From: Spizellomyces punctatus DAOM BR117
Taxonomy: Eukaryota
DNA: 64,000 nt
Assembly (NCBI GenBank): GCA_000182565.2
Contig: KQ257451.1
Strand: one strand, 5' to 3'
Shown: in pieces, positions 1-64,000 of the stretch
How positions within the stretch are numbered: the stretch's first letter is position 1
Layout: each line of letters starts with the position of its first letter
Notes under the pieces: model-generated
Database searches by the model: none
Told to the model about the DNA's origin: nothing
The model's input: the letters and a program-made list of their open reading frames with translations, nothing else
Made by a program: the position numbers and the translations under genes

Positions 1-1822
1 AGAAATTCCTCAGAAGGTAAATACTTGTTGGCATATATGTTTGATGAAAGAACGTCCCGCTCACTCCCTCATAGATTTGCAATTCTGACGAAGGAAACCT
101 TTCCGGTCTGGCACGGTCGCACGGAGGATGGTATTAAGGTGATAATGCAATCGGTCCATATGGAGCCTTCAGAGTGGCAATTGGGTGTTTCGAAAATCTT
201 CATCAAGTCGCCCGAATCTCTATTTCTGTTGGAGGAGCAACGCGACCGGAAGTATCACGGATATGCTAAAGTAATTCAAAGAGCATACCGGCGCTGGAAG
301 AGCCGAAAGTATTTCTTGGAGCTGCGGAAGAAGGCCGCTGATGTGATGTACAACAACAAAGAGCGAAAGCGGTTCAGTGTAAACAGGGAGTTTTTGGGGG
401 ACTACGTTAACTACCTGGACAATCCGATCCTGAAGAATCTTGTTGGTGTGTTAGCGATCTCTCCCAAAATTCAACTGCCTTTATCCCTGCGACGTTAATG
501 TTGGAAACGATTTTACAGGAAAGCAAGAGAAGGTGTTCTTTGCGGACATTGTCACTAAATATGATCGGAAGTTCAAAGCCGCTCAACGGGAATTGCTCAT
601 AACGGAAACCAGCTTAATAATGATTGGAACTGAGAAAGAAAAGAGCGGGCCGAACAAGGGCAAGCTAGTGAAAGCCGTAAAGCGGAAGATTCCTCTAAAC
701 GATGTCCAGTCAGTATCCTTGTCAACCAAACCAGACGACATCTTTGTACTTCATGTGCCGTCTGAGTACGACAATGTGCTGGAGAACATCTTCAAGACAG
801 AACTGATAACTGTGCTTAGGTGAAGTCAAGTCGAGTTCGCATAAGTAATGGGAAGGGATTAACATCTATTTATCAAAGTGAGAAATACGAGTTAGCGGTT
901 GGTCGAAAGCTGCCCATAGTCTTCTCAGACAGGTAGGGTGAAGAGTCTTGGGACGCGATGCAAAATATCTGAACGACGTTTTACAGTATCAAATATTCCG
1001 TAAAGAAAACGACATGGCAGAGCGGCGGCCAGCATGAGATCCGTTTTGTGACAGACGCCTCTGTTAAGGCACCACTGATTAGAAATTCAGGAAAAGTCAC
1101 GGAAGTCCGAGTTGCCAACGGTCTTCCCAAGGATTCGCGACCAAATGCGGGTACAGTCGCACAAACGGGAAGAGTCGGCGGTGTCGGAGGTTACGGACGG
1201 GGAGGTGCCACACCAGCAAGTGGCTACGCAGCTGGTGGTGCGGGGCGAGCACAAAACAATTTCTTTGGGGCCTCATCAATAGGGGGTGGTGCTGGGTCAA
1301 GACCAACGGGAGGCGGATTGGGGGGCGTTCCTTTACCTCAAGGCATGGGATCGGCCACAAATCTGGCAGCCAAGAAGCGACCTCCTCCCCCGCCGCCTGC
1401 GAAAAAACTGCCGACCTGTCGGGCTTTATATGTGAGTAACAGAATTCGCACTGTTTATCAGCATCTGCTTATTTTGTGTCTCGGAACTCTTAGGACTACG
1501 AAGCTCAGGAAGCTGGTAAGCATGTAGAGCCACCGGGTGCCGTAAGTTTTAGCTTACACTATATCTGTGTCTAGATGAGTTGACGTTCAGAGCCGGAGAT
1601 GTTATAACTATTGTGTCAAAAGGTAAGCGGTTGGATTCTTGGTGCAACACGTCCACATAGCTGAGTAGTCACATCCTTTAACAGATGACGAAGGATGGTG
1701 GCAAGGGAGCGTTAGTGGAAGGAAAGGGTTGTTTCCCGCAAACGTGAGTCTGCAATTCGTTCACTTGATCCAGCGTCTCCATGTAACACTAGACTCCTCT
1801 GCAGTATACTGAGCCAATGTAG
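1..1822 (+). CDS. MYO1: Class I myosin, 3' part (end of motor, IQ, TH1, Gly/Pro-rich TH2, SH3); multi-exon, 5' truncated by the window
   Basis: QLGVSKIFIKSPESLFLLEE motor end; IQRAYRRW IQ motif; TH1 FADIVTKYDRKFK; SH3 split over short exons (CRALY/DYEAQEA/DELTFRAGDVITIVSK/DDEGWWQG...GLFPAN/YTEPM*), TAG at 1820-1822. Confidence 0.93.
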
Positions 1823-1930
1823 ATGACGATGACTGTATGTGGGCACATTTTGTTCCCTAGTATATAAGGACAAAATTAAAATAGAAATGGCATCGCTGTC
1901 GCCGTATTTTTGGTTTATTGAGTATGAAAG

Positions 1931-4920
1931 CTATCCTTTTGACTCTTGCTTTTTTGCGTCCTCATTTATATCAACGTCCTCCCAGTCATGTTCTTGAGAT
2001 TCACCTGTAGCAATGTCTGGGGTCGTTCGACCGGTTGATGGCGGGCTGACGCTCCAGTCCTTTCTTTTCTGGTTCAGGAAACTACTGACGTTGGCGAATA
2101 TTTGGGATGTTGTAGCTAATTGACAAAGTTAAACGAACTCAGGATGACTGTTTAATGGCCCTCCACCGTTACCTTGCAGTCGTTGCTGCTGAGCGGGATC
2201 TGTGACAGTGTCCATTGCTTTCGTGAGAGATGTTTCGACTGCCTTATTTATATTCTGCTGTATAGGCGATAGGTTTCTTCCAAGTTCAGAAAGTCGGGCA
2301 GCAAAAGACGTTTGAAGTATACCAAACGTTGATGCGCCTTGACAGGGATGAGCTGGGCTAATACTGGGAGAGGAGTTGGTACTTCTTAGGAGGCCATATA
2401 CAAAGGAAAATGAACGCAACGCACTTTGGATTGTCTGGCAGTTCTCCTCCTATTATTGCCAACCATTTCGTGTAATGAATCGTGGATTGCCATGCCTTCA
2501 CCCAGGCGGGATTGAAGTCTGCTAGGAAATCTTTTCCTAAAATGATGGACAATAAGCTCCCATTGCATTGTGGAAGGTCGATGAAGCACACCTCGTATCG
2601 CTGGGTCCACAGAGATTGCCGCAGTCTGAGCTGTCTTCACAGAAGCCAGCAAAGTAAGAAGGTACAGCTCAAACCTTGCTCGGATATCGTCGTCACTGCC
2701 CTCGAAGGACAATTGTTGATTCATGGACATGTCGTCTGAGAAAGACCATGGCATGAGCTACTCGCATGAAGGAATGGAGTGAATGAATCAAGTAAACCTT
2801 CTGGACTCCACGTTGCAACAACTGATTTCGTGATATCTGAAGATAGGTGTTTAGACATTGTTTGCATGTATGAAACAAGGTCAGGCATCAGCGCACCATC
2901 AATAAATTTCTTGTCTGGAGTAGTCAAGCTTATGAGGGGATTGAGAGCTGGATTCATGAGTTCTAAAGTACCGGTATCGACCTAAATCCCGCAGGATGTT
3001 AGCTAACGGCATGAAAGATCTCATGTACGAAACAGTGCAGGAACGTAGCCTACATTGGCAATGGCGTCGACTGCGCATCCTTTGTGGTGGAGGAAAATGG
3101 CATTACTGGTGCCCACCAAGTACGACTTTGTGTCGGAGGACATCAACACGTCCATTTGTTGCAAGGGGATATATGGTTGAAAGAAGGCCGACTGCATCAA
3201 GCATTGTTAGTAACCGGTTTCCCATGTATGACGGTCAACTGCTGCATACTTCTCCAAATATCGGTAATGGCATCCACTGCCGCAGTAGCCCTCCTTGCTG
3301 ATCTGAGGAGACCCCATACATCTTTTTCGTCGGGTCATCCTTCCCCTCCGGCCCTCGACCCAGTGACGGAGCTCCAGCATCCCGAAGCCCTCGCAGCAGT
3401 TCTACAGATTGATCAAAATTTGTATTCCAGGTGGCGACAGATATCGCATTCGGTCTTCACTGACCTGGTATCAAAGAAACCAAGCTGTATTGGTAAGCGG
3501 ACAGCCTCTCAACCTTGGAGCCAAAAAATAAAATCTGTGTCGAAGGCTCTGCGTCAGCACGATACGCCACGCTAGAACATCTATGTGCGTACCCTTTTTT
3601 CCAGAAATAATAATTTGAAGAGTTGAAGGGTTTTTTGCTTGAATTTATTCACTAACTCTCGCAAAGAGATGCCTAGAAAGTAAAACGCTTAAAACACGGC
3701 CGAACACGAAGGGAAGCATCCCCTTTATACCCATGTAAAGTGTGCTGTCGGGAATGTATCCTGAAACGGACACTGCCAAGCTGTTGTAGAGTGTCTATTT
3801 TTGAAAACGAAAAGGATGAGACAGCGCACCAGCTCGTGGTCGTTTCGCGGAAGCGGTTCAGACCTCTAATATTTCAAGCTTCGAAAAGTCCTTCTGCTCA
3901 AAGAATGCACGAGTCACTAAACCGAGCTTACTTCGGACCGATCCTAAGGTTTACATCAGCGAAAGCCAGGTGGGAGTGTTTAAAACGTGTACGGACCCAA
4001 AACGGGTTGGGTAGCGAGCACTACCACGGCTTTTTGCACTGTACTGCGAGTGACATCGACGGTTTTGTTGATGAGCTCCTGAAATGCCGGAACACAATGA
4101 GGTTCATGATGCAATTTCAACAGGAACGAATAGTACCCGCTTACACTTGCTGGCATCTGTCGGTAGCACGCCAGTCCAAACAATGTTGATTGCGGATAAC
4201 TTTTCCACTCTGGGACTGGAGGAAGATGAAAATCTAAAGGAATGGAGCGCAGTTGCGGTGGAATGAACATTGTATGTTTCATATGAAGAAAAGGGGCAAT
4301 ACTTACAAATGAACTCTTCGTCCGTTGCTGTAATAAGCCATAATCTGTAAGTAATACTGTCTGACAGATTGATCCTGAAATCCACTCGGACTCACCGTGG
4401 GCTCCATCAGGCAAGCAAAGAAAGGGCTTAGGATCAAAAACATTCTATCAATGGTCATGGAACATATGACCAAAACCCAACTCCAACATACGAGAAAGGA
4501 CCATTCCTCGGGCAAAGCTACAGAGGTATCCTCACGTAGCAGTTTATTATCCTCAGACGGGTTTGACCCTGGCAATGGTGGAAAGGGTGGAAAGGCAAAC
4601 TCCACTTGCGGACCATTTCTATCTCCGTCCTTAGGTCGGTAAGAGCTCTCGACCGACGATAAAGGCTTATCATGCCAATTTGAAACTTATACCTGTGATG
4701 AAAAGCAACGCAGAGTACTGCATTTGACAAGTAGCCTGGTTAAGGGAAGCTTCGAAGACTTCTGAACAACTACTCGGGGCACACTACCATGCAAGATTAT
4801 ACGCGACTTTTGAGGTTGGGGTTCAGTAGATGATGCGGATTCTTGGCTCAAACTTGCATCGCCGTCCTTTGGTGCTTCCTCGTCTATGGTTGCATTTTCA
4901 GATTTGGTTTCAGGCTCCAT
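1931..4920 (-). CDS. AVL9: AVL9 (DENN-like) late secretory pathway protein, multi-exon
   Basis: AFHH...GPQVEFAFPP, LPEEWSFL, LPDGAH, TLFGLACYRQ, VTRSTVQKAVVVLA, FEGSDDDIRARFELYLL, DFNPAWVKAWQST, HPCQG motifs. Confidence 0.9.
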
Positions 4921-5128
4921 AATGGGCCGTAAAATGTAAAGGATCGTCGAGCGCAAACGTTGGAGCAAACGCTGCTTCAGTCAGCGCTGCCCTCAGTTGA
5001 TCACGTGACAAGCCATTCGGTTACCGATCAACTCGAGCGTTCCAAGCGTACCAAAGGTACCAGACGTTACGCGCTTGATTTGTTGGGCAACCGCCAACGG
5101 CTGAAGGCTTTACTAGCGATCAACTCCG

Positions 5129-6392
5129 ATGGCAGACTTTATAGGTGCGTTCGTTAGACTTTGTGATATGGTGTTCAAGGTGGTAGATTACTGTATAGAT
5201 GCACGGCTGATCTTTCTGCTTTTTTTGTAGACGAACTACTTGTGTTGCGAAACAGTTTTTACCTGGGCTCGTGGCAGCAGGTCATTGACGAGGCCTCGGA
5301 TCCTTCGAAAGCCCCACGGACAGATGAAGCAAAGCTTCAACAGCGCGTGCTATTATATCGTGCATGCGTAGCTCAAGGCAAGCCGGAACGTGCCATTGCC
5401 GAGATTCGCGATAACGATGCACCCGAACTTCGAGGGGTCAAATGTCTTGCACGCTATGTTAAAGCCGCATCTTCCCAAAACACGTCCGAAAAAAGCAAGG
5501 CTGTGCAGGATATTACCACACTGGCTGCAGAGGGCACAAATGGGCTCAGCAGTACTGTACAAGTTCTGGTTGGGTCTGTCCTGTACGCTGAAGAGCGTTA
5601 TCCTGAGGCATTAAAAGCCGCGGTACAAAGTCCCCGAAACTTGGAATGGTAAGAAGCCTGTGGCTGGCGCGAATATGGCAAGATCCTCTTTCTCATCCAA
5701 TGTCCCCCAGTGTCGCACTCGCTATTCAAACATATCTTAAAATGGACCGCCCCGAACTTGCCCGCAAAGAAGTCGAGAAATTGAAGACCTGGGCCGATGA
5801 TGCCACATTGGCGCAACTAGCTGAAGCCTGGGTTAACTGTTACATCGTAAGCCGGCATCCACGTTCAAATCTTGATATGCCTTTACCTGAGATTGCCAAA
5901 CAAAACAGGGAGGAGACGAAAAGATACAAGAATCTCAATACATCTTTGAGGAACTGGCTTCATCGAAGCTTAGCACCGGTCGACTGGTTGCTGGACATGC
6001 TATCTGCAAGATGCAGGCTGGAAATTTTGCAGAAGCAGAACGACTACTACTAGAAGCTCTCAGCAGAGTAAGGCATGGTTTTCGGTCGCTGCGAACGGGG
6101 CAGCCCTGTCCGTAAACTGGTAACTGAAAACAAACTACGTTGCAGTACGCAAGCGACCCCGATGTTATAGCTAATCTGATTGTATGCGCAACTGCCACTG
6201 GGAAATCTGCGGAAATTCTCTCCCGATACACAAGGTACAAGCAGTATTGTACTGTTGTGTTTCATCGCGTCCATCTAATCGTGAACTACACTCTGCAGTC
6301 AACTTAGACAAGTCGCTCCGCAGCATCCCTTGCTGCAAGATCTCGTCCTCAAAGAATCGCTTTTTGATCGGGCTGTCCAACGATATGTATGA
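5129..6392 (+). CDS. COPE: Coatomer subunit epsilon, multi-exon
   Basis: DELLVLRNSFYLGSWQQVI, LKMDRPELARKE, DDATLAQLAEAWV, HPLLQDLVLKESLFDRAVQRYV*. Confidence 0.92.
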
Positions 6393-6671
6393 GCAAGGTG
6401 CCCGATATGATAGGGAGTACTGAACACAAGGACCGTTTATCGTCGTGCCTCTGTAATATAAATTTATCGAAATGAAGTCGAGCTATCTACGCGCGATATA
6501 TATACACACTTTATATGAGAAATTCTGATGTGCTTCACTGCCAGCTCCCCTTGGATGTCCTCTGCTATTCAATTATCTCCCTGATCTAACCGTCCCAGCT
6601 TGCGAGAGCTCCTCTCCTGTACCCACGAGAATCCATGGCAGTACTGGTGACTACGAACACTGCTCCGCCCA

Positions 6672-8514
6672 TTAAAATGCACTACCCTCATTGAACCATC
6701 TTTCGCACACCGTCCTCACGAACTGATTGTACCAAGCCAATTCTGCGCCAGAACGAGCAAACATAGCAAACGGATCGTTCCTGAGAGCGACATCCTCCTC
6801 CTCTTCGTCGCTATCCCTGGTAACTAGCCCATTTTCTCCGTATCGGTTCAACGCCTCGCGCGATTCCCGGCGTTTCATTCGGGAATCCCGCCATCTCAAG
6901 AAATTGTTCTCCACCAACTGCTCAACCAGTGCTAGTTGATGTCGTTCTAAATGATGCACTGCAAGGCACCCGTTTCGCAGTATCATTGACAAAATTATGT
7001 CCTTTAGATTTGTCTCGTCACCACTGGGTAGATTGGAGCGCAAGTACGCAAGATGCTCACTTTCGCGCTCGAGGATATATTCTGTGAAAGCAGAAAGATG
7101 AGCCATCTGTTTTGCCAGGAGAAGGCGGCTATCCCTTATCACCTTGTAACGGCTTGTCCTGGTTCGCAAATCGTCTCAGTTCTAGCATGTTTCCATTGAA
7201 ATTATAGACAAAATGGTAGGCAGTCTCGTTGTCAAACTTCTGCTCATTCTTCAAACTTGGATTCAAAGTGTTCATTAAGTAGTCCGCGACCTTCTCATCT
7301 TCCACCGATTCAAGACAACGATAATCGAGTCGCCAATCAAAGCCTCTCACTGAATGGAAAGAACATTAACACAACAGATATACACCGAAGCCTGCGGGAT
7401 CGCCACCTACATCGTCTGATGCCAGCAAGAACGGACTTTTCCGAGCTGCAAAAGACAACATCGAGAATCCCCTCTGATTCGCACTGAAGAAGCCACTGAA
7501 ATGCATCTTCTATGCCGTTGTAGCGATCATCCAGGGGAAGATAATTGTGAAAAAGAAGCTGGATGTCATCAATCACCAAAAGCGGTGGTCCCGCGGCGGA
7601 TGCCGGACGAAAAAGACGCAGCGCTTGGCTGATATCGCTAAAAAGGTGCCCTATTTCTAATCCATCGTCCGGAGATATCACATCTGAAGCGATATTCCAA
7701 CAAGTCTCAGCAAGCGAAACGAATCAAAATGTGCGAGAACTTGGAAAATTACCTCCTTTCAATCCGAAAGCACGTGCCAGAGCGAGCTGCCAAGCATCCT
7801 CCAAAGCTTCTGACGATGTTGTGACATTGTCGTTCAACTCCTCTTGTTCAGCGTCATCAAGCTCTGTTGCACTTCCACCATGTCTCTTGTTGAGGACTTC
7901 GGCAAGCTTCATGTAGATGGCGGGCCTTGATGCGCACTCGGAAGTAGTCCAAGTTGCTAAGGCAGTGCCTTTCCCAAGACCTGGTGCCCCTTCAACTAGA
8001 AAACATTAAGCCATATAGCACAGTCAGTAGGGTCCGTCGGTGATCGTCCATGCGCCAGCGGCCCGGTGGGGTATGCGACATGCACGCCGAGAATAACAAA
8101 AGCAGTATTACCAAGCAAAGGAGTTCCTGCCTTTTTCGCCTCTTTGACCTCAGAGACAAGGTGCTCGGTTTGTGCGGGAAAGGGTGGAAGGGAATATTCT
8201 GACGTCTCCGCCGATGCCTCATTTTCGGCAGCTGATTCCAAGATCTTCACCAAGTGGTCAATAACGTCCTTCACACTTGGCTTATCTAGTCCTTGCAGAT
8301 CCACTTTGACAGATGGCTTTCGGCGGCCTCCCTTTCCTCTCCCTTTGCCGCTGAACAGTGACGAATTCTTACGATTTTCGTCCCCGACGGCAACCTCATC
8401 ACCTTCCCCAAGTGACCACAGTGCCCAGACAAGAATGACGGCAGCAGCACCTCCTATGAGGTAAGGTACAAGCTCGGAATCTAATCGAGGTCTTGGTGCT
8501 TTGAAGCGGGCCAT
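6672..8514 (-). CDS. Putative membrane-anchored P-loop NTPase (AAA/STAND-like), multi-exon
   Basis: N-terminal hydrophobic segment YLIGGAAAVILVWALWSL; Walker A-like EGAPGLGKG (~7968-7994); Walker B PPLLVIDDIQ; FNGNMLEL motif. Confidence 0.6.
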
Positions 8515-8747
8515 GGGGATAGAAATTCCGTCGAGGTCCTGCAAGAAATCGCTCAAAGCAATGCTCATCGAAAGTGCAATTTACCGCATTTGGACAAATG
8601 ATATGCACTGGCAGTGCGAAACTTGACCTTCCAGTACGAAACTCCCCAACCATCATGGCGTTCGCATTTTTTAACAGCGGTGGTGAAGATTTCATGGGAA
8701 CTACCCCCAGTTGTCTCTCCTATTCAGAGGTTGGTTGATTTACCTCG

Positions 8748-11120
8748 ATGTTAACAGTAAAGGATATCTTCGACGCATTGCCTTCTAGCCTCCTGAGCGA
8801 GGAAACCGAAGGTTACATCCGAGCGGTTCTTGGGGAGTCTGACGATACCCCTTTGGAGCTGGATGAGGTGAAGGAGGTTTTGGCGGACTTCCTTCAAGAC
8901 GCTGGTTGGAGTCAAACGCAAGTGGATGGATTTATCGCTCAGTTTCGCCAAGCTACCCCCCAGGCTGAGCCCAACGCAGAGAGTGGGGAACACGAGCTTA
9001 AAAAGTTGGAAGAGTCAGTGAAACTCTCCGTGAACACCGAAGAATCTGCACCGAAATTAGTAGATTTGAGCCCCTCGAAAGCATCGTCACCGCCCCAATC
9101 GCCTCGACGGCCTCCTCCCAAAACTAAACGCGTAGCAAAAACTGTTGAAGTGGTGGCCACATCTCAGGTGTCGAGATTTCATGCGGAAACTTTGGACACA
9201 CTCTCAAACGATGTTGATTTAAAAGGCGTCAATATCACTGTGGGGGATCATGCACTTCTTGTGGATGCGAATCTACGGTTGTTTAGAGGTGTGCACTATG
9301 GGTTAATCGGTCGTAATGGAGTCGGCAAGTCCACTCTTCTCAAGTGTATTGGGCACAAGCAGCTTATAGGCTTTCCCACCAACATCAAAGTCTTATATGT
9401 TGAGCAGCTGGAAGGGGTGGAAATGTCAAGACCTGTAGTTCAGGTGGTTATGGACGCTGACAAAGAGGCATCACGTCTGCGAAGAGAGACACTCTTGATT
9501 CAGTCTGTACTGGAAGCTCCCAATCCATGTGAGATTGCAAAAGCAATGCGTACCATTCGGCTTGCTCGGCTCGTCGAAGAGAAAGATGCAGCGAGTGAAT
9601 TGGCCGTTAAACGGAGCGGAGCTCGAGGAGCTGAAGCCAGAAAGCAGCTGAAACAGTTGGAGAGCATGGTGGCAGAGATGGAAGAAGCGCATAAGGCTCC
9701 CATTTCGCAAGAGGAGATGGATAATGCCGCTTCAGAAGCGCAAGGAGTTCTAGCCGACCTGTACGCCATGATGGATCTACATGATAACGATGCAATGGAA
9801 GGCAAAGTGCGGAGCATATTGAAGGGTCTTGGCTTTCCGGTTGAATGGCATGATCGGCCGCTCGGAGAGTTGTCGGGTGGATGGAGGATCCGAGTCGCGT
9901 TGGCTGCGGCTTTGGCTCTGCGACCAGACGTACTGCTCCTTGATGAGCCCACAAATCATCTCGACCTTCCTGCCATTCTCTGGTTGCAATCTTATTTGGC
10001 GAGCTTAACAGATACCACCATTGTGACAGTCTCGCACGATCGAGCCTTTTTAAATGCGGTCGCACAGGAGATCATAGTTTTTAAAGATCAGTCACTAACG
10101 TACCACACCGGGAATTTCGACGAATACTTGCAGCATACTGAAGAGGATCGCAAGTACAAGGAGAAGATGGCAGATGCTATAGAAAAAAAGAGGACAACAG
10201 CAGCAAAGAGCGTGCAGACCGCAATGGTTCGTGCCCGTCAAAGCGGAGACGACAAAAAGATGGCGGCTATGGCATCAAAACAAAGGAAACTGGAACGATT
10301 GGGTATGGAAGTGAACGAAAAAGGCCATCGCTTCAAACTGAATCGCGATCGCGCTGGGTACCACAGCACTATGCGTGAAGAAGTAAAGGTGGAACGGGCT
10401 GAGCAAGCTTCAGCGTGGTCGATCGCGAATCCCACACCTTTGCGGCAAGGGCATGCCATTCTTGAGGTTGAAGGCGTATCCGTGGGATTCGATGCACGTC
10501 AACCAATTCTTTCGGACGTCACTATGAATGTGACCCAATCGTCTCGAATCGGGATCGTTGGAGCCAATGGAAGCGGGAAGACTACTCTTGTGAAAGTGCT
10601 TGTTGATGAGTTGTCCCCATTCAAAGGCCGTGTGAATCGACATCCTACAGCCAAAATAGGATATTTCACTCAGCATCATGTCGACGATCTTCATAAATAT
10701 CCAGCCGACACATCCGCGATCTCGCTGCTACTCCAAAATCAACCTGGGATGCGGGAACAGGACGCACGCGCACATCTTGGAAAGTATGGCATCAAAGACG
10801 CGGTCGCGCTCCACCCTCTAAGACATTTGAGTGGAGGGCAAATGGTCCGAGTTGCATTTGCCTTGAGCACTTTTGGCTCGTCGCCACACCTGTTTGTTCT
10901 AGACGAGCCGACCAACCATTTAGACTATTTAACTACACAAGCGATGATAGAAGCTTTGAAGAACTTTGAGGGAGCAGTTGTTATTGTATCGCACGATCAA
11001 TATTTCGTTTCTGAAGTTGCGAACGAGGTGTATTTGGTTATGGACGGACATGTAAACCGGTTGGAGGGTGGTATGCAGGAGTATGTAGCGCTATGTACCA
11101 GTCGAAAACGATTGAAATAA
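8748..11120 (+). CDS. ABC-F family ATPase (GCN20/ARB1-like), single exon, 790 aa
   Basis: Two NBDs (GRNGVGKS, LSGGW, LLLDEPTNHLD, VSHDR; GANGSGKT, LSGGQ, LDEPTNHLD, VSHDQ) and no transmembrane domain. Confidence 0.95.
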   Translation: MLTVKDIFDALPSSLLSEETEGYIRAVLGESDDTPLELDEVKEVLADFLQDAGWSQTQVDGFIAQFRQATPQAEPNAESGEHELKKLEESVKLSVNTEESAPKLVDLSPSKASSPPQSPRRPPPKTKRVAKTVEVVATSQVSRFHAETLDTLSNDVDLKGVNITVGDHALLVDANLRLFRGVHYGLIGRNGVGKSTLLKCIGHKQLIGFPTNIKVLYVEQLEGVEMSRPVVQVVMDADKEASRLRRETLLIQSVLEAPNPCEIAKAMRTIRLARLVEEKDAASELAVKRSGARGAEARKQLKQLESMVAEMEEAHKAPISQEEMDNAASEAQGVLADLYAMMDLHDNDAMEGKVRSILKGLGFPVEWHDRPLGELSGGWRIRVALAAALALRPDVLLLDEPTNHLDLPAILWLQSYLASLTDTTIVTVSHDRAFLNAVAQEIIVFKDQSLTYHTGNFDEYLQHTEEDRKYKEKMADAIEKKRTTAAKSVQTAMVRARQSGDDKKMAAMASKQRKLERLGMEVNEKGHRFKLNRDRAGYHSTMREEVKVERAEQASAWSIANPTPLRQGHAILEVEGVSVGFDARQPILSDVTMNVTQSSRIGIVGANGSGKTTLVKVLVDELSPFKGRVNRHPTAKIGYFTQHHVDDLHKYPADTSAISLLLQNQPGMREQDARAHLGKYGIKDAVALHPLRHLSGGQMVRVAFALSTFGSSPHLFVLDEPTNHLDYLTTQAMIEALKNFEGAVVIVSHDQYFVSEVANEVYLVMDGHVNRLEGGMQEYVALCTSRKRLK

Positions 11121-11337
11121 TCGTGATCCTTGGATAAGGCATAACCAAAAGCACGCCCCATCTTGCCGTCCAAATCCCAACTTGCGCGCAAGTTCAGAAG
11201 CAATATGTCCTAAATGGGATGAGAGATGATGAGTCATTCTGCATCTCACCGGTGGGCCGATGCAGTCCGTCCGTGTCTTCCTCCTGCCGTCAGTCTCTTC
11301 TGTCCTTTCGTCCCAATCCAAGAGGAGCTTACACAAC

Positions 11338-12738
<1,401 letters not shown>

Positions 12739-12959
12739 GCTACTAGAAAGAGAAGAATATATAAGCGTTATGTGTACGCAATGTTGTAGCGTAGATCGCG
12801 GGCTTAAACTTGTGCAGGGTTACAAGGGAATAGGGTATTTAGATATCTTTCGGACTACATAAGCGGAATAGATGCTTTTACATAAAAGATAGGCCGTCAA
12901 CTATCCACTGTGAACTGCAGGTACATCCAAAGCCCATGCTAGAGCGGTCCTTGGGCTGG

Positions 12960-14783
12960 TCATGGTGAGTCAAGCATGTATGCAATCGCCGCTTCGACGT
13001 TGCCACCCTATCCAAAGATAAAAGTCAGGCTCAACTGAACTTATAAAATGACCCACTCTTGAAGACTCACGGCGGCAAGCAGGGCTCGAATACATCTATC
13101 TTTTTCCTGAAGCGATAAGACCACTGGAGCGTGAGTAGTTTTGCAATGGTAAGCAGGTATCTAAGATCTCACCTCAAAGCCCATATCGCGTAATGTATTC
13201 TTCACAAAAATGGTACAATGAGATCGCAGAAGAGATGCTATATGATAAACACATGCTTCATACCAATTGCTCGGCAAACCGCTCTTCGTGTGATTCAGTC
13301 AAGGACTGTGGCTCGACTTGTGGTTGAGCTGGCGCTGCCGTTGACGCTGTCAGCGGTTCAAATGGCTGAAATGCGCCCTGAAGTTGTTGGATTTGTTGCA
13401 TCATGCTCCCAAAGTCGAAATGTGGTGCTGCAAGAGATGGGGCGGTAGTTGAGGACGGTGTATTCGGTGCGGCCGTCGACGGGGGCTATTGCAGCGAGGG
13501 TTAGTAATCAGACCGACCAAACTAAAGATGATTTAATAGATTAACCTGCAAGAAGTTAAGGGAGTTGAAAAGAGCAGGATTTCCAAATGGTGCCGTGAAT
13601 GGTGACGAGGGCAAGGATGCAGAGTTGGAAGTAGGGGATGTGGTTGGCGGTGGCGCCCAGGGATTTGGAAGAGCCTGGTTGTTGATTCCCTCGCTTGATG
13701 ATCGTTGTTGCGCACCCAGTAACTCTGCAAACCGACGATTTGCCTCGTCTATAGAATCCCTTCATTAGACGTTCAAACACGTCTATTTGACTGGTTGATT
13801 ATTGGACGCACCTGTGCTCGTGTCCTCTTCCCGCATTTGACTTAAAGGTGCTTGTATATCGTGATATATGGAACTTAGAGCATTGAATCCACCAGGGATG
13901 TTTTCGATGTTCAGCAGCTGCCTGTCTGTCCTCACGTCATGTCACTTTTGGTTCAAATCCAGATTCCAGAAGTAAGGCATCCGAGGTAACATACCAACAT
14001 TTCTCATCATTTCCTGGCTCTAAATTTTTCATACGATATTAGATGGTTAAAGCAATCACGACATGCAAAGCCCACAGGACGGCATACAAACCAATGCAGG
14101 GTTCCTCATAGTGTCGAGCATCTCTCTTAGGAACTACACCATCGATGACAAAAGTCAGCTACATTCGCCAGATCCAATTAATTTTCGCTTTGACGATTAC
14201 CCGAGGATCATTCAGCGTTTGGCGAAGAGAGGGATTCGACTCAGCTAAGCGTGCAATCCTTGGGTCGTTCTCCAACATGGTACGCATAAATTCTGGATTC
14301 TCCAACATACTTCGGACAAAAGGATTTTCTAACAAGGCGCTCATATCTATTTGCAGACGGTTAATAGATTTCGGTGTTAAGGGCCAGGTTACATCTATCG
14401 CTGCAGCCACCTGGAAGTCCAAAAGCATTACGAGCCGCGCCTCCTGCTCCTGGAACGTTATGACCGGCTGCCGCCGCAGTACTTGCTTCTTCCGCAGCAC
14501 GATTTCTGGCTAATTTTGTAGCATGAACTGTGATTCCATCTTTCAATCCGAGCGACGATACTGATTCTTCATCGTCCTTGAGCACGCGGCCAGCATAAAC
14601 TAGGCGGATCTCGTCCAATGGTACATTGACGCGGGATGCCAGTTGAGCTTTCAGTTCTGCAAGTGTCTCTTTCTCAGGATCTGTAACTCTAAGTGTGATG
14701 TCGGTTCCAACATCGCCTAGCCCGGGTGCTAGACGGAACCGGATGTTGATGGGCGATGAACTGGCATCAGTGGAGCTAGACAT
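12960..14783 (-). CDS. DSK2: Ubiquilin/Dsk2 (UBL-STI1-UBA), multi-exon
   Basis: UBL IRLVYAGRVLKDDE; STI1 repeats LLENPFVRSMLENPEFMR; NIENIPGGFNAL; UBA LRDMGF...ALLAA/GGNVEAAIAYML. Confidence 0.9.
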
Positions 14784-14789
14784 AATCTC

Positions 14790-14880
14790 TGTGTAGGCTG
14801 TTTCTAGTGTAGAGGTGACAGAAACTGGCACTAGCTACTACACCAGGGAATAAACCGGCGACAACCGGTTCGGAAAAGCC
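14790..14880 (-). ncRNA. Putative Fanzor omegaRNA, copy 1 (scaffold ~14805-14880 plus ~15-nt flank-derived guide GAAACAGCCUACACA)
   Basis: Minus strand GGCTTTTCCGAACCGGTTGTCGCCGGTTTATTCCCTGGTGTAGTAGCTAGTGCCAGTTTCTGTCACCTCTACACTA; stems AACCGG/CCGGTT and TGGTGTAG/CTACACTA; 74/76 identical to copy 2; resembles the SpuFz1 omegaRNA as recalled. Ends are inferred. Confidence 0.8.
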
Positions 14881-15518
14881 AACTAAGCTACTACTAGGCA
14901 ATTATACACGCAATACGTAACGGTTGTTTCTAACCGGATAATTGCCCACCACCACACGCGGTCCCTACTAGGCCTTGATCTGGAACTCTTGATGGCATTG
15001 AAGGCATCCAGGAGTGAATCGACTGGGCAGCATCACAAGCTGGGGGATTTTCAGTGACAAGGCTTGGAGACTAAAAACTGCATGTCAGTAACAGAATAAC
15101 ATGAAAAGAGATGATGCCATTGGTACATACCAACCAAGCTCAACTAATGTGGCAGTATAATAGCAGCTTTGTTGGTTCCGAGTGATTGTTGCTGGTTCCA
15201 GTTGGTTGTAGTCATCGGCAGGGCAAGGTGCAATGTGGGTCGTGATGAGTGTTGCGCAGATGGTTTGAGAGTTGAGGAACTGGTGAGGAAGGGAAGAGAC
15301 AGGAAAGGCCCCCCTTTTATAGACCTTGAGTGTGGCAAATGGGGTCCAGCTGAAAAAAAAAAAAAAAAAAAAACATTACATTAGCATGCCACACCGCAGT
15401 TTGGAGAACATTAGCAGGACGTCTTTCAGCGATGGGGGTTCTGATTATGCAATATAATTAACCGGATTGATCCGGATGATAATGGGTACTAGTGCCATTT
15501 ACTGTCAGCTCCACACTA
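14805..15518 (-). mobile_element. Non-autonomous TIR element, Fanzor 'ghost' copy 1
   Basis: 30-bp TIRs 14805-14834 and 15489-15518 (26/30 match, both ending in TA); homologous to 55745-56435; minus-strand 5' flank reads CATA (15517-15520); no long ORF. Confidence 0.88.
15314..15321 (-). promoter_or_regulatory. TATA box (TATAAAAG) inside ghost element 1, followed by a CT-rich tract
   Basis: AAGGTCTATAAAAGGGGGGCCTT is conserved in both copies; the same TATAAAAG core lies upstream of GAPDH. Confidence 0.6.
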
Positions 15519-15691
15519 TGTACTGCAAACAGCGTTTCAAATTACGCGTCATTAGTCATTTGAATTTCTGGAACGTTTGGTTCTTGGTAACAATTGCAAG
15601 GGAAGATCCAAAGAGCTTTTGTTCGTTTTCAAGACTTGCCACGGATCTTGCTCCTGGGGTCGGAAATCTCAACGACGGTTGCAAAAGAGAG

Positions 15692-17438
15692 ATGGCTCGT
15701 CCTCGCAAAGTTTTTGCAGAGCAACCACGCCCACCAACCAACATTGAAAGCAAGTTAGAGAACCTTGCTCGACTGGCCAAAACTGGACGAAGATCTCGTG
15801 CTCAAGCTCCGGATGAGGCACCTATCTCCCGCAATGGCCGACCAAAGAGATTTTCCGTGGACAGAGAAGACAGCGACGAAGCTGCAGGTGATAGTTTTCA
15901 CAATGGAAATGAACTACCAGCAGCGACACTTGGGAAGCGATACAGACAGGATGACGCTGACTTGCAATCAATGGAACCAGCCACTCGCCGTCGCGTTGGT
16001 GTGAGGGCAGAAGAGAACTATTATGCATCTGCGAAATGTAAGTTGACATCCGCGTCAGTTGGTGTCAGACACGACATCTGTTGAGGGAAAGGGGCGCATG
16101 TTATTCAACTATGCTGTTATAGGGTCACAATTTCCGCAGCATGATGCTATGATGGCACAAAGATCTTCTCTAAGCCATACCATTACACAGGATTACAACC
16201 CAAAAGACTACAATATACCGCCATACTTTTTCCTCTCAAAGGATGGAATGATAGCTACTTTTACCTGGCATCCCCCGAAACGTGTGCGTTTTCGTTCTCA
16301 ATATTCTTGGAAAGAACAAGGAAGGATACTTACGGTATAATTGGATAATATTCGGAACCCACACGCATAGTCATCTAAGTGGTGGATCCGCTTCCACGTA
16401 CTTACAGATCTGCAGCGATATCCAGTCAGAAGAAAACACATACCAAGAATATGACTCCGTCAAAGCTCCCCGCCTTCTCTCATTTCTGAGGTCTCATTTG
16501 CAAAAATGCATACGAAGAACAAACGGACAGCTGGCCTATCGCACTGCATACCAACTGATCAAGCCAGATGCTGCTGAATTGATTCGACAGCTACCAATGA
16601 TCGTGTTGGAGGACGCGATCCCAAATCCCCAGTATCCTGGTATGTAAAGGCTAAATTTGACGTGGCTTCATACTCAATAAGCTTCTGCAGGTCTAATATG
16701 GCTAGCATGTGCGACGGAGAAAGGGTTTCGGCCACCGATATCGATCATAGAGTGGCTGCTGGGATATGTTAGGGCTGTTGCTGACAGCCCATTTCGAGAA
16801 ACCTTTGAGGCGTCTGCCTCGTCCGACCCGCTGCAACTGGTGTCCAGATCGGTTGCTGAGCTGCCGACATCGAAGCGCGACCTGCTCTATGCCCTTCAAC
16901 TGACAAAAAGCCTACAGACATCGGCAGGTGAGCTCCAAATGCGGTGTTCAGACTGGTAGCGCTTTTGTTCATAGTGCTGTTCACTTTCTCAGGGAATAGA
17001 TTTTTGATTGACAAAACCACGCGAGCTTGGTTTGAGCGCATGCGGTCAGACAGTAATGACAACCATTATTCTAAAACTCTGTATCAAGTCCATCATGTGC
17101 CAATCGATGGGGTGCCGAATCTTCAGCCAGATGAGCTGGAACTCTCAGCTGTGGATCCATGCTGCTCCGATATATTGGACATTTTGCGTCAAGAACTGGA
17201 TGAAGAAGATCAGCAGCGATGGCCGGACGATGTAGTTCTTAAACATATGCTCAACGAGAAGAGTTGTGAGCTCCGTACAAAGATGTTAGTACCAGCAGTC
17301 TTTGGAGGGAGCGAATCAAAGAGTGCGGAAAAGCCACCTGGTGTAAATAGGATGGAGGTGGATTTGTTATGGAGAAAGTACAAAGAGAAGATTAGCCAGG
17401 CACAAAGGAGAATATTAAGGGGCGCCATCAGTAAGTGA
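15692..17438 (+). CDS. Hypothetical protein with an MgsA/RarA C-terminal-like helical motif, multi-exon
   Basis: Spliceable ORFs 15692-16036, ~16123-16337, ~16410-16640, ~16691-16927, ~16994-17438; LRSHLQKCIRR...IRQLPMIVLEDA. Confidence 0.6.
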
Positions 17439-17555
17439 TATTGCTGACAGTAATCACTATATAGCTTGTCATCGCAAACATAATGCAGTATCTTTGGCTC
17501 CCTTGTCGTGTAATACCAGCGCGATGTTATTTTGCTGTCTATCTTTGCTGATTCA

Positions 17556-18113
17556 CTATCGATCTGCAGTCTCCTTAATCACTTCATGGCCATCGAGTGT
17601 GAGAAATAATAGCAAGTCCTTGCCAACTATTGGGGAACCATCCTCACCTCCATGAGCCCGCTCATAGGTTAGACACACATCACGCAAGTCGCGCTCGATC
17701 ACAGAAGACCAGCTCTGGATATCTCCCAGCTCCTGGGAACATAGGTTACAGCTTGTAGCGGTTCAAAAGGCACCCTTGACGGTAGTCCTGTCAGTTACCT
17801 TCAAAGCTGCGTTAAAGTCATTAACTAAGGTCAGCCACTGCCGAGATTGCCGGCCATGCTGAGCAGTCGCAGCAGATAGTTTCTTTGCCTCAACCTCAAT
17901 ATCCCGCTGATTTTTGAAAGCGGAGGCAACTCTAGTAATACACCCAGCAAATGTCACCAAGGGTTTTGAATTGTCTACGTCAAAATATAGAGTACTGGAT
18001 ACTACCGGACGTTCAATGTATCCGCCAGACAGTCTGTCAACGCCGTGACCCCCAGTGTGGCATCCCGCTGCAGATGCTCTGGAACCGCTCTCTGTTATTG
18101 ACAATTGGGACAT
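17556..18113 (-). CDS. BLOC1S1: BLOC-1 subunit 1 (GCN5L1/BLOS1)
   Basis: VASAFKNQRDIEVEAKKL...QWLTLVNDFNAALK/ELGDIQSWSSVIERDL. Confidence 0.85.
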
Positions 18114-18350
18114 ATTTCTCCAAGTTATCCTTTCCTCTTACCAGAAGATAGTTTATCGTTGACCTGTTTGACCTGATGGTCTTTGAGTGTTCTTGAAAGC
18201 ATCAAAGACGAATTTGCCTCAACTTTTGGCCTCAAACGCGAGGGTTATGTCAGTCGACCACGTGAAACCAATTAACAAGCCTTGACCTCGCAGGACTGCC
18301 TCCCAGTTGACCTTGCGTCTTTGTGGGCGAGAGAACGTTTGAAGGTAACC

Positions 18351-20116
18351 ATGATGTTTGGTTGCACCCGACGAAAATGTATAAGAACGGTAGGGGTACT
18401 ACCTGTAGTGTTTGTGGTGTGTCTTGTAGGTATGTTGATATGCTAGGAACAAGCACATGTCGGGGCTTTCGCATTGTGTCATGGGCTGGCTTTTGGTAAT
18501 GTTTCTGAGTGCAGCATGGTCCTACTATGCGTACATGTTTCGGTTTTATCGTAAGTGTAATTTCACGTTGCAAATGCAGAGTGTCATTCTCGTGGCTTAC
18601 CTATTATCGCTTTTCCGTACATAGCAAAGTTAGTCTACCCGAACAGTCTAGTCCAGAGTGGTGCGTCAAGTCTTGTGTATCGTTATACCCGCGCTAACTG
18701 TACATATCTCAAATCCACTGTGTCGGCCTTTGAAAGGTCTCTATTTTGTACTTCTACACTTCCTCCTCGTCATGTTTGTCTGGAGCTATTACCGCGTAGT
18801 TAGCACGTCTCCGGGACACCCCATCAAGGTCCGGTTGCCATTGTACGCAGGAAAACAACGTGCCGATTCTTACGCACTTTGATCGGTTTTGCAGATAGTT
18901 GCCGTTCCCCCTTCCTCTACGCGGCTTGTGCCGCGAGGCATTGAGTTGAACGAAGGTGTGAGGCGAGCAGATTATCCACCACCTCTAATACCAATCAGCC
19001 ATGTCGCTGACAGCAATATGGGATCTGGTGACTCGCTATTGGAGGAGGAATCTGATCGCGGGTACACCGCGGTATCACTACACCGGGAGGACGATGAAGA
19101 TCTACGGGCATCTGCACGACCGTTGGAGACGAAGCGGGATGGTGGGCGGAGATTTTGCACAAAGTGCAACAATTGGAAACCAGACCGCACACACCATTGC
19201 TCTGTTTGTGAAAAGTGAGTTGCACTGTAAACATATCTATTAAGATTCTTGCGATGGCGATCTTAAGGACCGCTCGTTGTAATGCTCAGATGCGTGCTGA
19301 AACTTGATCATCACTGTAAGTCAGGGGCAAATCTCTACTCTGCAAATTATTCACTAATGCATCCCTTCAAATTATTGATACCAGGTCCCTGGGTGAATAA
19401 TTGCGTTGTAAGTGATCCCAAGTCTTGTTAGCTATGTCATAAAATGCTGATGGGACTTTACTGTAGGGATTTGCGAACTACAAATATTTCTGTAAGTGTC
19501 GCTGTCTGCAGATTAAGAATCATCATGCAACTTATCATAGCATCTCTTTTTCAGATCTCTTTGTCACGTACACCATGCTATATTGTTTATTTATATTCTT
19601 TACAATGATGGGTACAATATTGTGGTATGGTGGAGATGACTTGATGAAGGTACAACCTGTTTGCTTTTTTAGCATGGCGATGTGTAATGGCTAATCACAG
19701 GGACCTCTCTATTAGGGTCTTTACGGCATCGATTTTCACACGATAATGCTTTTCATCGTGAGCGGCATCTTTGCTCTCTGCCTCCTCGTTTTCGTTGCTG
19801 TACATGCGGGTCTCATATCGAGCAACAAGACGACGATAGAGAGTATGGAAGGAGCCCGAAGGGTGAGACTTGAGGATAACAGTGTGCGGCTGGCTCGACA
19901 TGTCAACATATACGATCTTGGCGCAAAGGAGAATTTCCTTCAAATCTTTGGGGCAAATTGGAGGTTATGGTTTGTGCCGTTACCAACAAGGTAATTGAAC
20001 GTTCGTTCATTTCAAACCATGAATTGTGTTGTCCAACACTTCATCTTTGCAGTCTGGGCGACGGGCATTCATTCCCCTATAACCGGGAGACATATCGAAG
20101 CCTCCTCGAGGTGTGA
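18351..20116 (+). CDS. DHHC palmitoyltransferase (Pfa3/ZDHHC2-like), many short exons
   Basis: RFCTKCNNWKPDRTHHCSVCEK/CVLKLDHHC/PWVNNCV/GFANYKYF; NKTTIES; YDLGAKENFLQIFG; GDGHSFP. Confidence 0.92.
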
Positions 20117-20399
20117 CGTATTTATCATTCTTTTCTCGGGGGGCAGAAGCAGCGTCTAGTCGCATGTTGTACCATATAGTTGGATAGAGGTTGGAGAGGT
20201 ACCATTGCGCTTAAGGAAAATATTATAGATTATGGTTTCGCGAAAGGACCCTTATGATGCACATCAGTCCATCATGGTTGCCGTCATCGCTTTTGAATAT
20301 TCAAGTCAAGCGGTTCCATCTGAAAACTCCAAGGAGATCACAACCTATACCGCGACGATACATTAACATGTCAGTCGTTGATGCCATCTTTACCTTACA

Positions 20400-21327
20400 C
20401 TAAATTTTATTTGCAATCACAATCACTAATATGAGTATAACAACTAGAATAGCAATGATTGTTGTCCCTCGCGAGTTTCTCACAGAAGACTGTAGCACCT
20501 GCTCTAGTCTTCTACCCGCCCCTCTCAGTCGTCGACTTGTTGAATCGACTCTACCTTCGGTTTCTTCTAAAAGATCAACGTGTAGATCCAATTCTTCGTT
20601 GATCAGTAGACCTATATGTTTTTGCCGTGCTATTGTTTCACTGAGCTCGTCCAGCTGCGCATCTTGCTCTGCGGTGAATATTAGATTGTGGTCACGAGCC
20701 ATCAATAGTTAAATAGGCTTGACACCCACCGTCCATTATTCTCTGTTGCAGATGAAGAGACTCTCCATTGCTCAATTCCTCATCCATGGTTGCCTCAACA
20801 GGATCCGTAAACCGAACTGCCTTGTTCCCCCCTTTATTTCGTGGACTGTTCCGCTGTGTGAACAGGTTCATTGTCTCCTCCCCGCGCGCCATCGCTTCTA
20901 TCCGATCATACTGTTTACTGAGCTGCAGTATTGCCTCCTCCCACCGACGAAGTTCGCTCTTATCCCTGGAACATTATGTTGCTGAACATTCTGACCGATT
21001 TTGGCGTGTGGTACATGGACGAACCTTCCGGTCGACTCCTCTGCATCCGATAAGCTCTGCTCGAGCTTTCCAATACCGCTTTTCAATACCGAAAGGTTCT
21101 TCTGGATACGCTCATCCAGTTCTTCTGTGGACACACCGAATTTGGCTGCGTGCTTTCTCTCCAATATACACCCTATTGTGTCCTCCCCCAAGGATGTCAG
21201 TGTTGCTCGCTCTTTCTCCCTGAAAATGCCGATATGTGAGATAACACGTACAAGTAGGAATCAACAAATACGCGCTGACAGATACGCACCATGTTCCCTG
21301 CGTTCGTGCTGCTTCCAGGTCTGTCAT
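20400..21327 (-). CDS. SYN8: Syntaxin-8-like Qc-SNARE
   Basis: QQRIMD/EQDAQLDELSETIARQKHIGLLINEELDLHVDLLEE SNARE motif; C-terminal TM. Confidence 0.82.
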
Positions 21328-21496
21328 TGTGGTCAGTTTTTGAGAATTTCGAGGAACCCGAGCCTTTGAGGCTGAACGTCAACCTCAACATCGTACACGT
21401 GATTCAGCTTACGTGGGCACCGATCATTGAGATTGTTAAGCGACATTTTATTCGCAAACAGCAAAAATTCTGATTTATACATTGAAGATTCTAAAG

Positions 21497-24080
21497 TCAT
21501 TGTATGGTACATCCACTTGAAGCCTGCCGTGCCTGCAAACGTGCTGCAGCTTCTACAGCCTTGTCTCGCTGTATCTTCTTGAGCCTACGCTCCTCACGAC
21601 GTTTCCGCCTTTCTTCTTTCGCCAATGAATGTTCAGCAGGACTTCGAGTATAGTTATGTGACGAACTTCCAGCAGTTAAGCCCTCGGCAACCTCTCCTTC
21701 TGGATCGACTCGTGGTCGTTTCGCTGCACGAGTTGTGTAATCGCGATATTGCTGCCGTCTAAGAGCCGTTGAATGCGGTGCACGTAGAGCTAGAAAACCA
21801 TGCCTGTCTGTCAGCCACAAATGCAACACCTACATCCTCTCTTCCTTTAGTTTACCTCCAACACCACCACCTTCAGTAACATTCTGAGCAACTTGTCTAG
21901 CTGCATGGTCCGCAAACGTTTCGATTCGGTAAGAGAACATTCTCTCCCTCTCCTCACCGTTAGCGTTCTCCACTTCTCCAAATGTTGGTATAACATCTTT
22001 GACCATGTCACCGTTTCGAACCGTCAAGAAACAGCTGTTGTCGTCAATAAAATTAATTCCAACTGATCCCAGTGTCTTAAATTCACTTTGGACATCTGAT
22101 AAAGTAACATCCGACGGAAAATCATAGACCTTGAATACATGTGAACGATCTGGGATATCTTTGCATTTGCGCGTGTCAGTATCAAATAGAGACCATTTCA
22201 TGTAAGGTGTTAGCCCTTACCTTCATCCCCTACTATGTTCATGTAGGGTATGTCCGATCGCATAATGTGCAGCTTATTGAGCGCAGGCTGGAAAGCGGGG
22301 GAGTCGAATGATAGAGGCAGATTTCCTTCATTCTTTACGATTTGCCCCATCAACTTTACAAATACCACTCCCGTTGCATAAGCATCATAACCAGCTTCAT
22401 GAAAATTATCAGCATCTTCATATCCGGTGAAGTCGGGATGCACAACTGTGGTCGTAGGATATTTAGGGCATTGTCCGCGATTTCACCAGGTATCACACCC
22501 ACCGATTGTTGGATACGTGAACGGTTTGAGAGAAACTCTCCGAAGAACATCCGACAATGCGGACTGCATAATAAAAGGCTGCGCAAACTAACTTGAGTTG
22601 GGGCTCTTACACTGACATGTCGGATATTGCCCACCTGTACATCAGACTCTGAATGTGCGATGTACTTCGTGTCGTATATGCTGTTTAGGTGAGGCACAGT
22701 TAATCATTGCGTCTTTGAGAGGAATACAAAAGCACCATACACGCACACAGGAAATAGATTATGCAGCCCTTGCTTGAATTCCTGCACATTCTCGGGTAAT
22801 GATCGGTGAAATTTCTCATAGGTTTGGCATAAGTCTATCACGCCATACATTAAAGACGCCGGAAAATGCAGAATGATGCGTGTGAAGACGTAAATCTTAC
22901 CAAGCATCACGTTATGGCCGATAACAGGTTTTTTGGACCTGCTAATCACTTCGATCACTTTGCGGAAACCGATCAACTGTTCCAGCTCATTCTGACACTA
23001 AATGTTATTGTGGGTGCCTTAAAAAAGGCAGACAGTGCATATTCCCACCTCCAAGTACGCCACTCTATTATTGGACCCCGATTTTCGCTCCTCATTTGTA
23101 AGCTTACGGATAGTAACATAGCCGGCGGTCCCCTCAGTGCTTAATGCCGAATTATATCTAGCGAGACAGTTTAATCAGAAAGATGTTGCAGTAAGAAGCT
23201 CATAAGAAGCATGCATTAGTGTCACCTCTTCTTGATTTCTTGATGTATCAGTCTTCGATGGAAAGAGCTGGGAGCTGCCACCTCTAAAGTCTTCTCGGAA
23301 GAATTTTGCAACCAGTTCTGAACCGCCTGTCTGCCAGGCCCAAGGAGCACACACGTCAGTGTGCCACCCATGCAACACGGCACCGAAAAGCAGTTGGGTA
23401 AGTGGCATACCGTCCCGACATGCTTACATCGTGGAATCCATAAATTCTCGATTTGCACCCTCTATTGGGATGTCATTGCCCTGCGCAACTGCTCCAATCT
23501 TTTGGCGTGCTTCTGCTTCGTCATCAAGGTTAAGAAATGGAATACCTAGTCCGTGCATGTCCCACATTAGTACATCCACACGTCTCCCCGACAATATCGT
23601 TAAACACTGTCGGCATTTACCCTGTGATATCCATTTATTGAAGTCAAACTTGTTTCCTCTCAAAAATTCTAACGATCCTATTTGAAATGAGTATTGCCGA
23701 TCGAGGCCCAGGGTACGGGAACCAGACTGCGGGAAAACGTAGCAGTTGAACGGCTTCGCTACATAAACTTTTCTTCCACTGTCCCAGGTAAAAGTACACA
23801 GTCCAAATTGAATCACTAGGAAGTTCTGTGCAGACCGTCGAATTTTTTCGTAGCGTTCCTGGACTGTATCAAGAAAAGCAATCTGATAAGGCCTTGCCGT
23901 TCCAATTCCTTCACAAAGCGCAGTATGCGGTCCAGTCAATAATTTATTAACACGTTAATAATATATGCCCGAATTTCACTCACCAGATAGTTCGGTATCT
24001 ATAGCAATGAAGTCTGCTTCTTGAACGGCTTCTTGAATGTTGGGAAGCAAAGCCTCGAAACTGTTACGAAGAACCTCCAT
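21497..24080 (-). CDS. PARN: Poly(A)-specific ribonuclease (CAF1/DEDD, R3H, RRM), multi-exon
   Basis: ADFIAIDTELSG, IQFGLCTF, FDFNKWISQG, R3H SSFHRRLIHQE, IGFRKVI, GHNVML, IYDTKY, HEAGYDAYATG. Confidence 0.93.
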
Positions 24081-24769
24081 GCTCTTCGCTGGTTGATAAT
24101 GTCCACCCAGTCTGTCACGTAAGCTCCAGAGAGAGCCAGATGGAAGACGAACGCAAAATCCGGGTTCTGTCGCTAAGTTTCTTTGTAGCGGATGGTCTGT
24201 TTTCCCACCTTGTGGGGAAGCCGGACGGCTGGCCGCAGCGCAGCGCGAGCGGCCTAATGTGTGGGTAAAACGATTGCACAGGCGAGATCGCACAGGATCA
24301 AGAGATACGCGAACAGTCGATATGTTTAGAGCTGCAATCTGCACATCAGATCCCGACTGGCTTTTCAAGGCAGAGAAGCGAAATCGCATGTTCAGTCCCC
24401 TACGAGCTCATCGTCACGTCCATGGGATTGCACGTCGTTTGGCGGCTCACGTGATGCATTCGGACGAATTCGGACAAGTCGTGCGCGACGTCCTTCTTCC
24501 CCTTTTCGCACCCACCCACTATTGAGCACACTCCTGCCGAGGCGCGACATGGATTGACATTCCATCAGCTCTCCACACTTTTCTACGCTCGTCACAGCAA
24601 CCAACCGACTTATTTTCTGCGACGTACGCCAGAGTAGAGTACTCTCAAAGCTTACCTCCCCTGCCTATACTCTCCGTGTACTTCCCCGCGATAGACTATC
24701 ACCTAGAGAGAAACCTGCCATTAACTGTATTGCAAGCTCTCTGAGTGCAAAGGCTGCGTCGTGTTTGCG

Positions 24770-28146
<3,377 letters not shown>

Positions 28147-28439
28147 ATTTCTCCTAATTCGAGATATTGGGAGGCTTGGCTTAACTAATAGGATACTTCG
28201 GACCAGAATGTGGAGGAGAAAACAACTGAAATGTGCCTGAAGTAGCGTGCTACAATTATGAGCCTTCCGATGAAAACGGCACCATGATGTGAAAATTTGG
28301 TATGGCACTTTTGGATGTTAGACTACCTGGGTCCGAGTAATTGTTATTTTCTGGTCGTTGTGGCCATTTAGATCGTTATTTGTTGCCTTGTGCTTTGGCG
28401 GACTGCCATTCATATATTGTGATTGAGAGGGATGCCGGC

Positions 28440-31031
28440 CTACAATATTTTGGTTCCAAGGCTGTACATAAGCTCCACACCCTTCAATTCCCTTACTCGA
28501 TCTAGTGCGTCGGCTGGAAGAAAGAAAGTCATTTCTCTAACTTATAATGTACAAGTCCAGCGCGTGAATATCGATCGCACTTACAATTTTGGCATAGTCG
28601 AGCACAGGCTATTGCAAGGTTTCGTTGTACTGTAGGCATCTTGGCGCTACGGAGGAGGTACACGAGGGGTTCGGTTGCGTTAAGTTTATGCAACTTCTTG
28701 GCGTGGTTAGCTGGGGGATTCCAAAGTTATTACGATAAATCAACAGGAAAGGCACATTGGAGGACATCGGTTGTCCGTACTTTTGGTCGCACACTCGGCG
28801 ATACACAGCGCAATATTGCCTGCGGTTTTTTCATCTTCTTTAAGTTCCTGTCCTTCTGACAATTCAAGGAGAACATCCACAAGTGCTTCAAAGCCATTTT
28901 GCTTCTCCCACTCTGCCACTCTCCGCTCTCCACCTTTCAGCCAGGCTGCTAGAACTTGGGCTGCTGCTGTCCTTGTACCCTCTCCAGCAGGGTCACGAAT
29001 AAGGCTTATCATGGGAACAATATCCCACCACCCGTCCAGCGCCACTGTAACTTCTTCCAAGTGGAAGCGGAGAAGCTTTGCGAGACATGAGATGGAAGCT
29101 CGTGGGTGTGTTGTTAGAAGGTGTACGAGGGTCGTAATTATGCTGTGAGTGCTGAGGAGCGTTGGGTGTGCTGGTGTGTTGTGCAAAAGGTTGTGATATG
29201 TGGCAAGGAGGTGAAGGACGAGAGTGGAAGCCGTAGATGTCGGGTTGGTAGGTGAAAGCCGGTGTATCGTTTCCCATATGGAGTCGATGAGAGGTTCGTG
29301 GTACTGCTTGAGGGCCGCTGTAAATTTGGGATTCGAGGTGCCTGCGATTGCATCAATACAGCGACAAGCATGAACTGTCAGCGCCTCTGTTGTTTCGTCA
29401 TTAGCCAGTTTGTACTCTTTGACATGAATGGGTAAGGTCGCTAAAAGCTTGTCGGGCGATACCCGCCATTTGACCATAACGATGTCAGGGCCTTTCGGAG
29501 TATATCGCATTATTCTCCCAAGCAGTTTAAGCATATGCCCGACAATAGTAGAGCTAGTGGCGACACCATCCGTTTCTCCACCTAAAAATGCCAGCACGAA
29601 TCTTCCAAATGTTTCTCCAACCACGTTGGAGTGGCAGAGGGCTTCCGCGAAGGTGTCCTCAGCTACACCAGAAGAAAGTATTTCGGCAGCGGCGCTGATG
29701 GTTTTGAGAGGAGGTTTTTGGGTGGCAAGCATGGTCGTTATCATGTGGTTTAGGTATTGACAAAGTTCTCGTCGGTTGGCATCGACGCCAGAGGTGGCTC
29801 GCGCTATTACGGGAAGAATAAAGTTGACTGATGACGAAGTGAGAATGTCCGGGTTGAGGAGGCGATGGAAACCACCACATAGTCGAAAGGCGTCAGAAAC
29901 GATAGTATCGGTGTCCAATAGCCTTACGAGCATGTCCGAGGCAGATACTATACGGTCATTGTACTTGTTCGATGGTGGTAATTCAATAGCATTTTTTATC
30001 TCCCGTACGAAACCGTCCAGTAATCCTTCCATGATCATGTTGGAACCATCATGTTCTAAATCTTCTTTCAGCGCTTCCTCAGCTTTCATATCTAAATGCT
30101 CCCTCTCTATACCATCTAGCAGTCTGTCAACTTCGGCTAGGGTAACCCCAGGGTTACATACAGTCTTTTTGCATCGATTGATTTTCTTCTTAGCTTCCTC
30201 ATAGTCTGTGACCATCTGCTTGACTTTAAGAACATCTTTGATGGCTTCCTCATATTGTCGAAGACCACGGTGACCTTCTGCCCTTCTCCACAGTGCTTTT
30301 GCACAACTCGCATCAACTTTGAGGGCTTCGCTACAATCTTCGACAGCTTGCTTGAACTCCTTTAATCGGAGATATGCAAGTGCACGGTTGGTGAACAGAG
30401 TGGCGTCAACGATAGTCTTGGACGGAATCAGCCGGTCCAGTGTTAGCAGCAGTGGATCGCTTTCTTGAGGCGGGTTCAGATATATGTTGATGGCTGAAGT
30501 GTATTCTTCAATCGCTTCATGGTATTTACGATCCTTGAAATATTTATTACCAGTTTCACGATGCTGATTCGCTGATTGACGTATTTTTTCTGCAGCTGTC
30601 ACTCGCTTCGTTGGCTCATGCTTCTGTTTTGTGGATCCTTTCTTTTCCGCTGCTAGCGCAATGTTTCTCTGTTCCTCTTCTGCATCTGGGTTAATAGCGT
30701 CCCACTTTGAGTAATCGAGCTTGGGGGACCCTAACGGTGCTCTGGTGTCTCGTTTTGGCAGTCGGATAGGAGCTCGATTACTGGCATCTGAACGTGACGT
30801 CGCCGCATCACTTTTATTATCCTGTGTCAACTCTCTCTGTGCCCAAGCTTTCTCTTCATCCGTGACCCTCCCCGATAATATCTCGTTCATTTTTGTAGCT
30901 AGATGGACAGATGATAGCTTTTAGCAAAAACAGGTCAGCCAGAGATGTTTACCCAGAGACATACTGTAGCTATCTACAAATTCGTCAAATTCAGCCAATT
31001 CAGCCTTGAGATCTGCTAGAATGTCAACCAT
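28440..31031 (-). CDS. TTC12: TTC12-like TPR + armadillo protein (axonemal dynein assembly)
   Basis: ETGNKYFKDRKYHEAIEEYTSAI, FTNRALAYLRL, KALWRRA TPRs; ARM region GNIALCIAEC; C-terminus RVRELKGVELMYSL; N-terminal DEFVD motif. Confidence 0.72.
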
Positions 31032-31273
31032 ATTTGCCACTGTTGTGCTCAATCGCCCAGGAAACGTCCATATACCACGGACACTTTGAGGAAACACGTA
31101 GGCGACGCGGCATCCAAGAACACGCCATTTGGTAAGCGGCTGCGCAAAATGCATACTATGATATTCCAAAAACAAGTGGTTGCATTACTACAAACAGGAA
31201 GAGGCCATATAATCTTTACGTAGAAACATAATACAATAAGATACAGGATGGTGGACAAGTGTCTATAGCCATG

Positions 31274-32212
31274 TCATACGGGAGGTGCTTCTGACGAGGC
31301 CAAAATCACGGTTTGCAACCTTCGGGCTTGAATGTAATCCCCAATCGAGCGCTGCAGAGAAAGGTAATATGTCAGTCCACTTTGGATTCTCCCTAAGTTT
31401 GAATACTCAGCATACCCGCTTTCATAATACATACCATTAGGATGAAGAAGCCAATAAACATTAAAAAGTACGAAAGCCAATAACTCTCAACAACGACGTT
31501 CTCATCGTCCTCTGGCTGTTTGTCAGGGTCATAGGGATCATAGTATTTTAAGTCATCCTGGGCGTCCCGTGTTCGCAAGTAAAAGGCGTAACGAATAAGG
31601 GTAATGCCGAAACCACTACGAGCACCAGCTCGTGCAGCGTGAGATGTAGCCAGGATCGCAGTCAAAAGGAATCCAATGAAGTCAAAGCTCATGGATACCA
31701 ACATGTTGACAAAGTATGTGAAAAAGTCTCCAACAGGCATGCCTACGCACAGAGACACCAGAGTTAATTTCGCCCGAAGACCTGAAAGCGACGAGACATT
31801 GACTCGCTAGCCAGCAATACATACCTTCAATGAGCACTTCACCATCTTCTCCAATCCCATTTGTTATCACCGTGGTCTCATAGTATGATGGAGCTGGGTC
31901 TTGGACAACCTCAGCATACGACGGTGGTTCGAACTCTTCGTAGGTCTTGCCTTCTGGTGCCGCGGACACCTCTGGCTTTGCACTAAGGTTTGCAAACACC
32001 CCGTCGTTCCTTGTAGTCACCAGGGCAGACCGTGAAGGAGGCGGCGGTATTGGCGTCGTGGCGGCTTCTGAACTTTGCAAAGGTGCTTCCAATGCAACAT
32101 TGGCCCCGTCATTGTCCAACAAGGGACGTGCCTCAAAGAGGACGGTGCCCTCTTCCCCACTGCGGGTATGATCTGCCTCTCCTTCCGGCAGACGGTCGTA
32201 TGCTCTCATCAT
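31274..32212 (-). CDS. BSD2: Bsd2/NDFIP-type Rsp5 adaptor
   Basis: NDGVFANLSAKP, PPSY motif, GMPVGDFFTY, SMSFDFIGFLLT, SHAARAGARSGFGITLI. Confidence 0.88.
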
Positions 32213-32447
32213 CTTTACTAGTTGTAATTTGGGTTGTTGGCAGAGTGATCAGTCGGTCGGCTAATGGTGACCCGAAGCTATGCGAATTTGTGCGTGACGT
32301 GGACAAAAGGGTTGGCGTTGCTTCAGACTTGCCGCCAGCCAGGATCGAACCCTCTGCTATTACCTAATTCCACGTGATCTCGTTCATGATGGGTTTGGAG
32401 CATCGTCCTTCCAGGTGCTCACAATTCGCAGCCGATTGTCCATCGTC

Positions 32448-35400
32448 ATGGCAGCGGATGACTCGAGCGTTTTCTCCAGACTGTCTGCAACTGGAGAAGC
32501 TCGGGGGACTTCAGGTGCCAGGACGCGGTTTCGAGGGGCTGCCTCCGTCGGTGACCATGCGAGAGGCGCCAAAAGCGCATTTGCTTCTGTATTTTCGTCA
32601 ACACCCAGCCGTGGGCGTGATGGGGGAGTTCGGGGTGGGCGAGGTGGTGGGGCAAAGATTGCCGCTTCTAAAACATGGGTGAAACCGACGGGAGACCACA
32701 TAGGGGCGGTGACACCCAGAGGCAGTAGGCGAGGTGGGAGGGGAGCGTCGATGACTTGGGTGAGGCCAAGAAGTGGCACCACCCCGCAAGAGCTTAAGCT
32801 TCCGACACATCGAGACGAGAGCGTTGCGAGACAGGGTATGCTGACAGTCATGATCCAGTAGCTTGTATAAGAGCTGCCGACCCCAACCGTTCCGGACTGG
32901 AGAAGCCACCCAAGGCCCTTTTTGCTAACGATTACTCCACCTCACCAGCTCCATCGCGCGGTAACATCTCACAACAGACGAATTCAGTTGCTATTTCTCC
33001 AATGTCGTCGTTTACACAGAGGCAAACAGCACTGACACCCACGCCTGACCACTCCTCTGACGCAGATGACAGGTAAATTCAAATATACTGGTTTCCATAG
33101 GTTCAGACCCCAAACTGATAGCTAGTTCATATAAGCATTTTGAAAGTGTCTCGTGCCGAGCGATTCGCTTCACAGCCTGTTCATAACCGCTATATGGAGG
33201 TTTGCAAGATGATGCTATATTACGGAAAGTAGCGTCTTTAAGGCGGACAATGACTCCGTTCTCCTGCAGATGAAAAAGCTTCGACCTGCCCTGATGAAGA
33301 AGTATATTGCTGAGGGTAAAATGGATGATCCAAATAAGAAATATCGGCTTGAAGATGCGCGTGATTTTGTCGGAGAGTGTGAGGATATGTGTCCTGAGTA
33401 CGAGCGTCACGAACGAGAGTATCAGAAAGGGTTGATGGAGTTTGAGAAGGTACAAAACCTTTTGTCAACTTGAGGATAGTCTGGGATAGGATATAAACAT
33501 CAATGCAACTAGATTCCAGGCACAGACCGAGTTGATCACGCGAAAGCCGTTAAAAGATATCGACGTTCCGCCGCAGATGATGAAAAGCCGCTACCATGTG
33601 ATGTGCGACCGCCATCTGTACTGGAGGTATGCACTAGTTTCTCACATGCTCTGGTCCGTCTCCGGTGTGACCAATTGACGGAGAACGTAATTATCATAGC
33701 GAACGTTGAACTACCTGGTGCACGAATTAATACCAGAATATGACTTGCAACGCACGTACGGTTTCATTCGTGATAGGACACGAGCTATCAGGAAGGATTT
33801 GACGCTCCAGAATTTACGCGGCCCTGAAGCCGTTGGTCTGTTTGAACGGATCGCTCGCTATCACCTTATGTGTTCTCAGCGGCTATGCGCAACGATAGAT
33901 ATAAAGCAGGAATATGAACAGCTGGGAAAAAGTAGGAAGCTTGTAACCTCTCTAACCTTTGAGGGTTAGTTCTGGGTACTGACGCATCTTACGTAGCGCT
34001 ACAAAGTCTGATGGAATTCTACGACGATCTCAGGGAGGAGGGCAAAAGAATGCCTAACGAGGCCGAGTTCCGAGCGTACTATCTTTTGCATCATGCGTTC
34101 AACCAGGATGTTCAATCTAGCTTCGAGAGGAAATTTATCAATGATCCAATTTTGTTGGATCCGCACATGCAACTGGCGATCCGATTAAGAAGCCTGTTAC
34201 CCCGACTAGATCTCCATCACGATGATGAAGATGAGGACTATACAGAAGAAGGGGATACCATAGGAGAAGGCGGTTTCGAAGCATACGGATTATTCTTCAA
34301 AATCATCAAGGAGCGAACTACCCCATATCTATTAGCATGCGCGGCGCACCCACACTTCCTAGTTGTCCGTCGACATGCATACAGACACATGGACAACGCC
34401 CTGTATGTTTTTCCTAATGCAGTGGACACACTGACGCCGGTGGCAACACTCGTGGAACAGCTGGGTTATGACAACGAAGAAGATGCTATCGTGGACCTAG
34501 AATACTATGATATTCCAATCAGGGACGTGGAAGGACGATGGTACGCAGAGATTGGAAAAGTAAAAATCACCGGAACTGATGGAAAGTCACAAATGGTCCC
34601 TGGGAAATTCAATGGTATGGAAGGGTGGAAGGGCAAAATCTAGGATCTGATTGTTGACCGAACCCTCTTGCTTATTAGATGCTAAGAGAGTTTCTCTTCA
34701 ACCGCGGGTGGCAAATCGACTTCTCGAAGGGAAGTTGGGAGATGTCACGGACGCGGACGTTATAGACGGCAATGTACCTGAGATGACTCAAGAAGTGCCC
34801 GACTACCAAGGGCAATCATCGGAAGTCGTTGCAATGTCGTCCATTCCAGGCGGAGTTCCTACTTTTGGACAAGTTGCTGCTACGACAGCTCGGCTGCCTA
34901 GTTCATCCGTTGGAGGAGGTACTTTCTCAAATGCTTTCGGTTTTGTCAACCAGCAACAGTCCGTCTTGGCAGGCCCGTCAAGCGGATTTTTTGGACAAGG
35001 CGGTGCTTTCATGGGACAAGCGAGTATCGCTAGCGGTCAAGCGACTCGCAAGGTCGGACAAGGAGTCCTTCCCCTCCATCCCGTACAAGTGTCGCAGTTG
35101 CCGTTCCCGTCACTTTCATCTTCGATAACCATGTCACCCCAGTCACAAGCGGGTGCATGGTCGTCTTTTGGTCAGCAGGACCAACCACCGCAAGCGGCTC
35201 CCACATCTGGCGCACATCTCAACATACCCAATTTAGGCGTGCTACAACAACCTTCAGGTGGTGGCCCACCTACGCCGGCCGGATTGGTTACTCGAAAGCC
35301 TGACTTGGTCGAGCAACGAACGGACGTCGGCCTTATAGTTTCCCCCTCGTTGACGGTTATCCCCCTAGAAGCGCAAGCTGGTAAGTTGTACTCAGTGATG

Positions 35401-38400
35401 GCTCATCTACATAGGTAGTGCTTAACAGGGTCCACACAAGGTCCACAATTACCGCGTGCCGAATCCCAGCCCTCCGTCGTACCTTCCTTCACACCCCCTG
35501 CGGTTCCGACCCGACCCGAGACACCTCCAGAGCCCGTCATTCCAGGTTCGCCATTAATAATTCCGCGCTTCAAGTACAAAGAAACTGTACTTACGCGATT
35601 CCTACCCATCAGAGGACACTGAGCTGTTAGAAAGAGAACGTAAAGAGGCGGAGGCGCGCGCCCGGATCGCACGCCAGAAGTCTGAAGCTTCAAAATACCT
35701 AGCGGCTCGAATACTGGCGGAAACAATACACCAGTGCATGAAGGAATTGGCGGAAGAGGTTTCAATGCGCGAAGATATTCGTGCAAAGTGGAGACTCTTT
35801 GCGCATCGCCTACCAGCGCTTCATGCTAAAGAACAAGCGAAGCGAGAGGCTGTGCGAACTTTCCTAAATTTGGTGGGCTCGGAGGTTGCCCCACCCAGAG
35901 TCTCGTTCCGGGAGCAGGCTAAAGCCTTGATGGGGACAGCAGGAACTGCCTTTACTATGCTTGGGTCCGCAAATAGGGACGAGGAGATGGCGAGGGCAAC
36001 GGATGAGGTTCGTCGTAAAGATGACACACCAGAATTCACTTGGAGCTGATCGTATGCCTTCTCTCAGGTGGCTGCCCTTGAACAGCAACTGATGGAGCGC
36101 ATCGACCTCGCTGACCTCACGTATCCCATACTGCGCGAAAATCACAGCACTCGGGTTCATGGCCATACCCTTCACTACAAACTTTGTATCACAACCCCCA
36201 CCTTTCACCTCCTTTCCACCGATAAGCAAAGGTTACCGATTCAATGGCTGAAAGCAAAGTTTGGCGGCGCGAACAATGCAATGCCGACTTTGGCCAACGA
36301 GGTTGGAACCGAGGAATTGCAGCGGACACGGGTACAAGATGGTGAATGGGATTGCTGGGCGGTTGTTCGGCATGTAACAGATGCCTTACCGGTGTGTATG
36401 CATCTTTTACCGCCTATTGTTCAATGCTAACGGAGCTGCCTCGCGCGGATAGGAGGAAGCTATGAAGACTCTTCATGGGATTAATGCGGCAATCTTCCAA
36501 TTCGACCTTTTTGGAAGTGGTAAAGATAAAGGGTGAGTGGGTTTTATGTTTGAGCGCTGGCTCTGCCAACGTTTCTTAGATATGGTGCTTTCAGATTTTA
36601 CTTCAACGAGGAGCGATCTCGGTTCGTGAACTTCATCAACGCTCTGCCGAAGCAAACTCTTAGAAACAAAATACCGCTCTTGTTTGTGTATTGGTCTGTT
36701 CCCGAATTGCCACGTGCCGAATTAGAGACCAGGGTAATTTTTATTCTGACGAAAATGCATGTATCCGAAGTGATCCTCATAAGATATGGGTGCAATAGGT
36801 TCGCCAAGCCTTTCAACTGAGCGATGTGCAAGTCCATGGGCCGATATCCGATATAGGGTGGCTGGAGATTCAGTACACCGACAAGTTGAACGATTTGATC
36901 AAAGCTAATGAATACCTGGTGGAGGCAGTGGAGATGTTGGTGGCAAGATCGCAAGCTGAACCGGAGATGAACTGGTTCGGAATGGATGGTGAGTGGGCAT
37001 TGTGGCATTGTTCCTAAGGAAATCTTACTTATGATTGCGGTGTCTAGGGAAAGACGTACTAGGAGAGTCAATGCTTCGCATTCATTTCCGGGAACACTCG
37101 TACCTTTTGCAGTCCCGCTTTCCACACCGAATGGCGCACATCCCTGAACGTAATATACCTACCTTCAACACACTGATTCGAATGTACAATGCTGCGATGG
37201 AGGTATATGCTTACGTCCTGGCTGGACCAGACGTAGAGGGCCTCAACTATCCTCCATACGAGTTTGCCACACCGGGATGCCCGCCGGTGGAAGGAGGAAC
37301 GAATGTTCCGTTGAATTGGAATTCGATGGGACGACTGAAAGAGATGAGGATGATGCTGGCACAGTTTGTGTTGCCACCTCTACGTCAGCATGGCCGTTTT
37401 GTCGTGGATGAGTACGTAGACCAGCTTGGGAAATCACTGGATACTAATTTGAGGTAAGCCGCTGGCTCGCTACCTTGATGCGAGTTTCATCTAATCTGAG
37501 CATTGTGCGGCTGACTGTTTAGAGGGTTATGGTTGATTTACTGCACATGGATATCTGATGTTTGTGATACGGTTCCTGCCATGCGGGACACAGAGCGACG
37601 CAGTCTCTTTGACGCATTCATTCAGCTTTTCGAGGGATATAGCCGAACGGCCGCTACAGGTGACAAAGAGACAACGTTGCTCAATAAACATCTCGGACTT
37701 CGCTAATGTGTGGGCCCATTTGCACAGTTGCTGTTCGATTTCCATTTGGCGAACTCGCCGAAGTCGTGACGCGGGCTATCTTTATTCATCTAGACACGCA
37801 GTTTACCGCAAAGTTCCGAATTGCACCCTACCCACGTCAGCTTGCTGTTTATGCCTTGGAGGGTTTCGGAATCGCGATGACAAAGGTCATTGACAATTGG
37901 TATCAAGAAGTCATGGAGTGGTTGAGAATAGAGGCGCCAGAATATGAGTCAGAAGATGAGACGTCTGTGCGCGAAGATGATGGTGTTTCTGGCGATGATG
38001 TGAAATTACCTTCCATGTAAGAGCGCACCTGTTTAAGTATGCGGTAAACACTCCTTACAAGCATCATTTCAGATCTGATGGAGAAGTCAGTCCGAAACTG
38101 AACAGCATGGATCTGCTGAAATCGTCTCACAAGCGAGTGCTGCCAAGCGGCCTTGCTAATGACGACGGTGAGATGTCACCTCCCTCGCCAGCAAAACGGA
38201 AGCGTGGCGACGTACTCTTAGGGGAAGGTGAAGCAAAGTACGTGCGACAGTTTTACGTTACCGTGAAGTGTACAGTAAGGAGTTATAACCTCTTCATTTT
38301 TAGAAAACAACGACAGGATGAGGTGGTCCTCGAGAATACCAGATCACAAACGCGCACCCCCTCACCTCGGCACTCCAATGGTGTCGACCTCACTACGCTT

Positions 38401-38622
38401 CAGCAACAGCTGTGTTCGGCTTTGGAGTCTTCGAAGAAAACCTTGGCTAGAACACGACTTTTGGAAGAGCTCGATTATTTGGATACGCTAACAGACAATC
38501 AACTTGATGAAGGCGACTTGCCGTCCTTGACTGAGGAGGATGAAAGGGAGTTGGAGGACCTTCTTGCGGCAGGAGAGAGCGACTATGGGCGAGCAGCAGA
38601 TTGGGGCAATTTTTGTACATAG
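32448..38622 (+). CDS. SAC3: SAC3/GANP mRNA export factor, multi-exon
   Basis: [68 protein letters not shown]. Confidence 0.9.
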
Positions 38623-38883
38623 ATTGACGCACTTTTTGTTTAATATTTTTTCATGTTGGACTTGGTGGATTGGTGATGATGGCTTTCCTGAATGATTTTT
38701 CTTTTATTTATCTTTTGGAAAGAGTGTTTGCACCAAAGTCTCAGCGTTGTCACGTGGACAAGAAACCCAGTCGCGCTGCCTTCAGGCGGGGAAAGTAAGG
38801 ATCTTCAACCATCTTCACTTACGCACGCGGGCCCAACCGTCGTGCTACAGAGACGCCGTCTCCCTCAACCACAACCATACACA

Positions 38884-40037
38884 ATGCCACAGGCTCAGGT
38901 TCTTCGCAACCGACCCGGTATCCGCCATGAAGTATTATCCATCCGTGCTACAATCCTGCTGTGTTTTCCCACTGACCGTTTGTGTTCTATTCACCACAAG
39001 CAGGATTGGTCGCAGTGGCCCACGATACCTCTTGAGCAAATGGAATCTACCTTCTCCGTTCAACAATATATCCAAAATATGGTCCGCCACGATGCGTCTG
39101 ATGTCAAAAAGATCGTCGAGGTACCCGAAGGTCAGGACCGAGATTTATGGCGATACGAGCTTTTACGGTATTTGTTCCTGAGTTCTGTCAAAGTGTGTAT
39201 TGTTGGTGAAGGAGGCGAGCTTATGATACATATATTGGAAGACAAGTATGTCAGGATCTGAACAATTTTGTTGTTCTGTTGGAACCCGAGTGTACTGCAT
39301 CGTCGTGTCCAGAAATGAAAGCTTTAGAATGGTTGTATCTCTGTGCTGGACATCCGAATCCTCAGCAGGTATTTTGGAGTTTGATGGCTAGTATGTGACA
39401 ATATTGGTGGTTGATAGTCTTTGCCAGTGTTCGGCACTCGATTATATTATACATACCCTGGACAGCGCGACAGCGCTGTTGAATAGTCAAAAGTATTTCC
39501 CTAGTAGGTGAGAGAAATGTTTATTTATCTTTACCGCTGCGATCGGCCAACCTCATGCTGATTGGGATGTGAATATCTAGGGTGTCGATACCGCCAACGT
39601 CATTAAAGCATTTTTCGAATGTTACCAGAAGATTGTACAGAATTTTTGCACATGCGTGGTTTCATCATCGGGAGGTATTTACTGAATTTGAGGTTGGTAC
39701 TTGTGCGTTGGGTTTGTCTGCTTGGTATATGTCGCTAACTTTGTCAAGTAGATTGAGTCGCATTTGTATGCGAGAGTTTTATACATGATAAAGTACTTTG
39801 ATGTAAGTTTTTCGTTAGCGGATTGTATTTTGCTTGGGCCGGCTTTGAAATCTTGCTTGCCATAGATTATGCCAGATGACGCATTGGTCGTGCCCGCCGA
39901 TGCCTGTATGACTGATGTGGGTGACTTCTTATTATCCGTATGTGAGCGACATTCCAACTAATGATGGTTTTTTTGCTGTGTATTTTTTTTTTCAGTTGCC
40001 CGAGATTGATCGGTCCTCAATGGTCAGTGACGAGTAA
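38884..40037 (+). CDS. MOB4: MOB4/phocein
   Basis: [72 protein letters not shown]. Confidence 0.9.
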
Positions 40038-40232
40038 AGTGGGCTGATGGGGACTGAATGGGGGATGGACGTAGGGAGATGCTCATATGCATCGCATCGT
40101 TATTTAATGCCTTCTTGTGAATATACTTCTGGTAGGACTGTATGGGTGCTGGATACCCAACAAGGATAGCAATAACCGTAATCTTAATATCAATAGTTCA
40201 CTACCCATACCCATCTCAAGCATAGAACTACC

Positions 40233-41662
40233 TCACTCCTCCTTCCCCTTCTCCTTCTCTACAAACCCAAGGGAAATCCTCGCGATCTCTCCTTCTTCGT
40301 CTGTTGCAACAACAAAGACCTTGACTGGACTTTCCTCTTTCGAAATCTCCACCACTTTATTATCGTTCAATGAGCACTTTTCGTTCTTGCTTTCGTCTAG
40401 ATGGACGCTGATGCATGTGAGATTTTGGCAGACTTTTGCCCGCACCAGGGATGAGTTTTCCCCTATTCCGCCTGTGAAGATGATCCCGTGGGCCGGGTTT
40501 AAGGCAATGTGATATGCGCCGATATATTTCTGGATTCGGTACTGAAACGAGTCAAAATTGGTAAGTTTATGCATTCTTGTGAGGTGATAAGAAACCGGAG
40601 GGCACAACCCACACAAAACATATCGAAAGCCAGCTCGGCTCTCCGTTTCTTCTCCCCCTCCCCGTTCCGCATCAAGTCGATAATCTTTCTGATGTCATTT
40701 TCGCCACAAACGCCTCTCAACCCACTCTCATGGTTGAGCACATCTTCCACTTTGGAGATCTTGGGACCGGCTGGAGCGGATTTTATCGCAGGTACTTTGT
40801 CCAGCGAGAACCCCGGCTGGGAGATGTGAAAAGGAGCGGAGGGGTCAATGTCCCCACTCCGTGTACCCATCATGAGTCCCTCCAGAGGCGTGTATCCCAT
40901 AGATGTATCAACGGAAACTCCATTCTTGATGGCGCATGCGCTACACCCGTTGCCCAGGTGGAGAGAAATAAGGTTTATACCCGGATGACGACCCAATACC
41001 AGATGAGAAACGTAATTATGTGACGTTCCATGGAAGCCATACTTTCTCAACCCGCTCTCGTTGCATGCATCAAAAGGAAGCGGGTACCGCCATACCTTTT
41101 CTTCAAGGGTCGAGTGGAACGACGTATCAAACACCCCAACCTGCTTTGAGTCAGGAAAGAGTTTAAGCGTTGTTTTGATGAGTACGACGCTGGGGTGGTT
41201 GTGGAGAGGTGCAAGAGCAGAGAGAGAGTCAAGCGTTGAGATCGAGGAGGCTGTGATGAGAGTCGGTTGAGTGAAATCCTGGCCCCCATGAACGATGCGG
41301 TGTCCAACCGCTAGAACATCAGTCAAGAGTTTTTCATCATTGTCTTGTAACACTTGTATCATTTTTCTGAATACGGATTCATGATCCGTTCCGTCAGTCG
41401 CTTCGTCAGTGAGCGTCCTGGATGTGGTCTTTGCATCGTTGTCTTTGAGAATCTGGATTTGGATGGGTGAATTTGGGGCCCCGAGGGACGAGGCCGCGCC
41501 TTTTACGAGGATGGTCAAGTTTGACGCGGATGTGAGGTTGTAGAGACGGAATTTGATGGTGGAGCTGGACACAGGCTTAATATGTTTTGGAACTACCAGA
41601 ATATGGTGGCAGAAGAGGACAGTGTCTCACCTTCCAGCGTTCACAACGAGAATGCGAGGCAT
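40233..41662 (-). CDS. ackA: Acetate kinase, 3 exons
   Basis: MPRILVVNAGS/STIKF, GHRIVHGG, APLHN, VFDTSFH, YGFHGTSH, HLGNGCS, MGTRSGD, IFTGGIGENS, TDEEGEIA. Confidence 0.95.
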
Positions 41663-41964
41663 AGCTACAGCAAGATAATATTGGAATGGGGCTCTTTTGC
41701 AATGTGCTTTACAGATCTAGCAAGACAAAAGAAGAGCACGTTGAACAAAGCAGAGCAACGGAGGGATAAGAGCGGAACGAGAAGCTGACGTCACATTGAT
41801 CGAGAGGTTCCAACCGTGGATTCAAAGCCACATTGGCTCCAACGAACCCTTCTTTGGCAACTCAAGAATTCAACAAAACAAAAACAGTAGCCATTCGGTG
41901 CAATTTTATACAAAATGGAAACGAAAAGTCTCCTAAACTAGACCACCCATCACCCCTTTCAAAA

Positions 41965-43638
<1,674 letters not shown>

Positions 43639-44194
43639 CTAGTTGGTTTGAATTCACGCGATTACACCCGATAGTACAATGAGCCAAAAATGAGACGATT
43701 AGAGTGCACTCCATCCTTTGTCTATGAGCATGTTCGCAAGTGGAATGGGATCCATTCAATATAAACCACCCATAACAAAATTCCCTTTTGCATGGCCATC
43801 CTTTGGTCGAGAGTTTTGTCCGTTCCGCTCCGCTTCAGCAGTGCAAAAAAATGGAACGCCGAAAGAAGAAGAAGAAGAATGATCAGGTGGACATTTGCGG
43901 GCAAGGCCGCGAGGTCGTAAACAGTCTCTTCATGCCTACGCGATCTTGCTTGCTGTCCAAAACGTCTCGAGCAGATGGTCCAAAACTAGGAAAATGAGGT
44001 CCTTCCAGCACCAGCCATGAGGCTCTTTTTGTTGCTGCATGAATCATGCTACTAAGCAATGCCAGTGCAAGCCACGTTAGCTAATGAAGCTCCGTGAAAT
44101 GTCTAAATGATGAAAATTCAAGATATATATGCTGCAATGTGTGCATTAGATGTGCATTAGATTGCACAGAAGAGCATGCGGCTTCACATACATT

Positions 44195-47100
44195 CTATAG
44201 TACCAAAAGTCGGACCTTGGCAGTCTCATCCATCCCTACATATCCATCACTAACAATAAGCAAGGTCAATTCGACCTCCCCAGGTTCATCAGGTGTGATA
44301 AATCTCAGTCCAGTAGACATCTTATCCGATCGATCGCCCGTCGCAGCAACACGTTTAATGGCAACTACTTCGTCTTCAACAGCATCGCCAAGAACCACCC
44401 ACCAGCCTTCATATTGTGGTTTGGGAAACTTTGGAGCATATACTCGGTGTTGGTTGTTCATTCCGCGAGACGGCCGTGATCGTGTCAGTTCGACTCGAAG
44501 TTCATATTGTTGTCCACGTTGCACACCCCATAATCCCGGCAACTTCTCAACCGCATTTTCCACTCTAGATTTGACGCTCAATAATGGCAAGTTTCGGGTG
44601 ATGCGTTTAATCTCTCCGATGTGGGCGGGGGCAAGGCCCACCCCGGCAAATGCTTCCTCCATATCCTGATCACTCAACCGTGCAACGTGCTTTAAATGAG
44701 TCACCACGTCCCCCCTCACTTTGAGCATTGATGCCATTTCATTCGTTACTCTCGGCAAAATTACCAACTCTGATCGTGTGGGCCACCATGCCTGCTTGAT
44801 ACACTGCATCAAGTGCATGACACCCAAACAGGTAGACAGGTACCCATCCTCGGCAGCGACATCCACCATGGCCTGCATGATACGGATTGATTGATCCAAT
44901 ACCGACGTCGTATCAGTAGCGAAATCAGCGCACGGCAATGTTCCCAAGCGGGTAAGATGGGCTTGGAGAAGCAAAAAAGCTTTCGCATGCGGGTCATCAT
45001 AATCGTAGATCTTGCCTTCGTTCAAGGGTCCAATACCAAAGGAACTGCCTTGTTCGTTCAAGTTGACCGGAACAGGTAACAGTCTTTCGAGATCCTGATT
45101 CATCTTGTCCTCATTGTGCCGTACAGGGAGCTCATCATACTCTGCTACGTCACACAAGATCCTCAGCATCTTCGGAAAATCTCCCTCAGCGGCTCTAGCG
45201 GCGGACGGTGCACGGTAATGGGGTCCAAGGCGTTGCGTCAGTGTTCGGATGGTGGTATGGTGGAGATAATAGTACGACGCAATCTTTCCATACACAGTAG
45301 GGTGCACATAAAAGTCACCGTCAATCTCGATACACGCCGAGTCGACAAGAGCCTGCAGGGAATTTTCGATCAACGTGGACATGTAAATATTGATACCCTC
45401 TGGAGAAGCTTCTTGGACTCCATAGAACGTTGGGTTCTGTCAAAAAACTCAGTTAGCTCCACAACCATAGGCTTCTCCAAACGTAGCTACTCACCATCTG
45501 CAATCTCCGATAAAGGTACGTCCATGTCAAATAATCCATCGCATCCTGTTTGCTTGTCACCGTCCCCCCGACAATCTCAGCACACATATGATCATGTAGA
45601 CATGTATGTAAACTGCTCTCAACAGGGAAGGGTTCGTGCAAAAACTTTTTGTAAAAGTTTTTCTTGATGTCATGTACAAAAATCCGTGCAACACCAGAAT
45701 CATCAAACTGGGGACGTCCAGCTCGCCCCATCATTTGCAGGACATCAGTAATCTGGAAATCGACGTATCCCTTCACCTTGGCATCGTAAAACTCTGTTCC
45801 CTTGATGACGACGAGATGCGCGGGATAATTAACTCCCCACGCGAGCGTACTTGTAGCGATGAGAATCTGGATCTTGCCATTCACAAAGAGCTCTTCAGAG
45901 ATTTTTCGGTCACTTTCTATCAAACCGGCGTGATGCAGACCGATCCCAAATCCAAGGGCAAGCTTGAGGGACTGGTCTTTGACCTGCGAGACCAAGATTT
46001 CCAAGTCTTCTTCGGGCATATGCAGGAAGCGTTTGGGGTTTTCGTCCAAACCGCATAGCGCAATCAAGTCTTGGGCAGTAAGCCGAGTTTGTCGCCGCGA
46101 AGATACGAAAACTATTACCGGTTTCCTAGGGGAATGCGTCAGTATGGCCGTATAGGTTGGTTTGTTCATCGACATCATTCGCGGACAGTCTGAAAATGGT
46201 CGAACAGAAATGGTCAGTCTCTGGACCACGTCGTCACTCAATACCAGTCGCCAACTCACAATGCTTGCCGGCGAATCCATCAATGTAAATCTCCAGAGGG
46301 ACGGGCCGTACTGAATGCCTAAAGTTGAACAATCCAACATGCGTAATTCCAAGCCAATCCGCTAAATCATTTGCGTTCGCAAGCGCCGTGCTCAGTCCTA
46401 CAATCCGAATCTTTTTTCCTGTTTGTGCAGAGATATAATTCATTCTGGAGACAATAACTTCCAAAATCGGGCCTCGATCTCCTCCTAGAAGGTGAATCTC
46501 GTCGATGATCACCAGTGAGACGTTTGTGACATATTTACGCGTTTGCCAGCTTCGACTGATTCCATCCCATTTTTCGGGAGTTGTAATGATGATATCTGCC
46601 TTTTGGATCGTACGCAGATCGGGAGTTACGTCCCCAGTCAACTCCACGAGCTCTCGGTTCATAGGGAATGTCAGTCGAGATCGCCAATCTTGGACTCGCT
46701 CGCGAACCAATGCTTTCAATGGAGCGATATAGACCACCTTCGACTTGGGGTGATCCCTGAAGGCCGCCCACATCGCCAATTCGGCCGCAACAGTTTTTCC
46801 GGAGCCCGTTGGTGCGCCCACGAGAACGTTATGCTCACTTCGGTACAACGTATGGAAGATCTGGGTCTGCACAGGATTGAAGTATTCAAACCTCTGCCTG
46901 CAGATATCCTCCAGAATTGGGTTGTCTAGTGCTGATACAGGGAGTGGCTGCAAATCTAACAAATCCGTGTGAGGTGCTCTATTCAGGGTGGGAAGAATTA
47001 GATGCTTAAACGACACGGGGATGATAATGTCGGACCCAATCCATTTATCTGAAACCGCACGGATGAAAATCTGGGGTGGGAGCTCGTCAACGGTTGAAGA

Positions 47101-50100
47101 CGTTGTTGGGATCGGAATCGTGAACCCCAGTTTCTGCTCCTCGTCTTGTGCCCGTTTATGCAGCAGAAAGTATTCACTATACAGAATCTCCGTATTCTCT
47201 GAATCTTCCACCCAAATCCACCAGGGCTCAACCGATCCATGCACCCGGTCATTCCAGATAAAATCCGGTGTAATCGTTAAAGTCACTCTTAACACCTTCC
47301 GAGTAATCGGCGCGATCGTTGCATCCAGAATCAAGGACGGAAATTGTTGGGCACACCTAATGACCGTATAGGCCATCTTTTGATGTCGAATCAGCTGCCC
47401 TACTTCTCTCACATCCATATGCCGCACATCCTCAATGGTCAACTGTCTTGGAGCTCTCTCCAATTTCTGTACAATCTCTGGTGCGAGATCAAATTGTCCC
47501 AAAGGATGCTCGAATGACCACATGCGTTTATCCACCGCCTTGCAGAGTGATAGTATAACTGAGGAAGCTGGGCCCCAGTTTCGATTCAAAGCAATCTGGA
47601 ACAATGCTCTCAAGATACGGGCGGCGTTTTGTGCCACATAGGCCGTGTCAGAGACCAGAGCAAAATCCTCGATATGAGCGCGAGAAATGTAGCTTTGCAG
47701 AAGAATATTGGTCTTGCCGTAATTGGTGTCAACGCCGCCCTAAATTGAAGAGATTTTAGATGCCTCCGATTTGACGATTGACAATGCCGCAAGCGTACCT
47801 TAACAGCACAAACACAATCATTCTCCTCCAGATCTTTTATTTCTTGCACCTCCTCCTCCCGAACCTTAACATTCTCAAATTCCGTGCTCATACTGAGCAT
47901 ACTCAATACATCCGCTTCTGTCATCCTTGGCCGCATCATCTCGTTGAAGATCTCCACACTTGCGGTCTGAATGTAAAAGCTACTTGCGGTCCTTCCCAAA
48001 TCTTTTGGGTTGAGGTAACCCCTTTCTGCGTCAAAGGTGATCATTTGGGCTTTGGCCAAAGTCTTTGCTGCTGCGATAATCAATTCCCGTCGACGTTTGG
48101 CCAAGGTTGGGTCATCTTGAATATCGTTCCAGTTTAATCCATACTGGAAGGGGTTCTTCTTCATTCGCGCGTACAGGTATGTGTAGGATAACCACCTGAC
48201 TCCTTCGTCGAGAGATGTTACTGTTCCAAGAGAAATTTCGGCGTTCAGATTATCCGTGAGGTGCTCTGCAAATCGAGACTCGATGGGATGCTGCTGCGTC
48301 ATTGCGGAGACGTAATGGCTCAGCTTATCATGTGATGTCAGAATGTAACCGACACCACGATCTTCGTACTGGGGTCTACTCGAATTTCGGCAATCACATT
48401 ATATCAATCTGAAAATACATGCATGGAACGACGGCCATAACGTACCGTCCAGCACGACCGAAAATCTGGAGCACATCCAAAATGGAAAGGTCCATAAAGC
48501 CACCTTTCTGTGCATTGTACACTTGCGTTCCCTTGATGACCACTGCATACGCAGGGAGGTTGACACCTAAACAGATTCACGTTGTCAAAACTGAGTAAAG
48601 AGGAAGCCAACAAGTTCTCTTGCGACACTAACCCCACGCAAGCGTCGCCGTACAACACAAGACCTAACACATGATTTAGTCAAATTTTGATGGGTTATGG
48701 GATATACGCAGAACTGAGACATACCCTGAGTAAACCCTTCTCAAATAGACGTTCCGTCAAGGTCCGATCGGACCGCAGCATCCCGGCATTATGTATACCG
48801 AAGCCGGAGGCAAAAAGTTCCCTCAATTCTTTATTCTTTGACCTTTGCACTTCCTTGACAGCCAGACCATACTGCGGATCCTGCGTCATATCAAACAGCC
48901 CTGCCACCGCAAAAAGTAAGTATCGAAGCGTCCTTCACTCGCAGGAGTACCCACCAAGCTCATTATGATTAAGCGCCTCATCTCGAAGCATTTGCGCCGT
49001 CCGAACAGTGTCTTTTCTCGAATGAACAAAAACCATCACTTGTGCCCCATCACGGACGAGTTCGGATACTTTATCATAGCAAACATCATTCATCTTCTTC
49101 TGCATGATAGTTGATCCGGCTTTCGCCTTGATGCCGATGAAGTGTTGTTCCAATGGGACAGGGCGGAAAGAGGAGTCGAAGAAGAATAGGCCTTGATATT
49201 TGTTTACGCTATATTTGTGACAAATATTAAAGACAGAAAGGAGAGCCTGTGATTCAGAATCACCCGTACCCAAGGAAGGCGGCCACATCGAGGTAGTTTG
49301 GTAATGTGGCTGACAGTCCGATAATGCGGATCATCGACTGGCTTGACTCCACCTTTTGATATCATTGTTACGACGCACTCCCTATCTGTGTGTGCCATTG
49401 CTATCAGAAATACCTGTCGTAACGTCCTCGCCACAATACTTTCAATAACAGCGCCTCGGTCTTCATGGAGAAGATGGACTTCATCTATGATTAACAGGCG
49501 AACCTTCTGCTCCGGAGATCATTGAACACGAAGCATCTCCAATCATAACGGCGTCGACAGACCTGCGCCAATTCAGTATCCCCAACACTTTTTCGTGTCA
49601 CGACATCCCACTTTTCAGGAGTAGTCACAATCATTTGGGTAGCTGCAATCTCCGCTTTCGTCAACTGCATATCGCCTGTATACCCAAAAAGATGACGTTC
49701 AGTATATCTCCAGAACAAAAGGCGCGCGCCTGACTGACCAGTAAGCTCTCTAACAGAAATACCCAATCCCCCATCCTGTTCACGCCCGCCCAATCTAGCT
49801 GAAAACTTTCGTACAACCTCTGCAGCGAGAGCTTTCATTGGTGCCACATATACGATTTTGAAATCATTCTTTGCCAACCGCCCGTCATGGCGATGTTGCG
49901 ACAAGGTCCGCATGACTGTAAGCATCGCGATATCCGTCTTCCCCTGATGGAGAGCATGGCGTCAGACAGGTGAACATGATTGCTAGTGAACATATATCGC
50001 CCAGCATACCGCTCCGGTTGGCGCGCACACCAGCATATTCTCATTCGTCCCATAAGCAATAGGGAATACAATGGACTGTACTCGGTTTAGCGACGTGTAG

Positions 50101-51830
50101 CCTTTGAAACCTTGCTGGGCAAACTCATCCAATTCTGCAATAGGAACCCGTCTTTCATGTGAACGAACAGCGGCTGGCTTCGAGATTGGAATTGATATCT
50201 CCTCATAGTCCTATGATTATAGACTAAATAGGCAGATACAAGTAGAAGGTTATCGTCAGAAAGCCCCGTACCTTGTAATCCTCCCTTTCAGTTCCGGCTG
50301 GTAATGTGAATCGTGATCCGAAAGTTGATAGAACTGAGCCACCAGAGCCAGATTGATAAACGTTCGGCAGTACTTCTTGCTGTGCAGAGCCAAAAGACTA
50401 GTCGGAACATTAGCATGGAACAGTAAGTGATCTGCTCAATTCACAATACTTACCGCATCGGCAACCATGGGTGCATTTGCCGCAGACCGTAATTGCTCCT
50501 CTCGCACTCGGCGCAAATGATCACCATCCAGACCAAGCATAGTGGCGCTGGTCATCATTTGACTCTCCTCTGTCGTCAAATTGCATCATAGGGTCAGTGT
50601 CTTCTCGGACCTGGTACTCAAATTCCGTTCACCAACCCTGTGATACTTTGCTCCGCTTCTTCCATTCCTTACGTTGCTGCTTCAATTGCAGCTTTTCAGC
50701 TTCTGACATAACGGTTACCTGGGCACCATATGCAGGGGCCCTGGACGGATATGGAGGTGGCTGTGTGGCCGCGTCGAGAGGTATCTGTTCCGGCTCTACC
50801 TCAACAGCCTAGACATGATGAGAGCAATATATTATGTCCTTGCTCCAAACCAAAAGGAGAAGCTACGAAGCAACCTGCTCTGTGATGGTTTGCACGATAT
50901 CTCGACGATGGGAGAGGAGCGTCAATATCAAAGCAAAGTTGGAATACCCCATCAAATCCACCAAAGCGCTCTGTATGTCGTCATCTGAAGAGGTCTGCAT
51001 TAGGGCATCACAGAATGGGTTTGCTTTCTCAGAAGATAAAATTAGGCTTACCGCCTTTATCAGATCGCAGAATGTCGAAAACATCTGTGCACAGCTGCAC
51101 AGGTGTTAATGCTGCGTAGTCTGGGTCATTCGCAATATGGAGTTCACATTGACTGCAATTCATGTGGTTATAAAGATGTTTAGTTGATAGAAAGCATAAC
51201 TGCCTTACCTCAGCAGCCAGTGTCTATCATATTGTGGAGCCTCCTCTGGCAGCGCAGGAGTGGGGCCGCGGCATTTAGTGACTAGAGAGTCGCGGTCCTT
51301 TGTCGGTTGCTGCAGCTGCGTCTCTTCCTCCGGAATCACAGTTTCACCGTCACTGTCACGATGCAATATCACGTCTGCCGCTTGCCTCCCGAAAGGGGTG
51401 ACGAACGGAACATTTACGCCAAACGGCTCTCTACGCCGTATGCGATCGTCTGATCAACAAGAGACTCAGTGAAAGTGTACATGGTGCGTCATAGATAGAC
51501 CACCAGGCTCACCTAGTAAAGTAGACCTAAGATGAGACAAAAGTTAGAAGAGCTAAAAGAAAACCCAAGCTGGACAGCATTCCCTTACTTATCAGTTTCT
51601 GCTAAAGTACTCTTTATATCGTCTAGCAACTTATCCCAATCTTGAAAGAAGTCTCCAGAGTTGCTGGCGTCCCCATTACTCGTGTTTGTCGGCAGCAATG
51701 AAGTAGAAGCGGTCCGACTCAAAGGGTCGAGAGGCTGCTCGTCGTCGTCAATATCACTTTGACCCGCTCTATTCCTCTTCAAGAGATAGTCCCGTAGGAC
51801 ATCTGTAAACCTTACGGAGCTCAACACCAT
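44195..51830 (-). CDS. ASCC3: ASCC3/Slh1 Ski2-like helicase with two helicase cassettes and Sec63 domains, multi-exon
   Basis: [32 protein letters not shown]; second cassette [49 protein letters not shown]. Confidence 0.93.
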
Positions 51831-51992
51831 ACTGACCGAGGACTTTACAGGGGGAAGAAGCTCATGAAGAAGCTCACAGCGAGAAGGTGAGATTGGAGAC
51901 CATGGTGGATGAGTCACACTCGCTGTGCCACCAACAAGTGCGTGATGGAAGAATGTCATTTTCAAACTCTGCCCATCTCGCAGCAAAACTCA

Positions 51993-52956
51993 ATGTCAAA
52001 TCCACAAACACCACCACCACTGCCACCAAATCCGGCAAAGTCTCAGTGGCAATCTTGCTGGGACGAAACCTCTCAACTCTATTATTGGTGGAATACTGCC
52101 ACGAACGAAACAACATGGGAAGATCCTAATCAGATATCCTCCGTCGCAAAACCGAAACATGAAGCCGACCAAAACAACCATGTAGAAAACGTAGAGGCCA
52201 TAGAAGATGAAATAGCTGTCAAACCTCCAGATTCACAGGAGCCAGTAGAAGGGACAAGTGCGGCCGAAGAGGAGGAGACGTCGACGGAGACAAGCAAGGA
52301 CAAAAGCGTAGAAACTTCCGAGGAATCGCAGTCCCCAATCGATCAAGGAACTGCTTCTAACGATTACTATAATTCGGAGGAATACTATAATTGGTACTAT
52401 TCGCAGTACCTCCCGCAATCTTCAATTTCATCAAGCAACTCCCCGGATAACACTTCGCCCCCCGATTCAAAGCTGCGTGCCGGTGGTGATTCGTCAAACA
52501 CATCAACAGATCCTTCAGGAACTTCATACTTGATGCAGACAGAGCATGGCGCAAAGTCCAATGTGATAGGCAAAATTGACTATTCAGGTCGGTTTCTCGG
52601 CGGAATATTCCTTAGCTCTTTACAATGGCTGACAATTCACTTGGTTTCCAGACTATACGGTAACAGGAGCGTTCAACTCTCGAACCGGGCGATTTCAAAA
52701 TATTGACCGAGACCCGCGATACGCTGCCCCCGACCAGTACTTTGACCAGTCATCAAAGGCCATTCGTCAGATGAACTTCTTCTTTGATTACGACAAATTT
52801 CAAGAAGAACGCGCCGCTAAGCGTCTTGCAGAAATGGATGGTGAGGGCCAAGTACGAAAACAGCAGAAGTTGACAAAGAAGGATATCGAATTTTATAAGC
52901 AACGGAAGAAGGAAAAGAAGTTGAAGTCTTTGAAAGCGAGATTTGGTGGTGACTGA
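51993..52956 (+). CDS. WW-domain protein
   Basis: WQSCWDETSQLYYWWNTATNETTWEDP; GAFNSRTGRF; RQMNFFFDYD; basic tail KLTKKDIEFYKQRKKEKK. Confidence 0.8.
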
Positions 52957-53067
52957 TGAAATAAAAAGTTTCGGTGCGGGAAGGCGTTTAGGCTGACGAA
53001 GTCTTATATTTGTGACGCATTATTGATTGGATGTGTAATGAGTTGTGCCTCTCCCCACTGCTGCCCG

Positions 53068-54170
53068 TCATCGACTACCCTCCTGTCCTTCCGAACTATC
53101 AACCGGCTCGGGCCGCACTTGTTCCTCAGCCACCATTTTCCGCGCGCTGACAATATAGTTCATTTGCAGATCTCCCAATCCTCGGCCGCTCAAAAGGCTC
53201 CACTGGTTTGATGCGGGATTGAATGACATTCCTTTGATATCCAATACCTCACATCCCGCGCCTGTCAAAAACCGCTGCATCTCCTCTGGGGTGACATATT
53301 TAGCGTGCTCATGGGTCCCTGGTGGTACCCATCTAAGTAGATGTTCCGCTAAGAGGATCGTGAACAGATAGGATGTAGGGGTGCGGTTGATAGTGGAACA
53401 GAAAATAAGGCCGTTGGGCTGAAAGGGCAATGTAAATACTTTGCACCAATTCCACTGTAGGTCAATTGATGGGAGGTCTTACCTTGACGAGCTGGCCGCA
53501 AACGCGGATGAACTCTTGCGGATCAACCACATGTTCAATAATTTCCAAAGCGCATACAGCGTCAAACTTTTCACCATCTTCCGCTAGCTGCTCTACGTGT
53601 CTGTATTAGAATGATATCAAGATACATGGAGGACATGTGGTAAAGGTCTATACCAGCCGTCGTGTGCCGATACTCGAATGACCCACGTCCGAATTGCAGC
53701 GTGGGGTCCTGTGCGGCGTGTATTCTAGCCATATGTATGTTTTCTTCAGCGGCATCTGCGCCTACTACTGTAGCCCCTAGTCTGACGAGCGCCTTGACGT
53801 AGGAACACATCAGCAAGAACTCTGGAATTGCAACTAGCAAGCCACGTTAGGTTACCTCGGACAGCAAACCGCCCCCACATCCAATATCCAAGAAGCGCAG
53901 GCCAGTAAATGGTTTCGCCGCGCTAGTCCCATCTCCTTTGCCAACATGCTCCAGCATATCCCGCACATAGCCAACGCGAACCGGATTCATTCTATGCAGC
54001 ATCGCAAACTCGCCACCTGGATTCCACCAGTCATCTGCCGCCCGGGCAAACTTTGCAATTTCCGCCTGGTCAACCGTACTCGTAACAGAACGTATCGACC
54101 CATATTGCGGTGGTTTCCTGTGGGTTAATCGCCGTCCGAATAGCCGGGTAAGCGTTCGCTGGTGGTGCAT
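53068..54170 (-). CDS. COQ3: Ubiquinone biosynthesis O-methyltransferase
   Basis: [70 protein letters not shown]. Confidence 0.95.
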
Positions 54171-54218
54171 GATGCTTAAGAGTGCTCTCGGATTGCTGCG
54201 CACCACCTTTATATACTA

Positions 54219-54232
54219 GTTGCCATGGTAAC
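54219..54232. promoter_or_regulatory. RFX X-box-like palindrome GTTGCCATGGTAAC in the COQ3/CIA1 divergent promoter
   Basis: Matches the X-box consensus GTTGCCATGG(C/T)AAC. Confidence 0.5.
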
Positions 54233-54294
54233 AAGCGTCATCACCAAACTTGATTTAGCTTTGAACGTTATTCATTATCTCGAAACTCCTCATT

Positions 54295-55726
<1,432 letters not shown>

Positions 55727-55729
55727 TCT

Positions 55730-55820
55730 GATGTTACATGTATTTAGTGTAGAGGTGACAGAAACTGGCACTAGCTACTACACCAGGGAATAAACCAGCG
55801 ACAACTGGTTCGGAAAAGCC
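55730..55820 (-). ncRNA. Putative Fanzor omegaRNA, copy 2 (scaffold ~55745-55820 plus guide AAUACAUGUAACAUC)
   Basis: Same scaffold as copy 1 apart from the compensatory pair AACCAG/CTGGTT. Ends are inferred. Confidence 0.8.
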
Positions 55821-56435
55821 GAGTAATTCCCTCCTTACAACCAACCAACTACCACTAGGCCCAATTACACATGCAATACATTACGGTTGTTTCTAACCGG
55901 GTAACTAAGCCCACCACACGAGAGAAATCCTACTAAGCCCTTGATTCCGAAATTCTTTAGTCAGAGGATGTTCAGATACTAATTAAACCAGAATTAGACT
56001 CGGAATACACATGGGAAAATACAAAGATAATGCATACCTGCAATCATTGCAATATAGTAGTAGCAGCGTTTGCAAGGGGTTATGTTGTTTTTGTCGGGAG
56101 GGCAAGGTCCTCAACACCAGAGCGGCATTCTCATGATGGACTTGAGAGTGTTGCTTGAACGTTGCGCAGATGCTTTGAGTCGAGGATGGGTAAAGAGGAA
56201 AGAGGGAAGAGACAGTGAAGGCCCCCCTTTTATAGACCTTCCGCATGCACCTCACCGCAGTTTAAAAAAAGAAAAAAATACGTTAGCATGCCACACTGCA
56301 GTTTGGAGTTTGGAGAACATTAGCATGCCACACCAATCTGAGCGATAGATGGGGGTTCTGATTATGCGATATGATTAACTGGATTGATCCGGATAATAAT
56401 GGGTCCTAGTGCCATTTTCAATCACCTACACACTA
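55745..56435 (-). mobile_element. Non-autonomous TIR element, Fanzor 'ghost' copy 2
   Basis: 30-bp TIRs 55745-55774 and 56406-56435 (25/30, ending in TA); termini, TATA region and A-tract colinear with copy 1; minus-strand 5' flank reads TATA. Confidence 0.88.
56227..56234 (-). promoter_or_regulatory. TATA box inside ghost element 2
   Basis: AAGGTCTATAAAAGGGGGGCCTT, identical to copy 1. Confidence 0.6.
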
Positions 56436-56549
56436 TATATTGAACCCTCCGCATATTGTGTTTTGAACCAGACAGCTACAGGCACTGTAATAAACGTTAC
56501 TTCTCACTTTTCCTCTGGCCGCAGCCACCTCCTCTGGGTTCAAAAGCAA

Positions 56550-57520
56550 CTATGAGATTGTACCAGACAAGATTGCCTCCACCGCCTGTCCTTCATCGCC
56601 TTCAAATTGTCGTAAGGCTTTAACAACCAATCCTCGCTCAAACCCCATTTCACATACTCTTGAGATTGACCCTTGGTCCAGCCCCACCTCGTCTACGCCC
56701 ACCGTTTTCCCAATCTGATCGACGGAAGAACCCCCAATAGCATGTATCTGGGTCCATTCCCTTGCAGTCTTCTCAAAGTCCGCTCGTGCCGACAGGTAGT
56801 GTTTCGCAACCTCCGCGTCCTACAACATCTATTTAGAATACGCCTTTCTTGAAGTAATAGGACTGACAAAAGGATAATCCACGCACCTGCGGATTGTCCG
56901 GTGCTGGATCGCAAAGCAGCGACTGCAGGGATATTAGCTGATCACAGCACCTTTCAGTGTTACAAGCCACAGGCACAGAATCACAAACCATGCATCTCCA
57001 AACATACCACAGTTTTCAAGGTCAGGACAGGACTCCATTCATCTTTCAAAATGTCCAAGCCTATTCACCAGCCGCCACGCGATAAGCGACCATCCCAATC
57101 ATGCTGGGAGAAAGTTGGTTTGATGAGACTCACATATAGCGCCTGTTTGCGAAGAGATGTTTGGATGGTAGACTGGTGTCTCAAATCTCATTTTTGGGGG
57201 CTAGTTCACATGAGCATTGTCAACAATCTCCATTCCAGGCGAACGGCCAAACTACGGCGCGGCACACCTTGAAAGGATAGTCGTCTGGTAACTCTATGTC
57301 CACAAGAAACTGTCCACCTTCGTATGGGCTACCCTGCGGCCCTGCAATCATTCCTTTAAGGCGACCTAGCGTCGGCGATTCAGCTGCGTATAGTGGGATG
57401 ATTGGGTGTATCCTGTGTGGTCTTACATAGATTGTCTCCGACAACTTGCACATATACATTGGCAGTTTTGTCCGACTGCACTTGACGGATTTCCCTCTCT
57501 ATTCGTCGTGCGTCTGGCAT
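56550..57520 (-). CDS. UBC1: Ubiquitin-conjugating enzyme E2 with C-terminal UBA
   Basis: [70 protein letters not shown]. Confidence 0.92.
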
Positions 57521-57758
57521 TTTCGGAGTTGGTAAAATCTGTATATGGTCGCTGTAAAACTTGGAAAAGATGAATGATAATGCGCAGGGTAAAGTTGCAC
57601 AATGTGTGGATCTTGGGTGCTGAGTGTTGGATGAGTCATTTGATTATGTAAGATGAAGCCGATCATGGGTGTTATTCAAAGAACCAAAGAACAAGAACTT
57701 TTATAGAGCAGGAGTTCTTCTGGGGGATCTTCCTTCGTCTTTGCAACCGCTTGAACCA

Positions 57759-60700
57759 TCATCGCCATGGCCTGGGATTCGGCACCTGCTTAAGGCGTCA
57801 GTAGCCATTCAAAAGTCAACAATCTGTATTTTGGAACTTACAGGATAGGTCCACTTGGGTTTGTTAAGTGGCTTATTGCCCAATGTTTTGACAGCAGCAT
57901 CTCGCGGCGCATAAAAGCTAGTTAAACTGAGGCCAAATATGCTGATATCTGCTTTGTACATCTCGGCTTTGTCATTTACAACAGATATCTGCTGTTTGCG
58001 ACCCTCGGTGCGTGTTTCAGAATTATCCGGGTCATCATTGATCTCTCCCTCAGCGTCCTCCTTGTCGTTGGCGTCCCTTGTGCCATGGGTGACGGGTTTA
58101 CTTTGTCGACGCGCAAGCATATCTGCTTGACTGCGACCTCGTGGCACTGCAAGACGATTCACCGACTCAGTCAAGGCTTTGGATAGCCGAGGCATTGAAA
58201 GCGTATTTGATGCGTTGCGGCGCGTGGCTTTTCGCTTCCGTCGTCGTGGTTTGACTGCGTCTCCTGCCTGCACATCTTCTAGAGAGACAAATTGCGGATT
58301 GTCCTCGGACACCTCTTCTGGAGTTGGTGGAGATTCTGGCGCCAGATGAAAGCTGGCAATAAAAATTCCGTTTCCAGTTGATTCAGTTGGAAGGATCTTG
58401 AAGCATTCCTCTGCAGGGAAAACGTATATCAGCATACCGACGCCATTTGTCGTGAAGAGCCAACAGCTCACGTACCTAATTCATATTCCTCTGTTCTCTC
58501 CACTGCAACATCGGGCAATACACATCCCAGCTCCCATTTATCACCAACGGCCTCCAGAGTTTCGCGAACAACTTGTTCATTTTCCTCCGCGTTTACAGAT
58601 CGGGTTATATACAATATCACTTTGACATTAGGAACTTTGAAAGTGATCGTATTCTGTGTTACTCTTTGAGACCGTATAGGCGCTGTTCGCTGCGTACCCA
58701 CATGAAAAGGCATGTTTCAACATTCCTAGCTGCTGGCTTCTGAGTGACCACAGATCCTTTTGGGTGTATTGGTCATTTGGAAATTCTTGAAATGGGAGAA
58801 ATTAAAATGCGCTTTGGAAGAGGGTTACAATCGAACACAAGCTTACCTTCCTCCTGGAGAAGATAACCAAGTTTATCCAAAATTGCGGTTGCAGAATTAG
58901 GTGGCTCCACAACGACCACTGAGACCTACGTTGGAAGCACTTGAGTTTGCTTTACCATGCGGCCTCACCACAAATAACCACAAACCTTTTCATACTTCGA
59001 ATCGAGGGGATCAAGATTTGTGAAATCAGACTCGATGATTTCCAAATCTGCGAGGCAGTATCAGATTCCGTTGATATCATAACAGCAGTCTCTTCAATTG
59101 TTATTTCACTTACTCTGACATCCCTGCAGTCCCCAATGTGCTTTGAACGATTCTAATCGACCAGCCCTGGCTTCACATGCAAAGACCTTTCCAATGACAT
59201 CAACCTCTACCGCCAGATGCAGCGCCCTAGTACCTATATATCTGATTAGTGACCTTTGCTACAGGAAACGAGGGGGAGGGAGGAAGAAAAATGGTATCAC
59301 ACTCACCACAGCCTGCTCTAGCATCGAGTATCTGTACCTCCCCTTGCGACGCTAACTCTGGCAGTAACGAACGGATGTAGCGAGGGCACCAAAAACTCGC
59401 CTTTTCCTGATACGTCCACCGTTAGAACGATGGCCAGTCATTGCTAGTGGATCACGTCAACTACCTCAAAAATCAGCTTTCCATCATTAACAATCCTGCT
59501 TGCTTTAATCTCAGCGAATCGCTCTGGTGACACAACTAAAAGGTCCTCAAAGTCCGGATCAACCACTATATCGTTTGAAGCACTAAAAGAAGTTGAGATA
59601 AATTCACCAAATTGTAAGATTCATCGCGGCTTACTTAATACTGCTCCGTGATCGGGTGAGCTCTTCCAAGATCGCTCGCCGAGTCGTCTTGTACTTGTTT
59701 ATCCGAAGGCATTTTGGCATGTCCACTATCAGTGAGTTGGAGGTTATATACAGTAAAATGCGATGCAATAGCCCTGTCACTCCTTGTACGCAAGATATTT
59801 CTCCCCGGTATTCTGACAGTCCGGGTCATCCCACATGGTCACCAGCAGCTTACCTGCAATATATTCTTTCTCCCGAACAGTCTCTGGCAGAACGTTTGCC
59901 ATTTGCTCCTGTGGTGTGTCACCGCTAGCCCTTCGGTCAATCCTAATTCGCGCATACGCAGCGGCGAGCTTGATTTGGAAAGCGCGGAGTGCTGTATCAA
60001 GACTTTGCACAACTTCCACCCCCTCTTGATCGGATGAGGATGCATCTTTCGGAAGATCATAATTTATATCTGGGTATCGATGATGATTGAAATGGTATTT
60101 CATGAGGTCGTACATCATAACTTTGACTAGACCAAGGTGGTTGAGGAACTGAACTGGTAGGTGAGAGCCTCATACGTAGAATTACGGTCTAGAAGCGGCT
60201 TACCTCGTTATGATATACTAGAAACTGAGTTTTAACCAGTATTGTATCAATGTATGTCATATCTGAATTATGCAGCAGTGGGCAACATGAATCAATAAAA
60301 GCTAATGCAATAACTGACTTACATTTCATCGTTCCATACACCAATTTTAAAACCTTATCCCCCATGTTCTCTCTCCAGATAGCCGCATGATCCACTTGCC
60401 CTGATTTAGTCCGCTTCAGTGGGGCAGCTCCAACGAATACGCTCTCGTTCACGATATTCTCGAGAGTTTCGGCTGCAACTAAGAATTCCCCAAAATTATG
60501 TGATTGGTTATCGTCGAGGTCTTCCATGAGCGAGAGAGATTTGCGCAAATTATTTTCGGACGCTGCCATATTGCTTGATGTTCTTCGGGAGAGGTTGGAA
60601 GCGGATGCACCACCGGGCGCTAATGATATCTCCGAATGGTAAGCGCGAAGGCTGTGAGACCGTTGCTGACTATGTAGGCCTGCATGAGGAAGTGTTTGGA

Positions 60701-60829
60701 GGGAAGATTTATGCATTTTATCTTGATCTTTACTGAAGGAAACTTCAAAAAGTTCAAGCATTCGGGTTGGAACAACGATGCTGAATCAGCCGATAGGTAA
60801 GCGCTTGGGTAAGCATAATATGTTGCCAT
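57759..60829 (-). CDS. NSUN7: NSUN7-like NOL1/NOP2/Sun family protein, multi-exon
   Basis: YIDTILVKTQFL, VMMYDL, IKLAAAYARIRI, DPDFEDLLVV, AFKVPNVKVILYITRSVNAEENEQVV, FKILPTESTGNGIFIA. Confidence 0.72.
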
Positions 60830-60899
60830 GGCAAATTCAAAGTGCGATGCTCTCAAGCCAGGGTTGCTCTGAACGAGCTCTCGTAGCAAGCACCACACC

Positions 60900-62688
60900 A
60901 TGTCAACGAAAAAGCGAAAGGTTGTAGAAGGCGGTTCTATCAAGCCAGCGACCTTTGACAATGACACGAACGACACACCCCTTCTAGGTGGGTACTTGTG
61001 CCAACAAGAAACAAAACATTCTTGACTGACAAGTGGGCTTTCCAGTCACCCTCCCAGACTTCCCAACGAAACCCCATTCTGTCAAATTTCAAACATTTGT
61101 ACGTGGTGAAAATGAGTCGGGGGCTGTACGGAAGAAGCGTCGTATTGTGGTGGGCCAAACCTCGAAACTTGAATATGTTGGAGATAATGCTGGGAACAAG
61201 CGCTATTGCCGGTATAGTAACGTTGTCACATAGAGGACGAGGTGCGAGAAGCTCAGCTACTGTATTATGCAGATATGTCATCGGTGTATTTGATAAGAAC
61301 ACCAAGCAGCTCACGCTGCGTGAATCCGATGCATTTCGCATGGCCACAACAGTCAAAACACTCAAGCGGCACGAATCTAAGCATATTGCGGAGAAGGTGG
61401 GTACTTGGCGGCACAGATGGCATTCTTCAATATGTTATGCTTACAATAGCCGCTACTCTCTGTAGAATATGCTCGCACGAAATGCCCTTGGTGAGGCCTT
61501 TGGAACAAAGAAGCGTCGTCAAGCCATCCGAGCACTGGAGAAGAACGTAGTTGATGTGCGGGGCATGGCGGAAGTTGAGGATGTAATAAAGGGCGCCATT
61601 GACGAAAAGGCGGCAACGCTTCCGAGCAGGGGTGAGTATCTGAAGGTTTGCTATATGCTCATGTTTCAGGAGATTGCTCACAGCTATCTGCTATGGCAGA
61701 GGAGATTCGGCAAGAGGCACAGCTCGACAGGTGTATACCGCCTTACAACCTTCAGGTACTGTGTATTGTACCGTGGACATGAATTGTCATTGACGTCCTC
61801 ATTTGGCTCATACCTGTTCATTCGCCAGGCTCAATCCCCCGCCGATGTGTACAACGTGGAGGACATCATAACTCCCGCGGAACTCCAAGCGATTCCCTTC
61901 AAGCAGATATGGAGAGCCAGATCTGCATCTGACGTTAAGGAGCTTCTCGAGCCCATATCGTATGTTTCACCCAATTTGCAGTTTCTGATTCTGTTCTGGC
62001 CATGCTGACTTGTCCATTACAAGGCCTACATCATGGGTTTGGGACAAGATTCACGTTTGTCTACAGGTCAAGGATGATAGCGTCAGGATGCGGAGGGTGA
62101 ATACTGTGTGCTTACGAGTGCCCTGTAGTAACTGCATTAACCACTGTGCACTTCCCTTTAGCTCATTTATCTTGCGTATCTGATGAAATTCCATGGTTTC
62201 AAAGACAAGGATTTGAACAGCCAGGCAGTTGGAAAGAGGCTCGGAGGAGCACCGCAGATTGTTGCGGAGAGGCTGATGAATGAATTCACAGAGTTTCAAG
62301 AAGATGAGGGAAGGAGACGGTGAGTTGAGCTCTCGCATTGTGCTGTACCCTGCTATGCAGTGCTTATCGAAGTTGTATGTCAGATATCGAATGTCGCCCA
62401 AGTTGCAAGATAAGCTGCGAGCTTACATATTGACTTTATGCCTGATTCTCAACGACTTCAAGGTGGACGCCAGTCAAATAGCACGGGACTTGGGTATAGC
62501 AGTCAACAAGTAAGTCCAGAATATGCCAACCCCGCCGCCAGAGGTTTAACTGACGGGCAACCGCTAGAATGAACGACATTGCAAAAGAATTGGGATGCAA
62601 ACACCAACAAGTCAAGAACGCCGAAGGCAAATCGACGAAGAGGATGGCGCTCACTGTTCCTCTTGTCTTCCCACAAAGAACACGTTGA
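60900..62688 (+). CDS. RPA49: RNA polymerase I subunit A49
   Basis: VGQTSKLEYVG, YVIGVFDKNTKQL, ARNALGEAFGTKKRRQAI, IPPYN, DVYNVEDII, KLRAYILTLCL, AKELGCK. Confidence 0.9.
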
Positions 62689-63096
62689 AGAGGCTTTCTC
62701 TATGGTGGGCCGGTGCTCATGACTATAGATTCAATGCATATATAATTAGCGCCGATGTGAAAATCAATAGACTTGGGTTCGAAGTCTTATTATTTTCCAG
62801 TTAGCCCATTCTGAGTCCCCCGGATGTTTTACATGGAATGATGCGCTATCCTGGGAAAAATATATACGGTTCACAATTTGCCGGGTAGCGTCTCCTGGTG
62901 CTTAACTAGTAGTCATGAGCAGTAGGGACCTGCTCCTCACATCCAAAGGTGTACTTTTGGAGTGGGTATGCTCTAGACCAAGCTGTAAAAGCTCAAATCT
63001 AATGCAATAAGTAGCACAGCGGTAGGGGATGCTGTAGTGGATGTTCTTGTTATTTGATTCAAATATGAATTATCCAGTCGCTTCTCTGCGATCCTA

Positions 63097-64000
63097 TCAT
63101 TTGAGTCCCAATCCACCTATTCTCTTCGTCAAAAAGGCCACATCCTCGTCATCATTTTCACAGCCCATGACCAGAGCATCACCAAATTCAGCGTCTGTTT
63201 TGTTCTGTTTACTGATCTCCGACACAACAGGTCTCGGGGACAGAGCGCGGTCTCCGTCCAGCGTGTGATCTAAAGAATAAACCATGTATTTGTTCTTCTG
63301 TTTGTTTTTAGATTTTGATGTGGATACCATCGGGTAATTGTTCACGGGAATTGGTTGGTGGCAATTTCTGTTTCGCAGACTTTGGGGCGGGGCGTTTTCT
63401 TTGACGGTGGACGGCAATTTAACCCCGTTTGATTTTTCACTTTGAGCAGTGGGCAAAAGAGATACCCAGGAAGCTTTTAAGGTCCCTCCGACGGATTTCG
63501 TGGAACTACAATGAGATGTGATCAGTGAATTCTGATTCGAATCTTGCAGCGGCATCACGGACAAGGTGGCTCCTATGGATGGTGGGATATGTTCCCCGTC
63601 TTCATGCGATCTCATATGTGCTCTCAAAGTCTTTCGTTTTCCAATGGCGTCACCGTGACCTGCATTCGAGCGGCATGGCGGATCCATGCTTCGTTGCAAT
63701 TGCTCGGCAGTCAGCCCACTGTCGGTCTTCAGAGAAGTATCCTTCGCAATTCTGGTATCCTTCTGGTTCACGGAATGACCTTGTGATAACACTTCCACTG
63801 TCGCGGCTTTAACCAGATCTCGTGTGAGCATCTTCCTCAATCGCGGTTTTATTGTTGCCGTCTCCGTGCTATCTTTTCCCTTTAAATCGGCCCGCGTTGC
63901 CTTATTTACACTATTCTCATCGTTCTGCGATTCATCGGCCTGCATTTCCACCATTCCATGCGACGTAGCTGCAATGGTTATGTCATTCCTGCGAGCTTGA
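63097..64000 (-). CDS. Hypothetical low-complexity protein, last exon (5' part outside the window)
   Basis: Open frame of at least 285 codons, Ser/Lys-rich, no recognisable domain. Confidence 0.45.
   Translation of the reverse strand, partial: QARRNDITIAATSHGMVEMQADESQNDENSVNKATRADLKGKDSTETATIKPRLRKMLTRDLVKAATVEVLSQGHSVNQKDTRIAKDTSLKTDSGLTAEQLQRSMDPPCRSNAGHGDAIGKRKTLRAHMRSHEDGEHIPPSIGATLSVMPLQDSNQNSLITSHCSSTKSVGGTLKASWVSLLPTAQSEKSNGVKLPSTVKENAPPQSLRNRNCHQPIPVNNYPMVSTSKSKNKQKNKYMVYSLDHTLDGDRALSPRPVVSEISKQNKTDAEFGDALVMGCENDDEDVAFLTKRIGGLGLK

Follow-up and report, generated by a model that had tools for sequence, protein, structure and literature searches.

A ghost Spu-1 element 21 nt upstream of a DSK2-type gene in Spizellomyces punctatus, with a predicted omega-RNA that would recognise the reconstructed empty insertion site

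Analysis of a 64,000-nucleotide stretch of the Spizellomyces punctatus DAOM BR117 genome (contig KQ257451.1; this whole stretch is referred to as the window) revealed a 714-bp inverted-repeat element on the minus strand at 14805-15518 (copy 1), carrying a TA duplication at each end and lying directly upstream of a DSK2-type gene. Its identity and anatomy make copy 1 very likely a member of the ghost Spu-1 family. The best overall explanation of the locus, which we consider probable, is a ghost Spu-1 copy whose omega-RNA, in combination with SpuFz1, would recognise the element's own empty site. That cutting of an empty allele actually takes place and serves retention at the DSK2 locus is a more tentative proposal, which we consider less likely than not. 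The arrangement of TAM and guide around copy 1 is the built-in and already published layout of the ghost Spu-1 family; what is new at the DSK2 locus, as an example, is that the guide lies on the DSK2 leader, that the cut is predicted at the ATG and that the spliced ghost transcript runs on into DSK2. The locus therefore adds an example and not a principle, the logic being already in print.

The ghost Spu-1 family was described by Saito 2023 (PMC10432273), where 42 Fanzor loci and 134 "ghost Spu-1" loci are counted in S. punctatus. Ghost loci are reported to have two inverted repeats of about 30 nt, no Fz ORF and a CA conserved upstream of the 5' inverted repeat, and the published scheme places the TAM regions at the left end of the ghost loci. 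A 75-nt region at the right end gives rise to an omega-RNA (75 nt plus 14-15 nt; 88-90 nt) with a guide taken from the flank, the native SpuFz1 guide length being 14-15 nt. A 3-nt bulge in stem 2 is given as the hallmark of ghost omega-RNAs, and ghost scaffolds were active with SpuFz1 in human cells. The TAM of SpuFz1 is CATA, and any single change in it abolishes cleavage. According to the same article (PMC10432273), no transposase was found within the Spu-1 inverted repeats, and its discussion considers that the ghost guide repertoire possibly serves diverse sites. Bao & Jurka 2013 (PMC3627910) described 'putative TA TSDs' for SPu-1, and in a recent review (PMC13565253, 2026) the 5' TSD is treated as part of the TAM and the 3' TSD as part of the scaffold.

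The gene next to copy 1 is encoded on the minus strand and is ubiquilin/DSK2-like. Exon 1 matches the Pfam ubiquitin family (2.5e-12), and the next ORF piece matches UBQLN1, the ubiquilin-1-like domain (2.4e-13). No in-frame ATG other than the one at 14783 was found upstream in the stop-to-stop frame 14361-14834. The gene features are given below.

14347-14410, minus strand: DSK2 intron, GT..AG on the minus strand (CT..AC on the plus strand), skipped by an X4 contig
14411-14783, minus strand: DSK2 coding exon 1; the X4 contig is colinear over 14411-14832 with 0 differences
14781-14783, minus strand: DSK2-type start codon, with its A at 14783; the plus strand reads CAT
14784-14804, minus strand: 21 nt separating the element from the ATG; they belong to the DSK2 5' leader and are contiguous with the coding sequence in the X4 contig

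Direct reading of the plus strand at 14781-14806 gave CAT, then 21 nt (14784-14804) and then TA (14805-06). The claim of the first-pass annotation that the element ends 21 nt upstream of the DSK2 ATG on the minus strand is thus read directly from 14784-14804. The insertion lies in a divergent intergenic region of roughly 196 bp.

The left flank of copy 1, taken on the minus strand, is ..GCAGTACA and is followed by TA and the element; at the right end the element gives way to TA, GAAACAGCCTACACAGAGATT and ATG. The element body occupies 14807-15516, and is followed by the second TA at 15517-18 and by TG at 15519-20 (minus-strand CA). Copy 1 was inserted at the TA of a CATA, duplicating the TA. 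The features of the two ends are as follows.

14805-14806, unstranded: TA, right-end copy of the target-site duplication and final two nucleotides of the scaffold (sequence; review PMC13565253)
14807-14836, unstranded: right-end inverted repeat of about 30 nt, 25 of 32 positions matching the left-end repeat
15487-15516, unstranded: left-end inverted repeat, paired with the right-end repeat
15517-15518, unstranded: TA, left-end copy of the target-site duplication and 3' half of the TAM (sequence)
15519-15520, minus strand: CA (TG on the plus strand), 5' half of the CATA TAM; a CA motif is conserved at ghost loci (PMC10432273)

The inverted repeats match between the ends at 25 of 32 positions in copy 1 and at 24 of 32 in a second copy described below, and a 43-nt arm pair was also found. 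No ORF of at least 80 aa is present within 14807-15475. Among the 14 listed ORFs of at least 200 aa (13 frames) in the 64-kb window, none matched a Fanzor/TnpB family in Pfam; these listed ORFs are ordinary eukaryotic genes.

A search with a 17-nt end pattern gave four matches in the window against 0.40 expected, and none of 100 shuffles reached four. The search identified the second copy, and both copies in the window carry the TA duplication at both ends.

55745-56435, minus strand: second ghost copy (copy 2), 691 bp including the TA duplications, in the same orientation as copy 1

The right end of copy 1 was compared with the published SpuFz1 omega-RNA by taking the A of the right-end TA as position 75 and reading the minus strand against the 18 nucleotides named in the structural part of Saito 2023. 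The region in question is the following.

14805-14879, minus strand: predicted 75-nt ghost-type omega-RNA scaffold with stem 1, the 6-nt linker AUUCCC and stem 2 with a 3-nt bulge

Given a 1-nt shift of the 5' part, 15 of the 18 named nucleotides fit. The misfits are G22, C40 and G70, where copy 1 has C, U and A, respectively, and positions 40 and 70 form a U-A pair in copy 1. Between positions 20 and 29 the scaffold region of copy 1 is 1 nt longer than the canonical SpuFz1 sequence. When every position on both strands of the window was scanned, only the two right ends scored 15, and three unrelated places scored 14. The consensus fold of both copies has stem 1 at 9-28, an unpaired stretch at 29-34 (AUUCCC) and stem 2 at 35-75 with unpaired positions 46-48; the AUUCCC at 29-34 is at the position of the published "A29 to C34" linker. 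Folding of the single sequences gave z = -3.8 for 14805-14879 and z = -2.45 for the scaffold of copy 2.

Comparison of the two copies revealed a scaffold identity of 73/75 (97%), the left-end 75 nt being identical at 65/75 positions and the interior segments of the element at 0.37-0.69. The only two scaffold differences, 14857 and 14866, are partners of one stem-1 pair, G-C versus A-U, which is a compensatory change in 1 of the 24 consensus pairs of the scaffold. Both stem-1 variants also occur in RNA reads (15,269/40,212 and 15,155/41,160), and such near-equal shares are as expected for co-varying partners. At the gathering threshold no Rfam family matched in the window, and absence of the Fanzor omega-RNA family from Rfam may be the cause. 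An 8-nt scaffold motif occurs nowhere in the main text of two published articles, the sequences being presumably in figures or supplements. Based on 18 named positions together with the fold and the published description of the architecture, the case that the right end of copy 1 is a Fanzor omega-RNA scaffold is strong but indirect, and the region is treated here as a predicted scaffold.

The nucleotides that follow the scaffold on the minus strand would form the guide.

14790-14804, minus strand: predicted 15-nt omega-RNA guide, first guide base 14804, from position 76 onward of the scaffold register

The DSK2 leader does include the guide segment. The annotation had equated the guide with the DSK2 5' UTR; the leader is transcribed contiguously with the coding sequence, which agrees with this claim, but the guide runs from 14804 to 14790 and does not cover the whole 21 nt. 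With the element body and a single TA taken out, the minus strand reads CATA and then the flank, so that the reconstructed empty site, as the annotation had it, follows from direct reading of both flanks. The target in the filled allele is preceded by ACTA instead of CATA, and any mutated TAM base abolishes cleavage (PMC10432273), which bears out the claim that the occupied allele lacks the TAM. The description of the empty site as a perfect TAM plus target is correct as to sequence; as to significance it needs qualification, since the guide is the flank by definition, matching its target because it is transcribed from the flank itself, and the TA is the duplication. Only the CA of CATA plus target carries information. 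CA has a dinucleotide frequency of 0.072 in the window. It is found on the left flank of copy 1 only, the right flank reading GA outward, and this asymmetry favours a TAM-linked constraint over a symmetric transposase preference. The left flank of copy 2 is TA instead of CA, and its reconstructed site is TATA plus target, without a TAM. The TAM rule hence holds in one of the two window copies. Elsewhere in the window guide 1 has two sites with 3 mismatches, neither of them after CATA, and no site combines at most 3 mismatches with CATA.

In vitro, SpuFz1 cuts the non-target strand after bases 16/17 and the target strand after bases 20/21 (PMC10432273). Transferred to the empty allele, these values would place the non-target cuts at 14789/14788 and the target cuts at 14785/14784, immediately before the ATG.

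14784-14789, unstranded: predicted SpuFz1 cut zone in the empty allele, reaching the base before the ATG, extrapolated from the in vitro cuts

In the X22 RNA reads, the small number mapping to DSK2 fall on the minus strand and those of the plus-strand neighbour gene on the plus strand, which shows the first mate to be the sense one. The mapping threshold was 90% likeness, and of 148,089 reads 141,094 aligned only in part, so that depth is family-wide and not locus-specific. Depth of this kind over 14813-14983 was 23,745-40,132 on the minus strand versus 74-146 on the plus strand. Bin 14756-14812 had 615 on the minus strand, again from family-wide reads, with no start or end pile-ups reported. 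Minus-strand RNA is thus abundant over the right end on a family-wide basis. Two further features of the ghost transcript were identified.

15071-15130, minus strand: spliceosomal intron of 60 nt in the ghost transcript, GTATGT..TACTGAC..AG
15316-15322, minus strand: TATAAAA box, probably the ghost's own promoter, judged from a conserved block and a rise in RNA depth

The joint 15070>15131 is represented by 920 minus-mate X22 reads (5 on the plus strand), three X4 contigs and one X11 contig. The block CCTTTTATA, found at 15313 and 56226 around the TATA box, is common to both copies, and the depth of minus-strand RNA, 3.65 in bin 15269-15325, increases to 267 in bin 15212-15268, just downstream of TATAAAA. 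X4 is labelled "DNA?"; it skips the DSK2 intron at 14347-14410 and hence behaves as cDNA. One X4 contig extends, free of differences, from the DSK2 coding sequence across the flank and ends 28 nt inside the element, at 14832. X4 depth over 15383-15610 is nil, and the contig of the neighbour gene begins at 15666. X7 and X11 consist of short pieces only (3 and 8 records). DSK2 transcripts start in, or read out of, the ghost element.

Comparison with the published ghost Spu-1 loci, as far as these are described in Saito 2023, found copy 1 to be alike in having no Fz ORF, inverted repeats of about 30 nt (by description), a CA before the 5' inverted repeat, a 75-nt right end with two stems and a linker, a 3-nt bulge in stem 2, a guide from the flank and family RNA that is abundant on the predicted strand; nothing tested in copy 1 differs from that description. 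Copy 2 differs in missing the CA. The window copies are 714 and 691 bp in length, set against a published 'around 550 nt conserved region' plus inverted repeats. Full-length SPu-1/SpuFz1 shares with copy 1 the TA duplication, long terminal inverted repeats, a right-end omega-RNA and a CATA made of CA and TA, but is about 2.1 kb long with a Fanzor ORF of 633-638 aa that is absent from copy 1 (PMC3627910; Saito 2023). TnpB and IscB elements (IS200/IS605, IS607) likewise have a TAM on the left flank, a guide from the right flank and an element-free joint equal to TAM plus target (PMC13565253), and their occupied site is immune, as ACTA plus flank would be in copy 1 next to CATA plus flank in its empty form. 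In contrast to copies 1 and 2 with their TA duplication, however, these elements are excised and inserted without scar or duplication (PMC13565253), and they carry the nuclease in cis, often with a transposase, whereas for copy 1 the nuclease would come in trans.

Non-autonomous elements of Tc1/mariner type have a TA duplication, terminal inverted repeats, a length of a few hundred bp and no transposase, and insert near genes. None is known to us to carry a gene for a nuclease-guide RNA. TA and repeats are present in copy 1 and no transposase partner was found in the window; unlike such elements, copy 1 has a right end under RNA-structure constraint and an asymmetric CA on its left flank.

Taken in this light, the ghost would be a non-autonomous element in which the Fanzor1 gene was lost or never present and the right-end omega-RNA gene was kept. 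Its own TATA promoter would drive minus-strand transcription, giving an RNA that is spliced once and reaches past the 75-nt scaffold into flanking sequence. The omega-RNA from copy 1 would carry the 15-nt guide 14804-14790 and be loaded on SpuFz1 supplied in trans by a full-length Spu-1 copy elsewhere. SpuFz1 so loaded would recognise only the unoccupied form of the element's own insertion site, CATA plus flank. The cuts would fall 16-21 nt downstream, between -5 and -1 relative to the DSK2 ATG, and ACTA plus flank, the occupied form, would be immune. Should a homologue or sister copy lacking the insertion be present, its repair on the occupied template would restore the element; cutting would depend on an empty site being present in the same nucleus, and on SpuFz1 from another locus. 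The retention or homing step is drawn by analogy with TnpB. The annotation had also named excision products as substrates. TA-duplicating cut-and-paste excision normally leaves a double-strand break or a footprint and not a clean CATA plus target. For excision products to match the guide, excision would have to be scarless, and this is not to be expected from an element of this type; DDE excision itself already yields the break (PMC13565253).

Three other readings of the locus have to be weighed against this one. CATA plus flank may only record insertion by a TA-targeting transposase with some preference for CATA and have no role in retention; the omega-RNA of the ghost would then have no present substrate because the insertion is fixed, no second allele exists and excision is not scarless, and ghost guides may instead serve Fanzor in trans on other targets, as Saito et al. 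consider. The TAM-guide relation is in any case built in for every copy (PMC10432273, PMC13565253), and copy 2 has no TAM and nevertheless a scaffold 73/75 identical, so that conservation of the scaffold is independent of a cleavable empty site. An element-skipping joint was found in none of four sequencing runs and no DNA contig spans either junction; this lack of an empty allele fits a relic, and in itself is evidence neither way. Restorative homing is listed as demonstrated for TnpB and IscB only and not for any Fanzor in the 2026 review (PMC13565253), and the mention by Saito et al. of a ghost guide repertoire on diverse sites (PMC10432273) points in the same direction. The asymmetry of the CA, however, is predicted by a TAM requirement and not by a symmetric transposase preference, and guide 1 has no other site (at most 3 mismatches plus CATA) within the window on which to act. 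On balance we consider a mere by-product of insertion somewhat unlikely. A plain TA-targeting miniature inverted-repeat element of Tc1/mariner-like type, with no RNA-guided part and with TAM and guide by coincidence, would account for the TA duplication and the inverted repeats, and would be in keeping with the absence of a nuclease gene and of an Rfam match from the window. It leaves unexplained the 15/18 named omega-RNA nucleotides exactly in register with the TA, a consensus fold that reproduces the two published stems and the A29-C34 linker, a compensatory change in scaffolds 97% identical to each other, and abundant, strongly stranded RNA, and it is judged highly improbable.

Copy 1 might also act chiefly as promoter and 5' leader of DSK2, with the guide relation incidental: on this view the insertion displaced the former promoter region by 714 bp, and DSK2 would now be transcribed from within the ghost. 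The cDNA-type X4 contig, continuous without differences from the DSK2 coding sequence to 28 nt inside the element, argues for such an exaptation, as do the TATA box and spliced intron of the ghost on the DSK2 strand and the nil X4 depth over 15383-15610, by which no transcription is seen to enter past the left end. Against it, the contig ends at 14832 and does not fix the true 5' end, a leader from the ghost promoter would have four upstream ATGs after splicing (15215, 15033, 15007 and 14998), and depth over the element stems from all family copies. As the main explanation of the locus it is unlikely, and it is compatible with the preferred reading of a ghost Spu-1 copy that would recognise its own empty site. 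A combination of both, in which the ghost is the working DSK2 promoter and leader and a single pol II transcript carries the omega-RNA and the DSK2 frame, making a drive-like retention device on a proteostasis gene, is quite improbable; if true, loading or processing by Fanzor would compete with DSK2 expression, and error-prone repair of the predicted cut at -5 to -1 in an empty allele would impair the start of the gene and so favour copying the element back.

The DSK2 locus could be used to test native homing or retention by a Fanzor, having a target that is unique, lies at a gene start and is immune in its filled form. Furthermore, the locus indicates that a Fanzor ghost and its TAM/guide logic are recognisable from raw sequence without tools.

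Action of the guide on DSK2 mRNA was considered and rejected, the guide being of the same sense as the mRNA and SpuFz1 being reported as non-cutting on RNA (PMC10432273).

Besides its omega-RNA region, the ghost contains a TATA box and a spliced intron of its own, neither of which is mentioned in the sections of Saito 2023 drawn on here, and a DSK2 cDNA contig extends into the element. Ghost elements thus appear to be spliced pol II transcription units able to read into neighbouring genes, an observation that is modestly new.

Although run X4, which was aligned to the window, carried the label 'DNA?', it behaves as a transcriptome: in its contigs both 14347-14410 and 15071-15130 are skipped as GT..AG introns, and the untranscribed spacer has no coverage. 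The ghost element (copy 1; the 714-bp inverted-repeat element of the Fanzor ghost family at 14805-15518, minus-strand sense) has the appearance of a small pol II transcription unit: upstream of the omega-RNA scaffold lie a TATAAAA box, conserved in the second copy, and a spliced intron.

Transcription features of the ghost elements
15316-15322, minus strand: conserved TATAAAA box, upstream of the omega-RNA scaffold
15071-15130, minus strand: spliced intron of 60 nt (GTATGT..TACTGAC..AG), upstream of the omega-RNA scaffold
near 56037 and 56226: counterparts of this TATA-box and intron region in the second ghost element (copy 2), from comparison with copy 1

No mention of a ghost TATA box and spliced intron was found in the consulted passages of the Fanzor papers. 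At 15352-15373 the TATA box is preceded by a run of 22 A on the plus strand, which is T in the sense orientation of the ghost; the counterpart of this run in copy 2 is shorter and interrupted.

In a cDNA-type X4 contig (14411-14832), the first 28 nt of the ghost element are joined to the coding exon of the ubiquilin-type gene DSK2 with 0 differences, and X4 contains no transcription over 15383-15610. These two results indicate that the DSK2 mRNA either starts inside the ghost element or reads out of it. Before the ghost insertion, the intergenic region between DSK2 and its neighbour comprised only about 196 bp.

Expressed family RNA, matched at 90% likeness and hence family-wide, carries alternative letters at 14857 and 14866 in 38.0% and 36.8% of reads, respectively. 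These positions are the two sides of one base pair in stem 1, the first stem of the scaffold, and co-vary in this RNA; the alternative letters are those setting copy 2 apart. At 14886, X4 contigs have loose ends whose letters agree with the 21-nt insertion of copy 2 at the same point, indicating that a copy-2-type subfamily is also expressed.

Copy 2 (55745-56435) lies directly past the end of a plus-strand gene. Despite a more decayed left repeat (three mismatches to the 17-nt motif) and a left flank of TA, giving TATA instead of CATA, the published SpuFz1 TAM, its scaffold matches that of copy 1 at 73 of the 75 positions.

Follow-up and report, generated by a model that had tools for sequence, protein, structure and literature searches.

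Two copies of an inverted-repeat element

The 64-kb stretch of DNA analyzed here (hereafter the window) is from Spizellomyces punctatus DAOM BR117 and carries, on the minus strand, two probable ghost Spu-1 elements, hereafter copy 1 and copy 2. Copy 1 (14805..15518) is 714 bp long, is bounded by inverted repeats (IRs) of 30 nt and has no Fanzor (Fz) ORF. In the orientation of the RNA its left end is at 15518 and its right end at 14805. The left-end (5′) IR occupies 15489..15518 and the right-end (3′) IR 14805..14834, both on the minus strand, and comparison of 14805-14834 with the reverse complement of 15489-15518 matched 26 of the 30 positions. The right-end IR also constitutes the 3′ half of stem 2 in the RNA scaffold considered below. 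Copy 2 (55745..56435, minus strand) is 691 bp long and starts 40,940 bp away. The first-pass annotation of this DNA had described a non-coding element of 714 bp with 30-bp terminal inverted repeats (TIRs), TA at both ends and a second copy at 41 kb, and was borne out in each of these respects.

Allowing up to 3 mismatches, neither IR 30-mer of copy 1 occurred in 100 shuffles. A scan for the IRs at up to 9 mismatches returned only four termini in the 64-kb window, all of them from copies 1 and 2, with no further Spu-1-type IR, and the same scan of 5 shuffled windows returned none. Both copies start with TAGTG and end with CACTA, indicating that the TA belongs to the IR; present at both element ends, it is a putative target-site duplication. 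In the minus sense, the left-end flank of copy 1 reads ...GTACA and is followed by TAGTG, so that the CA of the flank and the first TA of the IR compose the motif CATA (15517..15520, minus strand), which is the TAM published for SpuFz1 (PMC10432273). The CATA previously annotated at the flank opposite the RNA 3′ end is therefore present in copy 1; in copy 2, TA precedes the TA of the IR, giving TATA, and the CA is missing.

Copies 1 and 2 are 87–93% identical at both ends, whereas their interiors are either about 75–79% identical or unalignable. Read on the minus strand, the interior of copy 1 includes 21 consecutive T (A21 on plus; 15353..15373), located upstream of the TATA box described below. 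Contigs of DNA run X13 that derive from other copies part from copy 1 precisely at 14804/14805 and thereby define its right-end boundary. Word depth in the same DNA run was about 259–380 over the scaffold and IR, 30–99 upstream of it and 2.8 on the single-copy flank; although such depths are not copy numbers, they are in line with the existence of more than 100 copies sharing the scaffold.

No Fz ORF was found between the IRs of copy 1, and stop-to-stop frames inside the element reach 96 codons at most. On the minus strand, ATG-started frames longer than 25 codons are absent from 15290-14790 in copy 1 and from 56215-55730 in copy 2, and no ATG-started minus-strand frame is common to both copies in the transcribed parts scanned. 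The first-pass annotation had also proposed a check for family members enclosing a Fanzor ORF; within the 64-kb window there were none.

Likeness of the right end to Fanzor omegaRNAs

The 75 nt at the right end of copy 1 (14805..14879, minus strand) form a putative omegaRNA scaffold consisting of stem-loop 1, a linker and stem 2, the latter containing the right-end IR. In the predicted fold of the 75-mer 14879-14805, stem-loop 1 has 8 bp and a UGUC loop, the linker is the 6-nt AUUCCC, and the long stem 2 includes a 3-nt bulge. With a predicted free energy of -23.4 kcal/mol (z = -3.84), this fold was not equaled by any of 200 shuffles, in agreement with the earlier claim of a structured minus-strand 3′ end. 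The scaffold of copy 2 spans 55819-55745 (minus strand). When the scaffolds were extended by 15 nt of flank, the resulting 90-mers gave z = -3.47 for copy 1 and z = -2.70 for copy 2, both with the same predicted fold. As modeled, the fold agrees with the two stems and linker described by Saito et al. (2023, PMC10432273), including the 6-nt linker A29–C34 and the 3-nt bulge specific to ghosts.

Likeness to the canonical omegaRNA was scored on the 18 nucleotides named in the text of PMC10432273 (U5, C6, C7, U16, G17, U18, C19, G20, G22, A29, C32, C34, U35, G37, C40, G70, A72 and A75), which makes the comparison indirect. Position 1 was set at 14878 (copy 2: 55818) on the minus strand, and one 1-nt shift was allowed after position 20. 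Both copies matched 15 of these 18 nucleotides, whereas the best of 20,000 shuffles, evaluated in the same nine registers, had 13 of 18 and none reached 15. Apart from the 1-nt shift after position 20, the window scaffolds differ from the canonical omegaRNA in the C40–G70 pair, which accounts for two of the three mismatched positions: these nucleotides are U and A in the ghosts and would still pair.

Only 2 of the 75 scaffold positions differ between copies 1 and 2, and jointly they turn one G–C pair of stem-loop 1 into A–U. Pairing is kept at all three variant positions listed inside stem-loop 1, those at 14857 and 14866 being compensatory and that at 14867 changing G–C to G–U. Stem-loop 1 is located outside the TIR, yet it shows compensatory change.

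An element kind with these traits has been in print since 2023. In S. punctatus DAOM BR117, Saito et al. (PMC10432273) reported 134 "ghost Spu-1" loci, in which the IRs are present and the Fz ORF is not, alongside 42 loci whose Fz genes are either full-length or partial. In the ghosts they described, the 30-nt IRs enclose some 550 nt of conserved sequence, a CA is conserved in front of the 5′ IR, and 75 nt at the 3′ IR are similar to the omegaRNA found at Fz loci, except that in stem 2 a 3-nt bulge replaces an 8-nt hairpin loop. Their IRs differ from those of Fz loci at seven positions, and no Spu-1 transposase is known according to the same paper. Four ghost-locus scaffolds combined with SpuFz1 supported editing in human cells at levels equal to the best canonical designs (PMC10432273). 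More recently, 126 unique ghost scaffolds of 74–76 nt (gst1-126) were compiled from the same genome and representatives were tested (2026, PMC13434818); ghost scaffolds already serve editor engineering. Bao and Jurka (2013, PMC3627910) had earlier described SPu-1 as an element of about 2.1 kb and noted its TIRs and putative duplications of TA.

Copy 1 resembles the ghosts of Saito et al. in its genome of origin, its 30-nt IRs, the lack of an ORF and the CA before the 5′ IR, as well as in its 3′-IR scaffold of 75 nt, the predicted 3-nt stem 2 bulge and a predicted guide derived from the flank (PMC10432273). The distance between IRs is greater than the published value of about 550 nt, with 654 nt in copy 1 and 631 nt in copy 2, and the CA upstream of the 5′ IR is missing in copy 2. 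Nothing separates the element in kind from the published ghost Spu-1. With canonical Spu-1, which encodes SpuFz1, the window elements share TIRs, the terminal TA, the CATA TAM (in copy 1) and the 15 matched nucleotides of the 18 named ones. In canonical Spu-1 the omegaRNA likewise overlaps the right-end IR and reaches 14–15 nt into the flank, but that element is about 2.1 kb long and carries a Fanzor1 ORF of 633–638 aa, which the window elements lack (PMC3627910, PMC10432273). We therefore assign the element, with a probability of roughly 0.9, to the published ghost Spu-1 family, as a non-autonomous relative of Spu-1 that has no Fanzor1 ORF and encodes no protein.

What the first-pass annotation stated about the Fanzor1 of this organism (the CATA TAM, an omegaRNA at the right end and the existence of ORF-less ghosts) is in print (PMC10432273). 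It had further taken the scaffold for a variant differing from the published one; ghost scaffolds are themselves in print, in Fig. 3e and Extended Data Fig. 3c of PMC10432273 and as gst1-126 (PMC13434818).

The arrangement has a bacterial counterpart at the level of logic. Window elements differ from IS200/IS605 TnpB systems and their TnpB-less derivatives in their TIRs and in carrying a spliceosomal intron and a TATA promoter of eukaryotic type. In bacterial IS200/IS605 elements encoding TnpB, the guide RNA is located at the right end of the transposon and takes its guide from the adjoining flank, while the TAM is found where the left end meets its flank, with the unoccupied site being the target in homing. 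These bacterial elements move as single-stranded DNA, and they are not known to have TIRs or duplications.

Putative promoter, intron and RNA of the ghost family

Expression was assessed with RNA run X19, labeled as coming from the same organism, of which about 6% was sampled as raw reads and mapped to 14650-15750. In total 95,540 reads mapped to this interval, nearly all of them in the minus sense, and 91,616 of these fitted only partly. Minus-sense depth was 0 at 14650-14760 and 3.2 at 14761-14797, beyond the right end of the element. From there it rose to 4,115 at 14798-14834, 11,131 at 14835-14871 and 24,969 at 14872-14908, to peak at 31,440 at 14909-14945, where plus-sense depth was 108. 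Further upstream in the RNA it fell to 25,347 at 14946-14982, 9,267 at 14983-15019 and about 470–550 at 15020-15093. A bin of depth 1.1 (15094-15130) was followed by values of 901 at 15131-15167, 337 at 15168-15204, 135 at 15205-15241 and 5.5 at 15242-15278. Minus-sense depth was 0 over 15279-15750, and the bins covering 15353-15750 were at or near 0 (at most 1.0).

The bin of depth 1.1, with about 470–900 on either side, corresponds to a 60-nt spliceosomal intron (15071..15130, minus strand) that reads GTATGT ... TACTGAC ... TAG on the minus strand. The splice joint 15070->15131 was covered in X19 by 904+5 reads with 20 start places. The joint shows CT..AC on the plus strand, that is, GT..AG on the minus strand, and this orientation identifies the RNA strand as minus, which is the sense of the omegaRNA. 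Upstream of the transcribed part, a TATAAAAG box (15314..15321, minus strand) lies inside a block that is conserved in both copies, and minus-sense coverage begins in the bin located 36–79 nt downstream of this box. Copy 2 has equivalents of these signals, namely a TATAAAAG box at 56234-56227 (minus strand), a GTATG that is offset by about 10 nt in the alignment, and CTGAC followed by AG. Promoter and intron signals have thus been kept in copy 2 despite its diverged surroundings.

Most X19 reads derive from sister copies. Letters other than those of copy 1 were found in 295 of 301 minus-sense reads at 15185, in 296 of 300 at 15189 and in 874 of 967 reads at 15004. The share of copy 1 in this RNA may amount to only a few reads, and the depth profile largely mirrors where copy 1 resembles its better-expressed sister copies. 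At the level of the family, transcription is strongly minus-sense and spliced. No sharp RNA starts or ends were listed for X19 on 14650-15750, and accordingly no discrete RNA of about 90 nt was evident in this run; the flanking genes were at zero depth. From another run, X20, 0 contigs were placed on 14650-15750, which is no proof of absence. Runs X1–X7 and X9–X12 contained just 4–9% of the sampled words and, being left out of the mapping, speak neither for nor against expression.

RNA polymerase III was considered as the source of the transcript and is the less likely candidate, as there are runs of 4–5 T inside and a spliceosomal intron; the distance of some 440 nt from the TATA box to the scaffold also disfavors it. 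Ghost Spu-1 elements might instead be self-contained RNA polymerase II units, in which a conserved TATAAAAG box and a spliceosomal intron drive abundant production of a spliced non-coding RNA that has the omegaRNA as its 3′ end, a reading to which we give an even chance. Were it true, omegaRNA production by protein-less elements in eukaryotes would be tied to Pol II initiation and splicing instead of relying on a Fanzor gene being read through, with the ghosts as hyperparasites of SpuFz1. A TATA box, an intron or native transcription of the ghost interior were not found in print, a point on which supplements might bear; Saito et al. (2023, PMC10432273) use neither "intron" nor "TATA" anywhere in their main text (0 occurrences each).

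Predicted guide, unoccupied site and proposed action in trans

Native SpuFz1 omegaRNAs run 14–15 nt past the conserved 75 nt (PMC10432273). By analogy with this published extension, the guide of copy 1 is predicted to be the 15-nt GAAACAGCCTACACA (14790..14804, minus strand), which falls in the leader of a ubiquitin-like-domain gene with its ATG at 14784. The guide predicted for copy 2 is AATACATGTAACATC (55744-55730, minus strand). Should the terminal TA be a target duplication, copy 1 would have ...GTACA-TA-GAAACAGCC... as its unoccupied site, in which CATA directly precedes the guide of the element itself; TnpB-like homing or retention requires this geometry. The empty site of copy 2 would read TATA + AATACATGTAACATC, and since any mutation of the CATA TAM abolishes cleavage by SpuFz1 (PMC10432273), copy 2 would not target its own empty site. 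Elsewhere in the 64-kb window the guide of copy 1 had no match at up to 2 mismatches in 14 nt. The guide of copy 2 had one match with 2 mismatches, at 39236, which does not adjoin CATA and is probably due to chance.

The anatomy of the element, its host genome, the likeness of its scaffold and, for the family, sense transcription with splicing are direct results, around which the following course of events can be proposed. A putative internal TATA-box promoter (15321-15314) would start a non-coding minus-strand transcript near 15280-15240, from which the 60-nt intron (15130-15071) would be spliced out. The transcript would cross the scaffold (14879-14805), including the right-end IR, and run a few nt into the flank; putative 3′ processing would leave a mature omegaRNA made of the scaffold and about 15 nt of flank (14804-14790). 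SpuFz1 produced from an Fz-encoding locus elsewhere in the genome would then bind this omegaRNA in trans, and the complex would cut CATA followed by the guide, which for copy 1 is its own unoccupied site (CA + TA + GAAACAGCC...). Repair from an occupied copy would restore the element, resulting in a TnpB-like homing or retention. A stand-alone omegaRNA gene served in trans, as the first-pass annotation had supposed, is what has been published for the 134 ghost loci of DAOM BR117 (PMC10432273), and the loading of the RNA of this particular copy by SpuFz1 is putative.

Among the alternatives, the element could be an inert relic: a miniature TIR element of Spu-1 type, now dead and with an omegaRNA-like end that is no longer used, both copies in the window being fossils and the RNA being produced only by other, active members of the family. 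This would fit with the presence of copy 1 letters in only 4–6 of about 300 reads at 15185/15189, with the depth of 3.2 past the right end, with the strong divergence between the interiors of both copies and with copy 2, which is devoid of the C of the CATA TAM, any mutation of which abolishes cleavage (PMC10432273). However, the scaffold is intact in both copies, and the sole two differences within it compensate each other; both have also retained TATA box, 5′ splice site, branch point and AG, although their interiors diverge; and copy 1 retains CATA. We regard the relic as improbable.

Even less probable is a reading in which the element chiefly yields spliced non-coding RNA and no guide, the functional part being the abundant RNA immediately preceding the scaffold (14880-15019), for instance as a regulator or as a decoy that titrates SpuFz1. 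In the RNA, depth over 14872-14982 was about 25,000–31,000, versus 4,115–11,131 over the scaffold, while the DNA word depth showed the opposite, with 40–99 upstream and 259–379 over the scaffold, and contigs from run X8 were confined to 14827-15003. Against such a product, the depth profile is confounded, since numerous diverged copies contribute reads that are mapped at 95% likeness; many types of library also under-represent structured RNAs, the segment has no known function, and copies 1 and 2 agree less in it than in the scaffold. Hardly credible is an ordinary Tc1/mariner-type MITE without any RNA-guided role, whose hairpin would stem from the TIR and subterminal transposase-binding sites: in its favor are an ORF-less TIR element with TA at both ends, the putative TA duplications described for SPu-1 (PMC3627910) and the absence of TnpB, Fanzor and transposase domains from all 10 stop-to-stop frames of at least 250 aa in the 64-kb window, but it is at odds with the 15 of 18 named omegaRNA nucleotides, a score that chance never reached in 20,000 shuffles, with a compensatory change in stem-loop 1, outside the TIR, with strongly strand-specific, spliced transcription in the omegaRNA sense, and with the published activity of ghost scaffolds with SpuFz1 (PMC10432273, PMC13434818).

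As a member of the ghost Spu-1 family, the element exemplifies a guide-RNA gene that lives without its nuclease, a point already made in 2023. The present data make a modest addition, namely evidence for a promoter with a TATA box and an intron belonging to the ghosts themselves, and for their heavy transcription in the sense of the guide. If these traits were family-wide, they would show how a protein-less element secures the expression of its guide in a eukaryote, and mutants of the promoter or of the splice sites would offer a handle on the dependence of ghosts on Fanzor for their maintenance.

Other searches with the element and its surroundings gave no matches: an Rfam scan of the whole window at gathering thresholds returned 0 matches, although Rfam may have no Fanzor omegaRNA family; exact-pattern scans of metagenome contigs with the 5′ half of the scaffold and with the IR consensus returned 0 loci each; and a full-text literature search with exact stretches of the element found no match. 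Elsewhere in the window, the ORF at 40499-41626 (minus strand) matches the acetate kinase of Spizellomyces punctatus DAOM BR117 with 100% identity, whereas its next-best matches, from other chytrids, are 57–58% identical.

A second ghost copy and the motifs shared by both elements

A second ghost copy of the Spu-1 element, copy 2, occupies 691 bp at positions 55745–56435. Its omegaRNA scaffold, the guide-RNA part at the right end, carries an A-U version of one pair in stem-loop 1, the first hairpin. The left-end flank of copy 2 reads TATA, not CATA, so that, if the published strict TAM requirement of the Fanzor nuclease SpuFz1 holds, the omegaRNA of copy 2 would be unable to target the empty site of its own element. 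Directly ahead of copy 2, a plus-strand reading frame terminates at its stop codon; the C-terminal end of its product is ...RLWRYVNT*.

Upstream of the TATA box, and in minus orientation, both ghost copies contain two TGCTAA(T/C)GT-like motifs about 30 nt apart (15376–15420 in copy 1; 56285–56340 in copy 2), with adjoining T-runs. Copy 1 has a run of 21 T, whereas copy 2 has two runs of 7 T. These motifs and T-runs may be promoter elements.

RNA signal across copy 1

In the RNA raw-read run X19, depth at 14872–15019, just upstream of the omegaRNA scaffold of copy 1, was 2–7 times that of the scaffold itself. By contrast, word depth in DNA reads showed the opposite order, with the scaffold above 14872–15019. 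Mapping bias or structure-related bias of the library could account for the RNA excess; it could also be a stable product left over from omegaRNA processing. A few plus-sense reads (depth 6–13) were found at 15279–15352, upstream of the TATA box; all 19 carried a sister-copy letter at position 15303. Such reads may mean that the ghost promoter also fires weakly in the divergent direction.

Genes of the window

On the minus strand, the interval 14361–14834 covers the right end of copy 1 and a gene for a protein with a ubiquitin-like domain, matching Pfam ubiquitin at E = 3e-12. The ATG of this gene (14784) is located 21 nt downstream of the right end of copy 1, and its leader contains the predicted guide of that copy. 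X19 depth was zero over 14650–14760, within the region of the gene; either the gene was silent in that library or mRNAs in general were not captured by it.

Adjacent minus-strand frames at 44195–48398 showed, in a domain scan, DEAD, Helicase_C, wHTH and Sec63 domains, each set twice, an arrangement that fits an ordinary-looking Brr2-type helicase with two cassettes. A weak direct repeat (45781/48512) falls inside these frames. The minus strand also carries an acetate kinase gene at 40499–41626 (Pfam E = 4.5e-83), whose closest relatives in a protein similarity search were, a few chytrids aside, bacterial, with 38–50% identity. This gene is already annotated in the public genome.

What the first reader, a model, noticed from the sequence alone, without database searches (positions are those of the whole stretch)
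14852..14871. Compensatory base-pair change supports a conserved RNA stem
The only two differences in the 76-nt termini are 14857 g vs 55797 a and 14866 c vs 55806 t. On the minus strand these pair with each other: AACCGG-uugucg-CCGGUU becomes AACCAG-uugucg-CUGGUU (G-C to A-U). The stem lies outside the TIR, so transposase binding to the TIR does not explain it. This points to selection on a folded RNA in elements that have no ORF. It is only one covarying pair from two sequences.
Basis: seen in the sequence. Interest (0 to 1): 0.8.

Follow-up and report, generated by a model that had tools for sequence, protein, structure and literature searches.

The report
Fanzor guide-RNA stem in ORF-less transposons

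Summary
Observation confirmed. Two ORF-less TIR elements (14805-15518 and 55745-56435) share a 76-nt end with 2 differences, 14857 G/A and 14866 C/T. These two positions pair with each other in a hairpin.

Interpretation supported, but mainly by outside evidence. On the minus strand, 14879-14805 fits the published 75-nt omegaRNA scaffold of Spizellomyces punctatus Fanzor1 and its "ghost Spu-1" loci:
- 30-nt inverted repeats and no ORF
- CA next to the 5' repeat, giving the CATA TAM (copy A only)
- two stems with a 6-nt linker, and a 3-nt bulge in stem 2
- 15 of 18 nucleotides named in the cryo-EM description

The covariation alone is weak. Both changes are CpG transitions, and CpG columns differ about 5 times more often here. 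Chance compensation is about 1 in 12. With two sequences, 244 of 500 shuffles do as well.

A contig pile-up lists only three variants inside the 75-nt scaffold. All three lie in this stem, and the two single changes keep minus-strand pairing as G-U wobbles; 14866 C>T does so only if linked to 14857 A, which is unproven.

The full-family test was not possible. Novelty: already known.

The parts
14805..15518 (-). Ghost element copy A: 714 nt, no ORF longer than 25 aa from ATG, bounded by 30-nt inverted repeats. In the element's own orientation it reads on the window's minus strand.
14805..14879 (-). Copy A omegaRNA scaffold, 75 nt, spanning the 3' (right-end) inverted repeat. It is 73 of 75 identical to copy B.
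   Evidence: description in PMC10432273
14852..14871 (-). The covarying pair is 14866:14857 (G-C here, A-U in copy B).
   Evidence: SL1 contacts described
14846..14851 (-). [quoted passage not shown]
14805..14845 (-). Stem 2, formed between subterminal sequence and the inverted repeat, with a 3-nt bulge
   Evidence: ghost stem 2 description
14805..14834 (.). Copy A right-end 30-nt inverted repeat (26 of 30 identical to the left-end repeat)
14790..14804 (-). Predicted 14-15-nt guide of copy A (flank directly 3' of the scaffold). It lies in the leader of a ubiquitin-domain gene whose ATG is at 14783-14781 on the minus strand. Inferred, not shown.
   Evidence: guide geometry
15489..15518 (.). Copy A left-end 30-nt inverted repeat
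15519..15520 (-). CA dinucleotide upstream of the 5' repeat (TG on the plus strand). With the repeat's first TA it gives CATA, the SpuFz1 TAM.
55745..56435 (-). Ghost element copy B: 691 nt, inverted repeats 25 of 30 identical. The left-end flank has TA instead of CA, giving TATA rather than CATA.
55745..55819 (-). Copy B omegaRNA scaffold. Stem-loop 1 is at 55792-55811, with the A-U pair at 55806:55797.
55730..55744 (-). Predicted guide of copy B. It lies just past the stop codon of a WD40-repeat gene and is antisense to it. Inferred.

Best explanation
The two elements are 'ghost Spu-1' elements. These are non-autonomous derivatives of the Fanzor1-carrying Spu-1 transposon of the chytrid Spizellomyces punctatus or a very close relative. 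Their conserved end (14879 to 14805 and 55819 to 55745, minus strand) encodes the 75-nt scaffold of the Fanzor omegaRNA. The transcript runs 14-15 nt on into the flank, and that stretch serves as the guide. Fanzor1 protein made elsewhere in the genome binds the scaffold; stem-loop 1 sits against its RuvC and NUC/TNB domains. The RNP cuts DNA that carries a CATA TAM followed by the guide match. Shown in print: expression, protein binding and structure of the canonical omegaRNA, and activity of ghost scaffolds with SpuFz1 in human cells. Inferred here: that copies A and B belong to this family, that they are transcribed, and that the G-C to A-U change was kept because stem-loop 1 must stay paired.
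For: 1. Architecture. Elements of 714 and 691 nt, longest ATG-ORFs 25 and 88 aa, 30-nt inverted repeats 26/30 and 25/30 identical, ends compatible with a TA duplication, and CA upstream of the 5' repeat in copy A. The published description is 30-nt IRs, about 550 nt between them, a CA motif and no Fz ORF, plus 33-bp TIRs and TA duplications.
2. A 75-nt block over the 3' repeat is 73/75 identical, while the rest of the elements is 80-88% alike. This matches the 'strongly conserved' omegaRNA region of ghost loci.
3. The minus-strand MFE gives two stems, a 6-nt linker and a 3-nt bulge in stem 2. The stem-1 hairpin alone has z = -3.2 (copy A) and -3.5 (copy B) on the minus strand, against -1.4 and -2.0 on the plus strand. 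The ghost-specific 3-nt bulge is stated.
4. Of 18 scaffold nucleotides named in the cryo-EM text (U5 C6 C7 U16 G17 U18 C19 G20 G22 A29 C32 C34 U35 G37 C40 G70 A72 A75), 15 match, allowing one 1-nt register shift between positions 20 and 29. Over the whole window only 4 of 383,520 position/shift trials reach 15, and two of those four are these copies.
5. The two mismatches C40 and G70 are U and A here and are predicted to pair (14840:14810).
6. Host. The window's ABCF protein has its nearest full-length named relatives in Spizellomycetales, at 52-60% identity.
7. Family pile-up. Within the scaffold the only variants listed are 14857 G>A, 14866 C>T and 14869 T>C. All three are in stem 1. Each keeps minus-strand pairing as G-U or A-U, provided 14866T travels with 14857A as it does in copy B.
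8. SL1 has seven pairs and a conserved protein interface in three Fz1 structures.
Against: I could not compare the window with any published omegaRNA or ghost sequence letter by letter. None is printed in the main texts (0 occurrences of four 10-nt motifs in two papers), and supplements are closed. One named nucleotide, G22, is C here in either register. Copy B has TATA instead of the CATA TAM. Two unrelated window sites also score 15 of 18, so that test only works at a pre-chosen site. No Fanzor gene lies in the window and no genome is held. Transcription of these two copies was not tested. The element lengths (714 and 691 nt) exceed the 'around 550 nt' conserved region given in print. The covariation itself has no statistical weight. 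In the pile-up, 14857A is 1.5 to 3.7 times deeper than 14866T, so many copies are uncompensated.
Confidence: 0.88

Rival explanations
1. The hairpin belongs to the omegaRNA, but the apparent compensation in copy B is a neutral coincidence. Two independent deaminations of methylated CpGs in the two CCGG sites happened to fall on facing positions. This rival concerns the cause of the covariation, not the identity of the element, so it can hold together with the best explanation.
For: Both changes are CG to CA/TG transitions. Between the copies, CpG columns differ in 7 of 26 cases against 14 of 250 for other columns (odds ratio 6.2, p = 0.0014). Of 11 CpGs in copy A, 5 are TG or CA in copy B. Three of the five CCGG sites of copy A are changed in copy B, including one at the other end of the element (15463) that has no partner change. 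Given two CpG transitions among the 4 CpGs of the terminus, a compensatory look arises about 1 time in 12 (my arithmetic). With two sequences, 244 of 500 shuffles match the observed covariation. Chytrid genomes show no sign of RIP (passage in PMC6572847), which leaves CpG decay as the likely bias.
Against: Of the 8 CpG positions in the terminus, only the two that pair with each other reach the 5% listing threshold in the pile-up of three runs. That points to an amplified subfamily rather than random decay in each copy. The window as a whole is not CpG-depleted (observed/expected 0.90). The third listed stem variant (14869 T>C) is not at a CpG, yet it also preserves minus-strand pairing.
Confidence: 0.3
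2. The compensation arose in one step through a replication template switch within the inverted repeat. This mechanism copies one arm from the other and restores perfect palindromes without selection on RNA.
For: [quoted passage not shown] The pile-up indicates that uncompensated 14857A copies exist. These would be the quasi-palindromic intermediate.
Against: Nothing in the data calls for it. A single-base correction cannot be told apart from an ordinary point mutation. The stem is only 6 bp.
Confidence: 0.08
3. The hairpin is a DNA-level signal and not an RNA. It would be a subterminal palindromic binding site, or a pair of AACCGG motifs, for a transposase or host factor, kept at both ends of the element.
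For: AACCGG occurs 5 times in copy A, against 26 in the whole 64-kb window. A similar AACCGG-N6-CCGG hairpin lies 43-59 nt inside the other end (15460-15476), so the motif is symmetric with respect to the two ends.
Against: Independent half-sites on double-stranded DNA do not predict a compensatory change. The flanking conserved nucleotides match the RNA described in the cryo-EM structure. No transposase was found within Spu-1 repeats by the authors (discussion passage). The minus-strand fold is stronger than the plus-strand fold.
Confidence: 0.05

Closest known systems
Ghost Spu-1 elements of Spizellomyces punctatus (Saito et al. 2023, PMC10432273)
   Same: No Fanzor ORF, 30-nt inverted repeats, CA upstream of the 5' repeat (copy A), and a 75-nt conserved region over the 3' repeat that folds into two stems with a 3-nt bulge in stem 2. 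The family is high-copy (134 loci in print; contig depth over this end is tens to hundreds of times that of the unique flank).
   Different: Nothing established. I could not check these two loci against the published list because supplements are closed. The elements are 714 and 691 nt, against 'around 550 nt' conserved in print. Copy B has TA instead of CA.
Canonical SpuFz1 omegaRNA (cryo-EM complex described in PMC10432273 and PMC11423790)
   Same: 75-nt scaffold followed by a flank-derived guide. The UCC at the 5' end, the UGUCG loop of stem-loop 1, the A...C 6-nt linker, and U35, G37, A72 and A75 all match. In total 15 of 18 named nucleotides match.
   Different: No Fanzor gene upstream. 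G22 is C here. C40-G70 is U-A here. There is a one-nucleotide length difference between positions 20 and 29. Stem 2 has a bulge where the canonical RNA has an 8-nt loop.
Bacterial TnpB omegaRNA (reRNA) of IS200/IS605 elements
   Same: A structured RNA encoded at the transposon's right end, with its guide read from the flank, working with a RuvC nuclease and a TAM at the other end. The analogy is drawn by the authors.
   Different: Eukaryotic host, TIR element with TA duplication, different scaffold, and many protein-less copies.
Fungal and plant MITEs with TA duplications (e.g. mimp, Stowaway; recalled, not tested)
   Same: Short, ORF-less, high-copy TIR elements inserted next to genes.
   Different: Ordinary MITEs are not known to carry a conserved protein-binding RNA gene at one end.

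Membership tests
Ghost Spu-1 element / Fanzor1 omegaRNA | 30-nt inverted repeats at both ends | tested here: met
   26/30 (copy A) and 25/30 (copy B) identical between the two ends. blastn gives 85% over 34 nt.
Ghost Spu-1 element / Fanzor1 omegaRNA | No Fanzor ORF between the repeats | tested here: met
   Longest ATG-ORF inside is 25 aa (A) and 88 aa (B); the elements are 714 and 691 nt.
Ghost Spu-1 element / Fanzor1 omegaRNA | CA upstream of the 5' repeat (CATA TAM) and TA target duplication | tested here: inconclusive
   Copy A has CA+TA = CATA. Copy B has TA+TA = TATA. TA is present at all four ends, but it cannot be separated from the repeat itself without an empty site.
Ghost Spu-1 element / Fanzor1 omegaRNA | Conserved 75-nt region spanning the 3' repeat | tested here: met
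   73/75 identical between copies, against 80-88% elsewhere. No variant was listed in 14805-14856 in three runs.
Ghost Spu-1 element / Fanzor1 omegaRNA | Scaffold of two stems joined by a 6-nt linker; ghost stem 2 with a 3-nt bulge; SL1 of seven pairs | tested here: met
   Minus-strand MFE. 24 predicted pairs, 100% of cells paired. SL1 has 6 Watson-Crick pairs plus G-U closing pairs. These are predictions only.
Ghost Spu-1 element / Fanzor1 omegaRNA | Identity with nucleotides named in the solved structure | tested here: met
   15 of 18 with one register shift. 4 of 383,520 trials in the window reach 15, and 2 of these are chance sites.
Ghost Spu-1 element / Fanzor1 omegaRNA | Letter-by-letter match to a published ghost or canonical scaffold | not testable with these tools
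   The sequences are only in supplementary data, which is closed. Four 10-nt motifs are not in the main texts.
Ghost Spu-1 element / Fanzor1 omegaRNA | 88-90-nt RNA expressed, ending 14-15 nt beyond the repeat | not tested
Ghost Spu-1 element / Fanzor1 omegaRNA | Fanzor1 protein present in the genome and binding the RNA | not testable with these tools
   No genome is held. There is no candidate among the 11 ORFs of 220 aa or more in the window.
Rfam RNA families | Match to any curated covariance model | tested here: not met
   0 matches at E <= 1 in 14000-16500. No tRNA-like gene in the window.

The most novel reading that the evidence does not exclude
Ghost elements are not decaying relics. 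They are maintained as self-sufficient guide-RNA genes. On this reading, selection keeps stem-loop 1 paired through wobble and compensatory steps. Each ghost carries its own promoter, a TATAAAAG block on the same strand about 410-440 nt upstream of the scaffold that is 95% conserved between the two copies. The other end keeps a second, outward-reading SL1-like hairpin. Guides would then be placed in the leaders or trailers of host genes, as at both copies here. My data do not exclude any of this, and I saw none of it stated in the passages I read.
Probability: 0.2. Interest if true: 0.5.

Novelty: already known. Interest (0 to 1): 0.22.

Why it matters
It shows that a naive reading of raw sequence can pick out a real, protein-bound RNA stem from one compensated pair. 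It also shows why such a pair needs checking against mutation bias. Biologically it adds little. The Fanzor omegaRNA, its stem-loop 1 and the ORF-less ghost loci are already published and already used for genome editing. The small additions are natural pair-preserving variation in stem-loop 1 of ghost copies, and evidence that CpG sites in these elements mutate about five times faster than other sites.

Tried and rejected
- **Whole-genome family alignment:** no genome is held for this window.
- **Public collection scans for more copies:** a 22-nt conserved word and a degenerate 30-nt repeat pattern found 0 loci in metagenome contigs. The 22-nt word also found 0 in prokaryote genome contigs and 0 in viral contigs. 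No alignment of copies could be built, so R-scape or RNAalifold on the family was not possible.
- **Literature search with an 11-nt word of the repeat:** 22 papers, 20 listed, apparently primer hits from unrelated subjects, judging by the titles.
- **tRNA-derived SINE idea** (box A/B-like words, internal poly-A): rejected. ARAGORN found 0 genes, Rfam gave 0 matches, and both copies end exactly at an inverted repeat.
- **hAT-type element with an 8-bp duplication:** rejected, because the flanks do not repeat.
- **RIP as the mutation bias:** set aside. Changes run in both directions, and chytrids show no RIP (passage).
- **Named-nucleotide pattern as a window-wide detector:** it also picked two unrelated sites, so it is valid only at the pre-chosen place.
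- **Depth:** this is summed contig depth, not copy number. The apparent drop in copy number toward the other end of the element is not interpreted.

Full report
**What is in the sequence**

The window holds two copies of a short element with inverted ends: copy A at 14805-15518 (714 nt) and copy B at 55745-56435 (691 nt). A 40-nt word from the left end occurs exactly twice, with 0 expected in shuffles.

The left 76 nt are identical at 74 of 76 positions. The two differences are 14857 G/A and 14866 C/T. Elsewhere the copies are 80-88% alike in blocks separated by indels.

The two variable positions face each other in AACCGG-CGACAA-CCGGTT (14853-14870). The pair is G-C in copy A and A-T/U in copy B, on either strand. 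The hairpin lies outside the 30-nt inverted repeat (14805-14834).

**How much the covariation proves**

By itself it proves little.
- On the two-sequence alignment with the predicted structure, all 48 cells of 24 pairs are paired and 1 pair changes on both sides. However, 244 of 500 shuffles do as well.
- Both changes are CpG transitions inside CCGG sites.
- Across 276 reliably aligned columns, 7 of 26 CpG-associated columns differ, against 14 of 250 others (odds ratio 6.2, Fisher p = 0.0014). All 7 are CG to TG/CA changes, and 5 of copy A's 11 CpGs are decayed in copy B.
- Three of copy A's five CCGG sites are altered in copy B. One of these, at the far end (15463), has no partner change.
- The 76 nt contain four CpGs. 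Two CpG transitions would therefore hit facing positions in the right orientation about 1 time in 12 (my arithmetic).
- A replication template switch is a further non-selective route to such changes (abstract of PMC8794818).

**More copies**

- No genome is held.
- Four collection scans found nothing.

The one available view was a pile-up of assembled contigs from four coded runs at 80% likeness or more. The element end is highly repeated. In X9 the unique flank has depth 318, and the bins over the end have 72,124 to 210,494. These figures are summed contig depth, not copy number.

Within 14805-14879 only three differences reached the 5% listing threshold:

| Variant | X1 | X2 | X9 | Contigs (X1, X2, X9) |
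|---|---|---|---|---|
| 14857 G>A | 52 of 308 | 78 of 479 | 13,318 of 129,888 | 4, 7, 6 |
| 14866 C>T | 18.8 of 196 | 21 of 421 | 9,178 of 101,305 | 2, 3, 3 |
| 14869 T>C | 5 of 193 | 17.5 of 348 | 1,386 of 85,959 | 1, 3, 3 |

All three lie in the stem. 14857A is 1.5 to 3.7 times deeper than 14866T, so many copies carry the first change alone. On the minus strand, 14857A alone gives a U-G wobble and 14869C gives a G-U wobble; on the plus strand both would be A-C mismatches. Linkage between 14857 and 14866 cannot be read from this table. The pile-up probably covers only the subfamily near copies A and B.

**Identification**

The window is eukaryotic: GC is 47.7%, genes have introns, and neighbouring ORFs carry ubiquitin, WD40 and UBA domains. 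Its ABCF protein has its nearest full-length named relatives in Spizellomycetales chytrids, at 52-60% identity.

A literature search on that lineage led to three sources.
- **Bao and Jurka 2013** (PMC3627910; passages) describe the SPu-1 element of Spizellomyces punctatus: about 2.1 kb, 33-bp TIRs, putative TA duplications, encoding a Fanzor1 protein.
- **Saito et al. 2023** (PMC10432273; sections 7 and 10 read in full; further passages) report 42 Fz loci and 134 "ghost Spu-1" loci that lack the ORF. The ghost loci have 30-nt inverted repeats, about 550 nt between them, and a conserved CA upstream of the 5' repeat. A 75-nt conserved region over the 3' repeat is the omegaRNA scaffold, made of two stems and a 6-nt linker, followed by a 14-15-nt guide read from the flank. 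Ghost scaffolds have a 3-nt bulge in stem 2 and support SpuFz1 editing in human cells.
- **A 2026 paper** (PMC13434818; section 8 read in full; passages) counts 126 unique ghost scaffolds of 74-76 nt.

**Fit of the window to that description**

- In the element's own orientation (window minus strand), copy A has 30-nt repeats 26/30 identical. CA lies directly upstream of the 5' repeat, giving CATA, which is the SpuFz1 TAM. There is no ORF above 25 aa.
- The minus strand 14879 to 14805 folds into an 8-pair hairpin (6 Watson-Crick pairs plus two wobbles), a 6-nt spacer, and a second stem that uses the inverted repeat and has a 3-nt bulge.
- The hairpin alone has z = -3.2 (copy A) and -3.5 (copy B) on the minus strand, against -1.4 and -2.0 on the plus strand.
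- Of the 18 scaffold nucleotides named in the cryo-EM text, 15 are the same here if one 1-nt length difference is allowed between positions 20 and 29. The matches include U5 C6 C7, the loop U16 G17 U18 C19 G20, A29, C32, C34, U35, G37, A72 and A75.
- Across the whole window, 4 of 383,520 position/shift trials reach 15. Two are these copies and two are unrelated sites. The match is meaningful at the pre-chosen place, but the pattern is not a detector.
- Two of the three mismatches, C40 and G70, are U and A here and are predicted to pair with each other (14840:14810).
- Xu et al. 2024 (PMC11423790; passages) state that SL1 has seven base pairs and the same protein interface in three Fz1 structures, and that the region beyond SL1 is less constrained.

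The covarying pair lies in the part of the RNA that contacts the nuclease.

**Mechanism, and what is shown or inferred**

Shown in print for the canonical locus: an 88-90-nt RNA in the native organism, co-purification with SpuFz1, a 2.7 A structure, and TAM-dependent cleavage. Also shown: ghost scaffolds work with SpuFz1 in human cells.

Inferred here:
- Copies A and B are members of this family.
- They are transcribed on the minus strand.
- Their guides are 14804-14790 and 55744-55730.
- The A-U state of copy B, present in roughly 5-10% of the piled-up depth, was inherited from a source copy in which pairing mattered.

Points that count against selection acting on copy B in place:
- Copy B has TATA instead of CATA at the TAM.
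- It has lost three CCGG sites.
- Mutating any TAM base abolished cleavage in vitro (passage).

**Limits**

- No published scaffold sequence could be compared letter by letter. Those files would settle both membership and the covariation test.
- No Fanzor gene lies in the window.
- Rfam has no matching family.
- Expression of these two loci was not examined.

**Verdict**

The thing is already known: a Fanzor omegaRNA stem-loop in ghost Spu-1 elements. Interest is low. The minor additions are pair-preserving natural variation in SL1 and a CpG mutation bias in these elements.

Noticed in passing
window 15290-15327 and 56203-56240 (minus strand): This is the best-conserved internal block of the two elements (95% over 38 nt, against 80-88% around it). 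On the minus strand it reads ...GGTCTATAAAAGGGGGGCC..., a TATA-box-like word on the same strand as the omegaRNA, about 410-440 nt upstream of the scaffold. It could be an element-borne promoter. Not tested.
   Followed up: partly
window 15460-15476 and 56377-56393: The other (left) end of each element carries a similar AACCGG-ATTGAT-CCGG hairpin 43-59 nt from the terminus, reading outward on the plus strand. There is no stem-2 partner. In copy B one CCGG is CTGG, which keeps a U-G wobble on the outward strand only (fold energies -8.6 and -6.4 on the plus strand, -6.6 and -2.2 on the minus strand).
   Followed up: partly
window 14805-15518 vs 55745-56435: CpG sites differ between the two copies about five times more often than other sites (7/26 vs 14/250), and all these differences are transitions. 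The window overall is not CpG-depleted (observed/expected 0.90). This suggests cytosine methylation targeted to these repeats.
   Followed up: yes
window 14781-14804: Copy A ends 22 nt upstream of the ATG (14783-14781, minus strand) of a gene with a ubiquitin-family domain (PF00240, E = 2.5e-12). The predicted guide therefore lies in that gene's leader, and any read-out transcript from the element would run into the gene in sense.
   Followed up: partly
window 55547-55744: Copy B starts 18 nt after the stop codon of a WD40-repeat gene on the plus strand. Its predicted guide is antisense to that gene's 3' trailer. A UBA-domain ORF lies on the other side (56550-56819, minus strand).
   Followed up: partly
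window 15350-15373 and 56264-56280: There is an internal A-rich run (about 21 A in copy A, interrupted in copy B) inside both elements. Read laying skipped it as a repeat (15345-15387).
   Followed up: no
window 14840:14810: The base pair given as C40-G70 in the published canonical omegaRNA is U-A in both ghost copies here. This is a second apparent compensatory difference, in the part of stem 2 reported as dispensable.
   Followed up: partly

Follow-up and report, generated by a model that had tools for sequence, protein, structure and literature searches.

[quoted passage not shown] According to a later description, the genome of Spizellomyces punctatus DAOM BR117 holds 134 ghost Spu-1 loci, which have inverted repeats (IRs) and no Fanzor (Fz) ORF, together with 42 full or partial Fz loci (PMC10432273). 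The ghosts are reported there to have 30-nt IRs that differ from those of the Fz loci at seven positions, a CA conserved upstream of the 5' IR, a conserved region of ~550 nt separating the IRs, and a 75-nt 3' region that resembles the Fz omega-RNA, with a 3-nt bulge replacing an 8-nt loop in stem 2 (PMC10432273). Ghost omega-RNAs of 75 nt, taken from four loci, supported SpuFz1 activity in human cells, acting with a CATA TAM, any base mutation of which abolishes cleavage, and a guide of 14-15 nt; small RNAs had been detected natively from four of the Fz loci, and the same text reports no transposase flanked by Spu-1 IRs (PMC10432273). In Fanzor1 systems, the guide-RNA scaffold is reported to take in the TIR and the target-site duplication (TSD) (Yoon et al. 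2023, PMC10711439). A collection of 126 unique ghost scaffolds (gst1-126) of 74-76 nt has since been collated and representatives tested, and a compact editor guide, gst28.m2, has been engineered from ghost scaffolds of the S. punctatus genome (2026, PMC13434818). Earlier publications already cover this class of element, the number of its copies, its scaffold, and the idea of a guide repertoire, and as a discovery the element described here adds little. The additions made here are a compensatory scaffold pair, a conserved poly(dA:dT) tract and TATA box, ghost contigs in an RNA-derived sequencing run, and a TATA at the TAM position of one copy.

The window, the whole stretch of DNA analyzed here, is 64 kb long and contains an acetate kinase ORF (40499-41626, minus strand) whose product matches the S. 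punctatus DAOM BR117 protein at NCBI with 100% identity, the next matches being at 57-58%. Beyond a few chytrids (50-58%), the nearest listed relatives of this acetate kinase are bacterial or metagenomic, at ~40-50% identity. The preliminary description placed a Fanzor ghost at 55745-56435 (copy 2) as the second copy in the window, with the same orientation and architecture as the first (copy 1); the coordinates are exact, and all of the parts are found in both copies. We identify this feature with high confidence as a ghost Spu-1 element of S. punctatus, non-autonomous, ORF-less, and related to the SPu-1 Fanzor1 transposon, and hold its identity and anatomy, taken together, with only slightly less assurance. 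The identification made in the preliminary description is borne out by the S. punctatus DAOM BR117 origin of the DNA, by the published ghost features, and by the 3' end, which agrees with the canonical omega-RNA at 15 of 18 named nucleotides.

Counted from TA to TA, copy 2 is 691 bp long, with a 687-bp element (55747-56433) inside. Copy 1 occupies 14805-15518 on the minus strand, both TAs counted, as located by repeat families, BLAST, and the IR pattern, and consists of a TA (14805-14806), a 710-bp element (14807-15516), and a second TA (15517-15518). The two copies lie 41 kb apart and are oriented alike, as seen from the direct-repeat families D1 to D4. Read along the minus strand, copy 2 begins with the TA target-site duplication on its 5' side (56434-56435), recognized by flank comparison, followed by the 30-nt 5' (left-end) IR (56404-56433), recognized by IR match and pattern search, and an adjoining subterminal conserved region (56348-56403; family D1). 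A poly(dA:dT) tract (56264-56278; family D3), which is a T-run on the minus strand, lies 5' of a TATA box, TATAAAAG (56227-56234), that sits in an invariant block and is oriented toward the scaffold end (HSP 56161-56240, 82%); it may serve as a promoter. It is followed by a diverged middle (55918-56160) without significant similarity to copy 1 or coding signal, and by a conserved, branched hairpin region 5' of the scaffold (55849-55917; HSP of 84%), which is the "second hairpin" of the preliminary description. The ghost omega-RNA scaffold, defined by its predicted fold and by the comparison of 18 named nucleotides, comprises the last 74 nt (55745-55818), in which a linker separates stem-loop 1 from stem 2. 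The latter is built from the 30-nt 3' (right-end) IR (55747-55776), which is the same in both copies in the copy alignment, and the last 2 nt of the scaffold are the TA of the duplication. The flank straight after this TA provides a putative 15-nt guide (55730-55744, minus strand), its length being taken from the published description (PMC10432273). Alignment to copy 2 places the copy 1 scaffold at 14805-14878, its TATA box at 15314-15321, and its 5' IR at 15487-15516, all on the minus strand, and flank comparison places its CA at 15519-15520 and its putative guide at 14790-14804; the A-tract and the hairpin region are likewise present in copy 1. The two IRs match each other at 24 of 30 positions in copy 1 and at 23 of 30 in copy 2, and TA stands on both sides of both copies.

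A degenerate pattern built on the IRs matches only these four ends in the 64-kb window, compared with 0.01 matches expected from 100 shuffles. None of the 24 listed ORFs of the element exceeds 94 aa, the 6 of these that were scanned have no Pfam match below an E value of 0.1, and the longest minus-strand ORF of the element has no PDB match. No TnpB, Fanzor, or transposase occurs among the 10 large window ORFs that were scanned, and no Rfam family reaches its gathering score in the window. The element shares with the published ghosts the genome, the IRs of ~30 nt, the absence of an Fz ORF, a flank that would serve as the guide, and a scaffold of 74-76 nt that is predicted to form two stems and a linker, stem 2 being interrupted by a 3-nt bulge. 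It differs from them in that copy 2 has TA in place of CA and in that the interiors between the IRs measure 627 nt (copy 2) and 650 nt (copy 1) rather than ~550 nt; compared by the published description and by the 18 named nucleotides, nothing essential differs. Relative to the SPu-1 Fanzor1 transposon and the SpuFz1 omega-RNA (PDB 8GKH as cited), the shared features are the TA duplication, the TIRs, and an omega-RNA built from the 3' IR. SPu-1 is described as having a Fanzor ORF of 633-638 aa within ~2.1 kb, whereas the present element is ORF-less and ~0.7 kb long. A metagenome scan with the degenerate IR pattern gave no matches. The nine metagenome loci returned by a stem-loop 1 pattern were rejected as chance matches, with blastn finding only 18- to 34-nt matches and no extended similarity.

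The canonical SpuFz1 omega-RNA was compared by way of the 18 nucleotides named in the cryo-EM text of PMC10432273 (U5, C6, C7, U16-G20, G22, A29, C32, C34, U35, G37, C40, G70, A72, and A75), which serve as a proxy for a direct alignment. The ghost scaffold was anchored at U5-C6-C7 and taken as 1 nt shorter between positions 22 and 29, an offset that was picked post hoc, after inspection of the sequence, and that is consistent with the published lengths of 74-76 nt. By this scheme, 15 of the 18 named nucleotides are matched in both copies. When the same scheme was applied to 127,848 offsets on both strands, a score of 15 occurred at these two sites only, the next-best scores being 14 (one site) and 13 (five sites). 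The mismatches are G22 and the C40-G70 pair, which is a predicted U-A pair here; C40 and G70 are the named ends of the distal stem 2 segment of the canonical RNA (PMC10432273). The matches at A72 and A75 depend on taking the TA of the duplication as the last two nucleotides of the scaffold, in agreement with the report on Fanzor1 (PMC10711439). Read indirectly, through the omega-RNA match, the ghost IRs appear to be homologous to those of the Fz loci. A 20-nt string of the scaffold was not found in a full-text literature search, and short scaffold motifs have zero occurrences in the text of PMC13434818.

The preliminary description had contrasted a nearly constant RNA end, identical at 74 of 76 positions, with a heavily diverged interior, and BLAST between the copies confirms both. 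The RNA end (55745-55820 versus 14805-14880) is identical at 74 of 76 positions, and the opposite end (56348-56435, a span that includes the IR and the TA) is identical at 78 of 88. Four HSPs join the copies, at copy 1 positions 1-76 (97.4%), 84-148 (84%), 447-523 (82%), and 556-714 (80%), and positions 149-446 have no HSP with copy 2 at word size 7 and E values of up to 1. In this comparison of two copies, the HSPs account for 377 nt of copy 1 (714 nt in all), or about half. The scaffold, with 2 differences in 76 nt, has changed less than the remaining alignable stretches, which have 10 in 88 (Fisher P = 0.038), 11 in 69 (P = 0.007), and 15 in 83 (P = 0.0016). Divergence along the element is not uniform between the two copies; an even spread would have told against the preliminary description.

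In both copies, the 90-nt RNA is predicted to fold into two stems separated by a linker, the 5' arm of stem 2 carrying a 3-nt bulge, with modest z-scores of -2.6 and -4.2, compared with -0.9 and -1.2 for the upstream region. The sole two substitutions in the 76 nt of the scaffold form a compensatory change from A-U to G-C in stem-loop 1, and in a simulation the chance that two random substitutions both hit one predicted pair and preserve it is ~0.004. RNAalifold, applied to the last ~190 nt of both copies, predicts 45 pairs, 2 of which show compensatory double changes, and no predicted pair of the local hairpins is broken between the copies. The second compensatory pair, a change from U-A to C-G, lies in a small hairpin upstream of the scaffold (alignment columns 47 and 55). 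When the sequences are folded singly, both arms of the long stem upstream of the scaffold (55849-55917 versus 14888-14952 in copy 1) have a 2-nt insertion in copy 2. The inserted nucleotides form G-U pairs on the minus-strand RNA, and the plus strand would have C-A mismatches in their place. They are a strand-specific hint of RNA structure beyond the published 75-nt scaffold. The covariation and the stem insertions are both drawn from two sequences and are taken as hints rather than as proof.

Copy 2 sits between convergent genes, 18 nt past the stop codon of a WD40 gene (55724-55726) and 114 nt past the stop codon (56550-56552) of an E2-UBA gene on the opposite strand, and its putative guide falls inside the 18 nt that separate the WD40 stop codon from the element. 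In copy 1, the RNA end (TA, 14805-14806) is followed after 21 nt, on the same strand, by the ATG (14783-14781) of a ubiquitin-like gene, which has a match to Pfam ubiquitin (E = 2.5e-12); transcription from the copy 1 TATA box would enter the 5' end of this gene. The WD40 gene has an intron at 55475-55549, at which contig 11 of the public run X4 is spliced, and this contig extends 26 nt into the element (to 55772). Since the spliced contig reaches into the element, the 3' untranslated region of the WD40 gene overlaps the putative guide and the end of the scaffold in antisense.

The flanks differ between the copies, and therefore the 15 nt after the TA also differ (55730-55744 versus 14790-14804, reverse complement), as the preliminary description expected in stating that different flanking DNA gives each copy a different guide. 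Searched against the window, each guide finds its own site and two matches with three mismatches, 1.7 matches of any kind being expected from shuffles. On the opposite side, reading the 5' end of the minus strand, copy 1 begins CA-TA-IR, which gives the published CATA TAM, whereas copy 2 begins TA-TA-IR, with TA (56436-56437, minus strand) where CA is conserved 5' of the 5' IR, which gives TATA. The preliminary description expected CATA to be enriched at the 5' flanks; of the two copies, copy 1 alone carries it. The CA, treated here as a target-site preference displayed in a sequence logo, belongs to the site of insertion rather than to the element, and its absence does not exclude copy 2 from the family; it does matter for function, and the empty site of copy 2, with its TATA, could probably not be cut. 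Elsewhere in the window, the direct repeat D5 (45781-45824 and 48512-48555, 73% over 44 nt) lies in a large minus-strand helicase gene with DEAD, Helicase_C, and two Sec63 domains, and looks like an ordinary internal cassette duplication. The domain make-up of this helicase is reminiscent of Brr2.

Public sequencing runs were examined as contigs that are unstranded and without end information, with a depth summed over all family copies; such summed depth cannot rank the parts of a gene and is used here as a hint only. Run X1 reads through the WD40 intron, with flank depths of 3 and 2.4, and so behaves as genomic DNA. Its summed depth is 602 in the 3' IR bin, 450-487 in the 5' IR bins, 179-240 in the TATA region, and 48-137 in the middle. 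The preliminary description took two copies in 64 kb as a sign of a high copy number, which accords with the published count of 134 ghost and 42 Fz loci (PMC10432273) and with the depth of the element ends in X1, a rough proxy, at ~150-200 times that of the flanks; this depth also agrees with the better-conserved ends. Run X4, labeled "DNA?", is RNA-derived, as the fit of its 1,079-nt contig 11 to the window begins only at 55548, at the acceptor AG (55548-55549) of the intron whose GT is at 55475-55476.

Contigs of X4 cover 28 of the 30 bins, with 56279-56319 uncovered; missing cover is given no weight in any of the runs. Their summed depth reaches 156,361 in the 3' IR bin, stands at 18,000-97,000 in the bins of 55787-56155 except for 55992-56032 (304), and is 3,400-5,800 at 56156-56237, 529 just upstream of the TATA box, and 216-453 in the 5' IR bins; the flanking mRNA contigs have depths of 41 and 98. 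Ghost-family sequence is present in this RNA-derived run, and the profile hints at abundant RNA of the family, extending from the TATA side as far as the 3' IR. The contrast of X4 with the symmetric, DNA-like X1 is the more robust part of this hint. No contig of the public runs shows a scaffold-plus-guide RNA specific to the copy 2 locus; the X4 junction contig at the scaffold/guide border is continuous with the WD40 mRNA contig. Two runs with other organism codes, X12 and X13, cover 6 and 7 of the 30 bins, respectively. Within 55743-56142, each holds one near-identical ghost piece with 2-8 differences. One of these pieces has a different flank; in the other, 59 nt are missing (55979-56037), as they are in a variant found in X4.

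Published work on this family suggests a mechanism. A ghost would be transcribed from its own TATA promoter toward the 3' IR, the transcript would reach ~15 nt into the flank, and the 3' part with the flank would be loaded in trans into SpuFz1 encoded at the full-length loci. The resulting RNP would cut CATA plus the guide, which is the element's own empty site (CA, TA, and flank) after excision; the occupied site would be spared because the four bases before the flank read ACTA there. With its own empty insertion site as the target, selfish retention or homing would be likelier than defense, as for TnpB. Copy 1, with CATA, fits this scheme and copy 2, with TATA, does not, and we hold the retention mechanism tentatively, with confidence somewhat short of even. 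The IS200/IS605 TnpB omega-RNA (reRNA) is likewise a guide RNA made of the transposon right end plus the flank, and with its TAM at the left flank, TAM and guide together spell the empty donor site. Unlike the single-strand HUH transposon of TnpB, the ghost is a eukaryotic TIR element with the TA duplication inside its scaffold. It further differs from TnpB in that its RNA is described as having no pseudoknot (PMC10432273) and in that nuclease and guide are encoded at separate loci.

A more far-reaching possibility, to which we give limited credence, is that the ghosts are self-contained transcription units, in which the poly(dA:dT) tract and the TATA box would drive an abundant, structured precursor of ~450 nt with the omega-RNA and guide at its 3' end, and that they supply most of the SpuFz1 guides. 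Depending on the insertion site, they might also feed transcription into host genes or antisense to them (copy 1 near an ATG, copy 2 in a 3' untranslated region). The published texts consulted on ghosts yielded no statement of a ghost promoter or of a native ghost RNA, and "TATA" has zero occurrences in the main text of PMC10432273.

Chance resemblance or an assembly artifact can be regarded as refuted. The IR pattern has 4 matches against 0.01 expected, the scaffold ends are 97% identical over 76 nt, and the junctions between flank and element occur with 0 mismatches in independent runs (records 1 and 8 of X1 and records 11 and 18 of X4). A more serious rival is that the element is a ghost by descent that is inert at its locus, an ordinary TA-inserting MITE whose RNA end has no cellular role and whose ends would be conserved through the binding of a trans-acting transposase, recent spread, or gene conversion. 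Stowaway-like (Tc1/mariner-type) MITEs are short, non-coding elements with TIRs, a TA duplication, many copies, and insertions near genes. The present element shares all of these features, in addition to which, unlike such MITEs, it has a guide-RNA scaffold and an internal, promoter-like TATA block; no cognate DDE transposase is known for the ghosts. The TA duplication and imperfect TIRs are typical of cut-and-paste MITEs, and in the DNA-like X1 both ends are deep (602 and 487, versus 3 and 2.4 in the flanks). In addition, the TAM position of copy 2 is TATA, when a TAM mutation abolishes cleavage (PMC10432273), and no locus-specific guide RNA was seen in the public-run contigs. Set against inertness, however, the RNA end has 2 differences in 76 nt and the other end 10 in 88 (P = 0.038), both RNA-end differences form one compensatory pair, and the other such pair is found upstream of the IR, where a transposase site would be unlikely. 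Ghost-family sequence in the RNA-derived X4 also speaks against it, as do the reports that ghost scaffolds of S. punctatus guide SpuFz1 in human cells (PMC10432273, PMC13434818). We consider an inert element unlikely, although not negligibly so.

The preliminary description went on to propose that the dispersed ghosts form a CRISPR-like guide repertoire, which would direct Fanzor at transposons, viruses, or host genes. Many copies, each with its own flank-derived guide, would suit such a repertoire, and Saito et al. raised the same possibility, as speculation, in their Discussion (PMC10432273). CRISPR arrays resemble the ghosts in having a constant RNA scaffold, a variable guide, and a nuclease related to Cas12; unlike them, the ghosts are dispersed copies with one guide per element, set by the insertion site and matching self. 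Each guide is the element's own insertion flank, with nothing acquired from an invader, and away from its own site neither guide matches the window more often than chance predicts. Neither an array nor acquisition machinery is seen, 41 kb separate the copies, and the combination of a 15-nt guide and a 4-nt TAM, matching nothing but the empty site, suggests self-retention. The proposal finds no support in these data, the guides being local flanks without spacer acquisition or extra window matches, and we regard a repertoire of this kind as very improbable.

With CATA at the TAM position of copy 1 and TATA at that of copy 2, the two copies form a natural contrast that bears on what ghosts do in their native host. 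The conserved promoter-like block and the upstream RNA structure are candidates for the native source of ghost omega-RNAs.
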